The position numbers and the translations under genes are program-made. The notes under the pieces are model-generated. The model was not told the origin of the DNA. It did not search any database and saw nothing but the letters and a program-made list of their open reading frames with translations. Of a DNA stretch of 37,906 bases, positions 1 to 37,906 are shown piece by piece; positions within the stretch are counted from its first letter, which is position 1; each line of letters opens with the position of its first letter. Source of the DNA: a virus; the UHGV virus genome UHGV-0206542, one strand, 5' to 3'.

Positions 1-249
1 ATGGATTTTCAATTCCTTCTATCTAAGAAGCTGCCCATGACAAGAAATTCACTCCCTCAACTTCCGCATGGTTATCGATACGGTGACGAGCAATCTATTC
101 ACCCTCATTGTGATGGGGATTATTTAGCTCCGCAGGGATATGTTATCAAGTCCGTTAACCTTGTAGATGGGGTGGTTATTTATGTGCCCATCCAACGCTA
201 CATCAAGCATCTAGATCTTTGGGTTAATGCCGAAGGAACTGTCGAATAA
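1..249 (+). CDS. hypothetical phage protein, 5'-truncated by the window edge
   Basis: Open frame running from the window start to a stop at 249. No recognisable motif. Confidence 0.3.
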   Translation: MDFQFLLSKKLPMTRNSLPQLPHGYRYGDEQSIHPHCDGDYLAPQGYVIKSVNLVDGVVIYVPIQRYIKHLDLWVNAEGTVE

Positions 250-520
250 ATTGTTAGTTACCGGCCTCGTTCGGGAGAGCTGAGAATTGCCATCAAAAGA
301 CCAGCAGAGATGCCTGGTGCTCTGGTTGAATGTTCCGGCAAGTTGAAAATGATTGGTTCAATGAGCTCTTTCGATATTTAAATGCTTTCGATAACTTAAA
401 TGAAGCTATCATCACGTTATCACTGCCAGCCAACACCAAAACGGCAGTGGTCAGTTTAAAAGCAGAAAAGCCTCTCCCGGGTGGCTCCTGAGAGATTTTA
501 GTTTTCTAACTGGTACCAAC

Positions 521-553
521 CAAAGGTCGCATTTTTTATGCGACCTTTTTATT
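521..553. terminator. bidirectional rho-independent terminator
   Basis: Hairpin aaaggtcgcat-ttttt-atgcgaccttt flanked by T/A runs on both sides. Confidence 0.5.
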
Positions 554-682
554 GTGCGTAACAGGCATCCGTAAGGAAACCGTTCAGCTTGTACACACGG
601 CAAAGATAAATGCAAAAGCATCACAGAGGCTATTTTGTCGAATGGCTTCGATAATACTCCCCACATCGCACAGAGGTAAGAC

Positions 683-928
683 ATGTCAGAGATCACTGCA
701 TCCGAGCAAATCCGCCTGGATATAATCAAGAAAGTTAATTATGACACCGCAGCGGCCAAGCTGGCCATTGACTGGGTAGGCGACAGCTATCTGAAGTCTG
801 AGCTATTCGCTGACTCTTTCGATCGTGTTTTCACGGAAAGTGAGATTGTCTCGAAGACCCGTAAGGCCATCCAGGAAGCGACCGAGGCGCTGGCGCTGTT
901 TGATACCGGCGCTGAGCAGGCCAGCTAA
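683..928 (+). CDS. hypothetical small phage protein
   Basis: 81-aa ORF with good RBS (agaggtaagacATG) and protein-like composition. Confidence 0.5.
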   Translation: MSEITASEQIRLDIIKKVNYDTAAAKLAIDWVGDSYLKSELFADSFDRVFTESEIVSKTRKAIQEATEALALFDTGAEQAS

Positions 929-1008
929 GGCATTACAGCAGGCATTCACTGAGTGCCTGTGATAATGCTGATCTATACTCACTATCAATGAGTAGGCGCG
1001 GAGAAGCT

Positions 1009-1194
1009 ATGAAATATTGTCCTGAATGCGGTTCAAATGATGTGGTGAAGGATAAGCAAAGAGGCGGTTGGACCGGTGATTATATTTGCGAGAACTGTGG
1101 ATTTAATAATGATCCTAGCGAGTTCTGGTCCGAGACTGAGTATAAGATGAGAAAGAGAGCGAAAAGCCTACCCGGCTATCGTAATAAAGAATGA
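1009..1194 (+). CDS. zinc-ribbon small protein
   Basis: CPECG...CENCG two CxxC pairs. RBS ggagaag precedes the ATG at 1009. The track ORF starts earlier, at 988. Followed by a terminator. Confidence 0.55.
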   Translation: MKYCPECGSNDVVKDKQRGGWTGDYICENCGFNNDPSEFWSETEYKMRKRAKSLPGYRNKE

Positions 1195-1195
1195 T

Positions 1196-1220
1196 AAACC
1201 CGCTTCGGCGGGTTTTTTTA
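1196..1220 (+). terminator. rho-independent terminator
   Basis: aaacccgcttcggcgggttttttta: GC hairpin with a T7 run. Confidence 0.7.
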
Positions 1221-1251
1221 TGATATCTCATAGGTACTGGAATAATTTCAC

Positions 1252-1593
1252 ATGAACAAAGATCCCCGTATCTACGGCAGCAAGTGGGACCGTGAGCGTC
1301 TTATCTTCCTTCGTGCGCACCCCTTGTGCGTCATGTGCCAGGAGCAAAGCAGGGTTACAGCAGCAACGGTGGTTGACCACATCATCCCGCACAAACTGAA
1401 AGAGGCTCTGCGCTGTGGTGACAGCCAGGAAATAGCGAAGGCGCAAAAGCTTTTCTGGAGCCGGAAGAACTGGCAAGGGCTGTGCAAGCAGCACCACGAC
1501 TCAACGAAGCAGCGAATGGAGAAGCGTGGCACTGTGATCGGCTGCGATGAAAATGGGATGCCACTGGACCCGGCTTCTCATTGGTTTAAGTGA
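1252..1593 (+). CDS. HNH homing-type endonuclease (packaging-associated)
   Basis: HNH-type Cys/His motif (CVMCQ...VDHIIPH...CKQHH). Classic position immediately upstream of a P27-type terminase small subunit. Confidence 0.85.
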   Translation: MNKDPRIYGSKWDRERLIFLRAHPLCVMCQEQSRVTAATVVDHIIPHKLKEALRCGDSQEIAKAQKLFWSRKNWQGLCKQHHDSTKQRMEKRGTVIGCDENGMPLDPASHWFK

Positions 1594-1776
1594 TAACCAT
1601 TATCAATACACCTCAAAAGTGATTGTCATTTGAAATCATTAGCATTCAAATGATATCGATTCTCATCTGAGGGGGGAGGGGCGGGTCAAAAGTTCAGAAC
1701 CTCGAACCCAAATGACCGCCGCCAGTCCTTTTTGTGCACAACCGCGAAATGAAAAGTTTTTTTCCGGGAGGTTCCG
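1594..1776. other. putative cos / terminase-recognition region
   Basis: Non-coding gap between HNH and TerS. Contains a 9-bp-arm palindrome tcatttgaa...ttcaaatga and the G-rich tract gaggggggaggggcggg. In HK97-like phages cos sits between HNH and terS. This is inference only. Confidence 0.3.
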
Positions 1777-2241
1777 ATGGCAGGACGACGCCCGAAACCG
1801 ACCCACCTCAAAGTGGTTACCGGCAACCCGGGCAAACGCAAACTTAACGACAAAGAACCATCGCCAGCGCGAGAAATACCAAGCCCTCCAGAGCACCTCA
1901 CTGACTGGGGAAAGGTGGCGTGGGGGAAGCTGACCGTGCTGCTGGATGGCATGGGCATTTTAACCATTGCCGATACGCTGGCGCTCGAACGACTCTGCGA
2001 TATTTACGCCGACATTCTGCAGCTTCGCCTGACTATTGCTGACGAGGGGCGAACTTACACCGTGCAGACCGAGGGCGGTTTTTTGATTAAGGCTAACCCG
2101 GCAGTAGCAATGTTGGCGGATGCAGATCGACGTTTTAAAAGTTACCTGGTTGAATTCGGTCTGACTCCGGCCGCCAGAACGAAGGTGAAAGTGGATGGTG
2201 GAGAAAAAGAAGAAGACCCGCTCAACCAGTTCTTCGGTTGA
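1777..2241 (+). CDS. terS: terminase small subunit (P27 family)
   Basis: N-terminus MAGRRPKPTHLKVVTGNPGKRKLN is typical of P27-family TerS. RBS gggagg. Overlaps the terL start. Confidence 0.85.
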   Translation: MAGRRPKPTHLKVVTGNPGKRKLNDKEPSPAREIPSPPEHLTDWGKVAWGKLTVLLDGMGILTIADTLALERLCDIYADILQLRLTIADEGRTYTVQTEGGFLIKANPAVAMLADADRRFKSYLVEFGLTPAARTKVKVDGGEKEEDPLNQFFG

Positions 2242-3937
2242 TCCCGCCACGCAATATGCACGGGATGTAGACTCCGGAAAAGAAATCGCCGGGCCTGATA
2301 TCAGAAACTCCTGTAAACGACATCTCAAAGATTTGGAATCCTGCCATGCTCGCGGGTTGGTATGGGATGTTGCAGCGGCGCAGCGCGCCATCGACTTTTT
2401 TGCCAAGGTACTGAAGCTCAACGGTGGTGAGCATGAAGGTAAACCCTTCAACCTGCTACCGTGGCAGTGCTTTATTGTAGGGTCGATATTCGGCTGGAAG
2501 AACTCGGATGGTTATCGTAGATTTCGCATGGTTTACGTTGAATCTGGTAAGGGTTCCGGCAAATCACCACTGGCTGGCGGAGTGGGGCTTTACTGTCTAA
2601 CAGCAGATAAGGAGCCTCGTGCCGAGATATATGCAGCAGCAACGAAAAAAGACCAGGCCATGATCCTTTTTCGTGATGCTGTCGCGATGGTGGATCAGTC
2701 CCCTGCGTTAGCACAGCGAATAAATAAATCAGGCGGTGCCGGGAAAGAGTGGAACCTTGCATTTCTTCAGACAGGCTCATTTTTCCGGCCTATCAGTTCG
2801 GATGATGGGCAGTCAGGGCCACGCCCACACTGTGCACTGATTGACGAAATTCACGAGCACAAAAACAACCAGGTTGTGGAAATGATGCGCGCCGGGACGA
2901 AAGGTCGTCGCCAGGCGTTGATTTTCATGATCACTAACAGCGGCCACGACAAAACCAGCGTCTGCTACGACTATCACGAGTATGGGCGTAAAGTTGCCGA
3001 AGGCTCGATTGAGGATGACAGTTTCTTTTCTTTCATTTGCTCCCTGGACGAAGGAGAAGACCCATTCAAGGACGAGTCCTGCTGGAAAAAAGCAAACCCC
3101 TCTCTTGGTCATACTTTTACCGATCGCTACCTGCGTGAGCAGGTTACTCAGGCTCGGGGGATGCCGTCGAAGGAAAGCATTGTTCGGCGGTTAAACTTCT
3201 GTCAGTGGGTGGATGCCGATAACCCATGGATGAGTAGCGATGTGTGGATGGGGTGCGAAGAGGACTTTGACCTGCAGGAGCTGCAGGGAGAAGAATGTTA
3301 TGGCGGCCTGGACCTTTCAGGAACTCGCGACCTTACGTCTCTGGCGCTCTTTTTCCCTAAAAAAAGAAAGCTGCTGGTGGAGTTCTGGACACCAAAAGAT
3401 ACTTTGCTGGATAGAGCGAAAACAGACCGCGTACCTTACGACGCATGGGAACGGGGAGGCCATATTCATACCACTCCCGGAAAGGCGGTGAAATATGGCT
3501 TTGTTGCTGAGCGCATTGCTGATCTTTCCATGTTGTTCGATATCAAGGCGATCGCCTTCGACCAGTACCGCATAAAATATCTTGAGCCGGAATTAGAGAG
3601 CGCTTCTGTATCAGTACCGCTGATACCTCACGGGCAGGGATACTACAAGGCGCAGGATTCCGGACTGTGGATGCCTCATTCCATCGAACTTTTTGAACAG
3701 ATGCTCGATGATGGCGTAATCATTATTAAAACAAACCCCTGCCTCCGATGGAACGCTGCTTCCGCCGTAACCGAAGCCGACCAAAAAGAAAACCGCATAT
3801 TCGCCAAGAAAAAGAGTACTGGTCGAATAGATGGTGTGGTTGCGTCGGCGATGGCAATTGGTGCTGCAGAAGGTTATGAGCCTGATGATGGCGATATAGA
3901 GGGCTTTTTTGACGATCCGATCATAGTGGGTATCTGA
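2195..3937 (+). CDS. terL: terminase large subunit
   Basis: 580 aa. Walker A-like VESGKGSGKS in the ATPase domain and a C-terminal nuclease domain. Sits between terS and portal. Confidence 0.9.
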   Translation: MVEKKKKTRSTSSSVDPATQYARDVDSGKEIAGPDIRNSCKRHLKDLESCHARGLVWDVAAAQRAIDFFAKVLKLNGGEHEGKPFNLLPWQCFIVGSIFGWKNSDGYRRFRMVYVESGKGSGKSPLAGGVGLYCLTADKEPRAEIYAAATKKDQAMILFRDAVAMVDQSPALAQRINKSGGAGKEWNLAFLQTGSFFRPISSDDGQSGPRPHCALIDEIHEHKNNQVVEMMRAGTKGRRQALIFMITNSGHDKTSVCYDYHEYGRKVAEGSIEDDSFFSFICSLDEGEDPFKDESCWKKANPSLGHTFTDRYLREQVTQARGMPSKESIVRRLNFCQWVDADNPWMSSDVWMGCEEDFDLQELQGEECYGGLDLSGTRDLTSLALFFPKKRKLLVEFWTPKDTLLDRAKTDRVPYDAWERGGHIHTTPGKAVKYGFVAERIADLSMLFDIKAIAFDQYRIKYLEPELESASVSVPLIPHGQGYYKAQDSGLWMPHSIELFEQMLDDGVIIIKTNPCLRWNAASAVTEADQKENRIFAKKKSTGRIDGVVASAMAIGAAEGYEPDDGDIEGFFDDPIIVGI

Positions 3938-5244
3938 TGGCTAAGAATAAACAGCAACCAGGGCGCGTTAAGAGCGCTCTTTTAAACTGGCTTGGTGTTC
4001 CCATAAGCCTGACGACCGGTGAATTCTGGCGGGAGTGGTACGGAACCAGCAGTAGCGGAAAAGTGGTTACCGCTGACAAAGTTATCCGGCTTTCTGCTGT
4101 CTGGGCGTGCGTAAGACTCTTAAGTGAGTCAGTTTCCACGCTTCCGCTTAAAATTTACGAGCGGCAGGCTGATGGATCGCGAAAGCTGGCCCAGAACAAT
4201 CCCGCCTACCAGATATTATGCAGGCGTCCTAACCCGGAAATGACCCCTTCCCGTTTCATGTTGATGATTGTGGCCAGTATTTGCCTGCGTGGTAATGCAT
4301 TTGTCGAGAAGCTATATATCGGCAGCAAATTGGTTTCGCTGGTGCCGTTACTTCCGCAGAATATGGTTGTAAAGCGACTCGATAGCGGGAAGTTACAGTA
4401 TACATACACGGAAAATAGCGTTAAGCGGATCATTTCAGTAGACCGGATGATGCATATCCGCGGATTTGGTCTTGATGGTGTGTGCGGGATGATGCCGACA
4501 ATGGCCGGGGTTGACGTTTTCGGCGCTGCTATGTCGGTTGATGAAGCCGCGGCAAAAATCTTCGAAAATGGCCTGCAAAGTACCGGTTTCCTGTCTTCAA
4601 AAACGGCGCTTAATAAGGAACAGCGAGAAAGATTGCGTCAAAACCTTCAGTCTTTTATTGGTTCTAAAAACGCCGGGAAACTGATGGTTCTGGAAAATGA
4701 ACTGACTTACCAGAATGTCACTATGAACCCGGAGGCCGCGCAACTCCTTGAAAGCCGTTCATTCAGTATTGAGGAAATTTGTCGCTGGTTTCGCGTACCG
4801 CCATTTATGGTCGGCCATACGACAAAACAATCCAGTTGGGCTTCGAGTCTTGAAGGGATGAACATGCTGTTCCTGACTCATACCCTGCGTCCTCTCCTGG
4901 TCAATATTGAGCAGGAAATATCGCGTTGTCTTCTGAACAGTGATGAGGACTTGTTTGCTGAGTTCTCCGTTGAAGGGCTTCTGCGCGCCGATAGCGCTGG
5001 TCGTGCTGCTTACTATACCAGCGCACTGCAGAATGGCTGGATGTCTCGCAATGACGTTCGCCGTCTTGAGAACATGCCGCCGATAGAAGGGGGCGATATT
5101 TACACCGTTCAGCTCAACCTGACGCAACTGAAAAATCTCGAAAGCAGCAACCCTGCCGTTCAGGCGCTGGCTTTGCGAGAGCTGCATAACCACGTATTCC
5201 CCGACATTTCCTTTGAACAATCTCCGCTGAAACAGGCCGCTTAG
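3937..5244 (+). CDS. portal protein (HK97 family)
   Basis: 435 aa. ATGA overlap with the terL stop. Position and size are typical of an HK97-type portal. Confidence 0.85.
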   Translation: MAKNKQQPGRVKSALLNWLGVPISLTTGEFWREWYGTSSSGKVVTADKVIRLSAVWACVRLLSESVSTLPLKIYERQADGSRKLAQNNPAYQILCRRPNPEMTPSRFMLMIVASICLRGNAFVEKLYIGSKLVSLVPLLPQNMVVKRLDSGKLQYTYTENSVKRIISVDRMMHIRGFGLDGVCGMMPTMAGVDVFGAAMSVDEAAAKIFENGLQSTGFLSSKTALNKEQRERLRQNLQSFIGSKNAGKLMVLENELTYQNVTMNPEAAQLLESRSFSIEEICRWFRVPPFMVGHTTKQSSWASSLEGMNMLFLTHTLRPLLVNIEQEISRCLLNSDEDLFAEFSVEGLLRADSAGRAAYYTSALQNGWMSRNDVRRLENMPPIEGGDIYTVQLNLTQLKNLESSNPAVQALALRELHNHVFPDISFEQSPLKQAA

Positions 5245-5257
5245 GAGCACTTTCCTG

Positions 5258-6106
5258 ATGAGCAAAAAACAACTTCCGGTGGCGCCGGCGGGTCGCCCCT
5301 GCGCGCGCGTTACCTGTGAAACATTACCGTCCGCACTGGACCGCTGGGACGGTGGGATCAAGGCGGCGACTACTGACGATAATACTATTTCTGTTTTTGA
5401 TGTTATAGGGCAGGACTACTGGGGTGAAGGGATAACAGCTAAACGTATTGCCGGTGCGCTTCGGGCGATGAACGGCGCAGATGTTACGGTGAATATCAAC
5501 TCGCCGGGTGGCGACATGTTCGAAGGTCTGGCTATTTATAACCTTCTCCGCGAATACGAAGGCCATGTAACGGTGAAGGTGCTGGGCATTGCCGCCAGTG
5601 CCGCCTCAATAATTGCGATGGCCGGGGATGATATTCAGATTGGCCGCGGTGCCTTTCTGATGATCCATAACTGCTGGTTGTACGCGATGGGAAACCGCCA
5701 TGACTTCGCTGAACTGGCGCAGTCACTGGAGCCATTCGATACCGCAATGGCTGATATTTACGCGGCGCGATCCGGCCTTGATATTGCCGCCGTTCAGAAA
5801 CTAATGGACGCCGAAAGTTATATCGGTGGCAGCGATGCTGTGGCGAAGGGACTGGCAGACAGCCTGCTTTCTGCTGATGCGGTCAGCGACGGCGACGAAT
5901 CACCTGCAGCTGCGCTTCGCAAACTTGATGCACTGCTGGCGAAAACAAATACCCCCCGGTCCGAGCGCCGGAAATTAATCAAAGCATTAACAGGTAACAC
6001 GCCGGGCGCTGTTACCGATCCCGATGGTAAGCCGGGCGCTGCCGAAGATATCAAACCTGAAACCCTCAATTCACTTGAAAGCGCTCTTGCGGCGTTAGTC
6101 AAATAA
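5258..6106 (+). CDS. prohead maturation protease (ClpP/S14-like)
   Basis: ClpP-like core INSPGGDMFEGLAIYN...GIAASAASIIAMAG...MIHN (Ser/His). Lies between portal and capsid. Confidence 0.85.
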   Translation: MSKKQLPVAPAGRPCARVTCETLPSALDRWDGGIKAATTDDNTISVFDVIGQDYWGEGITAKRIAGALRAMNGADVTVNINSPGGDMFEGLAIYNLLREYEGHVTVKVLGIAASAASIIAMAGDDIQIGRGAFLMIHNCWLYAMGNRHDFAELAQSLEPFDTAMADIYAARSGLDIAAVQKLMDAESYIGGSDAVAKGLADSLLSADAVSDGDESPAAALRKLDALLAKTNTPRSERRKLIKALTGNTPGAVTDPDGKPGAAEDIKPETLNSLESALAALVK

Positions 6107-6115
6107 GGACCATGT

Positions 6116-7333
6116 ATGTCTGATGTAAACGAGATTCTGAAAAAAGTCACCGCTTCCATTGAAGAAGCAACCGGCAAATTTAACGCCAAAGCGGAAGAAG
6201 CGCTGACTGAAGCGAAAAAGAACGGCAAATTGTCGGCGGAAACCAAAGAAACCGTGGACAAAATGGCGACTGAGTTTAATGCGCTGAAAGAAGCCGAAAA
6301 GACTCTTAAAGCAGCGCTGGGCGAACTGGAGCAGCATGTTGCACAGATGCCGCTGGCAAACGCAAAACAGGTTATTGAAACTGTCGGCCAGCAGGTTATC
6401 TCTGCTGAAGCCATTAAAGTTCTGTCGTCCAGCATCGAAGGGAACAAGCGTATTTCTGTTCCTGTAAAAGCTGCTCTGATTTCCAGTGACGTTCCTGATG
6501 GGGTTGTTGAACCACAACGACTGCCGGGTATTGATGTAGCGCCAAAGCAGCGGTTATTTATTCGCGATCTTATCGCGCCAGGCCGTACGGGTTCACCGGC
6601 CATTTTCTGGGTGCAGCAGACCGGCTTTACCAATGCTGCGGCAGCGGTACCGGAGAACACAACCAAGCCGTACAGCAATATTGAGTTCACGCCGAAAATC
6701 ACTCCAGTGACAACCATCGCGCACATGTTCAAGGCATCCAAGCAGATTCTGGACGACTTCGCCCAGTTGCAGTCCATGATTGATGCGGAAATGCGTTACG
6801 GCCTTAAGTACGTCGAAGAACAGGAGATTCTGTTTGGTGATGGCACTGGCGCTCACCTCCATGGCATCGTGCCGCAGGCCACGGCTTACAGCGCGGCATT
6901 TGCCGTTGAACAGCAGAACGGTATTGACGATCTGCGCCTGGCAATGCTTCAGGCTCAACTTGCCCGATTCCCTGCATCCGGTCACGTCCTGCACTTCATG
7001 GACTGGGCGAAAATCGAACTGACTAAAGACACCCTGGGGCGCTATATCCTGGCGAACCCGGCTGCGTTGACGGGGCCGACGCTGTGGGGGCTTCCGGTTG
7101 TCGCCACTGAAGCAGCAGCTTTCCAGGGCAAGTTCCTGACAGGTGCATTTAATGCTGCGGCACAGCTTTTCGACCGCGAAGACGCAAACGTTGTGATCTC
7201 GACGGAGAACGGCGACGACTTCGAGAAAAACATGATCTCTATTCGCTGTGAAGAGCGTCTGGCGTTAGCAGTAAAACGCCCTGAAGCATTTATTTATGGC
7301 TCCTTTACTGTGCCGGCTTCCGGCGGCCAGTAA
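6116..7333 (+). CDS. major capsid protein (HK97 fold) with N-terminal coiled-coil delta/scaffold domain
   Basis: 405 aa. N-terminal Ala/Glu/Lys-rich coiled coil followed by a capsid-like body. Position after the protease. Confidence 0.85.
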   Translation: MSDVNEILKKVTASIEEATGKFNAKAEEALTEAKKNGKLSAETKETVDKMATEFNALKEAEKTLKAALGELEQHVAQMPLANAKQVIETVGQQVISAEAIKVLSSSIEGNKRISVPVKAALISSDVPDGVVEPQRLPGIDVAPKQRLFIRDLIAPGRTGSPAIFWVQQTGFTNAAAAVPENTTKPYSNIEFTPKITPVTTIAHMFKASKQILDDFAQLQSMIDAEMRYGLKYVEEQEILFGDGTGAHLHGIVPQATAYSAAFAVEQQNGIDDLRLAMLQAQLARFPASGHVLHFMDWAKIELTKDTLGRYILANPAALTGPTLWGLPVVATEAAAFQGKFLTGAFNAAAQLFDREDANVVISTENGDDFEKNMISIRCEERLALAVKRPEAFIYGSFTVPASGGQ

Positions 7334-7375
7334 TTTTTCTGGCGGCCTCCGGGCCGCTATTTTCGGAGTAACACG

Positions 7376-7582
7376 ATGAAACTTATCGCGGTGAAACCAA
7401 TTTATTTTGGTGGGGTAGTGGTGACTGAAGGCGAGTCACTGGAGACGCTGGAACAGCATGGCCGTGAGTTGGTTCAAAAAGGTTATGCACGGCTGGTAGA
7501 TGTTGATAATTCTGCGCAGCCGGAACAGCCGGAACAGCCGGAACAGCCGGAAACTGTGCCAGAGAAGAAGGCTAAAAAATAA
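7376..7582 (+). CDS. small head-module protein with (QPE)4 repeat
   Basis: RBS ggagtaa. C-terminal QPEQPEQPEQPE encoded by a tandem 9-bp repeat. Confidence 0.5.
   Translation: MKLIAVKPIYFGGVVVTEGESLETLEQHGRELVQKGYARLVDVDNSAQPEQPEQPEQPETVPEKKAKK
7517..7552 (+). repeat. 4x tandem 9-bp repeat cagccggaa
   Basis: Directly visible perfect tandem copies inside the 7376..7582 CDS. Confidence 0.9.
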
Positions 7583-7908
7583 TGTTAGAACTTGAAGTGG
7601 TTAAAAAGCACTGTCGCATTGAGCCTGACTTTACCGATGACGACTCACTATTGACCCTCTACATCGGAGCTGCTTCTCGTTACGTCGAAACATGGACTCG
7701 TCGCAAAATGTATGAGTCCGAAACCAGCGAGGGGTATGCAGATGATCCTGATTCAATTCTCCCTGGCGATGATGTGAAAGCAGCGATGCTTCTGCTTATC
7801 GGACACTGGTATGAGCACCGTGAAACCGTTGTTGTCGGCCAAACAGCGATAGAGGCTCCATTTGCCGTTGAGTCTCTTTTACAACCATACCGAATATATG
7901 GACTGTAG
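7582..7908 (+). CDS. head-tail connector (gp6-like)
   Basis: 108 aa. taATG overlap with the upstream gene. Typical size and position. Confidence 0.65.
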   Translation: MLELEVVKKHCRIEPDFTDDDSLLTLYIGAASRYVETWTRRKMYESETSEGYADDPDSILPGDDVKAAMLLLIGHWYEHRETVVVGQTAIEAPFAVESLLQPYRIYGL

Positions 7909-7977
7909 GGGGAAGTATGGCCTGTGAAGGGTGTCTCCGTCGGCGTGAATGGTTAAAAAAGTGGACGAAAATAGCCT

Positions 7978-8190
7978 ATGAACGAGCAACTGGTAAACGC
8001 GCTGATAGCAGCGCTGAGAGAACAAACAGCAGCACAGAGAGAGCAGACGGAAGCGATAAACCGCCTGGCTGAATCTAACGTCGCGCTGTCCGATGTAATT
8101 ATCCAGTCGCTGGCTGCAGATGACGATATTGATATCACTTCACTGGGTGATGATCGCCCCGTGTACCTGAGTCAAAGAACGAGGGGGTAA
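7978..8190 (+). CDS. hypothetical small structural-module protein
   Basis: 70-aa ORF with coiled-coil-like composition, ending 2 nt before the next gene. Confidence 0.45.
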   Translation: MNEQLVNALIAALREQTAAQREQTEAINRLAESNVALSDVIIQSLAADDDIDITSLGDDRPVYLSQRTRG

Positions 8191-8191
8191 T

Positions 8192-8524
8192 ATGCAGGCC
8201 GGGAAATTGCGTCACAGGATAACCCTGCAGGAGCCGGTAAAAGAACAGAACCCGACAACGGGAGGCGTGATTAATACCTGGCGCGATGTCGCAACCCTTT
8301 GGGCCGAAGTCGCTGCTTTATCCGCACGTGAGTTTATCGCCGCACAGGCCTCTCAGGGCGAAGTTACCACCCGGATAACGATTCGTTACCGTGAGGGTGT
8401 TACCCGCAAACATCGGATCCTGTTTCGTGGCCGCATCTACAACATTGAGGGCGTTTTACCTGACCCCCGGAGCGGCAGGGAATACCTGACACTGCCATGT
8501 TCAGAGGGGGCTAACGATGGCTGA
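8192..8524 (+). CDS. head closure / head-tail adaptor protein
   Basis: RHRITLQ...ITIRYREGVT...RIYNIEGV pattern is typical of phage head-closure proteins. RBS gaggggg. Confidence 0.7.
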   Translation: MQAGKLRHRITLQEPVKEQNPTTGGVINTWRDVATLWAEVAALSAREFIAAQASQGEVTTRITIRYREGVTRKHRILFRGRIYNIEGVLPDPRSGREYLTLPCSEGANDG

Positions 8525-9056
8525 TGGCGTAGAAGTAAACCTGACTGGGCTCGATTCCGTCCTGGGGAAACTGGATGCCGTCTCACAGGTCACTCGCGAT
8601 AAATCCGGTCGTGCAGCGCTGCGTAAAGCGGCAAACGTGATCAGGGACAGAGCGCGCAATAATGCCGCGCGGGTTGATGACCCTCTCACCAAAGAGGCTA
8701 TCTACAAAAACATTGTGGTCAGTTTCAGCAGCAAGGCATTTCGCAGAACCGGCGATCCAACGTTTCGTGTCGGGGTGATGGGCGGCGCCAGGCAATACGC
8801 CAATACAAAGGCCAACGTCCGAAAAGGCAGGGCGGGTAAAAGTTATAACACTGCCGGAGATAAAGGTAATCCCGGCGGGGATACCTGGTACTGGCGATTC
8901 CTGGAGTTCGGCACAGAACATGCTGCAGCGAGGCCAATAATTAGGCCTGCACTGAATGGGGTCGATGCCGACGTGATTAACGTTTTTGCTTTGGAGCTGG
9001 AAAAGTCTATCGATCGCGCTGTGCGTCGAGCAGCTAAAAAAGGAACTCCGGTATGA
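8517..9056 (+). CDS. HK97 gp10-family tail-component protein
   Basis: 179 aa. N-terminal VNLTGLDSVLGKLD...RAALRKAANVIRDRARNNA resembles the HK97 gp10 family. Confidence 0.65.
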   Translation: MADGVEVNLTGLDSVLGKLDAVSQVTRDKSGRAALRKAANVIRDRARNNAARVDDPLTKEAIYKNIVVSFSSKAFRRTGDPTFRVGVMGGARQYANTKANVRKGRAGKSYNTAGDKGNPGGDTWYWRFLEFGTEHAAARPIIRPALNGVDADVINVFALELEKSIDRAVRRAAKKGTPV

Positions 9057-9418
9057 TTGCTCCAATATTTGCAGTTTGCGCAGCCAGCCAGGCAGTCAGG
9101 GATTTGTTAGGTTCTACTCCCGTGCGGCTTTATCCATTCGGTATGCAGGACGACAATATCGTTTATCCCTACGCAGTCTGGCAAAACGTAGGTGGCTTCC
9201 CTGAAAATTATCTAAACCAGCGGCCAGATGCAGATCACTATTCTCTGCAGGTTGATGTCTATGGTGATACTGACACCGATGTGATCGCCGTTGCCCGCGC
9301 TTTGCGTGACGCAATTGAGGGCAAGGCCTATATCACCCGATGGGGTGAACAAAGCCGCGATCCTGAAACAATGCGATACCGCTATTCCTTCGATGTTGAC
9401 TGGATAACGACCAGATAA
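9053..9418 (+). CDS. tail completion / tail terminator-like protein
   Basis: 121 aa, overlapping start, last gene before the major tail protein. Confidence 0.55.
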
Positions 9419-9436
9419 CCAACAACCCCAAACTGA

Positions 9437-9461
9437 CCCGCCTTGTGCGGGTTTTTCTTTT
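9437..9461 (+). terminator. rho-independent terminator
   Basis: cccgccttgtgcggg hairpin followed by tttttctttt. Confidence 0.65.
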
Positions 9462-9475
9462 ATGGAGACAAAACA

Positions 9476-9966
9476 TGTCTGTATTAACGCAAGGCACGCA
9501 GTTTTTTGTGCTCAAGTCTGGCGTGGTCAGCGAGGTTGAATGCATCACCAGTTTCAACCCCGGCGGGAACCCTGCCGATCAGATTGAAGATACCTGTCTG
9601 AGTGAGCGGGATTCCAGAACCTACAAAAAGGGGCTTAAAACGCCTGCGGCCGCAACCGTCGGGCTTAACGCTGATCCGACGAACGCCAGCCACATTATGT
9701 TGCATGGCCTCGCTGAAGCGAATGACCAGACGCCGTTAACTTTTGCGGTTGGCTGGTCAGATGGAACCAGTGTCCCGACAGCCGCCGCTCCTGGCGCTGA
9801 GGATGCTGTTGATGGCCTGGTGCTGCCATCGGATCGCACCTGGTTCATTTTCCAGGGTTACGTTTCTGACTTCCCGTTTGATTTTCAGGGTAACGCTGTT
9901 GTGACGACCTCCGCCACGATCCAGCGGTCTGGCTCTTCCGTATGGGTGCCTAAGGCCGCAGCGTAA
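9476..9966 (+). CDS. major tail protein
   Basis: RBS ggagacaaaacATG. ~163 aa. Position between the tail terminator and the chaperone. Terminator hairpins on both sides are consistent with high expression. Confidence 0.75.
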
Positions 9967-9973
9967 TTAATAT

Positions 9974-9997
9974 GCCCGGTTATCCGGGCTTTTCTGT
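9974..9997 (+). terminator. rho-independent (partial) terminator
   Basis: gcccggttatccgggc hairpin plus ttttctgtt. Confidence 0.6.
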
Positions 9998-10009
9998 TCA
10001 GGAGCTGAA

Positions 10010-10363
10010 ATGCAACTTACTCTCGATACGTTAAAAGAAACCGGTGCCTTTACCGGGCGTCCCGTGGAAAAAGAAATTAAGTGGAAAGGCCGTGACGGGA
10101 AAGAGCATATCGCAACCGTCTATGTGCGCCCGATGGGCTACCACACCACTAAAGCTGAACTGCTGGCGTATAACGGGAAATCGGACCCGATTGCTGAGCG
10201 CATTGCGGCGCATATTTGCGATCAGCACGGCGCCCCAGTGTTTACCGCGGCTGACATTCTTGGGACTGCTACCCCAGATCGTGGGGCGCTGGACGGTCCG
10301 ATTGTTATGGCCCTCCTGGCTGCAATTCATGATGTAAACGAACTGGGAAAGACTACGAGCTAA
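10010..10363 (+). CDS. tail assembly chaperone (gpG-like)
   Basis: 117 aa, directly upstream of the tape measure. Contains an in-frame G GGA AAG slippery heptamer near its 3' end. Confidence 0.8.
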   Translation: MQLTLDTLKETGAFTGRPVEKEIKWKGRDGKEHIATVYVRPMGYHTTKAELLAYNGKSDPIAERIAAHICDQHGAPVFTAADILGTATPDRGALDGPIVMALLAAIHDVNELGKTTS

Positions 10364-10659
10364 CCGGCGAGGATGAATTCTGGTGCGAACTGGTGATGAA
10401 CGGCATCGGCGGCCGCACCATCGCAGAGGCTCAGGAGCGGATGAGTCGCAGGGAATTTCTGGTTTGGCTCAAGTACCGTGAGAAGTACGGACCGCTCAAT
10501 ATCATGATGCGTACCGAGTGGGGGGCTTCGCTGGTGGCTTCTGTCCTGGCTAACATCAATAAGGCAAAAAACACGCCGCCGTTCAAGGTAAGTGACTTTG
10601 CACCGCACATCAACGAAGCGCCATTATCTCTGGAAGAAGCTATGAAAAGTTGGCATTGA
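10010..10659 (+). CDS. tail assembly chaperone -1 frameshift fusion product (gpGT-like)
   Basis: Slippery heptamer GGGAAAG at 10345-10351 with GGA and AAG as in-frame codons. The -1 frame is open from 10351 to the stop at 10659, joining the 10393 ORF. Confidence 0.6.
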
Positions 10660-10715
10660 TATCATTTATTTGGTTATATTCTCTCTGGGATGATTATATT
10701 GATACCGAGGGGATT

Positions 10716-11087
10716 ATGATAAAGAAAGCAGCTGTTGTTTTTACTGTAATGCTTTTAGGTGGCTGCGTTAGTGCGCCAGATAAGGCGGAGCTAAGCCGCG
10801 CCGATTATGGGAAGTTACCTGATAATTATCAGGAAATAATTAAAAATAGTATGTCGGCGCGCCTTAAGGACCCTTATTCTGCACGATATGATTTCAATGA
10901 ACCTTTCAAAGGCTGGTGCAAATCAGGGTTTACAACTTATTACGGATGGTTAGTTCCTTTTACTCTTAACGCTAAAAACAGTTATGGCGGTTATGTTGGT
11001 AATAAGTCTTATCTGTATCTTGTTAATCAAAATAGCGCCACTGACTATACCGCATCCTTCCAAGTCGGTGGGTGCGGTAAAAGTTAA
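10716..11087 (+). CDS. lipoprotein (moron inside tail module)
   Basis: MIKKAAVVFTVMLLGGC signal peptide with lipobox L-L-G-G-C. AT-rich relative to flanks. Own RBS gagggg. Terminator downstream. Confidence 0.6.
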   Translation: MIKKAAVVFTVMLLGGCVSAPDKAELSRADYGKLPDNYQEIIKNSMSARLKDPYSARYDFNEPFKGWCKSGFTTYYGWLVPFTLNAKNSYGGYVGNKSYLYLVNQNSATDYTASFQVGGCGKS

Positions 11088-11108
11088 ATTAGCCAAATCA
11101 TAAAATAA

Positions 11109-11132
11109 ACCTCGCTCCTGCGGGGTTTTTTA
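11109..11132 (+). terminator. rho-independent terminator
   Basis: cctcgctcctgcgggg hairpin followed by ttttttatt. Confidence 0.55.
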
Positions 11133-11150
11133 TTGCCTGGAGAAAATTCA

Positions 11151-13586
11151 ATGGCTGGCAAGTCCCTTGGTACGTTAACAATCGACCTGATCGCAAAAGT
11201 GGGTGGATTTGTTCAGGGTATGGACAAAGCCGAAAGATCTTCTCAAAAGTGGCGTGACCAAGTAAAAAAGGATGCTAAAGAGGTTAGTTCTTCAATCATT
11301 GCTGTGGGTGCTGCGGCGGCTACAGCAGCTGTTGGCATTGGTGCTGCTGGGTTAGCCATAGTTAAAAATACTGCACAGCAGGTTACAGAAGCTGATCGCT
11401 GGGCAAAATCTCTTAAAATGTCCACCCAGGATTTGTTATCCTGGCAATACGCTGCTGAACAAGCCGGTTTAACCGGTGACAACATAGCCGATATTTTCAA
11501 AGACATTAATGATAAGGTCGGTGATGCGGTCCTGAATAAATCAGGTGAGGCAGCTCAGGCGCTGGATACTTTGGGGCTTTCAGCTCAGAAGCTGGCTCAG
11601 CAATCCCCAGACAAGCAGCTGATGGCAATCAGTGAAGCATTACAGAAAATCCCCACTCAGGCCGGGAAAACAAATATTCTCGAAAGCCTGGGTAATGACC
11701 TGTCAAAAATGCTGCCGTTGTTCGACAACAACAACGAGAAGCTGAAACAGTTTATCCAGCTATCAAAAGATTTTGGTGTCGCACCACCGCAAGAAGATAT
11801 TGATAACCTTGTTAAGGTTAATCAGTTCTTTCAGGATATAGAGACTAGCGCCCGCGGTCTTAAAATGGAAATTGCTTCGGGGCTGGCTAAGGTTGACCTT
11901 ACACCATTGCAGGATGGGCTTGATGACATTCGTGACGTCTTCACCGATCCTGCTGTTCTTCAGGGGCTATCAGACCTGGTTGGTGAAGCCATAAGCCTTG
12001 CCGGGGTTGTGGGGCGTATTGCTGGTGGCCTGGGGGCCATTGCAACTTATACCCGCTCTCGTATCGGTGCTGTATCTGGTAATTATAACGCTGCTGATGA
12101 AAGTGATATTGCACAGCGCATTGAATTCCTTAACAAACGAGGGAATCAAAGTAAGGAACAAAAAGACGAATTAGAATTTTTAACTAAACGTCTTCAATTT
12201 CTTCGCGCGATAAAGTCAAGCATGACTCCGGAACAGGTAGATAGAGGAGCGAAAGGGCTTACCTCTCTACTTTCGGATCTTGGAATTGAGACTTCTAAAG
12301 ATAATGATTTTTCGTTGGGCAAAGGGGAGTCTAACCAGAATCAGCCAAAGACAAAACCAAAAAGCAATCCTTCTGACAATGCTTTCAAAAATAGACTGCT
12401 TGATTTACAAAAGCAAGCTGCCCTAATTGAAACGACTGGTAAAAAAACAGCCGAAGTTACCGAGCTTGAAAAGATAAACTTCGATATTTCCAGTGGGAAT
12501 CTTAAAAAATTAACAGAAGCACAAAAAGAGCAATTGAGAGATGCAGCGAAAGTTCTCGATTCCAAAAAAGAAGAGCTTCGGATAAATAAAGAAAATGCAA
12601 AGTTAGCTGAATTTGCATCTAATCTTGAACGCCAAAACAAGTTAATTAGACAGGGGCATGAAAGTGAGTTTGTTGGTCGTTATTCAGCCTCAAGAGAAAG
12701 AGGCAGGGCGCAAGAGTTAAATAGCATTCAGTTAGACTTTGAATCACAAAAAGAGGATTTATTAAAGCAATATCAATCTGGTGATATAACCAAGAGTTTG
12801 TATGATTCTGAAACATCAGCTTTGCAGGATGCTCTAAATCAAAGGCTTGAAATTCAGAAGGATTACTATAAGCAGCAGGATGAGATGCGTGGTGATTATA
12901 ACGCTGGGTTTATATCTGGGTTTACTGAACAAGCAACTGCTGCAATGGATTTGTATTCCACCATGCAACAGGTTGGTGCGCAAACATTTAGCAGCATGAC
13001 CGATATGATCGTTCAATGGGCCGAAACAGGTAAATTAAATGCCCAGGATTTTGCAGCAACGTTTATTCAATCTGTAGGAACTGCGCTATTGCAATATGCA
13101 GCAGCGCAAGTTGCCATGGCTGCATTGAATGCTTTCACCCAATGGATAGGGGTTCCTTATGTTGGTCCTGCTGTTGCACCTGCACAAGCAATAGCTGCGG
13201 CAGCTGCTGCTGGCGTGTTCATGACTGCTATCGGATCGGCGCTTCATGGACAGGCTCACGACGGTATCGACTCTGTGCCCGAAACAGGAACCTGGCTCCT
13301 GCAGAAAGGTGAGCGCGTTACGACAGCTAAAACCAGCGCAAAACTGGATGCTACTCTGGATCGAGTTGCAAACCAGTCAACAGGCGGCGGCGCGATTTAT
13401 TCGCCCACAATCAATATCCCCATCAATGGTAACCCTTCCGATGCAACTTTGGCGCTGGTCCGTAAGGCTGCAGATGAGGGGGCAGAAAGGGGATACCAGA
13501 AGGCGGTTAATTCAGTCGCAAGCGGTCAGGGTGATTTGCATAAGGCCTTGATGGGGAAAACTACCTCGGGGAGGAAAATTAGCTAA
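11151..13586 (+). CDS. tail tape measure protein
   Basis: ~811 aa. N-terminal hydrophobic and Ala-rich segments. Long coiled-coil middle (AT-rich 12.1-12.9 kb). Position after the G/GT chaperone. Confidence 0.9.
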   Translation: MAGKSLGTLTIDLIAKVGGFVQGMDKAERSSQKWRDQVKKDAKEVSSSIIAVGAAAATAAVGIGAAGLAIVKNTAQQVTEADRWAKSLKMSTQDLLSWQYAAEQAGLTGDNIADIFKDINDKVGDAVLNKSGEAAQALDTLGLSAQKLAQQSPDKQLMAISEALQKIPTQAGKTNILESLGNDLSKMLPLFDNNNEKLKQFIQLSKDFGVAPPQEDIDNLVKVNQFFQDIETSARGLKMEIASGLAKVDLTPLQDGLDDIRDVFTDPAVLQGLSDLVGEAISLAGVVGRIAGGLGAIATYTRSRIGAVSGNYNAADESDIAQRIEFLNKRGNQSKEQKDELEFLTKRLQFLRAIKSSMTPEQVDRGAKGLTSLLSDLGIETSKDNDFSLGKGESNQNQPKTKPKSNPSDNAFKNRLLDLQKQAALIETTGKKTAEVTELEKINFDISSGNLKKLTEAQKEQLRDAAKVLDSKKEELRINKENAKLAEFASNLERQNKLIRQGHESEFVGRYSASRERGRAQELNSIQLDFESQKEDLLKQYQSGDITKSLYDSETSALQDALNQRLEIQKDYYKQQDEMRGDYNAGFISGFTEQATAAMDLYSTMQQVGAQTFSSMTDMIVQWAETGKLNAQDFAATFIQSVGTALLQYAAAQVAMAALNAFTQWIGVPYVGPAVAPAQAIAAAAAAGVFMTAIGSALHGQAHDGIDSVPETGTWLLQKGERVTTAKTSAKLDATLDRVANQSTGGGAIYSPTINIPINGNPSDATLALVRKAADEGAERGYQKAVNSVASGQGDLHKALMGKTTSGRKIS

Positions 13587-14065
13587 TGGCTATCACCACA
13601 ACGCTTTATTACCCCTCCGCTTACCTGCCTGGACCGCTTAAAGAGAGTTTTGGTTTAACTCCTGTATCTCCTCTGAAACGGACTCAGATGGTAACTGGCC
13701 GGGCACGGCAGCGGCGTGCTTACACCTCGACACCAACCCAAACAGATCTGGCCTGGATTTTTTCTGACGCCCAGGCGCAGGCCTTTGAGGCGTGGTTTCG
13801 GGATGAGTTATCAGATGGGGCTGCGTGGTTCAACATACCGTTATTAACGCCTGTAGGGCTGAAAAATTACGTGTGTCGTTTCACGGATATTTATAAAGGC
13901 CCCACGCCAGAAGGCGGATTTTACTGGAGATATACCGCGCCAGTAGAACTCTGGGAGCGCCCATTGCCGCCGTCTGGATGGGGGCATTACCCGGAATGGA
14001 TCGTCGGCAGCTCACTGCTGGATATTGCGCTGAATAAGGAGTGGCCGAAGCATGACTCAGATTAA
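13586..14065 (+). CDS. minor tail protein
   Basis: 159 aa. taATG overlap with the tape-measure stop. Confidence 0.55.
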   Translation: MAITTTLYYPSAYLPGPLKESFGLTPVSPLKRTQMVTGRARQRRAYTSTPTQTDLAWIFSDAQAQAFEAWFRDELSDGAAWFNIPLLTPVGLKNYVCRFTDIYKGPTPEGGFYWRYTAPVELWERPLPPSGWGHYPEWIVGSSLLDIALNKEWPKHDSD

Positions 14066-14534
14066 ACGCCTCTACGCCAGCAGCGGGCCGGAGGTGATCA
14101 TTGAGACGCTGCAGATCACCATTGGTTCTGACGTCCATTATCTGTGCCAGGGCTACGAGGGTATTACGGCAACGACGGAGAACGGCGATACCGTAACGTT
14201 TACCGCCTGTGCGATAGACATTGCTCTGCCGGCACGCAATGCGGACGGCACGCAGGACCTCAAATTTGCCCTGTGCAATATCGATGGTGTTGTGTCCACG
14301 GCGATCCGCTATGCGCTGGCTAACCGTCTGTCTGCATTGCTGACGTACCGGCGTTATATCTCCACGGATTTAGCTTCCCCTGCGGAAGTGCCGTATACGC
14401 TGAAAATCAAGTCGGGCTCCTGGACGGCGACAGAGGTGCAGATCACTGCGGGCTACATGAATATCCTCGATACCGCCTGGCCGCGATACCGCTACACGCT
14501 CCCTGTATTCCCCGGACTGCGTTATATCAGCTAA
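14052..14534 (+). CDS. minor tail protein
   Basis: 160 aa. Overlapping start, in the tail tip assembly block. Confidence 0.55.
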   Translation: MTQIKRLYASSGPEVIIETLQITIGSDVHYLCQGYEGITATTENGDTVTFTACAIDIALPARNADGTQDLKFALCNIDGVVSTAIRYALANRLSALLTYRRYISTDLASPAEVPYTLKIKSGSWTATEVQITAGYMNILDTAWPRYRYTLPVFPGLRYIS

Positions 14535-14543
14535 GGAATCCCA

Positions 14544-14924
14544 ATGTTCAACCCTGATAAATACCGTTCAGTCACCTGGCTGAAGGGCGGGCGCGTATAC
14601 CCGCAACTCGACTGTTTCGGCATTGTGAACGAGATACGCCGCGACCTGAATTTACCCGTCTGGCCCGATTTTGCAGGGGTCACCAAAGACGACGGCGGCC
14701 TCGACCGGGAAGCGCGCAGGATGATGCTTACCCTTGAGCGCTGCGAACCCTGCGAAGGGGCCGGGGTGGCCTGTTATTCCGGGTCGACTGTCACCCACGT
14801 AGGGATCGTGGTCAGTATCGATGGTCTGCTGCATGTGGCGGAATGCAATCCGGGAACGAACGTCACCTTTCTGCCGTTGCCGCGGTTTAAGCGGCGATTT
14901 GTCAAAGTGGAGTTCTGGCAATGA
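14544..14924 (+). CDS. tail protein with NlpC/P60-like (gpK-like) Cys-His fold
   Basis: 126 aa. Cys...His pattern (LDCFGIV...THVGIVV...HVAECNPG) is reminiscent of lambda gpK / NlpC-P60 tail tip proteins. Confidence 0.55.
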   Translation: MFNPDKYRSVTWLKGGRVYPQLDCFGIVNEIRRDLNLPVWPDFAGVTKDDGGLDREARRMMLTLERCEPCEGAGVACYSGSTVTHVGIVVSIDGLLHVAECNPGTNVTFLPLPRFKRRFVKVEFWQ

Positions 14925-17900
14925 CCATTCGTTTTTACCCGTCCCGGCTTCCCGGTGAACCACTCGAAACGCATGAGCATGGTGTAACCAGTATTCGCAG
15001 CTGGCTGGTGGCAAATGTTGAAGGCTACGAGGATCGGGATGTCCCACCGCTGACCGTTGAGGTTGAGGGGCTGTTAATTCCGCCAGGCGAGTGGGCTAAG
15101 TGTGTGATTCGCCCTGATAGTGATGTCAGGCTTTATCCGGTTCCCTTCGGGCTGGAGGCAGCCACAATCGCGTGGATCGGCGTCGGTATCTCCGTTGCCG
15201 CTGCAGCCTATTCGCTGTTTATGATGAGCAACATCGATACGGGAGGCTATACCTCATCCACAGGGCGGAGTCTCGACCTGAACCCGGCAAAGGCGAATAC
15301 CGCAAAACTCGGTGATGCCATTCGTGAGGTTTTTGGCCGGGTGCGTATCTACCCTGATTATGTGGTGCAGCCGGTTACCCGGTTTGATGCCGCCGATCCT
15401 ACGAAAATGCGCGTCCAGATGCTGCTGTGTCTCGGCGTCGGTGATCTGATTTATACCAATGGCGATATCAGGGTTGGCAGTACGCCAGCTTCAACGCTAC
15501 CGGGATTCAGCAGCACCCATTACCCGCCAGGCGCGGACGTTTCCGGTGATGAGCGCAGCGAAAACTGGGTCAACTCCACCGAAGTGGGCGGGACGTCATC
15601 CGGCACCGGGCTGGATATGGCCCAGACGTCGCCGGACGCAGACGACATTATCGCAGACAGCATGACCGTATCCGGTTCGAGCGTAACGTTTACCGGGCTG
15701 GACACGGATGATGATGACGATAATGACGAGAACGATAACGCGCTGCCGCCCAGCTGGGTCGCCGGCGCTGTGGTCGAACTGAAAGCCCCGGCTAACTACC
15801 AGATCACTTCGGCGGCCGGATACAGCGTTATCGCAAGCCCGCTGCTGACGGAGATCGCGCCGGTAGTAGGTATGCCGGTGACGCTGGGGTTTAACTCTGT
15901 CGATTACGATCTGTTTATCGCGTCATATACCCCCGGTCAGGCTGCAGTGCCTGGCACCGGGGGGAGTGCGGCAAAACTCCAGGCCAGTGCGGCCCCGACC
16001 ACCTACGATTTTTCGACCAGCTCCAGCACGTTCACGATCACCTGGCAGGGGGTTACCTACCCGGTGTCGCTGGTTGCTAACTACGTCTCGATGTCGGGAC
16101 TGCTGGCGGCCATCACCGAGGGACTCACTGGCTCCGGCCTGGTTGCGCAGGACAACGGCGGCACCGTACTGATAACCGAGTCGGCCAGTCCGTTCGCGGG
16201 TGGGACGATCACGTCCTCTTCACTGCCTGCAGCTGTTTTCGGTGATGCCCCGGTTTACACCTCCGGCACGGCATCAACCGGCGGCAGCCCGGCGGTAACG
16301 GCGAATGTGACACTCGCCTATAACTCTGCCACGGGCACCGCATTCTCCGGGATGCCGGAGGGGGTGCAACGGCTTTCACTTGCTCACCGCGGGAATGAGT
16401 ACCGCATTGTCTCAGCTGACGGCACGACGGCGACGGTGGCGCGCCTGGTTTCCGGTGCCGTTGATGAGTCATGGCCGGGATTCACCGCCCGGACGATGAT
16501 CGACTATGATGCCACTGGTCTTAACGACACGCTGGGCTGGCTGGGGCCTTTCCTCGTATGCCCTGAGAATGAAGTGGTGGATGCATTCGAGGTGAATTTC
16601 TCCTTCCCGAACGGCATCTGTGGCTTTGACAGTAAGGGCAAAAAACGGATCCGCCACGTTGAGTGGGAGATTCAGTATCGCGTCTACGGTTCCGGATCGG
16701 GGTGGGTGAGTCACCAGGGAGTGTATGCGCTTAAAAACGTCAACGGGCTGGGATTCACTGAGCGGATCACTCTCAGCTCTCCGGGGCTGGTAGAAGTTCG
16801 CTGCCGTCGGCGCAATGAGCAGGGCTCAAACAACGCGCGAGACAGTATGTACTGGCAGGCGCTGCGCGGGCGACTGCTGACGCGCCCTTCATCCTATCCC
16901 GGCGTGTCGCTGATGGCGGTGACCGTTGAGACGGGCGGGAAGCTGGCGGCGCAGTCGGACCGCCGCGTAAACGTTGTGGCCACGCGGGCCTACGACTCAG
17001 GAACGGCCAGAACCATTTCGGGAGCGCTGCTGCATGTCGCGAACTCTCTTGGGCTGGAAATGGATGTCGACACCATCAACGCGCTGGAATCCGCGTACTG
17101 GACGCCACGGGGCGAAAATTTCGATTTCGCCACGGGCGACAGTATCTCGGCGCTGGAAATGCTGCAGAAGATTGCCAATGCCGGGAAGTCACGTTTTCTG
17201 CTGAGTGATGGCCTGGCGACGGTCAACCGCGAGGGGATTAAGCCATGGACCGGTGTGATCACTCCGCATGAGATGGTGGAGGAGCTGCAGAGCGGATTTA
17301 CCGTGCCCTCAGATGATGATTTTGATGGCGTCGACGTGACGTACATCAACGGGACTACCTGGGCGGAGGAGACCGTTAAATGCCGGACGCCAGACAATCC
17401 CACGCCGGTGAAAATCGAAAACTACAAACTCGATGGGGTACTGAATCAGGATCACGCCTACCAGATCGGGATGCGCCGCCTGATGAAATACCTGCAGCAG
17501 CGGGTGACGTTCCAGACCACTACCGAGCTGGACGCGCTGTGCTACAACACGGGCGATCGCATTGTGCTCACGGATGATATTCCGGGTAACAACACGATTT
17601 CCTGTCTGGTGGAGGCGATGACAACGGCGGGTGGCGTGACAACGTTCACCGTCACGGAGCCGCTGGACTGGTCTTTCGAAAATCCCCGAGCGCTGATCCG
17701 CTATCAGGATGGCTCTGCATCCGGGCTGATGGTGGTGAGCAGGGTGGGTGATTTTCAGCTGTCAGTCCCGCACCTGAGCGAGTTTGATGACCCGATGAAG
17801 GTTGACCTGTCGTCGGCAACCATCGAGCCGATCCGCCTGGTGTTCTGCGGCTCAACGCGCCACGTCTACGACGCCATTGTAGAGGAGATCGCCCCGCAGT

Positions 17901-17989
17901 CTGACGGAACATGCCAGGTCACCGCTAAAGAATACCTCGAATCATTCTATGCCTACGACGACGCTACATACCCCGGCGACGTCGCGTAA
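14921..17989 (+). CDS. tail tip / host-specificity protein (gpJ-like central fibre)
   Basis: 1022 aa, last big gene of the tail tip block. Internal hydrophobic segment and poly-acidic DDDDDNDEND linker. Confidence 0.7.
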   Translation: MTIRFYPSRLPGEPLETHEHGVTSIRSWLVANVEGYEDRDVPPLTVEVEGLLIPPGEWAKCVIRPDSDVRLYPVPFGLEAATIAWIGVGISVAAAAYSLFMMSNIDTGGYTSSTGRSLDLNPAKANTAKLGDAIREVFGRVRIYPDYVVQPVTRFDAADPTKMRVQMLLCLGVGDLIYTNGDIRVGSTPASTLPGFSSTHYPPGADVSGDERSENWVNSTEVGGTSSGTGLDMAQTSPDADDIIADSMTVSGSSVTFTGLDTDDDDDNDENDNALPPSWVAGAVVELKAPANYQITSAAGYSVIASPLLTEIAPVVGMPVTLGFNSVDYDLFIASYTPGQAAVPGTGGSAAKLQASAAPTTYDFSTSSSTFTITWQGVTYPVSLVANYVSMSGLLAAITEGLTGSGLVAQDNGGTVLITESASPFAGGTITSSSLPAAVFGDAPVYTSGTASTGGSPAVTANVTLAYNSATGTAFSGMPEGVQRLSLAHRGNEYRIVSADGTTATVARLVSGAVDESWPGFTARTMIDYDATGLNDTLGWLGPFLVCPENEVVDAFEVNFSFPNGICGFDSKGKKRIRHVEWEIQYRVYGSGSGWVSHQGVYALKNVNGLGFTERITLSSPGLVEVRCRRRNEQGSNNARDSMYWQALRGRLLTRPSSYPGVSLMAVTVETGGKLAAQSDRRVNVVATRAYDSGTARTISGALLHVANSLGLEMDVDTINALESAYWTPRGENFDFATGDSISALEMLQKIANAGKSRFLLSDGLATVNREGIKPWTGVITPHEMVEELQSGFTVPSDDDFDGVDVTYINGTTWAEETVKCRTPDNPTPVKIENYKLDGVLNQDHAYQIGMRRLMKYLQQRVTFQTTTELDALCYNTGDRIVLTDDIPGNNTISCLVEAMTTAGGVTTFTVTEPLDWSFENPRALIRYQDGSASGLMVVSRVGDFQLSVPHLSEFDDPMKVDLSSATIEPIRLVFCGSTRHVYDAIVEEIAPQSDGTCQVTAKEYLESFYAYDDATYPGDVA

Positions 17990-18067
17990 TACCCCATAAC
18001 AACCCCTTATTAACTCTTTTCGCACAAACCCTCGTTTGCGCGAACGCTATTTATTGGAGCAAAAAAT

Positions 18068-20494
18068 ATGGCTGAATTTGACCCGGCGCTGGGAAGTACT
18101 TCTCCGGCGGTGCTGCTTGATAATGCCAAACGGCTGGATGAACTGGTGAACGGCCCAGCCGCCGACGTCCCCGACCGCGCCGGTGACCCGCTTTATTCGT
18201 GGAGGGGTATCCATCAGAACCTAATCCCCCTGAGCAAACAATACATGACGCTGGCAGCGGCACAGGCTGATATTGCGAATATCCCGGACGGTAGCACAAC
18301 GTATGTTCGCAGCCCAGATGGCGGCACGCTGGCAGATGAGTACATCAATAACGGCGGTACGCTGGCGGCCACCGGCAGGTCGATGCCTTCGCAGGGGTAT
18401 ATCGACAGCCTGATTAAACCTGTCGGTATTGATTCACCGGTACTGTCTGTTGCCACAAAAGACGGTCTCTCGGTCTGTTCGTTTTACGTTAACGAGGATA
18501 CCGGCAATATAGAAATGATTGTTGACAAAATCCCCCAAGTGAACGCCGATATTTTGAACCTGGATGATGTTAAAGTCCTTGCATCGGAATCCGGTATCCT
18601 GTCTTTCCAGGATAAAAACGGACTTGAGGTCGAACTTGTTGACCTGATATCGCAGATTGCCAGCGATGTTGCTCCGTCATCGGTATCAGATGATGTCGTG
18701 TGGCTCAGTGCCGACGCTGCGGCGTATATCGCTCAGAACTACAACCTGAAACGACACCCTGTTGCCGTTATCAGGCAGGGACTCAACCTCTGGTTCGTCT
18801 ACGGGCAATCATTTACGCTTGGGACAGCCGCGAGAGGGGTTTTGACCCGCACTGATAGCGCACTCGGGAACCTGATGCTGGGCCAGTCGCCACGCGGGAG
18901 TAATCTCACCCCCAGCATTCAGAATGCGTTTGCCCCTGTTGGCGGAGAGAATAAATATTACCCCCTGCGTGAGCGTCGTCAGAAAGATGACGGCACAATG
19001 ACGGCGGATGACTCGACAGACAGCACCACGTTCGGTGAAACCATTCTATCCGGCTTGCTGGAAACTTTGAAAGATAATCACAACCGCAGCAAGGGGATGG
19101 AGAACGATACCGACGTGACGTTTGCCGGTTCATGCTGTGGCACTGTTGGCGTATCCATTACTGCGCTGAAGAAGCGGACGGCGGCTGACCCGGCAAACAA
19201 TGTCGTGGGCAACCCCACATTCGCAAACTCGGCGAGCGGCTGGAGCGCCGGGACGGTAACGCCCGTTGACGGCGTGAACGTTCTGTATTCTGGCTCGTCA
19301 TACGTTGAGAGCGCGAAATTCGACGTGACTGCCGGGGCTGTTATTGAGGTGACTGGTCGTGTTTATTTCCCTACGGCTATCACCGGGACGGTACGGGTCA
19401 ATATCAGATTTGACGGGCCGTCACTATCCAACGCTGCCGTTGCTGCTCTGACTATAACCAATCCTGCTGCCGGTTCAGTTTATCAGGTCAGTCGTCGTAT
19501 AACGGTTCCCACTGGCGCGACAACCGGCATTTACCAGATTGCTAAACCTTCCTCAGTTAGTACGGGGCTTTCCTCGCCATCAGCTATCCCGGTGACAGGA
19601 GACCAGTTAACTGATTATTACGGACGCTGGCTGAGTTGTCTGAATGGACACATGGAGGCAGCTAAAACTGCCGGATATGAGCAGATTCAGGTAGCAGGCA
19701 TTATCTGGATGCAGGGTGAAAATGATACGGGAGGCATGACAACATCTGAATACCTGGGCCATCTCAACGATATCAAATCATCCATGATTGCTGACTGTCT
19801 GGCAGCAACTGGCCAGAAAGAGCCGCCGGGATTTTTTGTATATCAGACGGGTGGAATGTATGCAGGGAACACGCAGAAACTGAACGTGCAAATGGCGCAG
19901 ATTGGCATCACTGACACAGACCGTGGTGCATTTTTCCTGCACAATGAGTTCCCGTACCCACGCCCTGCTAATCACTGGTACGCGAACAGCTATCGCTGGG
20001 CGGGGTGTCAGTACGCCAAGGAGATTTACCCCGTTGTCTCCGGGCTGAATTTCACCCCGTTCAAACCACTGGATGCGGTATACGACGGCAAGGCGATTTA
20101 CGTATCGTTCAGCCCGTTGTATGCGCCGCTTGTCAAACAGTCGTTCTATACCGGAACTGTGGTAACTGACCACGACGACTACGGCTTTACTGTGATTGAC
20201 GCGAACGGCACCCACTACGGCTCGGCTATCTCAGTCGAGATTGTGTCAGATACAGTGATGAAGATTACGCCACAATTCACCCCTTCTGGCACGCTAACTG
20301 TAGTGCTGGGCGATTCAAATCATGCCGGTGGCCACAACATCGCAGACAGCGATGACCAGGTTGCGCTGTATAAGTGGACCTACGAAACGGGGTACGGCCT
20401 GGATGCCGGGGAGAATATTGCCGCCCTGGTGAATAACGCCTACCCGCTGTTTAACCGCTCTGCTTCTTATTCAATTTCTGTGAGGGCTCTGTAA
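18068..20494 (+). CDS. tail fibre / tailspike with SGNH (sialate-O-acetylesterase-like) domain
   Basis: 808 aa. GQS block (FVYGQSFTLG) and WMQGENDTGG block match the SASA/SGNH esterase signature (GQSNM ... WxQGEsD). N-terminal ~230 aa likely a virion-attachment domain. Confidence 0.7.
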   Translation: MAEFDPALGSTSPAVLLDNAKRLDELVNGPAADVPDRAGDPLYSWRGIHQNLIPLSKQYMTLAAAQADIANIPDGSTTYVRSPDGGTLADEYINNGGTLAATGRSMPSQGYIDSLIKPVGIDSPVLSVATKDGLSVCSFYVNEDTGNIEMIVDKIPQVNADILNLDDVKVLASESGILSFQDKNGLEVELVDLISQIASDVAPSSVSDDVVWLSADAAAYIAQNYNLKRHPVAVIRQGLNLWFVYGQSFTLGTAARGVLTRTDSALGNLMLGQSPRGSNLTPSIQNAFAPVGGENKYYPLRERRQKDDGTMTADDSTDSTTFGETILSGLLETLKDNHNRSKGMENDTDVTFAGSCCGTVGVSITALKKRTAADPANNVVGNPTFANSASGWSAGTVTPVDGVNVLYSGSSYVESAKFDVTAGAVIEVTGRVYFPTAITGTVRVNIRFDGPSLSNAAVAALTITNPAAGSVYQVSRRITVPTGATTGIYQIAKPSSVSTGLSSPSAIPVTGDQLTDYYGRWLSCLNGHMEAAKTAGYEQIQVAGIIWMQGENDTGGMTTSEYLGHLNDIKSSMIADCLAATGQKEPPGFFVYQTGGMYAGNTQKLNVQMAQIGITDTDRGAFFLHNEFPYPRPANHWYANSYRWAGCQYAKEIYPVVSGLNFTPFKPLDAVYDGKAIYVSFSPLYAPLVKQSFYTGTVVTDHDDYGFTVIDANGTHYGSAISVEIVSDTVMKITPQFTPSGTLTVVLGDSNHAGGHNIADSDDQVALYKWTYETGYGLDAGENIAALVNNAYPLFNRSASYSISVRAL

Positions 20495-21237
20495 TGTCTG
20501 GACTACGTATCATTGTGGATAATAACGATATTCTGAAATATGCGAAGAGCGTGAACATTCCGGTCAGAAACGGCCTGGCTCGCGCGCTGCTGATGGTGGG
20601 AGATAACCCGGAGAAAAACTATGACGGGACCGGTAGTCTGCTGTCTAAAACGGGCAGTCCGACAAAAACGACTGACCACTCGTACACATTTAACAATGCG
20701 GAGTTTATTGATACAGGCTACTCGTGGGCTGGTGATATTACTATTTTTGCAGTGGCGAAACGCCGCATCTCGGCGCTTTCTGGAAAGGCTAAATGCTATG
20801 CTACCAGCTGGTTTTCGGGTAACGGCGGGGCTGTTGGCCTGCTGACGTTGCAGGACTCCAACCTGTACGCGCACGCTATCGCCAAAAACGCCAGCAACAC
20901 GTTCTCATTCCAGAACGTGACCATTCCGATAGCGTCCGGGTCGGATAACCCTGTCTGGCAGGCAATGGCGCAGCGTATCTCGGGTCGGGTGAATACCGGC
21001 TATAACCTCACGCAGAACCTGAACGCCACCCTGACGCTCGCTGACGGCCTGAGCTGGGCCACCCGCTCAGATGTGACAATCAAAATCGGGACGGGTAACG
21101 GTCAACAAAACTCTGCTATCGAGGATTGCGAGATTGCCTGTGTATTTATTTTCAGTCGCGCTCTGACAGATGCTGAGATGACTGCCATGCATGCCTGGAT
21201 ATCAGACTGGGGGAAAAACTACGGCCTGAGCATCTAA
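20494..21237 (+). CDS. tail-fibre-associated protein, unknown function
   Basis: 247 aa. taATG overlap with the tailspike gene. Asn/Thr/Ser-rich beta-like composition. Confidence 0.5.
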   Translation: MSGLRIIVDNNDILKYAKSVNIPVRNGLARALLMVGDNPEKNYDGTGSLLSKTGSPTKTTDHSYTFNNAEFIDTGYSWAGDITIFAVAKRRISALSGKAKCYATSWFSGNGGAVGLLTLQDSNLYAHAIAKNASNTFSFQNVTIPIASGSDNPVWQAMAQRISGRVNTGYNLTQNLNATLTLADGLSWATRSDVTIKIGTGNGQQNSAIEDCEIACVFIFSRALTDAEMTAMHAWISDWGKNYGLSI

Positions 21238-21378
21238 CAAATAACGAACGCATGTCAGAGTTATTTTTAAAGCTGGCATGCATTTATTAAGGTTATTACT
21301 CTTGGTTGCCTCTTTTAAAAGTGAATGGTTGATATAGTTTCGTGAGATAGCAATATGTCAATGATAATGACAGGGTGA

Positions 21379-22236
21379 CTAAAAAATAAGACTGGCGTTA
21401 GTGGTGAGTTTTCCCGCTATATAGAAATGGAAAAACTGATGAGTAAACATTATACTCATGGAGTTCTTTCCTATGCTATTGATAGGGCTACTTTGGACTT
21501 TTTTACTTATTAATATCATGCATACTGACATAATAATTGCCGCCATGAAGCTCACGAACGGTATCCCATATACTGATGCCTTCATGTCAAAACTCATCTG
21601 ATTTTGATGGTCAAAGTAAAACCAGATAAAAATAGTGCACAGCAGGAAGTAAATTATTGGCTTTATGTTTACCCTGGTTTTCTTGAAAAGATAACCGATA
21701 TACATAAATGGTAGTGCCTGTAATGAGACGGTGATATTTAGTGGAGATGGGTAATGGAGTAGATCACTGCATAAATATGACAAGCATAATGAAAATAAAG
21801 CAAGGGGGGCAGTGTATTTTAAACCAAATTTAGAGATTAGGACGTTAAGCGCTTGTTGAGCAAAAAAGAAAACAGTAACAAACCAGAATACGCCAGTTAT
21901 TCCAGAAAGAAGCTGCCCTCCATAAATGGCTCTTAAAACTACATTCAAGATTGAATGAATGTCATTGCCTTTGTATAAAAGCTCAGCGATAAGAAAGGCG
22001 GTAAATAATATAAGATATTTTAAATAAGGCACAAGCAGTCTTGATGACTTATTTTTGAGGTATTCTGAAACAGGCTTTGGGCTATATAGATAGCCACCAA
22101 GAAAGAAGAAGAACGGCATATGAAACAAAAATATCACATTGGATATTTTTTCATCTAACGTATGGCCTGCTACAACCAATATAATTCCAATGCCTTTTGC
22201 AGCATCAACCCAATCATAAGATTCAAAAGTTTTCAT
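21379..22236 (-). CDS. acyltransferase family 3 membrane protein (O-antigen/glycan O-acetyltransferase-like); lysogenic-conversion moron
   Basis: N-terminus MKTFESYDWVDAAKGIGIILVVAGH...FHMPFFFFLGGY is the acyltransferase_3 (OafA/Oac-type) signature. Multi-TM. Very AT-rich, on the opposite strand to the structural genes. Confidence 0.8.
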   Translation of the reverse strand: MKTFESYDWVDAAKGIGIILVVAGHTLDEKISNVIFLFHMPFFFFLGGYLYSPKPVSEYLKNKSSRLLVPYLKYLILFTAFLIAELLYKGNDIHSILNVVLRAIYGGQLLSGITGVFWFVTVFFFAQQALNVLISKFGLKYTAPLALFSLCLSYLCSDLLHYPSPLNITVSLQALPFMYIGYLFKKTRVNIKPIIYFLLCTIFIWFYFDHQNQMSFDMKASVYGIPFVSFMAAIIMSVCMILISKKVQSSPINSIGKNSMSIMFTHQFFHFYIAGKLTTNASLIF

Positions 22237-22488
22237 TGACTGACCAAGCGACAAGATGTAGTTAGCGCAATAGTAAAGCATTAACATCTAAATTTCAACC
22301 TGTTCACCTTGCAGTATAGGTAGGCCAACTACACGTTGAGAGGTATTACATGTATTAATATGATTTTTTTGATATTAATTAGTATAACATATGCGCATTG
22401 CATGTAAAAAATAGAACATTTAAGTTTCAACGAACTTCAATACCAGAATGATAGTTAATTGGCTATTTATCTATTCTGGTTGGGATGA

Positions 22489-22641
22489 AAAGATCGCGAT
22501 TTGGTTGGTCCTTACAACTCAGATGCAGGGGCAGCGCATGCATTCCTCAGAATGATGGAGAGCGGTGCAACCCGGCAGCAGGTGGCTGATGTGATAGGTG
22601 TAGACGTGAAAACAATCTACAAGTACCTCCCGGCGACTTGA
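22489..22641 (+). pseudogene. serine recombinase (Hin/Gin/Pin-type invertase) C-terminal HTH remnant, copy 1
   Basis: Translates as KDRDLVGPYNSDAGAAHAFLRMMESGATRQQVADVIGVDVKTIYKYLPAT*. Close to the Hin C-terminus (GRPRAINKHEQEQISRLLEKGHPRQQLAIIFGIGVSTLYRYFPAS). An in-frame stop lies immediately upstream, so there is no N-terminal catalytic domain. Confidence 0.6.
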
Positions 22642-22718
22642 AGACAAAGATTTCACTACTTTTCCTGATATGTTACGTTTGGCTTAATCAATTCATTCAG
22701 CTTTGAAAACAGTTTGGT

Positions 22719-23141
22719 TTGTTCGTGAACGGTAAGAAAACAATAAGTTTTGAGCAATTTTTAACTATTAACAGCAATCTTGTTTCCATCTCAGATACAT
22801 GGGCTGACTTGTGGGCGTTAATTTTTCACACGGGTTTAAGCGCTGGAAGGCTGCTGAGTATTCGATATGATGATATTGATGGTGACTTGATACTGATACG
22901 AAAACAGGGTCACCTGAAGGAGCTACGTGTTAAATCAACCCCTCCAGTGGAGGCGATGATTGCTCGTAGAAGAGAACGCTATCCAGAAGATGTTTATTTA
23001 TTTCAGAGTCATTCTAACCGTGTGAAGTACCATCGCCGGCCGGTCACTATAATTGCTTTCAACGCCGCTTTACGTCGCGCCGCTAGATCATTACCAGACG
23101 TTAACGTAAGCAGTAGTAGCGCGAGAAACATACCGGACTAA
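22719..23141 (+). pseudogene. tyrosine recombinase (integrase/Fim-type) internal fragment
   Basis: LIFHTGLSAGRLLSIRYDDIDGDLILIRKQGH...VYLFQS matches box I and the central part of tyrosine recombinases. The HxxR...Y C-terminal catalytic residues and the N-terminal domain are missing. Confidence 0.5.
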
Positions 23142-23156
23142 GCGCCTGTCCAGTAG

Positions 23157-23240
23157 CGTGTGGCCGATGTGACAGGCGTGGGAGTGAAGACGATTTACAA
23201 ATATTTGCCAGTACAATACGGCGATAAAAAATCCCCTTGA
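23157..23240 (+). pseudogene. serine recombinase C-terminal HTH remnant, copy 2
   Basis: VADVTGVGVKTIYKYLPVQYGDKKSP*. Nucleotide-level repeat of copy 1 (gtggccgatgtgacaggcgtgggagtgaagacgatttacaaatat). Confidence 0.55.
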
Positions 23241-23258
23241 GCAGGCACACTCAAGGGG
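23222..23258 (-). terminator. rho-independent terminator (minus strand)
   Basis: Hairpin ccccttgag-N8-ctcaagggg. On the minus strand it is followed by attttttat. ~275 bp downstream of the int stop. Confidence 0.5.
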
Positions 23259-23379
23259 AAAATACTACATAACATCATTGCTGTGTGCGTCTTTGCGCTC
23301 GTCTATCTTCCAAGAAGATGCCTAAAGCTTCCAGATATTTCTGGTCTGAGCAGTTAAAACATTGTGTCTGTGGCCTATG

Positions 23380-23445
23380 TGCTCGGAGGGGGTGAAGACG
23401 ATTTATAAAGATTTCCCGGATAGCATACTGCATGAGGCTGGGTGA
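23380..23445 (+). pseudogene. serine recombinase C-terminal HTH remnant, copy 3 (most decayed)
   Basis: ...SEGVKTIYKDFPDSILHEAG*. gtgaagacgatttataaagatttccc is near-identical to copy 2. Confidence 0.45.
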
Positions 23446-23533
23446 GGATTTGGTGTAAAAACCCACCCGGCAGCCGTATATAAGACCTGCCGAGTAGGCG
23501 TGGGCTCAGGCAGGGGGAGCACCGCTTTTGATT

Positions 23534-24640
23534 CTACTCAATGTTTTTGCTTTTCTGCAACTTATCGAATTTCTCATGCAGCGTTTTCGGAAATAGCTCA
23601 GTGTAAACCTGCCACAATATATTGAGTGAACGATGTCCTGTGACCTGCGCTACCTCTTCAATACTGAATCCTGCTTCAAACAGACGGCTTGCCCCTTCGC
23701 GCCGTAGATCGTGATACCTCAGATCCTCAATCCCCAACTCGTCACGAACGCGCCGATACATGGCTGTTATACTTTTCGGATTGAACGGGAATACCCTGTC
23801 GTCAACATGAGGCTGCATCGTCAATATCCTCCAGGCATCACCAAGTAAGGGCACTAACATGTGGTTGCCGATTTTTTTCCTCGGGTCCTTCCTGTCTCTA
23901 ACGATAACAGAACGCTGAATATCGTCCACATCCTCCCAGAGAAGACGACAAACCTCTCCAACCCTCATACATGTAAGTATGGAAAACATAAATATTTGAT
24001 GTAATGGCGCCCCGGTGTATGCCGTTTCGGCCTTAACTTTAAGAACTTCATACAACCGATCAACCTCGGTAGCACTTGCGCGGCGACTACGTCGCTGTGA
24101 AGGACCTGTGATCCCCATATTTCTCAACCAAACTTTAGCGTCAGATAATTCGTTCAAATTAGCTGGGGCGCCAAAAAGTGGCTTGGCCGCTTCAAGCGCA
24201 ACACTTAAATACGATACGTCCTGAGAGATAGTGGAAGGCGCAAGTCCTTGCGCTTTTCGGGTCTGGCAGTGCTCGATAATATGTTTTGCGGTCAAGTCCG
24301 TAAGTTTGATTTCTGCCAGAAAGGAACGGCCAAGGGTGCGGAGAGAGCTTCTTTTTGATGCGCCGAGCGTTATGTTTGGGTGGTTTTCATACTGAGTAAG
24401 CAGGTCACCAACAGTTATAACAGAGATCTCTTTCATCTCTTTTTCTGGCTCTGGGAGACCATGCTCTTCAATGTATGCTACACGTTTAGCCCCCCAGGAC
24501 TTCGCAAGGGTGTTCTTGGAGAAGGTTTTGTTCTCCCGGTGGACGTACTTACCATTTTGTTTAACGGCTACAGTACAGCGATAACGGGCAGTTCCATCAC
24601 TGCGTAATCTTTTCTCTATGGTGAAGAAAGCCATATCCAA
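23534..24640 (-). CDS. int: site-specific integrase (tyrosine recombinase)
   Basis: 368 aa. C-terminal HDLRREGASRLFEAGFSIEEVAQVTGHRSLNILWQVYTEL carries the R...HxxR...Y catalytic signature. N-terminal arm-binding-like domain. Confidence 0.9.
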   Translation of the reverse strand: MDMAFFTIEKRLRSDGTARYRCTVAVKQNGKYVHRENKTFSKNTLAKSWGAKRVAYIEEHGLPEPEKEMKEISVITVGDLLTQYENHPNITLGASKRSSLRTLGRSFLAEIKLTDLTAKHIIEHCQTRKAQGLAPSTISQDVSYLSVALEAAKPLFGAPANLNELSDAKVWLRNMGITGPSQRRSRRASATEVDRLYEVLKVKAETAYTGAPLHQIFMFSILTCMRVGEVCRLLWEDVDDIQRSVIVRDRKDPRKKIGNHMLVPLLGDAWRILTMQPHVDDRVFPFNPKSITAMYRRVRDELGIEDLRYHDLRREGASRLFEAGFSIEEVAQVTGHRSLNILWQVYTELFPKTLHEKFDKLQKSKNIE

Positions 24641-24932
24641 ACCTTAAACTGTGGGGTGCTGTGTGGGGTGCTGATAACAACATAATGGGTTAAAACGGGT
24701 GAAAATAGCCTAAAATATAACTGTCTAGATATCCAGTGTATTTTTATATATTACTGATATTGTTATATATATTTTATAGGGTCTGATTTGTGGCTACGAT
24801 TGAACATGAATGGAATAAATAATTAAAACAATAGGATGTGTTGTTTTGGGGTTCTATTGGGATGCCGAGTGATGCAAAAATAAAACCGGATGCTACATAA
24901 TGGGCGGCATCCGGAATTGAGTTACAGTGTCA

Positions 24933-25193
24933 CTAATGATCGCTTTTCATCTTTTCCAGGAGGTCCCGGCCTTTCTTCAACTGCGCATCAATGTGATTCG
25001 CAAGGTCTTGAATGTGGATCATGCGCGGTGCTTTTTGGCTTTCTGCGGCTCGGAAAGTTGGAATGGGGATCTCGCCCATCGCAGCGCGTTTTTCCGCTGT
25101 TGCCGGTTTCAGCCCAAAATACTTTTCGCATACCTGGCTGAGCGGAACCGTAGCAGACCCGTATTCGGCCATTAACAAAAACATCGTGTTCAT
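24933..25193 (-). CDS. xis: excisionase-like DNA-binding protein (PrtN/AlpA-like family)
   Basis: MNTMFLLMAEYGSATVPLSQVCEKYFGL...IPIPTFR...MIHIQDLANHIDAQ resembles the PrtN-type family found next to integrases. RBS gaggtga. Immediately upstream of int on the same strand. Confidence 0.6.
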   Translation of the reverse strand: MNTMFLLMAEYGSATVPLSQVCEKYFGLKPATAEKRAAMGEIPIPTFRAAESQKAPRMIHIQDLANHIDAQLKKGRDLLEKMKSDH

Positions 25194-25326
25194 CTTCACC
25201 TCATACCACAATCAGGCCACGACAGTGGCGCCACAATTCAAATTCTCTTTTCATGTCGCTAACTCCTTAAGAACCAGGCAATGGCGAAAGCACAACCGAC
25301 GGTGCAAAACGCTGTAGGCCAGTCCA

Positions 25327-25710
25327 TCACTTCGCCTCGACCTTGATGTCTGCGGCGCGAGGAATATTTACCTCAGCAATTCGCACGGTGGGCTTATACA
25401 TCTCGATAGCAGTTAGCCAGTCGGCTCCAGTCATCCGTTTTTCGGCATCACCATTAATCCACGTTACTGGCACCCCGATAGCCTTCAAGGCGATCTCAAT
25501 TTCGCCAGCAATCGCGCTCTTACCACAGCCAGTAAAACCGGCCACAGTAACCAATACCTCACCTCGGCCAACGGTGGAGGCGATGGACTCCAGCGTATTA
25601 GCGATTTCTTCCAGTTGTTCTACGCTCAAGCAAGACGCGCGCTCACTTGTCAGTGCGGCCATGTCAGCCCAATGGCGCACACGCTGCGTCAGATCAGTGA
25701 TATTACTCAT
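25327..25710 (-). CDS. small P-loop (Walker A) protein, unknown function
   Basis: 127 aa with GFTGCGKS (GxxGxGKS) Walker A. No other recognisable domain. Confidence 0.5.
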   Translation of the reverse strand: MSNITDLTQRVRHWADMAALTSERASCLSVEQLEEIANTLESIASTVGRGEVLVTVAGFTGCGKSAIAGEIEIALKAIGVPVTWINGDAEKRMTGADWLTAIEMYKPTVRIAEVNIPRAADIKVEAK

Positions 25711-25931
25711 CGCTTAGCCTCCCTGATCAGATGTTTATAGGCCCGCAGCGCGTGATGTGTCTTTCCGCTTAAGAGCGTTTTCATAATGAAAAAACCGCTT
25801 CTCTGGCTGGTCATTTCAGTCGTGAGAAGCAACGCTACATCAACCGCCCGGTTGTGCCGGCGGAACTCAAAGACAGTGCTGGTTACCGTAATAACTGAAA
25901 CCGATCCTTGATCGTTAAATTCGATTTTCAT
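25707..25931 (-). CDS. hypothetical early protein
   Basis: 74-aa ORF, 4-nt overlap with the downstream gene (coupled). Confidence 0.4.
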   Translation of the reverse strand: MKIEFNDQGSVSVITVTSTVFEFRRHNRAVDVALLLTTEMTSQRSGFFIMKTLLSGKTHHALRAYKHLIREAKR

Positions 25932-26491
25932 GGTTGACGGTTCTCCCCCTTAAAATAATTATCACGGCAAGGCATAACGACCAGCTCAGGGTTTCCGTAC
26001 ATGCGGTTGATATGCTCATTAAATTGGAACCGTACTGCGTCGAACTCACCTGATGGACGAAGCTGAACAGGGACAAACTTTTCTTCACGTCCAAAAATCT
26101 TTGCCGGATAGCTCAGGTATTCCGCCTGGATAGCTGGGCTAACGCTAAAGTCCCGTGTTTTCGGGATGACGCGCTCCAAGTCAGGGAAGCGTCCACTCAG
26201 TAGCTTAATGCCAGTAATGGACAGGCGATTCTGGTGCTGGTCACGATGAATTGCGATCGGCTCCTTATTGAAGATCAGCTCCGTTGTTTCCGCCTTGACT
26301 GGCACGCAGCCTTCAAACTGGACGATGATATTTTTCTTCGTCCTGATTCCATGCTGCATACGCAGTGCTACATGACCGTTGGTTCCCTCAATGTATTTCG
26401 GGGTGATATGGACTCCGCACAGATAGTAGCGGGCATCATTTTTTGCAACGCACACCAGAGCGGCTCGGATCAGCTTTGAAGGTATGATCAT
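25928..26491 (-). CDS. beta sliding clamp (DnaN)-like truncated protein
   Basis: DARYYLCGVHI..IEGTNGHVAL and ITGIKLLSGRFPDLERVIPK match DnaN domain II (VRYYLNGMLFETEG..LRTVATDGHRLAV; FTSKLVDGRFPDYRRVLPK). Only ~1.5 clamp domains are present, in 187 aa. Confidence 0.55.
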   Translation of the reverse strand: MIIPSKLIRAALVCVAKNDARYYLCGVHITPKYIEGTNGHVALRMQHGIRTKKNIIVQFEGCVPVKAETTELIFNKEPIAIHRDQHQNRLSITGIKLLSGRFPDLERVIPKTRDFSVSPAIQAEYLSYPAKIFGREEKFVPVQLRPSGEFDAVRFQFNEHINRMYGNPELVVMPCRDNYFKGENRQP

Positions 26492-27204
26492 GCTTTATCT
26501 TCCCATCCGATAGCCTGAAAGAGTCCCATTTTCGGGTGATACCAACGGGTCCCGCGTGGTTCGGCTTCTGCCATCATTTGGCGGAATGCTTTCATGAAAG
26601 GCTCAAGCTCCACGATAGCCCGGCGAGACAGCAGACCATCAGGCGTCATGAACTCGTGCGTATCGGTTGGGATACGGTATGCGTTAACAAGGTTTCGGCA
26701 CTTGGCATCGGTCATGCCGCTTTTTGCGACCACCTGGCGATAACCGACATACCCGGCCCGCATATTTCCACGCTTAATGTTTTCGACAGCTTCCGCGACG
26801 GTTTCAACCTGTTCTTCTACCTGATACAGCCGGCGTTCCTGCTCGAGATTCAAAAGGGCCATTTCTGCGATCAGTTCGGCCTGTGATTTTGGACGCGAGC
26901 GCTCCTCTTCCAGTTCTTTCCAGCGATCTACCAGCCTGGCGGTAAACTCGGGGCTGAGTTGCGCGACCACAATGATGCTGTCGCGTTTGCCTTGCTCATC
27001 TGTGAAGCGGAATACCTGCATTGTCCGCGGACGCCCCATAGAGTCTGTTCCGGGTTCGTCCACCAACGGTGGCTGGACAATAACGCGAGCATCTACCAGC
27101 CGTTCAATGGTACGTTTCACACTGTCATGACGACTATTAACTAATTCGGAGATTTCAAGGCTGGTCATGGATGGTTTGTTAGTGATCAAGTTATTCATCA
27201 TCAT
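26488..27204 (-). CDS. Rha-family phage regulatory protein
   Basis: N-terminal ...MTSLEISELVNSRHDSVKRTIERLV matches the Rha (pRha) DNA-binding domain. The track ORF begins at a TTG; the first ATG is at 27204, preceded by RBS gagggg. Confidence 0.65.
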   Translation of the reverse strand: MMMNNLITNKPSMTSLEISELVNSRHDSVKRTIERLVDARVIVQPPLVDEPGTDSMGRPRTMQVFRFTDEQGKRDSIIVVAQLSPEFTARLVDRWKELEEERSRPKSQAELIAEMALLNLEQERRLYQVEEQVETVAEAVENIKRGNMRAGYVGYRQVVAKSGMTDAKCRNLVNAYRIPTDTHEFMTPDGLLSRRAIVELEPFMKAFRQMMAEAEPRGTRWYHPKMGLFQAIGWEDKA

Positions 27205-27209
27205 TCCCC

Positions 27210-27788
27210 TCAATGCATAATCGGTGCTTCTGGCACACCTTCGATCTGGATGTGTTCGATAAAGCTGTCATGGAGGAGGTTAAACCCCTCCCGGCCAAGT
27301 GCTGATAACCTGAACCCAAATTCTTCGTCAGCAATAACCATGTCCTGATACATCCGCAGCGCCAGCTGCTGGCCAACCTCTGGCCCATATTTCTCGATTG
27401 CCCCCAGCTCAATATGGTTGGCGAGTGCAAAGCGTTCAGGTCCCGGATAGACGCTAATGGCGCCATGCTTGCTGGAATAGATAACAGCAGTATCAACACC
27501 GCCATTATCATTCGGAACGTCGACAGTTCCGTTTTTCTCCAGCTCCTCAGTGATGAACACGGCAGCCAGTAACCAGCGCCAGAGGATCAACTCTTTTTCG
27601 ATATTGAGCGTGATCCAGTTGCTTTCTACCGCTTCCATGATGCAGGCCAGAATTTCCATTCCATCGGCAAGGTGTTTGTCATAGCGACCGTTATCCAGCA
27701 GGCGAATAGCAGCGGAGTAGCCAATCACCCGGTTTCCAGACCGGATCCCTGTTGAGGTTGGTTCCGGGTTAAGCATGTTCTGAAGCAT
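27210..27788 (-). CDS. hypothetical early protein
   Basis: 192-aa ORF, coupled overlaps with both neighbours. Confidence 0.5.
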   Translation of the reverse strand: MLQNMLNPEPTSTGIRSGNRVIGYSAAIRLLDNGRYDKHLADGMEILACIMEAVESNWITLNIEKELILWRWLLAAVFITEELEKNGTVDVPNDNGGVDTAVIYSSKHGAISVYPGPERFALANHIELGAIEKYGPEVGQQLALRMYQDMVIADEEFGFRLSALGREGFNLLHDSFIEHIQIEGVPEAPIMH

Positions 27789-28209
27789 TGCGCACCTCTG
27801 CTGGTTTACAGGCCTGCAGTTCTTCGCGCTCTTTCACGTAGCGGTCGTGCATGGCATCCCACTTTTCGCACCACTTTTGCATTTCTCTTTTGCGGGCGAG
27901 GATGCGACGCAGCCGGCGAACGGTACGCTGGTGGGCGTTGAAATATTCCGTGGTGACGGCGCCACGTTGCCAGCTACTCAGTTCTGGATTCAGTGGATGA
28001 ATTACCTGCACGTCCGGATAACGCTGCTTGAAACCAGAACGCCCAAAAGCTCGGGAGGTCATGAAGAACGCCAGGTAACGAATTGCGGTATCCCGGCTGA
28101 AGCACCGCTTCATGCGTCCGTGGCGGATCGCGGCGAACAGATCACCAACTGGCGTTGGGTGCTTTTGCAACGCCAGGTCAATGGCGCTGACAGTTCTGTT
28201 GTCAATCAT
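27769..28209 (-). CDS. hypothetical early protein
   Basis: 146-aa ORF, basic. Confidence 0.45.
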   Translation of the reverse strand: MIDNRTVSAIDLALQKHPTPVGDLFAAIRHGRMKRCFSRDTAIRYLAFFMTSRAFGRSGFKQRYPDVQVIHPLNPELSSWQRGAVTTEYFNAHQRTVRRLRRILARKREMQKWCEKWDAMHDRYVKEREELQACKPAEVRNASEHA

Positions 28210-28424
28210 TTGTCTTTCTCCCGGTTATAGGTTTCATGACTCATAACTTCCCAGTTCCGGCCATCGTCTTTCGATAACAGGCGCCAGCGTGGGTTAACCT
28301 TCAGGCTGAGGTAGCCGGTGCGGCGCATTCGCCGCGGGAATATCCGCCGGCGCCGATACCGCAGAAGGACCTGCAGCGCCTGTAGGTGAACCCTCTCAGG
28401 AATTCGTATCGCTGTCAGTGCCAC
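28206..28424 (-). CDS. hypothetical small protein
   Basis: 72-aa Arg-rich ORF, overlapping start/stop with neighbours. Weak call. Confidence 0.3.
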   Translation of the reverse strand: MALTAIRIPERVHLQALQVLLRYRRRRIFPRRMRRTGYLSLKVNPRWRLLSKDDGRNWEVMSHETYNREKDK

Positions 28425-28650
28425 CAGCTACCTCCTCAAATCTCAGTTCCATTTCGCGCGCCATTTCGATAAACGTGGCCAGTGAGCAAATGTGCTCGTC
28501 GTCGAACAGCTTGCGGTCGCATGTCACCCTCCCGTTCTCGATGTGCACGACTACCCGCCCGGTAAAATCAGGGAGGACATGCAGATCCACGTTCAACACG
28601 GGGCGGGGGATCAGCACACCCTGATAGAGCATTGTTTGCTGGTTATTCAT
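28396..28650 (-). CDS. hypothetical small protein
   Basis: 84-aa ORF with 8-nt overlap to the upstream gene. Confidence 0.4.
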   Translation of the reverse strand: MNNQQTMLYQGVLIPRPVLNVDLHVLPDFTGRVVVHIENGRVTCDRKLFDDEHICSLATFIEMAREMELRFEEVAGGTDSDTNS

Positions 28651-29008
28651 TGCCGGACTCCGCAGTAACTGGTTTCTGCTTTTTGACGAACTCCACCAGT
28701 TCAGAAATAAGCTCGTCGATTAACTCTTTCCCGCTTTCTGTGAGGAATTCGCCGCTGCCATTAACATCAACAGAGTTGCTGTAAATTCCCTTAAGAGCGT
28801 TCACACCTTCTACATTTCCGTACTCACCGAGCGCTAGTCGCTCGAATTTCCGCAACAATCCATCAAGAAGAATCTCAGTTAATTCGATAGTGCTAATCCC
28901 ACCCTTGTTGAGCTTAATGACAAGTAAGCTACTGCCAGTCTTTCGCTGGTGGCGTAACAAGGCCGCTTTTAAAATTCTGCGTCTATAAGTGCTAATTAAA
29001 TTATTCAC
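28643..29008 (-). CDS. hypothetical protein (AT-rich early-left block)
   Basis: 121-aa ORF. Markedly lower GC than the phage backbone. Confidence 0.5.
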   Translation of the reverse strand: MNNLISTYRRRILKAALLRHQRKTGSSLLVIKLNKGGISTIELTEILLDGLLRKFERLALGEYGNVEGVNALKGIYSNSVDVNGSGEFLTESGKELIDELISELVEFVKKQKPVTAESGNE

Positions 29009-29010
29009 TT

Positions 29011-29109
29011 TTATTTACCGTAAGCCTTTTTTAAATAAAGCATGGCTATAGACCAATAACCAAGTGAGACAAATAACTGAGCTGTTTTAAATGCTTGTTT
29101 ATTAATCAT
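29011..29109 (-). CDS. possible 32-aa single-TM peptide
   Basis: MINKQAFKTAQLFVSLGYWSIAMLYLKKAYGK. Stop lies 2 nt before the next gene's start. Weak RBS. Below the ORF-track size cutoff. Confidence 0.2.
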   Translation of the reverse strand: MINKQAFKTAQLFVSLGYWSIAMLYLKKAYGK

Positions 29110-29177
29110 GGTTACCATTAATTTGATTGCAGAAATACCAGGAATTACTCCTGTAATTAAAATTACTAATTAATTTT

Positions 29178-29375
29178 TTAAGCCGGGTTTTTAGACTCTT
29201 CCTCAATAAGGAAAGCTGCAACTGGCCCAATCAGATCAGCCAAAAGTGAGGCGACAGATTCCACGTCTGAGTCGGTCAGTTTATGAGGGTAGTTCTCAAG
29301 CATCCTCGCCACAATCTCAGCCTGGTAAGCCTTTGATGCTGCTTTTTGCAAAGTGATATCAGACATTTTTAGCAT
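29178..29375 (-). CDS. hypothetical 65-aa acidic protein
   Basis: Overlaps the upstream gene by 17 nt. AT-rich. Confidence 0.45.
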   Translation of the reverse strand: MLKMSDITLQKAASKAYQAEIVARMLENYPHKLTDSDVESVASLLADLIGPVAAFLIEEESKNPA

Positions 29376-29673
29376 CCTTATAACCGGAAGAATATGTTGC
29401 TGAGTTAGCTATTTTATTTGTTGCTATTGCTAATTCAGCGAGGTCTGCAACAACACTAGAAAGCATCATTATTTTATCTTTATTTAATCTCTTTTCTTCT
29501 GCCTCACTCATTATGCTAACCCCTATATGATTGATGGCTTGCAAAATAGATATTGTTTTTGTATCGCAGTCAGTAGCAATTTTGTCGAAATCAATGTTTT
29601 GACATTGCTCTTTATCGGAAGAGAAACGGTAATCAGGTATAGTTACCAGTTGAAAAAATTTCTCTGTACTCAT
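29359..29673 (-). CDS. hypothetical ~104-aa protein, first gene after the CI-proximal operator-like element
   Basis: Start MSTEKFF with RBS ggagtg. The track ORF begins at an upstream TTG. AT-rich. Confidence 0.5.
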   Translation of the reverse strand: MSTEKFFQLVTIPDYRFSSDKEQCQNIDFDKIATDCDTKTISILQAINHIGVSIMSEAEEKRLNKDKIMMLSSVVADLAELAIATNKIANSATYSSGYKDAKNV

Positions 29674-29841
29674 CTTTTGCACTCCATTAATCCGCCAATG
29701 CATAAACAATACATAACGTATTAAATAAGATCAATACAAAACGGAGTATTTTGGTGTATTATTTTACATCGTTTTGTTTTTCAAGGTTTTTTAGTTTCTA
29801 GCGGGGTATTGGAGGCAAAAAAAGCCGCTTTCGCGGCCAAT

Positions 29842-30510
29842 TTATGGGAGGTTGGTGATTTTTGCGTCGACTACAACCCCGATAATACGGCAGTTGCCAT
29901 TGATAGGGATTATTGGGTATTGGGGGTTAAGGGGTTTGAGAAATCTTTGACCGGCATCGATAACAAGCTTTTTGAATGTGGCTTCATTGTCACCGTCAAG
30001 TTTCGCTACAACCAATTTTCCGTTGATTGCTTCCACTTGGGGATCGACAAGTATCGCCATCCCTTCCGGTATGCTCAGCCCTGCTGGTGATGTCATGGAA
30101 TCGCCTCTGACGTCTAACCAGAACGAATCCTCAGAGCATTCAACGGTGGTGTCATACCATCGATCTATCGCTCTACGGTGATACGGTTCTACAGCTTCCA
30201 TCCAATCTCCAGCGCTAACCCAGCTTATAACAGGGTAGCTTCCCTTGGATTCGTTAATGCTATTAAATCTTACATTGTGATCGGCTCTGGAGTCGCTGAT
30301 AGTGCCGTCAGCATTTACTACGAAGCCGGGCATTTTCAATATGTTAAAAATCTTAGCTATAACCTCTAAGTTCGGTTCACGTCTGGCGTTTAACCAATGG
30401 CCCAGCCCGCCCTGCGTTATGCCGAGCGCCTCTGCCAGCTGTTCTTGAGTCATGCCGACTTCTTTCATCCTGGTTTTGGCCAGGTCCTGCCATCTCTGTT
30501 TCATAACCAT
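29842..30510 (-). CDS. cI: CI-like repressor (HTH_XRE + S24 LexA-like peptidase domain)
   Basis: N-terminal HTH (MTQEQLAEALGITQGGLGHWLN). C-terminal VRGDSMTSPAG...LVVAKLDG carries the S24 Ser/Lys dyad. Divergent from the cro-like gene. Confidence 0.85.
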   Translation of the reverse strand: MVMKQRWQDLAKTRMKEVGMTQEQLAEALGITQGGLGHWLNARREPNLEVIAKIFNILKMPGFVVNADGTISDSRADHNVRFNSINESKGSYPVISWVSAGDWMEAVEPYHRRAIDRWYDTTVECSEDSFWLDVRGDSMTSPAGLSIPEGMAILVDPQVEAINGKLVVAKLDGDNEATFKKLVIDAGQRFLKPLNPQYPIIPINGNCRIIGVVVDAKITNLP

Positions 30511-30607
30511 GATTATTACATTCCGTATTTACTGTTCAACTTCCATTTTGTATTATTCTTGTGAGCGTGTATAGTACGATATGTATTATTTATGCGAGAC
30601 TAATCGA
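30511..30607. promoter_or_regulatory. cI/cro divergent promoter-operator region (OR-like)
   Basis: 97-bp AT-rich gap between divergent repressor genes. Promoter-like TTGTAT-16-TATAGT directed at cro. Repeated tgtattatt motifs. A related ~45-nt element lies in inverted orientation just downstream of cI (29695-29745). Confidence 0.5.
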
Positions 30608-30829
30608 ATGAGTGGAATCAAGAGCCTTAGACGCAAAGCAAAGGTAACTCAGGGAGAGCTGGCCGCGCTGATTGATAGCTCCCAGGGGGCCGTTAGCCAC
30701 TACGAAACAGGAAGAAGGATTCCTGATGTTGCAGTCGGGAAGCGGATCGTCAGCGCGTTTAAACAGCTTGGCCTGAATACAAGTTTGGACGAGGTATTTT
30801 CAGATGATGTTGCACGGGATGAGGCCTGA
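30608..30829 (+). CDS. cro: Cro-like HTH (XRE family) regulator
   Basis: KVTQGELAALIDSSQGAVSHYETGRRIP helix-turn-helix, 74 aa, divergent from cI. The start could alternatively be the ATG at 30581. Confidence 0.65.
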   Translation: MSGIKSLRRKAKVTQGELAALIDSSQGAVSHYETGRRIPDVAVGKRIVSAFKQLGLNTSLDEVFSDDVARDEA

Positions 30830-31097
30830 CCACGGTTTGCTCCCTTCTGTGTACGCATCTGCAGATGAAGAATGGATCAAGCAGCAGTTACTGAGCCTGG
30901 CGCCAGCAGCACGACAAAAAGCTATTCAGCGTTATGCAGCTGTGTATCAGGAATCGTTCGAAGCCGAGCCCGTTCCATACCGCAAGGAGAACCGGGCAAG
31001 GCATGAAGCCAATGTGAGGCTTCGCAGATTCGTGGATGCACACGGACGCGCACTGCAGGGGTATACGACCCAGCCACCCCTTGCCGGATCACGGTAA
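30804..31097 (+). CDS. hypothetical protein in the cII position
   Basis: 97-aa ORF overlapping the cro 3' end. No recognised motif. Confidence 0.4.
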   Translation: MMLHGMRPDHGLLPSVYASADEEWIKQQLLSLAPAARQKAIQRYAAVYQESFEAEPVPYRKENRARHEANVRLRRFVDAHGRALQGYTTQPPLAGSR

Positions 31098-31182
31098 CGA
31101 TCCGTTGGTCACCGGGCTTAAAGGTGCCGGGTGATAGCAGGGTAACTACTTTGACTGTTTTTTATCCACTGTATCAGCTTGC

Positions 31183-31293
31183 GAGTACATGGGATGGGGA
31201 AGAGGGAAGAGGGGGGTTTGGGGGGAGTTGGGAGTTAGGGCAGGAATAGCGTCCTTTTCCAACAGACAGGTACATGGGGTAGGTAGGTACCGA
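31183..31293. repeat. G-rich iteron-like tract upstream of the replication genes
   Basis: gtacatgggatggggaagagggaagaggggggtttggggggagttgggagttaggg: at least 7 GGG+ runs on the plus strand. Direct repeat gtacatggg x2. ggtaggtaggtacc. Confidence 0.5.
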
Positions 31294-31405
31294 TCTTGAA
31301 GGCAGAGCCATAAAAGAGCGGCGCACTAGCAAGCTGGTACACGGTATCCCGATAAGAGGTCAGGAAGATATTTCCTGGAAAAGTAGAACTCAAAAAGGGC
31401 TGACA

Positions 31406-33064
31406 ATGCTTAACATCACACCGAACTTTGCACAGGAACGCGGGCTTAACATGCTGCGGCGCACCTGGAAGGCGCACGATTCCTTCATGGTCTATGCACC
31501 GACCGGAAGCGGAAAAACAGGCCTGGCTGCGTTTATCGCTTCCGGCCTGGTCAGTCGTGGTATGCGTGTTCTGTTTGTCGCCCCGTATACGATCCTGATT
31601 AACCAGACCGCCCAGCGCTTTACAGAATACGGGTTGCCGAAAGACCAGATTAGTTTTATCTGGCGTGATCACCCGAACTACGACCCTAATCTGCTGATCC
31701 AGATTGCGAGCGCTGACACGCTAATCAGGCGTGAATTTCCACAAAACATCGATCTGCTTATTGTCGATGAGGCGCACCTGCGTAAACGCCGTATCCTGAA
31801 AGAAATCGAACGGATCACAGCGGAGAAAAAAGCGAAGGTTATCGGTTTATCTGGTACCCCTTTTGCGCCGTTCCTTGGCCATTACTATCAACACCTGATT
31901 AAGCCAACGACGATTGGCGAATTGATCCAGCGTGGTGACCTCAGTAAGTACGAATTTTTCGCCCCAACAAAACCAGATCTTAGCGGGGTAGAAACAAAGC
32001 CATCTATGGAGTTCGGTACTGATTACGACGAGTCCCAACTGGCGGAAATCATGTGCGGTTCTGACCTGGTGGGCGATATCGTCGATAACTGGCTTCGTCA
32101 TGGTCGTGACCTTCCTACGGTGGCGTTCTGCGTTAACAAGGCTCACGCAAACTTTGTAACCATGCAGTTTAACAAGGCGGGTATTAATGCTGAGGTCATG
32201 GTCGCAGAAACACCCCACGAAGAACGGCAGGTGATGATTCATCGCTTCGAGACTGGCGCCACAAAAATAATCGTCAGTGTTGGTGTTTTGGTAGCCGGTT
32301 TTGATAGCGATGTTCGCTGCATTATCTACGCCCGGCCGACAAAGAGTGAAATCCGCTGGTTGCAGGCGCTTGGCCGCGGACTGCGAACTGCACCCGGGAA
32401 AGATGCCTGCCTGATTTTTGATCACAGTGGCACTGTGCATCGCCTCGGCTTCCCTGACTCCATCGAATACGACGATCTGCCATCCCAAAACGACGGCATG
32501 AAAGCGGCCGCTGCCGGCGCAACTAAGGAACGCGAAGAAAAACTTCCGAAAGAATGCCCCGAATGTCATTTCATGAAGCCATCCGGAGTTTACGTCTGCC
32601 CAAAGTGCGGATTTAAACCGCTCGTTGGTCAGGACGTCGAGACTGACGGCACCCGCAACATCAAAAAAATGAGCAAGCACGAAACGGTTTATACCAAAAG
32701 CGACAAGCAGTCCTGGTGGAGTCAGATCAAGTTTTACCAGCGTCATCGTGCGGCGCAGGGGAAACCTGTCAGCGATGGCTGGTGTGCTCATACCTTTCAG
32801 GAGAAATTCGGCGAATGGCCCAACGGCTTAAGCGACTTTCCAATGGAGATCACACCGGAGGTCAGCAATCACATCAAACACAAACTTATCAAATTTGCTA
32901 AACGCCGCGAACGCCTGCAGCAGATGGGGAGGAAACCTGACCAGGATCTATTTCCACCTCAGAGCGCCAGTATCAAATATGAGCCTCCTGAGGGCAGCGA
33001 TGGGCAATTAATTATCGAAGCAAAACGAAAGTTTCAGGAAAACGTAAACAGAGTGAGTCAGTGA
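31406..33064 (+). CDS. SF2 DEAD/DEAH-box replicative helicase with C-terminal zinc ribbon
   Basis: Walker A APTGSGKT. DEAH box LLIVDEAHL. Motif VI-like QALGRGLR. CPECH...CPKCG zinc ribbon. Confidence 0.85.
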   Translation: MLNITPNFAQERGLNMLRRTWKAHDSFMVYAPTGSGKTGLAAFIASGLVSRGMRVLFVAPYTILINQTAQRFTEYGLPKDQISFIWRDHPNYDPNLLIQIASADTLIRREFPQNIDLLIVDEAHLRKRRILKEIERITAEKKAKVIGLSGTPFAPFLGHYYQHLIKPTTIGELIQRGDLSKYEFFAPTKPDLSGVETKPSMEFGTDYDESQLAEIMCGSDLVGDIVDNWLRHGRDLPTVAFCVNKAHANFVTMQFNKAGINAEVMVAETPHEERQVMIHRFETGATKIIVSVGVLVAGFDSDVRCIIYARPTKSEIRWLQALGRGLRTAPGKDACLIFDHSGTVHRLGFPDSIEYDDLPSQNDGMKAAAAGATKEREEKLPKECPECHFMKPSGVYVCPKCGFKPLVGQDVETDGTRNIKKMSKHETVYTKSDKQSWWSQIKFYQRHRAAQGKPVSDGWCAHTFQEKFGEWPNGLSDFPMEITPEVSNHIKHKLIKFAKRRERLQQMGRKPDQDLFPPQSASIKYEPPEGSDGQLIIEAKRKFQENVNRVSQ

Positions 33065-33065
33065 T

Positions 33066-34028
33066 ATGAAAACAGCAGAAGCTGCAAAAGGTCGGTGGGC
33101 TGAAATCTTTGAATATTACGGCTTACCTCCTTTCACCGGGAAACACCATTACAAGGGCGAGTGTCCGGTATGTAAGGCGAGGGGGAAGTTCCGCGTAGAT
33201 GACCGTGATGGTCAGGGTACATGGATTTGTGTATGTGGTAGCGGCGACGGCATGAAGCTGCTGACCCTGACCCAGTCAAAAAGCTTTTCCGCCATTTGCG
33301 CAGAAGTGGACCAGCTCATCGGGAATAACTATCAGCGCATCAACGTGCCTGCTAACAGTTCGGCGGCGCGGCAGCGCCAGCGAGTCATTAGTAAGTTTTC
33401 AAAGTTGCTCGATTTACGGGGTACTAGCGCGGCTGGTTACCTTCTGCAACGTGGGATAAGCCGCCTGCCGGCAGAAGGCATCCGTTTTTGTGACCGCCAA
33501 CGCCATGCGGGGCGCGTTTATCAAGCGCTGTATGCCCTGGCTACCGATGACAAAGCTGAGCTTTGTTACCTGCACCAGACGCTGCTGGACGGCGACAGGA
33601 AGGCAGATATTGATAGCGCCAAACGTCTTAAGTCGCTTCAAGAGGACAGCTATCTGGATCACGCCCGCTCTGTGGCCATTCGCATGTTTCCGGTATCAAC
33701 GACGATCGGCATCGCCGAAGGTATCGAAACAGCACTCTCCTGTTATCAGGTTTATGGCGTCAATACCTGGGCGGTAATCAACAGCGGGTTTATGAAGAAA
33801 TTCCGGGTACCGGCAGGTGTGAAGCATCTGATTATTTTTGCCGACATGGACAAGCACTCTGCAACTGGACATGCCGCGGCGTTCGAGTGCGCCCACGCAA
33901 ACCTGCTGGCGAAAAACGATCTGGTAAAAGTCAGCATCCGCTGGCCCGATAACGGTGATTTTAACGACATGCTCATGAACGGTGATCAGGTTCGAGAGCA
34001 GGTATTTTACAAAAAGGTGGCTGCATGA
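33066..34028 (+). CDS. DNA primase (zinc-binding domain + Toprim)
   Basis: N-terminal CPVC...CVCG zinc ribbon (P4-alpha-type). Toprim IGIAEGIETALS and IIFADMDKH (DxD). Immediately follows the helicase. Confidence 0.8.
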   Translation: MKTAEAAKGRWAEIFEYYGLPPFTGKHHYKGECPVCKARGKFRVDDRDGQGTWICVCGSGDGMKLLTLTQSKSFSAICAEVDQLIGNNYQRINVPANSSAARQRQRVISKFSKLLDLRGTSAAGYLLQRGISRLPAEGIRFCDRQRHAGRVYQALYALATDDKAELCYLHQTLLDGDRKADIDSAKRLKSLQEDSYLDHARSVAIRMFPVSTTIGIAEGIETALSCYQVYGVNTWAVINSGFMKKFRVPAGVKHLIIFADMDKHSATGHAAAFECAHANLLAKNDLVKVSIRWPDNGDFNDMLMNGDQVREQVFYKKVAA

Positions 34029-34807
34029 AACTTGAAGCATCGTTAAAGCATTTCAGCCCGCAGGGCATGCATATCAGCGACGACGTAAAAAGCACATCGC
34101 CGAATCGACTGACCGGAACAGATGTTATGGCGGCCATCGGTACCACCAGCAGTCGTGCGCGCTTCGGCCTTGCCGCTTTCCTCGGAAAGGCTGGTATCAG
34201 CAAAACGGACGAACAGCTTGCAATTCAGGCGCTGGCGCAGTTTGCCATCAAAAACGCTCCTAAAAATGTCCGCAAAGCCGCTGGTGACAAGCTCGGCGCC
34301 TGCATGTTGACGCTGGCGCAATTTGCCTTTGCGGAATACTCACGTTCGGCGGCCACCAGAGCAACGTGTCAAAGCTGCAGCGGTACCGGCTTTATTTCCC
34401 GCCATGAAGATGTAATTAAGCACCCCGGTATTTTCGATGCTGACGGTGTCGAAGTGAAGGCCCCAAAGATTAGAAATGAACTGGTGAAAAGGGTCTGTGG
34501 AGTATGCGGAGGAAAGAAAGTGATCCATGCGCGATGCAGATGTGGTGGTAAAGGGGAGGTCTTAGATCGCAAAGCGACCAAAGAACTTGGCGCACCGGTT
34601 TTCAAAACATGTGAACGCTGCTCTGGTAATGGCTTCTCTGTTGTACCCTCTGCGACGGTACACCGCGCCATTCTGAAGCGTCTCCCGGATCTCCATCAGT
34701 CTTCGTGGTCACGCAACTGGAAGCCGTTCTATGAAGGGCTGGTGGATATGCTTCACAAAGGAGAGAGACAGGCAGCGGCTGAATTTGAGAAGGCGACCAT
34801 TTATTGA
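34025..34807 (+). CDS. Cys-rich protein with 4x CxxCxGxG (DnaJ-type zinc finger) in the Q-antiterminator position
   Basis: CQSCSGTG, CGVCGGKK, CRCGGKGE, CERCSGNG. Lies between the replication genes and the late promoter/lysis genes. Function inferred from position only. Confidence 0.45.
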   Translation: MKLEASLKHFSPQGMHISDDVKSTSPNRLTGTDVMAAIGTTSSRARFGLAAFLGKAGISKTDEQLAIQALAQFAIKNAPKNVRKAAGDKLGACMLTLAQFAFAEYSRSAATRATCQSCSGTGFISRHEDVIKHPGIFDADGVEVKAPKIRNELVKRVCGVCGGKKVIHARCRCGGKGEVLDRKATKELGAPVFKTCERCSGNGFSVVPSATVHRAILKRLPDLHQSSWSRNWKPFYEGLVDMLHKGERQAAAEFEKATIY

Positions 34808-34848
34808 TGTGATCGAAACAGATGGCGGCAAATTTTTGCACGATAGAG

Positions 34849-34878
34849 TTGACTTTGCATAAAATTGTCCTGTATTCT
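34849..34878 (+). promoter_or_regulatory. candidate sigma70 promoter (late, pR'-like)
   Basis: TTGACT -18 bp- TATTCT, 40 nt after the Q-position gene. Confidence 0.4.
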
Positions 34879-35218
34879 TCTAATCATGGATACGTACATC
34901 CAAATGAAACTGATTCTGAACCCTGCCAACCGGCGGGGTTTTGCTTTTCTGGGGGAAGCGATGCAGCAGCCATATTTTTTTAACCCGGGCATGACCACTC
35001 AACAGCTTGAAGACTGGCTTGGACAACAGAAAATCTATCTTGCCCACTTCAACCGTCTGATAGCAGAAAAAGCCGCTCTTGAGGAGCGGCTAAGTCAGAT
35101 CTCTGCGGAGATTGGGCGAGTCGCTACTGGTAGCTTTGAAGGAATGCTGAGTTTTCCCTGGGATCCCAGTCCTCTTGTGGAAAATCCTCAACAGGATAGT
35201 GGCCAGTCGGCAGATTGA
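34865..35218 (+). CDS. hypothetical protein
   Basis: 117-aa ORF. Real start probably internal (MDTYIQ or MKLIL). 3' end overlaps convergently with the minus-strand ORF, so one of the two may be spurious. Confidence 0.35.
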   Translation: MSCILLIMDTYIQMKLILNPANRRGFAFLGEAMQQPYFFNPGMTTQQLEDWLGQQKIYLAHFNRLIAEKAALEERLSQISAEIGRVATGSFEGMLSFPWDPSPLVENPQQDSGQSAD

Positions 35219-35570
35219 GTGACGCCAGGACAGCGGCAGCATCTTCTGACATATAACTGGGCTTTAGTTGACTGGCAATGATAAAGAGACAGTCGTTTAG
35301 CGAGAGTCTTCTAATCTCTTCAGGTTTCCACTTGGTCATTTCGAAGATAAGGTGATGAAGAGCCTTATCGTTATCAAGATAATAATAATCCGATGAAAAA
35401 TGTTTCCTGTACTCATCGAGAATACATTCAAGAGTGAATATTTGTCCTATTCGATACCAAACCTGCCTGGCTCTGTAACTGTGTGAGTCTGCCAGTAATG
35501 TTTGGGGGAAGTTGTTATTTTGACAAACCCGGGACTTGATTACCTGTAAAAGGTCTGAGTACTTACTCAT
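35124..35570 (-). CDS. hypothetical AT-rich moron protein
   Basis: ~149 aa from MSKYSDLL. Tyr/Asp-rich, low GC. Between the Q-position gene and the lysis cassette. Confidence 0.45.
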   Translation of the reverse strand: MSKYSDLLQVIKSRVCQNNNFPQTLLADSHSYRARQVWYRIGQIFTLECILDEYRKHFSSDYYYLDNDKALHHLIFEMTKWKPEEIRRLSLNDCLFIIASQLKPSYMSEDAAAVLASLNLPTGHYPVEDFPQEDWDPRENSAFLQSYQ

Positions 35571-35696
35571 ATTTTCACCAGTTGATGTTTTAATCATTTG
35601 CGAATCAATTTTATCAAAGAGAAAAACAAGCCGCTACACGCTGATAACATCAGGCTGGGCGGTTATGGTGAGCCGATACCTCAGACAAGCAGAGTA

Positions 35697-35725
35697 TTGA
35701 AACCAGAAAGACTGAATGTTAAATT
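35697..35725 (+). promoter_or_regulatory. candidate sigma70 promoter for a short structured leader RNA
   Basis: TTGAAA -17 bp- TAAATT. ~140 nt upstream of a strong terminator. Confidence 0.4.
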
Positions 35726-35731
35726 TCTGGT

Positions 35732-35894
35732 GTGGTGAATCCCCCTATGCGGAGGGGCATTGCCAGTCTGATATGTTTTTTTGCGCATTGCGAGTCGTCT
35801 GTGGACTGGCGGCGACTTACCGGGAGGCACCCGGCACCACACCTAATAAAAAATGATGATAGCTGTAAGGCCCACTTCGGTGGGCTTTTTCTTT
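35732..35894 (+). ncRNA. candidate structured late-leader RNA (6S-like pR'-tR' transcript)
   Basis: Predicted transcript from the 35697 promoter. 5' GGUGUGGUG (35732-40) is exactly complementary to CACCACACC (35838-46). Internal ccggg-aggca-cccgg hairpin. Ends in a UUCG-tetraloop terminator. Confidence 0.35.
35868..35894 (+). terminator. rho-independent terminator (UUCG tetraloop)
   Basis: ggcccac-ttcg-gtgggc followed by tttttcttt. Confidence 0.75.
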
Positions 35895-35895
35895 G

Positions 35896-35928
35896 GGCAA
35901 AAAAAAGCCCGCATGGTTTCATGCAGGC
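35896..35928 (-). terminator. rho-independent terminator (minus strand)
   Basis: Minus strand reads gcctgcatg-aaac-catgcgggc followed by tttttttt. Confidence 0.65.
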
Positions 35929-36031
35929 AAGGCAGTTACATTTAGATTTTGTCCCGGTATATGTTTTTTTGTCCGGAAGTCGAAAGATACTGTCTCGAAG
36001 ACATTTTGTAAATAACGGATTCAAATCACAA

Positions 36032-36058
36032 GGCCATGCATTTGCATGGCTTTTTTAT
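36032..36058 (+). terminator. rho-independent terminator
   Basis: gccatgca-ttt-gcatggc followed by ttttttatt, 110 nt upstream of the holin start. Confidence 0.75.
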
Positions 36059-36170
36059 TATCAGGTCCCGCAGGAATCATCATCGACACGCTTCGTTGTT
36101 AAATCCAGCCTGACGGGCCTGACCCTTTTCAAACACACAGCTTCCCGATCTTCCATCGGAGGCGGTAACT

Positions 36171-36482
36171 ATGGCTAAACGTATGCAAGACAGAGAGAGC
36201 ATTGCCGGGATGTCCTGGCTGGTTCTGCTGATCATTGCTTGCTGGGGTGGACTTGTCCGCTACCTGATAGATGTGAAGCAGAGCAAGGCAACATGGAGCT
36301 TGATCAATGCTCTTGCCCAAATGGTGGTTTCAGGGTTTACCGGCGTTATTGCTGGCCTGGTGAGCATTGAAAGCGGACTGAGCATTTACATGATACTGGC
36401 CACTTCCGGAATTAGCGGGGCAATGGGTTCTGTTGCTTTGACCTATTTCTGGGAACGCATTACCGGAGTTAAGGCGCCATGA
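36171..36482 (+). CDS. holin
   Basis: 103 aa with three hydrophobic TM segments. RBS ggaggcgg. ATGA overlap with the endolysin start. Confidence 0.8.
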   Translation: MAKRMQDRESIAGMSWLVLLIIACWGGLVRYLIDVKQSKATWSLINALAQMVVSGFTGVIAGLVSIESGLSIYMILATSGISGAMGSVALTYFWERITGVKAP

Positions 36483-37018
36483 CAGCAGATCAGATTATCG
36501 AGGGGATCCTCGGCAAGGAGGGTGGTTATGTCGATCATCCGTCGGATAAAGGCGGGCCGACCCGCTGGGGCATCACGCAGACCACCGCGCGTGCACATGG
36601 CTACACCGGTGATATGCGGAACCTGCCCAGGGAAACAGCAAAGCAAATCCTGCTGAGCGATTACTGGACCGGCCCCCGGTTTGACCAGGTGGCAGCTCTA
36701 TCTACGTTACTGGCAGATGAGCTTTGCGACACTGGCGTGAACATGGGGCCATCTGTAGCCAGTAAGTTTTTCCAGCGCTGGCTGACCGCAATGAATATGC
36801 GCGGAAAGCTGTATCCCGATCTGATTCCGGATGGTGCCATTGGTCCCCGAACCATCACCGCGCTTAAGGGATACCTTTCCGCCCGCGGGAAAGAGGGTGA
36901 ACAGGTTCTGTTGCGTGCGCTGAACTGCAGCCAGGGTGCCAGATACCTCGAACTGGCGGAGGGCCGCGAAGCCAACGAGGATTTTCTCTACGGCTGGGTT
37001 AAGGAGCGTGTCCTGTGA
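36479..37018 (+). CDS. endolysin, GH108 N-terminal domain + PG_binding_3
   Basis: EGGYVDHPSDKGGPTRWGIT is the GH108 signature. C-terminal ...GAIGPRTITALKGYL is peptidoglycan-binding-like. Confidence 0.85.
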   Translation: MTADQIIEGILGKEGGYVDHPSDKGGPTRWGITQTTARAHGYTGDMRNLPRETAKQILLSDYWTGPRFDQVAALSTLLADELCDTGVNMGPSVASKFFQRWLTAMNMRGKLYPDLIPDGAIGPRTITALKGYLSARGKEGEQVLLRALNCSQGARYLELAEGREANEDFLYGWVKERVL

Positions 37019-37359
37019 AGATGATCATTTTCGCTTTGCTTGTGCTGGTGGCTGTGCTCGTTCTGTTACTTCTGCGCAAATATACCCGGCTGGAGTTCGT
37101 AGGGCATGCCAGCTTGCTGCTGAAAACGTGGTCTGTAAAGCTGGGAGCTATCGGCGCGCTGGTTGGTGTATGGGCGCAGTCGTTCCCGGATGCTGCGCTG
37201 CACGCCTGGGCGGTGCTGCCGCCGGATATCAAAAACATCCTGCCGCCAAACATCGTTGCGTTGATTAGCCCTGCGCTGGTGGTGCTGGCCGTACTATCGC
37301 AATACGTACGCCAGCCAGCATTGAAAGAAAAGGCCGACGAACTGAAGGAGCAGCAATGA
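37015..37359 (+). CDS. lysis-cassette membrane protein (LysA-like, 3 TM)
   Basis: 114 aa with three hydrophobic helices. Overlapping start/stop within the lysis operon. Confidence 0.45.
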   Translation: MKMIIFALLVLVAVLVLLLLRKYTRLEFVGHASLLLKTWSVKLGAIGALVGVWAQSFPDAALHAWAVLPPDIKNILPPNIVALISPALVVLAVLSQYVRQPALKEKADELKEQQ

Positions 37360-37631
37360 GCTTTGAAATTATCGCGGGACTGGTGGTCGTCATCCTGGGT
37401 GCTATTGCTGGCGCGTTCGGCATTGGTCATGCTCGCGGGGCCAGTAAGGCGAAAGCCAAAGCTGATCAGCAACGTACCGAAGAGAACGCCGCTGCTACTG
37501 TCGCCGCGGCAGAACGCCGTGCTGAAGTCACGAAAGGGGCAAGCGATGTACAGGAAGACGTTAAGCGTATGGGCGATGACGATGTTGATCGCGAGCTGCG
37601 CGAAAAGTTTACCCGCCCCGGTAGTCGTTGA
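37356..37631 (+). CDS. i-spanin (Rz-like)
   Basis: N-terminal TM (IIAGLVVVILGAIAGAFGIG) then a charged coiled-coil periplasmic domain. Confidence 0.6.
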   Translation: MSFEIIAGLVVVILGAIAGAFGIGHARGASKAKAKADQQRTEENAAATVAAAERRAEVTKGASDVQEDVKRMGDDDVDRELREKFTRPGSR

Positions 37632-37776
37632 TACGGCCTGCATCTGGGTGAGGGTCATCTACCTGACCGACCACGATATCGACGTGCTGGATAAGCAGAC
37701 CAAGCGTGACATCCTGGCGCACAACAAAGCAGTGCAGGCCAATTGCTCGCAGCTCACAGAGAAGGGTTCCAGGTAA
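37546..37776 (+). CDS. o-spanin (Rz1-like outer-membrane lipoprotein), +1 frame overlapping Rz 3' end
   Basis: MYRKTLSVWAMTMLIASC: signal peptide with lipobox I-A-S-C. Starts inside Rz in another frame and extends past the Rz stop. Confidence 0.55.
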   Translation: MYRKTLSVWAMTMLIASCAKSLPAPVVVDTACIWVRVIYLTDHDIDVLDKQTKRDILAHNKAVQANCSQLTEKGSR

Positions 37777-37906
37777 TTCAGCTACAAACGCAGAACACTT
37801 TAGGTATTGAAATTTACATGGCCACATGAACAAAAAATCAGAATACGAGACAACAGAGCGCTGAAAAATGAAAAGTTGGTATCTAAGTCAGGTGCATTAA
37901 GGCACT

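Follow-up and report, generated by a model that had tools for sequence, protein, structure and literature searches.

Serine invertases of the Pin/Gin/Cin/Hin kind (e14 pin, Mu gin, P1 cin) carry a C-terminal HTH_7 DNA-binding domain (PF02796) and switch phage tail-fibre genes. The temperate phages of Klebsiella and E. coli to which the present one belongs have such a Pin/Hin-type invertase as the last gene of the tail-fibre module, just before int and the attachment site, and it is the sole well-conserved sequence in an otherwise variable region. Elements e14 and phage 21 integrate in icd and supply a replacement 3' end, so that the 3' end of the gene comes to stand in direct repeats whose tails differ. 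In KplE1, intS and torI flank attP, so that int and xis come to lie at opposite prophage ends. That temperate phages and prophages exchange DNA by relaxed homologous recombination is well established (PMC3945230). In line with the modular theory of phage evolution, such relaxed or homology-facilitated recombination leaves mosaic-junction scars, with crossovers at short, diverged homologies where modules meet. Coliphages of the mEpimmI group, which have a type II integrase, integrate at abgT (PMC11893012).

The window, i.e., the whole stretch of 37,906 nucleotides of virus genome UHGV-0206542 analyzed here, belongs to a Klebsiella siphovirus related to KPP5665-2. Its interval 22440-23533, between the tail-fibre region and the integrase gene, holds three stubs homologous to the C-terminal HTH_7 domain of the invertases named above. 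These are leftovers of three different tail-fibre invertase alleles and non-coding relics. The interval as a whole is an evolutionary scar stack and not a working recombination site; its working elements are an open reading frame termed ORF138 and a probable minus-strand int terminator. The features of the region are as follows.

22540..22641, plus strand: copy 1, an invertase 3' stub of ~33 codons and a stop, with the tail KTIYKYLPAT
22725..23141, plus strand: ORF138, an intact conserved gene with a GTG start, 138 aa
23146..23240, plus strand: copy 2, the stub of an earlier invertase allele, with the tail KTIYKYLPVQYGDKKSP and a stop
23232..23259, minus strand: GC-rich hairpin with a 12-pair stem and a T-run, minus-strand tail TTTTTTATCG (terminator scan)
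23263..23368, no strand assigned: conserved spacer 'X', the original downstream neighbor of the copy-2 invertase
23369..23445, plus strand: copy 3, an invertase stub ending in GVKTIYKDFPDSILHEAG and a stop, at the junction to the int module
23446..23533, minus strand: int 3' untranslated region with a degenerate hairpin at ~23461-23495
23534..24640, minus strand: int, an intact tyrosine integrase of 368 aa (Pfam Phage_integrase, E 5e-19)
24650-24673 and 24847-24855: candidate arm-type repeats, the former with two copies of TGTGGGGTGCTG
24800..24807, no strand assigned: attP core, the 8 bp TTGAACAT, between int and xis
24933..25211, minus strand: xis, a PrtN-family excisionase-like gene (Pfam PyocinActivator, E 9e-26; PHROG 1300, excisionase, E 3e-34)

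A nucleotide profile made in the present analysis from 52 distinct intact invertase 3' ends matched the whole window at exactly three sites (nhmmer), namely 22543-22631 (copy 1, E 1.1e-21), 23146-23209 (copy 2, E 9.5e-13) and 23371-23417 (copy 3, E 7.4e-6). The degenerate pattern GTNAARACNATHTAYAAR was found three times in the 37.9 kb, at 22606, 23184 and 23392, and not once in 100 shuffles. In self-BLAST, 51 nt of copies 2 and 3 aligned at 78% and 44 nt of copies 1 and 2 at 77%. At the protein level, HTH_7 homology was present as fragments only: copy 1 scored 26 bits, above the gathering score of 23.8, and copy 2 gave a partial match of 17.6 bits, below that threshold. Copy 3 alone gave no match to Pfam HTH_7 and was recovered as invertase-derived by the nucleotide profile and by better-preserved orthologous copies (LVADVIGVGVKTIYKYFPAG and a stop in locus L015, KTIYKYFPDSILHEAG in locus L112). 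A first-pass annotation made from the letters alone had described three plus-strand segments as progressively decayed invertase C-terminal HTH ends and as nucleotide-level direct repeats, and these searches bear it out on both counts.

No serine invertase catalytic domain (Resolvase PF00239, with its active-site serine) was detected anywhere in the window by tblastn with two intact invertases as queries, the matches being limited to residues 153-181 (copy 1, 83%), 163-181 and 171-180. The in-frame stop just upstream of copy 1, also reported earlier, was verified. The annotated start of this copy at 22489 was wrong, as its invertase homology begins at ~22540, where its left side is cut by a junction adjoining a low-GC acyltransferase moron (boundary at ~22500). 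This left junction (class 61 nt, flank AGCGCATGCATTCCT) is peculiar to the window among the surveyed loci, and a distant search of the phage collection gave no match to the acyltransferase moron region. Copy 2 begins 5-19 nt past the stop codon of ORF138; between copies 1 and 2, 10 of the 12 differing codons show synonymous differences only. Copy 3 starts at ~23369 at the nucleotide level and contains an indel. Copy 1 is probably the 3' remnant of the most recent serine invertase allele, and copy 3, the most decayed stub, is probably the oldest. A further 10-nt match at 23465, ACCCGGCAGC, might have been a fourth stub but was rejected because it is one arm of the hairpin in the int 3' untranslated region. 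By eye the repeat has no hix/gix-like dyad symmetry and is therefore not an invertase crossover site.

Intact counterparts of the stubs were found in other loci. Three contigs (L133, L072 and L070) match window 22545-24634 with 98% identity and carry an intact invertase of 182-192 codons that ends in copy 1. Their order is intact invertase (copy 1), 578 nt, copy 2, 208 nt, copy 3 and int, with ORF138 between the copy-1 invertase and copy 2. The suggestion in the first-pass annotation that a Pin-type tail-fibre invertase module had been deleted here was right for copy 1. In L133, the one contig of the trio that was also read upstream, the invertase stands next to two tail-fibre cassettes of opposite orientation, an invertible pair with a common inverted N-terminal repeat, and sequence matching window 18019-18395 occurs in both orientations. 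The window has a single fibre cassette, no catalytic domain and, between 14900 and 23600, no inverted tail-fibre repeat; the tail-fibre switch is dead, and the three 3' stubs are all that remain of it.

An intermediate state was likewise observed directly. In L016, which is collinear with window 23160-23700 at 96%, the copy-2 sequence ends a longer invertase open reading frame, and in L112 it ends an intact invertase of 188 codons. Both have the order invertase (copy 2), 206/208 nt, copy 3, and in L016, although cut by the contig edge, int comes next. The tails of copies 1 and 2 thus each close an intact invertase elsewhere, as does the tail borne by other loci at the copy-3 position; the window's own copy-3 tail was seen solely as a stub. 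A 42-aa chimeric query matched only proteins of up to 74 aa, and the intact invertases with a copy-2 tail were found via the loci.

Tail types and arrays were surveyed in 120 IMG/VR loci. The tail LPAT closed 16 intact invertases and 35 stubs, LPVQYGDKKSP three and 50, and FPAG five and 32. The window-type array r-578-r-208-r occurred in 13 loci and I-578-r-208-r in 12; prophages of Klebsiella and E. coli commonly carry the three-copy array with 578 and 208 nt spacing. Stub boundaries, set by ungapped extension against individual intact invertase genes, fell into at least 25 junction classes spanning 1 to >165 nt, and the codons at which copies 2 and 3 begin in the invertase gene nearly coincide (V-A-D-V). 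Copy 2 is a hybrid in L013, a tail of the copy-1 type stands at the copy-3 position in L017, and at least six different tails follow one left flank at that position in other loci. The cargo after copy 3 varies in related loci (retron reverse transcriptase, umuDC, OLD-like genes). In Klebsiella, short open reading frames annotated as 'HTH domain / Hin recombinase, partial' form at least 136 clusters.

The hairpin at 23232..23259 probably ends leftward (int) transcription as an intrinsic terminator. The final codons of copy 2 lie within its span, and the hairpin and copy 2 are kept together in L001, L002 and L014-L017. Spacer 'X' is collinear downstream of invertase 3' ends in L016, L017 and L008 and forms the constant left flank of many different copy-3 tails. 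The int 3' region is kept with the int module, from 23432 in L013, L016, L136 and L071 and from 23462 in L074 and L066; in L074 it contains a perfect hairpin, CCCACCCGGCAGC..GCTGCCGGGTGGG.

The open reading frame at 22719-23141 had been taken for a decayed internal fragment of a tyrosine recombinase. The frame is real, but it is an intact gene whose product is related to small single-domain tyrosine recombinases of ~185 aa but is truncated at the C-terminus and catalytically dead. The ORF138 family comprises more than 150 clusters of 136-144 aa, with identities from 99% down to 60%; a dN/dS of 0.11-0.19 and the lack of indels show that it is under purifying selection. The protein matched PHROG 19751 with E 4e-46 and PHROG 1 (integrase) with E 9e-9; its score of 13.4 bits against Pfam Phage_integrase (PF00589) stayed below the gathering score of 27.1. 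An AlphaFold2 model (pLDDT 76, pTM 0.74) predicts the fold of a tyrosine-recombinase catalytic domain, and the top 50 PDB matches in Foldseek were all catalytic domains of tyrosine recombinases, with a TM-score of ~0.7 on the query. This fold is common to the small recombinases of PHROG 216 (~185 aa, e.g., P0276 and P0278), which share the motif RRR..YP.D.Y.FQSHSNR.K with ORF138 and align with it over the stretch between the N-terminus and the box II Arg. Missing from ORF138 in comparison to these relatives are Arg I, the box II His and the ~48 C-terminal residues, which contain the His/Tyr nucleophile segment. Arg I aligned to Ser/Gly, in a weak hhalign alignment (E 0.32), and the box II His is Ser; the protein stops four residues past the box II Arg, where the ~185-aa relatives run on with ...LNHSS..T.RYIG. 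Against the window's own integrase, hhalign gave a short, weak alignment only. The catalytic set R-K-H-R-H/W-Y, including the tyrosine nucleophile, is therefore incomplete, and without Arg I and the Tyr nucleophile ORF138 is unable to catalyze recombination. In K. michiganensis, the gene occurs without a downstream stub.

The integrase of the phage targets the host gene abgT. Homologues of int lie at the prophage end adjoining abgT in E. coli and Klebsiella, and int and xis occupy opposite prophage ends in lysogens of both. The phage-host junctions of these lysogens map to window 24807/24808. An empty, intact abgT of K. pneumoniae (L140) provides attB, CTCCAG-TTGAACAT-CGCCACG. The int-side junction reads GCTACGA-TTGAACAT-CGCCACG in L013 and L016, the xis-side junction CTCCAG-TTGAACAT-GAATGGAAT in L141, and attP of the window GCTACGA-TTGAACAT-GAATGGAAT. 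The core is identical in all four att sequences, and attP lies at 24800-24807, 1.3 kb from the stub interval. Target choice is common to the present phage and the mEpimmI coliphages, which have a different backbone. The flanking of attP by int and a PrtN-type excisionase gene corresponds to the arrangement in KplE1, again on another phage backbone.

The first-pass annotation had expected attP within the ~1 kb of the stubs. A core in copy 3 or its surroundings, beside the 3' end of int, would match the lambda-like position of attP just downstream of int, and homology to unrelated prophages does break at 23381, 23417 and 23533. The attL/attR comparison places the core between int and xis instead: int and xis lie at opposite ends of the E. 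coli and Klebsiella prophages, with junctions at 24807/24808, the empty abgT and the L141 junction fix TTGAACAT at 24800-24807, and in the L013 and L016 lysogens the interval 22440-23533 stays contiguous with int inside the prophage. An attP in 22440-23533 is thus ruled out by the four att sequences, and we regard the chance that this placement holds after all as negligible. As Rfam matches in the interval and tRNA genes in the window were both lacking (Rfam and tRNA scans), a tRNA-type att site is excluded as well. As one reading, the same annotation had offered that successive phages integrated into the 3' end of an invertase-type gene, each bringing a replacement 3' end. Copies 1/2 and 2/3 would then be attL/attR pairs of decayed phages or satellites with a tyrosine integrase, and ORF138 the remnant of one such integrase. 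Several observations would fit such a series: at ~50 nt the direct repeats have the length usual for att identity blocks, every copy ends in a C-terminal tail of its own, which replacement 3' ends would also do, a recombinase-derived frame lies between copies 1 and 2 and points at copy 2, and copies 2 and 3 have nearly the same left boundary. The likeness to e14 and phage 21 in icd extends to these repeated 3' ends with different tails. Unlike there, the repeats of the window sit away from the prophage ends and enclose no element, and the phage attaches at abgT. Only ORF138, which is catalytically dead, lacking Arg I and the Tyr nucleophile, and the terminator occupy the gaps of 0.5 and 0.2 kb between copies; an integrase-bearing element between copies was found in none of the 120 IMG/VR loci. 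The largest cargo between copies, 4.3 kb in L054 between an intact invertase and a stub, consists of umuDC and one open reading frame and has no integrase. ORF138 is not decaying, as its near-constant length and dN/dS attest, and occurs stub-free in K. michiganensis, the stub boundaries are spread over at least 25 positions, and the sole intact integrase of the window uses abgT, with attP at 24800. Serial integration is accordingly very improbable.

Retention of the stubs for a function, be it as binding sites, small open reading frames, a regulatory RNA or a cargo-capture platform together with ORF138, is somewhat more probable but still unlikely. The fixed 578/208 nt array is widespread and 95-98% conserved, ORF138 is selected and physically tied to the stubs, and variable cargo stands behind copy 3 in relatives. 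Stub conservation is, however, no greater than that of the flanking module, and copy 3 gathers indels and frameshifts in several independent versions. The interval has no Rfam match, the stub frames have no convincing start codon or ribosome-binding site, and ORF138 also occurs stub-free. Similarly doubtful is the idea that the invertase 3'-end repeats, possibly with ORF138, form a cargo-accretion platform; if true, portable ~50-nt homology cassettes would capture and stack morons and defence genes, such as the retron, umuDC and OLD-like genes of related loci, between the tail-fibre switch and int/att. ORF138 might then bind or regulate the stub sites or a neighboring invertase.

The interval is most probably the product of serial replacement of the tail-fibre/invertase module, with recombination anchored in the invertase gene and a 3' stub left by each round. 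An incoming module of tail fibre, invertase and cargo from another phage would be joined by one crossover anchored in or upstream of the invertase. The second join would be illegitimate or use very short homology and land near the 3' end of the resident invertase, and the old 3' end would therefore survive downstream of the newcomer. We infer the order of events from parsimony and the degree of decay, and the mechanism of recombination likewise; no recombination event was directly observed. The int-proximal invertase would have come first and left copy 3. It would have been displaced by an invertase with the VQYGDKKSP tail, together with terminator and spacer, whose remnant is copy 2; the resulting arrangement, with copy 3 behind an intact copy-2 invertase, is still found in L112, and L016 has the same order, then int. 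An invertase with the LPAT tail and ORF138 would then have displaced the copy-2 invertase, a state that is still found in L133, L072 and L070. Finally, a recent deletion and moron insertion would have removed the 5' 80% of the LPAT invertase in the lineage of the window; the second tail-fibre cassette of L133 is absent there, and the low-GC acyltransferase moron now stands in that place.

As ~50-nt direct repeats that live invertase genes also contain, the stubs in addition act as landing pads for more homologous exchange. The hybrid copies and reassorted tails show that exchange at stubs has occurred. The near-identical left boundary of copies 2 and 3 is not predicted by random breakage and counts against this scheme; it could reflect chance among many junction classes, unequal crossing-over or a more specific process. 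Two more points against it are that Pfam recognized no phage recombinase gene among the early-left open reading frames of the window, and that ORF138, being recombinase-derived and placed exactly between two copies, may have had a part in the rearrangements.

Taken as a whole, the locus is a well-documented case of ordinary phage mosaicism. As in the mosaic scars of relaxed recombination, crossovers fall at short, diverged homologies where modules meet, and reassorted flanks and hybrid copies are found across loci. In the present array, by contrast, the 'linker' is the 3' end of one specific gene, and one-sided events were repeated, giving up to three tandem stubs with conserved spacing in many prophages. 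The literature that we searched, with queries not specific to invertase stubs, held no published description of the stub array.

For Klebsiella prophages, the correction of a plausible attP call to an 8-bp core in abgT, flanked by int and xis, matters for the annotation of prophage boundaries. The partial Hin/HTH open reading frames annotated in Klebsiella genomes (at least 136 clusters) are explained as stubs of module turnover. ORF138 is a widespread, selected and catalytically dead derivative of a tyrosine recombinase and a candidate for experiment. Finally, the array offers a clear and datable case in which temperate phages exchange receptor-binding and cargo modules by way of one-sided homology at a conserved gene.

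The invertase remnants lie in a temperate siphovirus genome of Klebsiella type, which is in phage (attP) order with the features listed below.

Main features of the window.
Left of J: terminase, head and tail genes
14921-17989: J
18068-20494: SGNH tail fibre
Between the SGNH tail fibre and the moron: 247-aa ORF
21379-22287, minus strand: low-GC acyltransferase (Acyl_transf_3) moron
22540-22641, plus strand: invertase stub, copy 1
22725-23141, plus strand: ORF138, a 138-aa gene
23146-23240, plus strand: invertase stub, copy 2
23263-23368: X spacer, conserved between copies 2 and 3
23369-23445, plus strand: invertase stub, copy 3
23534-24640, minus strand: int
24933-25211: PrtN-type excisionase, followed by the early genes

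In the closest sequenced relative, Klebsiella phage KPP5665-2, the DNA invertase is intact and directly adjoins an integrase unlike that of the window, with 2 tail-fibre genes immediately upstream of the invertase on the opposite strand.

The three repeats of a serine-invertase 3' end described in the first-pass annotation are real. A codon-degenerate pattern for VKTIYK matched the plus strand of the window three times and none of 100 shuffles, and the copies repeat each other at the nucleotide level (78% over 51 nt; 77% over 44 nt). Pfam HTH_7 recognized copy 1 above and copy 2 below threshold, and gave no match to copy 3. A nucleotide profile of 52 distinct intact invertase 3' ends, gathered in this analysis, had exactly three matches in the 37.9-kb window, at 22543-22631 (E 1e-21), 23146-23209 (E 1e-12) and 23371-23417 (E 7e-6). 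The proposed progressive decay was likewise borne out, as the invertase sequence retained upstream of the KTIYK motif drops from ~65 to 40 to 25 nt from copy 1 to copy 3. No resolvase catalytic domain was found anywhere in the window. Although their left flanks differ, copies 2 and 3 share nearly the same starting codon in the invertase (V-A-D-V; 23146-23160 and 23369-23381); coincidence, unequal crossing-over or a more specific process could account for this. Stubs of this kind, annotated as genes, also explain at least 136 protein-database clusters labelled 'HTH domain-containing / Hin recombinase, partial' (23-74 aa), nearly all of which come from Klebsiella.

Related prophage contigs preserve intermediate states. 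In L112, an intact invertase with a copy-2 end is separated by 206 nt from a downstream copy 3. L016 (K. quasipneumoniae), which aligns collinearly to window 23160-23700 with 96% identity, has the same order as far as the contig edge, and then int and a truncated abgT. L133, L072 and L070 match window 22545-24634 at 98% identity, and in them an intact invertase of 182-192 codons with a copy-1 end precedes ORF138, copy 2, copy 3 and int. From these intact genes at 98% identity it follows that the 5' part of the window's invertase was lost recently; the second cassette of L133 is also absent from the window. L133 keeps a live tail-fibre inversion switch, in which the N-terminal repeat of its two opposed tail-fibre cassettes is inverted; in contrast, the window has a single cassette, and no inverted tail-fibre repeat was found in it. 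In L133, inverted fibre N-terminal segments at 5427-5805 and 10825-11221, matching window 17954-18395, surround two alternative cassettes. The loss junction at ~22540 occurs in none of the other surveyed loci among the matches listed and adjoins the moron of 33-39% GC, which stands where L133 has its second tail-fibre cassette and invertase 5' part. The moron region had no match in the phage collection. The moron stretch, at 21150-22500, includes an AT-rich region with divergent promoter-like sites (22270-22408).

The left edge of the module at window 22542-23417, which recurs at ~97% identity in 5 phage records and in 45 genomes of E. coli, falls within a Pin-like invertase, either gene or pseudogene, in the loci examined. 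Architectures were assigned by script to the loci, at least 120, that a motif scan of IMG/VR returned.

Architectures and tails among the IMG/VR matches listed (I, intact invertase; r, stub; numbers, spacing in nt).
I alone: at least 25 loci
r alone: at least 22 loci
r-578-r-208-r, the window's own spacing: at least 13 loci
I-578-r-208-r: at least 12 loci
Remaining loci: smaller architecture classes
Tail KTIYKYLPAT (copy 1): at least 16 intact, at least 35 stub
Tail KTIYKYLPVQYGDKKSP (copy 2): at least 3 intact, at least 50 stub
Tail KTIYKYFPAG (copy-3 position, other loci): at least 5 intact, at least 32 stub

All three tabulated tail types thus occur on intact invertases as well as on stubs, while the window's own copy-3 tail, KDFPDSILHEAG, is found only on stubs among the matches listed. 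The latter relates by an indel to the tail KTLYKYLPSKGTI*, which adjoins the same int module in L013, L136 and L071. Because 10 of the 12 codons differing between copies 1 and 2 do so at synonymous positions only, the divergence of the two copies took place while each was still coding, in distinct functional alleles; they did not arise by local duplication with subsequent decay.

The attachment site, which had been expected among the stubs, maps instead to 24800-24807. In E. coli, a prophage whose int is 95% identical sits in abgT; int and a PrtN-type gene mark its opposite ends, and its homology to the window extends over 23533-24808 and, on the other side, 24844-25233. The Klebsiella lysogens L013 and L016 break into abgT at window 24807, and the empty abgT site of K. 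pneumoniae ATCC 13883 reads CTCCAG-TTGAACAT-CGCCACG. The second junction, CTCCAG-TTGAACAT-GAATGGAAT, was predicted and then found in the IMG/VR contig L141, which consists of abgT at 100% identity and then window 24789-25964 at 99%. As lysogen breaks, empty site and L141 junction agree, the core is TTGAACAT. It lies in sequence of 35% GC and is flanked on both sides by candidate arm repeats, TGTGGGGTGCTG (two copies, 24650-24673) and TGGGGTTCT (24847-24855). Since int and the PrtN-family excisionase flank attP (window 24640-24933), they come to lie at opposite prophage ends. abgT has already been reported as a phage attachment locus in E. coli (PMC11893012). The interval 22440-23533 remains contiguous with int within lysogens and had no tRNA or Rfam match. 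Leftward int transcription probably terminates at a hairpin at 23232-23259, which has its T-run on the minus strand and overlaps the final codons of copy 2. A second hairpin, at 23461-23495 in the minus-strand int 3' untranslated region, is a degenerate form of a perfect hairpin in L074.

ORF138, previously taken for a tyrosine-recombinase fragment, is better described as a conserved gene for a catalytically dead mini-recombinase. Its family, from Klebsiella, Raoultella and E. coli, is near-constant in length (136-144 aa) at identities from 99% down to 60%, and pairwise dN/dS of 0.11-0.19 (dS up to 1.9) without indels identifies it as a gene rather than debris. It has its own PHROG, 19751, with weaker integrase matches, and a structure model predicts the fold of a tyrosine-recombinase catalytic domain. 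The nearest complete relatives in a profile search are single-domain tyrosine recombinases of ~185 aa, which share the motif RRR..YP.D.Y.FQSHSNR.K with ORF138. Compared with these, ORF138 is C-terminally truncated, ending 4 residues past the box II Arg, and therefore lacks the nucleophilic Tyr; Ser replaces the box II His and, in a weak hhalign alignment (E 0.32), occupies the Arg I position. Judged by these residues, the protein is catalytically dead. A serine invertase gene is usually found immediately upstream of ORF138 in Klebsiella prophages. In K. michiganensis ORF138 comes after an intact invertase with no stub behind it, so that it is not obligatorily bracketed by repeats.

Two origins had been offered for the array. 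Serial phage integration into an invertase 3' end does not hold, since at least 25 junction classes can be distinguished among the left boundaries of the stubs, which lie anywhere from 1 to more than 165 nt 5' of KTIYK; such scatter argues for illegitimate or short-homology joins and not for one fixed site-specific crossover. Of the alternative, a deleted invertase module next to attP, the deletion stands, given the intact copy-1 invertases of relatives, and the proximity to attP does not, given the core at 24800-24807. Despite their scattered boundaries, the stub copies are real crossover points. The X spacer is a constant left flank followed by at least 6 different tails and cargos (int, small ORFs or a retron reverse transcriptase), copy 2 of L013 is a hybrid, L017 has a copy-1-type tail at the copy-3 position, and L054 holds 4.3 kb of cargo (umuDC and one ORF, without integrase) between intact invertase and stub. 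In the simplest model, recombination would be anchored on one side in the conserved invertase gene and completed on the other by an illegitimate join just downstream in the resident invertase copy, and the stubs would afterwards offer short homologies for unequal exchange. This anchored model fits relaxed homologous recombination as described for temperate phages (PMC3945230); Pfam found no phage recombinase in the window's early region. In related prophages, a retron-type reverse transcriptase, umuDC and an AAA_15/OLD-like pair are among the cargo found beside such stubs (L001 4084-5568; L015 7311-12417; L054 632-3957).

The whole array exemplifies phage module turnover and is well documented, and the junction from tail-fibre invertase to int/att looks like a hot spot for morons and defence genes. 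Only two leads carry more potential, namely ORF138 and a possible role of the stubs as a scaffold for cargo capture.

Follow-up and report, generated by a model that had tools for sequence, protein, structure and literature searches.

The early-left accessory proteins of the phages lambda and P22 (Ral, Kil, CIII, Gam, Abc1/Abc2 and the Ea proteins) are small, mostly helical and non-essential, and pL drives their expression shortly after derepression. Several of them bind host proteins (RecBCD, FtsZ, FtsH), and host-takeover and counter-defence factors are found among the genes at the same position in well-studied phages. Genes expressed in the lysogen, such as bstA and rexAB, are located in the slot between cI and OL and share the cI promoter; BstA is encoded downstream of cI, presumably under this shared promoter (PMC8585504).

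Here, we analyzed the virus genome UHGV-0206542, a stretch of 37,906 nt which is called the window in the following, and in particular the block of small minus-strand genes g104, g62, ORF35 and g121 next to a cI-type repressor gene (Table 1). An original prediction had seen in this block either lysogen-expressed cargo read through from cI or the very first genes of a pL operon. Our best explanation, held with moderate confidence as a whole, is that the block represents the promoter-proximal end of a CI-repressed pL-type operon in a lambdoid siphophage of the Fels-1/KPP5665-2 type, with g104 and g62 acting as host-binding accessories. For the regulatory part of this explanation our confidence is high. 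It is low for the biochemical part, which is guessed from position, coupling, size, charge, fold and replaceability.

A close relative of the region is the temperate Klebsiella siphophage KPP5665-2 with 98.5% identity across the full interval 28400-30600 (megablast), followed by six further Klebsiella phages or prophages with 97.6% identity over the same interval. KPP5665-2 was obtained via mitomycin C induction and has a GC content of 51.6% (PMC5658490). The annotation of the related phage P18-100 comprises a Q antiterminator, a SAR endolysin and a P4-type primase. Both the induction of KPP5665-2 and the annotations of P18-100 thus indicate a temperate phage with lambdoid logic.

Table 1. Features of the block, the adjacent immunity region and the window.
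Feature	Position	Strand	GC (%)	Description
g84 and ParE-like gene	28206-28650			TA-like pair just left of the block
g121	28643-29008	-	43.7	121 aa; phrog_1737 at 9.1e-56; GTG start 2 nt past the ORF35 stop
ORF35	29011-29118	-	30.6	conserved ORF of 35 aa (32 aa from 29109)
g62-ORF35 spacer			22	59 nt
g62	29178-29366	-	46.6	62 aa from Met4; pI 4.5; phrog_1478 at 4.9e-35
g104	29359-29673	-	33.7 (GC3 26.7)	104 aa; pI 5.0; phrog_2583 at 2.4e-64; first gene past OL
OL-like operator and presumed pL region	29699-29764	-		operator-like element itself at 29699-29745
OL 15-mer	29700-29714	-		ATGTATTRTTTATGC
OL near-palindrome	29708-29722			AATACGTTATGTATT
OL further block	29730-29739			TTGTATTGAT
OL third copy of TGTATTATTT	29754-29763	+		
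Intrinsic terminator of the cI transcript	29816-29838	-		GGCCGC-GAAA-GCGGCU followed by U7; terminator scan
cI-g104 spacer			35	
cI-type repressor gene	29842-30510	-		222 aa; HTH_3 (PF01381, 9.1e-12) and Peptidase_S24 (PF00717, 8.5e-30); phrog_4
OR-like element between cI and cro	30546-30595	+		AGTACGATATGTATT at 30573-30587; TATAGT as -10-like hexamer
Whole window			50.4	

The immunity region resembles that of lambda and P22 in several respects. Pfam searches identified a leftward HTH and S24 repressor gene and a divergent cro-like gene (HTH_3, start at 30608), the leftward early operon heads to xis and int, the phage has a late antiterminator of the Q type, and related operator sequences occur in inverted orientation on both flanks of the repressor gene. 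The last point had been part of the original prediction, and it holds: the 15-mer ATGTATTRTTTATGC is present in exactly two copies in 37.9 kb, the one listed for OL and one on the opposite strand at 30581-30595 (+). With up to one mismatch allowed, the longest stretch shared by the spacers on either side of cI is 16 nt, a length reached in none of 2000 dinucleotide-preserving shuffles of both spacers (best shuffle 15 nt), and an inverted-repeat search returned arms that are 34 nt (79%) and 19 nt (84%) long. Both elements contain the near-palindrome A(A/G)TAC-N5-GTATT, and each carries a second TTGTATT block upstream, 25 nt off at OL and 33 nt off at OR; this half-site and the spacing of the TGTATT blocks differ from the operators of lambda and P22. 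Several other immunity types of the lineage have their own distinct sequence common to both repressor flanks: the L007 type has ATTAATACTATAGTA, the L011 type has the palindrome ATACTTTTAGTATT, and L050 and L068 have shared sequences of 17-19 nt. These data support the assignment of the two elements as a putative OL/OR pair, as had been suspected from their resemblance to one.

About 25 nt separate the OL element from the start of g104. A consensus promoter scan gave no site at threshold in the OL spacer; the best candidate found manually, TTGATC-17-TATTGT, matches the consensus at 8/12 positions and overlaps the OL palindrome. We infer a pL promoter in this spacer.

Between cI and the putative OL, the window differs from lambda and P22 in that a terminator alone is found there and no gene of the rexAB, sieB or bstA type. 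The terminator hairpin has a predicted folding energy of -11.3 kcal/mol, begins within 4 nt of cI and acts on leftward transcripts only. An equivalent hairpin with a T-run is located in the same gap of most related loci, with stem sequences varying between lineages. Read-through from cI into the block, one of the two expression routes originally proposed, is not supported in view of this strong terminator directly after cI, here and in most related loci, and co-transcription with cI is disfavoured. These features also bear on the view that the block is lysogen-expressed exclusion or defence cargo comparable to rexAB, sieB or bstA, transcribed either by read-through or from a promoter of its own. 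The cI-adjacent region is a known hotspot for such genes, and the AT-rich DNA looks moron-like. However, the genes lie past the operator element and thereby outside the cI-OL interval, no promoter-like sites were found within the block by the scan, and PADLOC gave no convincing match. Together with the age of the low GC content described below, this makes the cargo view clearly improbable.

The sharp drop in GC content at the block is real, with values of 0.32-0.39 in 400-nt windows within 28800-29999. The backbone value of about 55% that had been assumed for comparison is too high for the window as a whole (Table 1); 54-57% is reached only by the genes just left of the block. A low GC content of g104 (33-40%) is kept in all 14 immunity types in which the gene was found. 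This trait of the gene is old and does not indicate recent acquisition in this phage; such family-wide low GC fits better with long residence in the lineage than with a recently gained accessory.

To assess the position of the block, we compared 88 g104-encoding loci taken from the seven phages of Klebsiella, from Fels-1, from 7 genome contigs and from 80 contigs of IMG/VR. In essentially all of them, a repressor ORF (HTH and S24, 220-260 aa) lies directly upstream of g104 on the same strand, the gap between the two is 150-215 nt long, and in most loci a terminator is inside this gap. Clustering of the repressors at 80% identity gave 14 groups. Since g104 follows repressor, terminator and gap across 14 repressor types, the block would form the first part of a pL operon, so that the 'very first pL genes' alternative is favoured over lysogenic cargo. 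With the exception of L009, the sole locus without detectable g62, every locus carries g62 directly after g104, separated from it in L074 by an insertion of 1.2 kb. Spearman correlations of pairwise identities among representatives of the 14 immunity types showed that the divergence of g104 is uncorrelated with that of the repressor (-0.12) and correlates with that of g62 (0.66). In the phages CharmingMan and ST16-OXA48phi5.3, the genes ORF35-g121-g84-ParE-g146 are shared and unrelated small genes occupy the g104-g62 slot. By these comparisons, g104-g62 appears as a widespread yet replaceable cassette heading the operon, and ORF35 as near-universal.

All four predicted minus-strand ORFs are present, and the proteins they encode are conserved in further phages and prophages; the ORFs are therefore regarded as real genes. 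For g104, the start at 29673 (an alternative longer start is at 29709) is preceded by a GGAG Shine-Dalgarno sequence 8 nt upstream. For g62, the ORF from the ATG at 29375 encodes 65 aa and gives the 17-nt overlap with g104 noted originally. This overlap exists, but the start at Met4 (29366) is better backed: it is the one used in most homologues and in the GenBank annotation, and it has an AAGGA Shine-Dalgarno sequence 8 nt upstream. The overlap is thus probably 8 nt, ATGTCTGA, via which g62 is translationally coupled to g104.

The statement that the block proteins lack a recognizable motif was borne out. No relative of any of the four was found in Pfam, NCBIfam, PADLOC or PDB sequences, also when family profiles were used, and no DNA-binding, enzymatic, toxin or defence domain was detected in Pfam, NCBIfam or PADLOC. 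The PHROG matches (phrog_2583, phrog_1478, phrog_1737 and, weakly, phrog_2180) are all to families of unknown function, and no functional work on the four families turned up in the literature searched. An Rfam scan of 27.5-32 kb gave no relevant RNA. The architecture is textbook lambdoid, and the proteins are already public as hypothetical ones. Also, family profiles were compared by hhalign with 33 early-left proteins of lambda and P22 (N/gp24, Ral, SieB, Kil, CIII, Gam, Abc1/2 and Ea proteins). All probabilities were at or below 5.6%, so that the genes are not recognizable as ordinary lambdoid functions; homology to N, Kil or CIII, the outcome that would have spoken against the original prediction, was likewise not detected. 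Among the searches run, no positive evidence for a defence role emerged.

The g104 family comprises 65 clusters of homologues, all of them enterobacterial, with the invariant residues D35-C36-D37, K39, S42, E80, N86 and K87. The AF2 model of g104 (pLDDT 80.5) is a helical hairpin (H29-59/H65-102), for which three fold searches returned generic helical hairpins and no specific match. The only PADLOC hit of g104, a weak one to a type I specificity subunit (E 0.001, 62/468 positions), was taken as chance, so that g104 has no convincing match among the defence-system models of PADLOC. The label 'recombination-related exonuclease' given to g104 in KPP5665-2 found no support in any search here.

The g62 family is small: when 1.8 billion proteins are clustered at 50%, only about 34 representatives belong to it, each 60-90 aa long, and invariant residues are almost absent. 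Homologues with 48-58% identity occur without a nearby g104 in the loci L095-L099; the contexts include an AntA/DUF4222 early operon and a site beside the D5_N primase of a possibly P4-like element. A second g62 paralogue considered in L095 (hhalign probability 2.5%) and a 101-aa neighbour of the distant g62 homologue in L098, considered as a g104 relative (0.5%), were both rejected. In Fels-1 and other phages, a phrog_8959 gene separates ORF35 from g121; it is weakly related to g62.

ORF35 is conserved almost throughout the related loci, with 48-100% identity and also where g104-g62 is missing, and has the family pattern A..TA.L...xG.....A..(Y/F)L.KAYG(K/R). It had been considered a possible single-TM peptide. 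This is contradicted by D, E, K or R residues inside the supposed TM stretch in 27 of 33 distinct homologue cores and by a hydropathy below TM levels (best 17-residue Kyte-Doolittle mean 1.36 for the copy in the window, family median 0.98). A small membrane peptide such as a type I toxin, a Kil-like or a holin-like peptide was rejected, as no conserved hydrophobic TM segment was found in ORF35. The peptide looks like a single amphipathic helix-Gly-helix hairpin according to the prediction.

These properties also weigh on the suggestion that g104-g62, with or without the small peptide, serves as a module for abortive infection or as a toxin-antitoxin system. The tight co-inheritance of two small, overlapping genes and the short hydrophobic-looking peptide downstream would suit such a function. 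Against this, Pfam, NCBIfam and PADLOC gave no match to a toxin or antitoxin family, and g104 and g62 are both acidic and helical, without the DNA-binding fold of an antitoxin. The two genes are coupled in the lineage, but the occurrence of g62 homologues without g104 is at odds with the obligate co-occurrence of a type II system, for which a toxin fold and a DNA-binding antitoxin were likewise not found. ORF35 has no conserved TM segment, and the operon already holds a TA-like pair next door, the acidic g84 and a 72-aa ParE_like protein (PF24732, 2.6e-20, pI 11.6), which from the sequence searches is the only one in the operon. A toxin-antitoxin nature of g104-g62 is therefore very improbable.

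g121, which had been counted as a member of the block, is present and conserved (more than 200 clusters of homologues), but it belongs to a neighbouring mosaic module. For phages with another immunity (CharmingMan, LMessi, ST16-OXA48phi5.3), the similarity seen by megablast ends at 29007, and the divergence of g121 follows that of ORF35 (rho 0.74) and much less that of g104 (0.28) or g62 (0.31). Because phages of other immunity keep ORF35, g121, g84, the ParE-like gene and g146, g121 is assigned by sequence comparison to the conserved leftward backbone and not to the immunity-linked block. Its AF2 model shows four helices, and with a pLDDT of 54.8 it was too poor for a fold search.

The N-terminus of g121 is rich in Arg (YRRRILKAALLRHQRKTGS), which touches on a further possibility, namely that g104 and/or g62 regulate the phage programme as a non-canonical antitermination or processivity factor at the N position, as a CIII-like stabilizer of the CII-like protein, or as a feed-forward factor locking in the lytic state. 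The first pL genes are in the classical N position on the lambda and P22 maps, a cII-like gene and a Q gene are present in the phage, and the conservation of g104-g62 over 14 immunity types speaks for a core function more than for an optional one. However, both proteins are acidic, and g104 is predicted to be folded and has no Arg-rich motif, unlike the basic, Arg-rich and disordered proteins of about 100 aa typical of N; of the proteins examined, only g121 is Arg-rich. The leaders contain neither a boxA nor a repeated boxB-like hairpin, a strong minus-strand terminator that such a factor would have to overcome was not found between OL/pL and int, and an N homologue and a nut site, both present in lambda and P22, were not detectable. 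A variant of the idea built on the Arg-rich N-terminus of g121 and a hairpin at 29139-29153 (5-bp stem, 5-nt loop) was rejected, since a second copy, a boxA and an internal terminator are lacking. Also the divergence of the genes independently of the repressor/operator region, the low hhalign probabilities against N, gp24 and CIII, and the absence of g104-g62 from sibling phages argue against a regulator. An N-like role for g104-g62 is weakly supported, and the regulatory possibility in general is considered unlikely.

Under the preferred reading, the promoter-proximal end of a pL-type operon, CI bound to the putative OL would keep g104-g62-ORF35-g121 off, and the block is probably silent in the lysogen. 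Its genes would be among the first products after induction or infection. g104, with its helical hairpin and invariant polar patch, and the small, acidic and helical g62 may then bind a conserved host protein of the Enterobacteriaceae, possibly as one hetero-complex; since g62 homologues occur without g104, such a complex is not obligatory. Both would thereby serve in the early takeover of the host or in counter-defence. Given that unrelated genes fill the corresponding slot in sibling phages, g104 and g62 would be dispensable accessories, and ORF35 and g121 would form a second early unit that is inherited separately. A bolder version, which is tentative and rather doubtful in our view, is that g104-g62 constitutes a new and widely conserved immediate-early two-protein module of temperate phages of enterobacteria, neutralizing a conserved host function, e.g. 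a nuclease or a defence sensor, with the g62-like proteins forming a broader family of small early inhibitors that also extends to P4-like satellites.

Thereby, what appeared as a strange AT-rich block would become a defined regulatory position with the first genes switched on at induction, in a prophage family common in Klebsiella, Salmonella, Enterobacter and Citrobacter. The readings as toxin-antitoxin module, membrane toxin or lysogenic cargo are removed from consideration, and the conservation of g104-g62 behind at least 14 immunity types makes the pair a sensible target for anti-defence and host-takeover screens.

Among described phages, the Salmonella prophage Fels-1 (NC_010391; STM0898.7n, STM0898.6n and neighbours) has the same gene order, and all of these genes are annotated as hypothetical. 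The identities to the proteins of the window are 51% for g104, 47% for g62, 58% for ORF35 (unannotated in Fels-1) and 44% for g121, and g84 and g146 are present as well. Fels-1 differs by a repressor without detectable similarity to cI, by the extra phrog_8959 gene and by the absence of the ParE-like gene; its g104 homologue carries an overlong annotation, an ORF of 183 aa overlapping the repressor gene. Unlike in lambda and P22, the early-left genes examined here include no Gam/Bet/Exo or Erf/Abc recombination module, and no Gam-, Abc- or Ral-type functions were detected among them. The resemblance of the pair to the helical-hairpin heterodimers of the WXG100/Esx type is a structural analogy only. 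The block proteins share no sequence or profile similarity and no specific structural match with the early-left accessories of lambda and P22, but they are likewise small, mostly helical and placed at the pL position.

The early-left operon, which runs on the minus strand beyond cI, contains only one recognisable toxin-antitoxin-like pair, formed by g84 (84 aa, pI 4.7, phrog_340) and the adjoining ParE_like gene, whose 72-aa product (pI 11.6) matches PF24732 with an E-value of 2.6e-20. The partners are reshuffled across related loci: the Salmonella prophage Fels-1 carries g84 without ParE, and in several other loci ParE is present and g84 is not detectable. Farther along the operon, genes are present for a Rha-family regulatory protein of 241 aa (PF09669, 2.4e-07) and for a protein of 192 aa (see table). 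The latter is named '2-polyprenylphenol hydrolase' in GenBank records, a label without any supporting Pfam match. A recombination module (Bet/Exo/Gam or Erf/Abc) was not detected among the early-left genes examined.

Coordinates of features in the window and in related loci
Feature	Sequence	Position	Strand	Remark
Rha-family regulatory protein	window	26488-27213	minus	
192-aa protein	window	27210-27788	minus	
g84 + ParE_like pair	window	28206-28650	minus	29-nt overlap between genes
g121	window	28643-29008	minus	
35-aa ORF	window	29011-29118	minus	homologues in L002-L091
TGTATTATTT, third copy	window	29754-29763	plus	between cI terminator and OL element
G-rich tract ggggaagagggaagaggggggtttggggggagttgggagttagggcagg	window	about 31180-31245	plus	
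STM0898.7n	L004 (Fels-1, NC_010391)	3957-4508		overlaps repressor gene
35-aa ORF homologue	L004	4952-5059		absent from annotation
Insertion	L023	1965-3501		between cI and g104
Insertion	L074	3800-5065		between g104 and g62

The 35-aa ORF is conserved in almost every related phage, also where the small genes g104 and g62 are lacking. Its pattern is a TPR-like helix-Gly-helix with KAYG(K/R) at the end, and the hydrophobic-looking stretch of the window copy has charged residues in most homologues. At its N-terminus, g121 has an Arg/Lys-rich segment, YRRRILKAALLRHQRKTGS, that is invariant and reminiscent of arginine-rich motifs that bind RNA; neither nut-like sites nor internal terminators were found.

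The third TGTATTATTT copy is oriented opposite to both copies in the operator-like OL element and could be the third half-site of the operator or else belong to a divergent site. To the other side of cI, the conspicuous G-rich tract lies in the gap of ~300 nt that separates the cII-like gene (30804-31097) from the helicase gene (31406-33064), and is spanned in the annotation of the closely related phage KPP5665-2 by a doubtful 'helicase protein' ORF.

The g104 homologue of Fels-1 was annotated as the 183-aa ORF STM0898.7n. Since homology to g104 is confined to its last ~100 residues, the true start is probably near L004 position 4203. Two further loci with a g104 homologue carry insertions of ~1.2–1.5 kb, probably IS elements, which indicates that prophages tolerate broken g104/g62 coupling or lost proximity to the operator. 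Homologues of g62 with 48–58% identity occur without g104 in IMG/VR contigs (L095-L099), and the g62 family is therefore wider than the g104-g62 cassette. One of their contexts is an early operon with AntA antirepressor/DUF4222; in the other, possibly that of a P4-like satellite, a D5_N/Pox_D5 primase is encoded two genes downstream of the g62 homologue.
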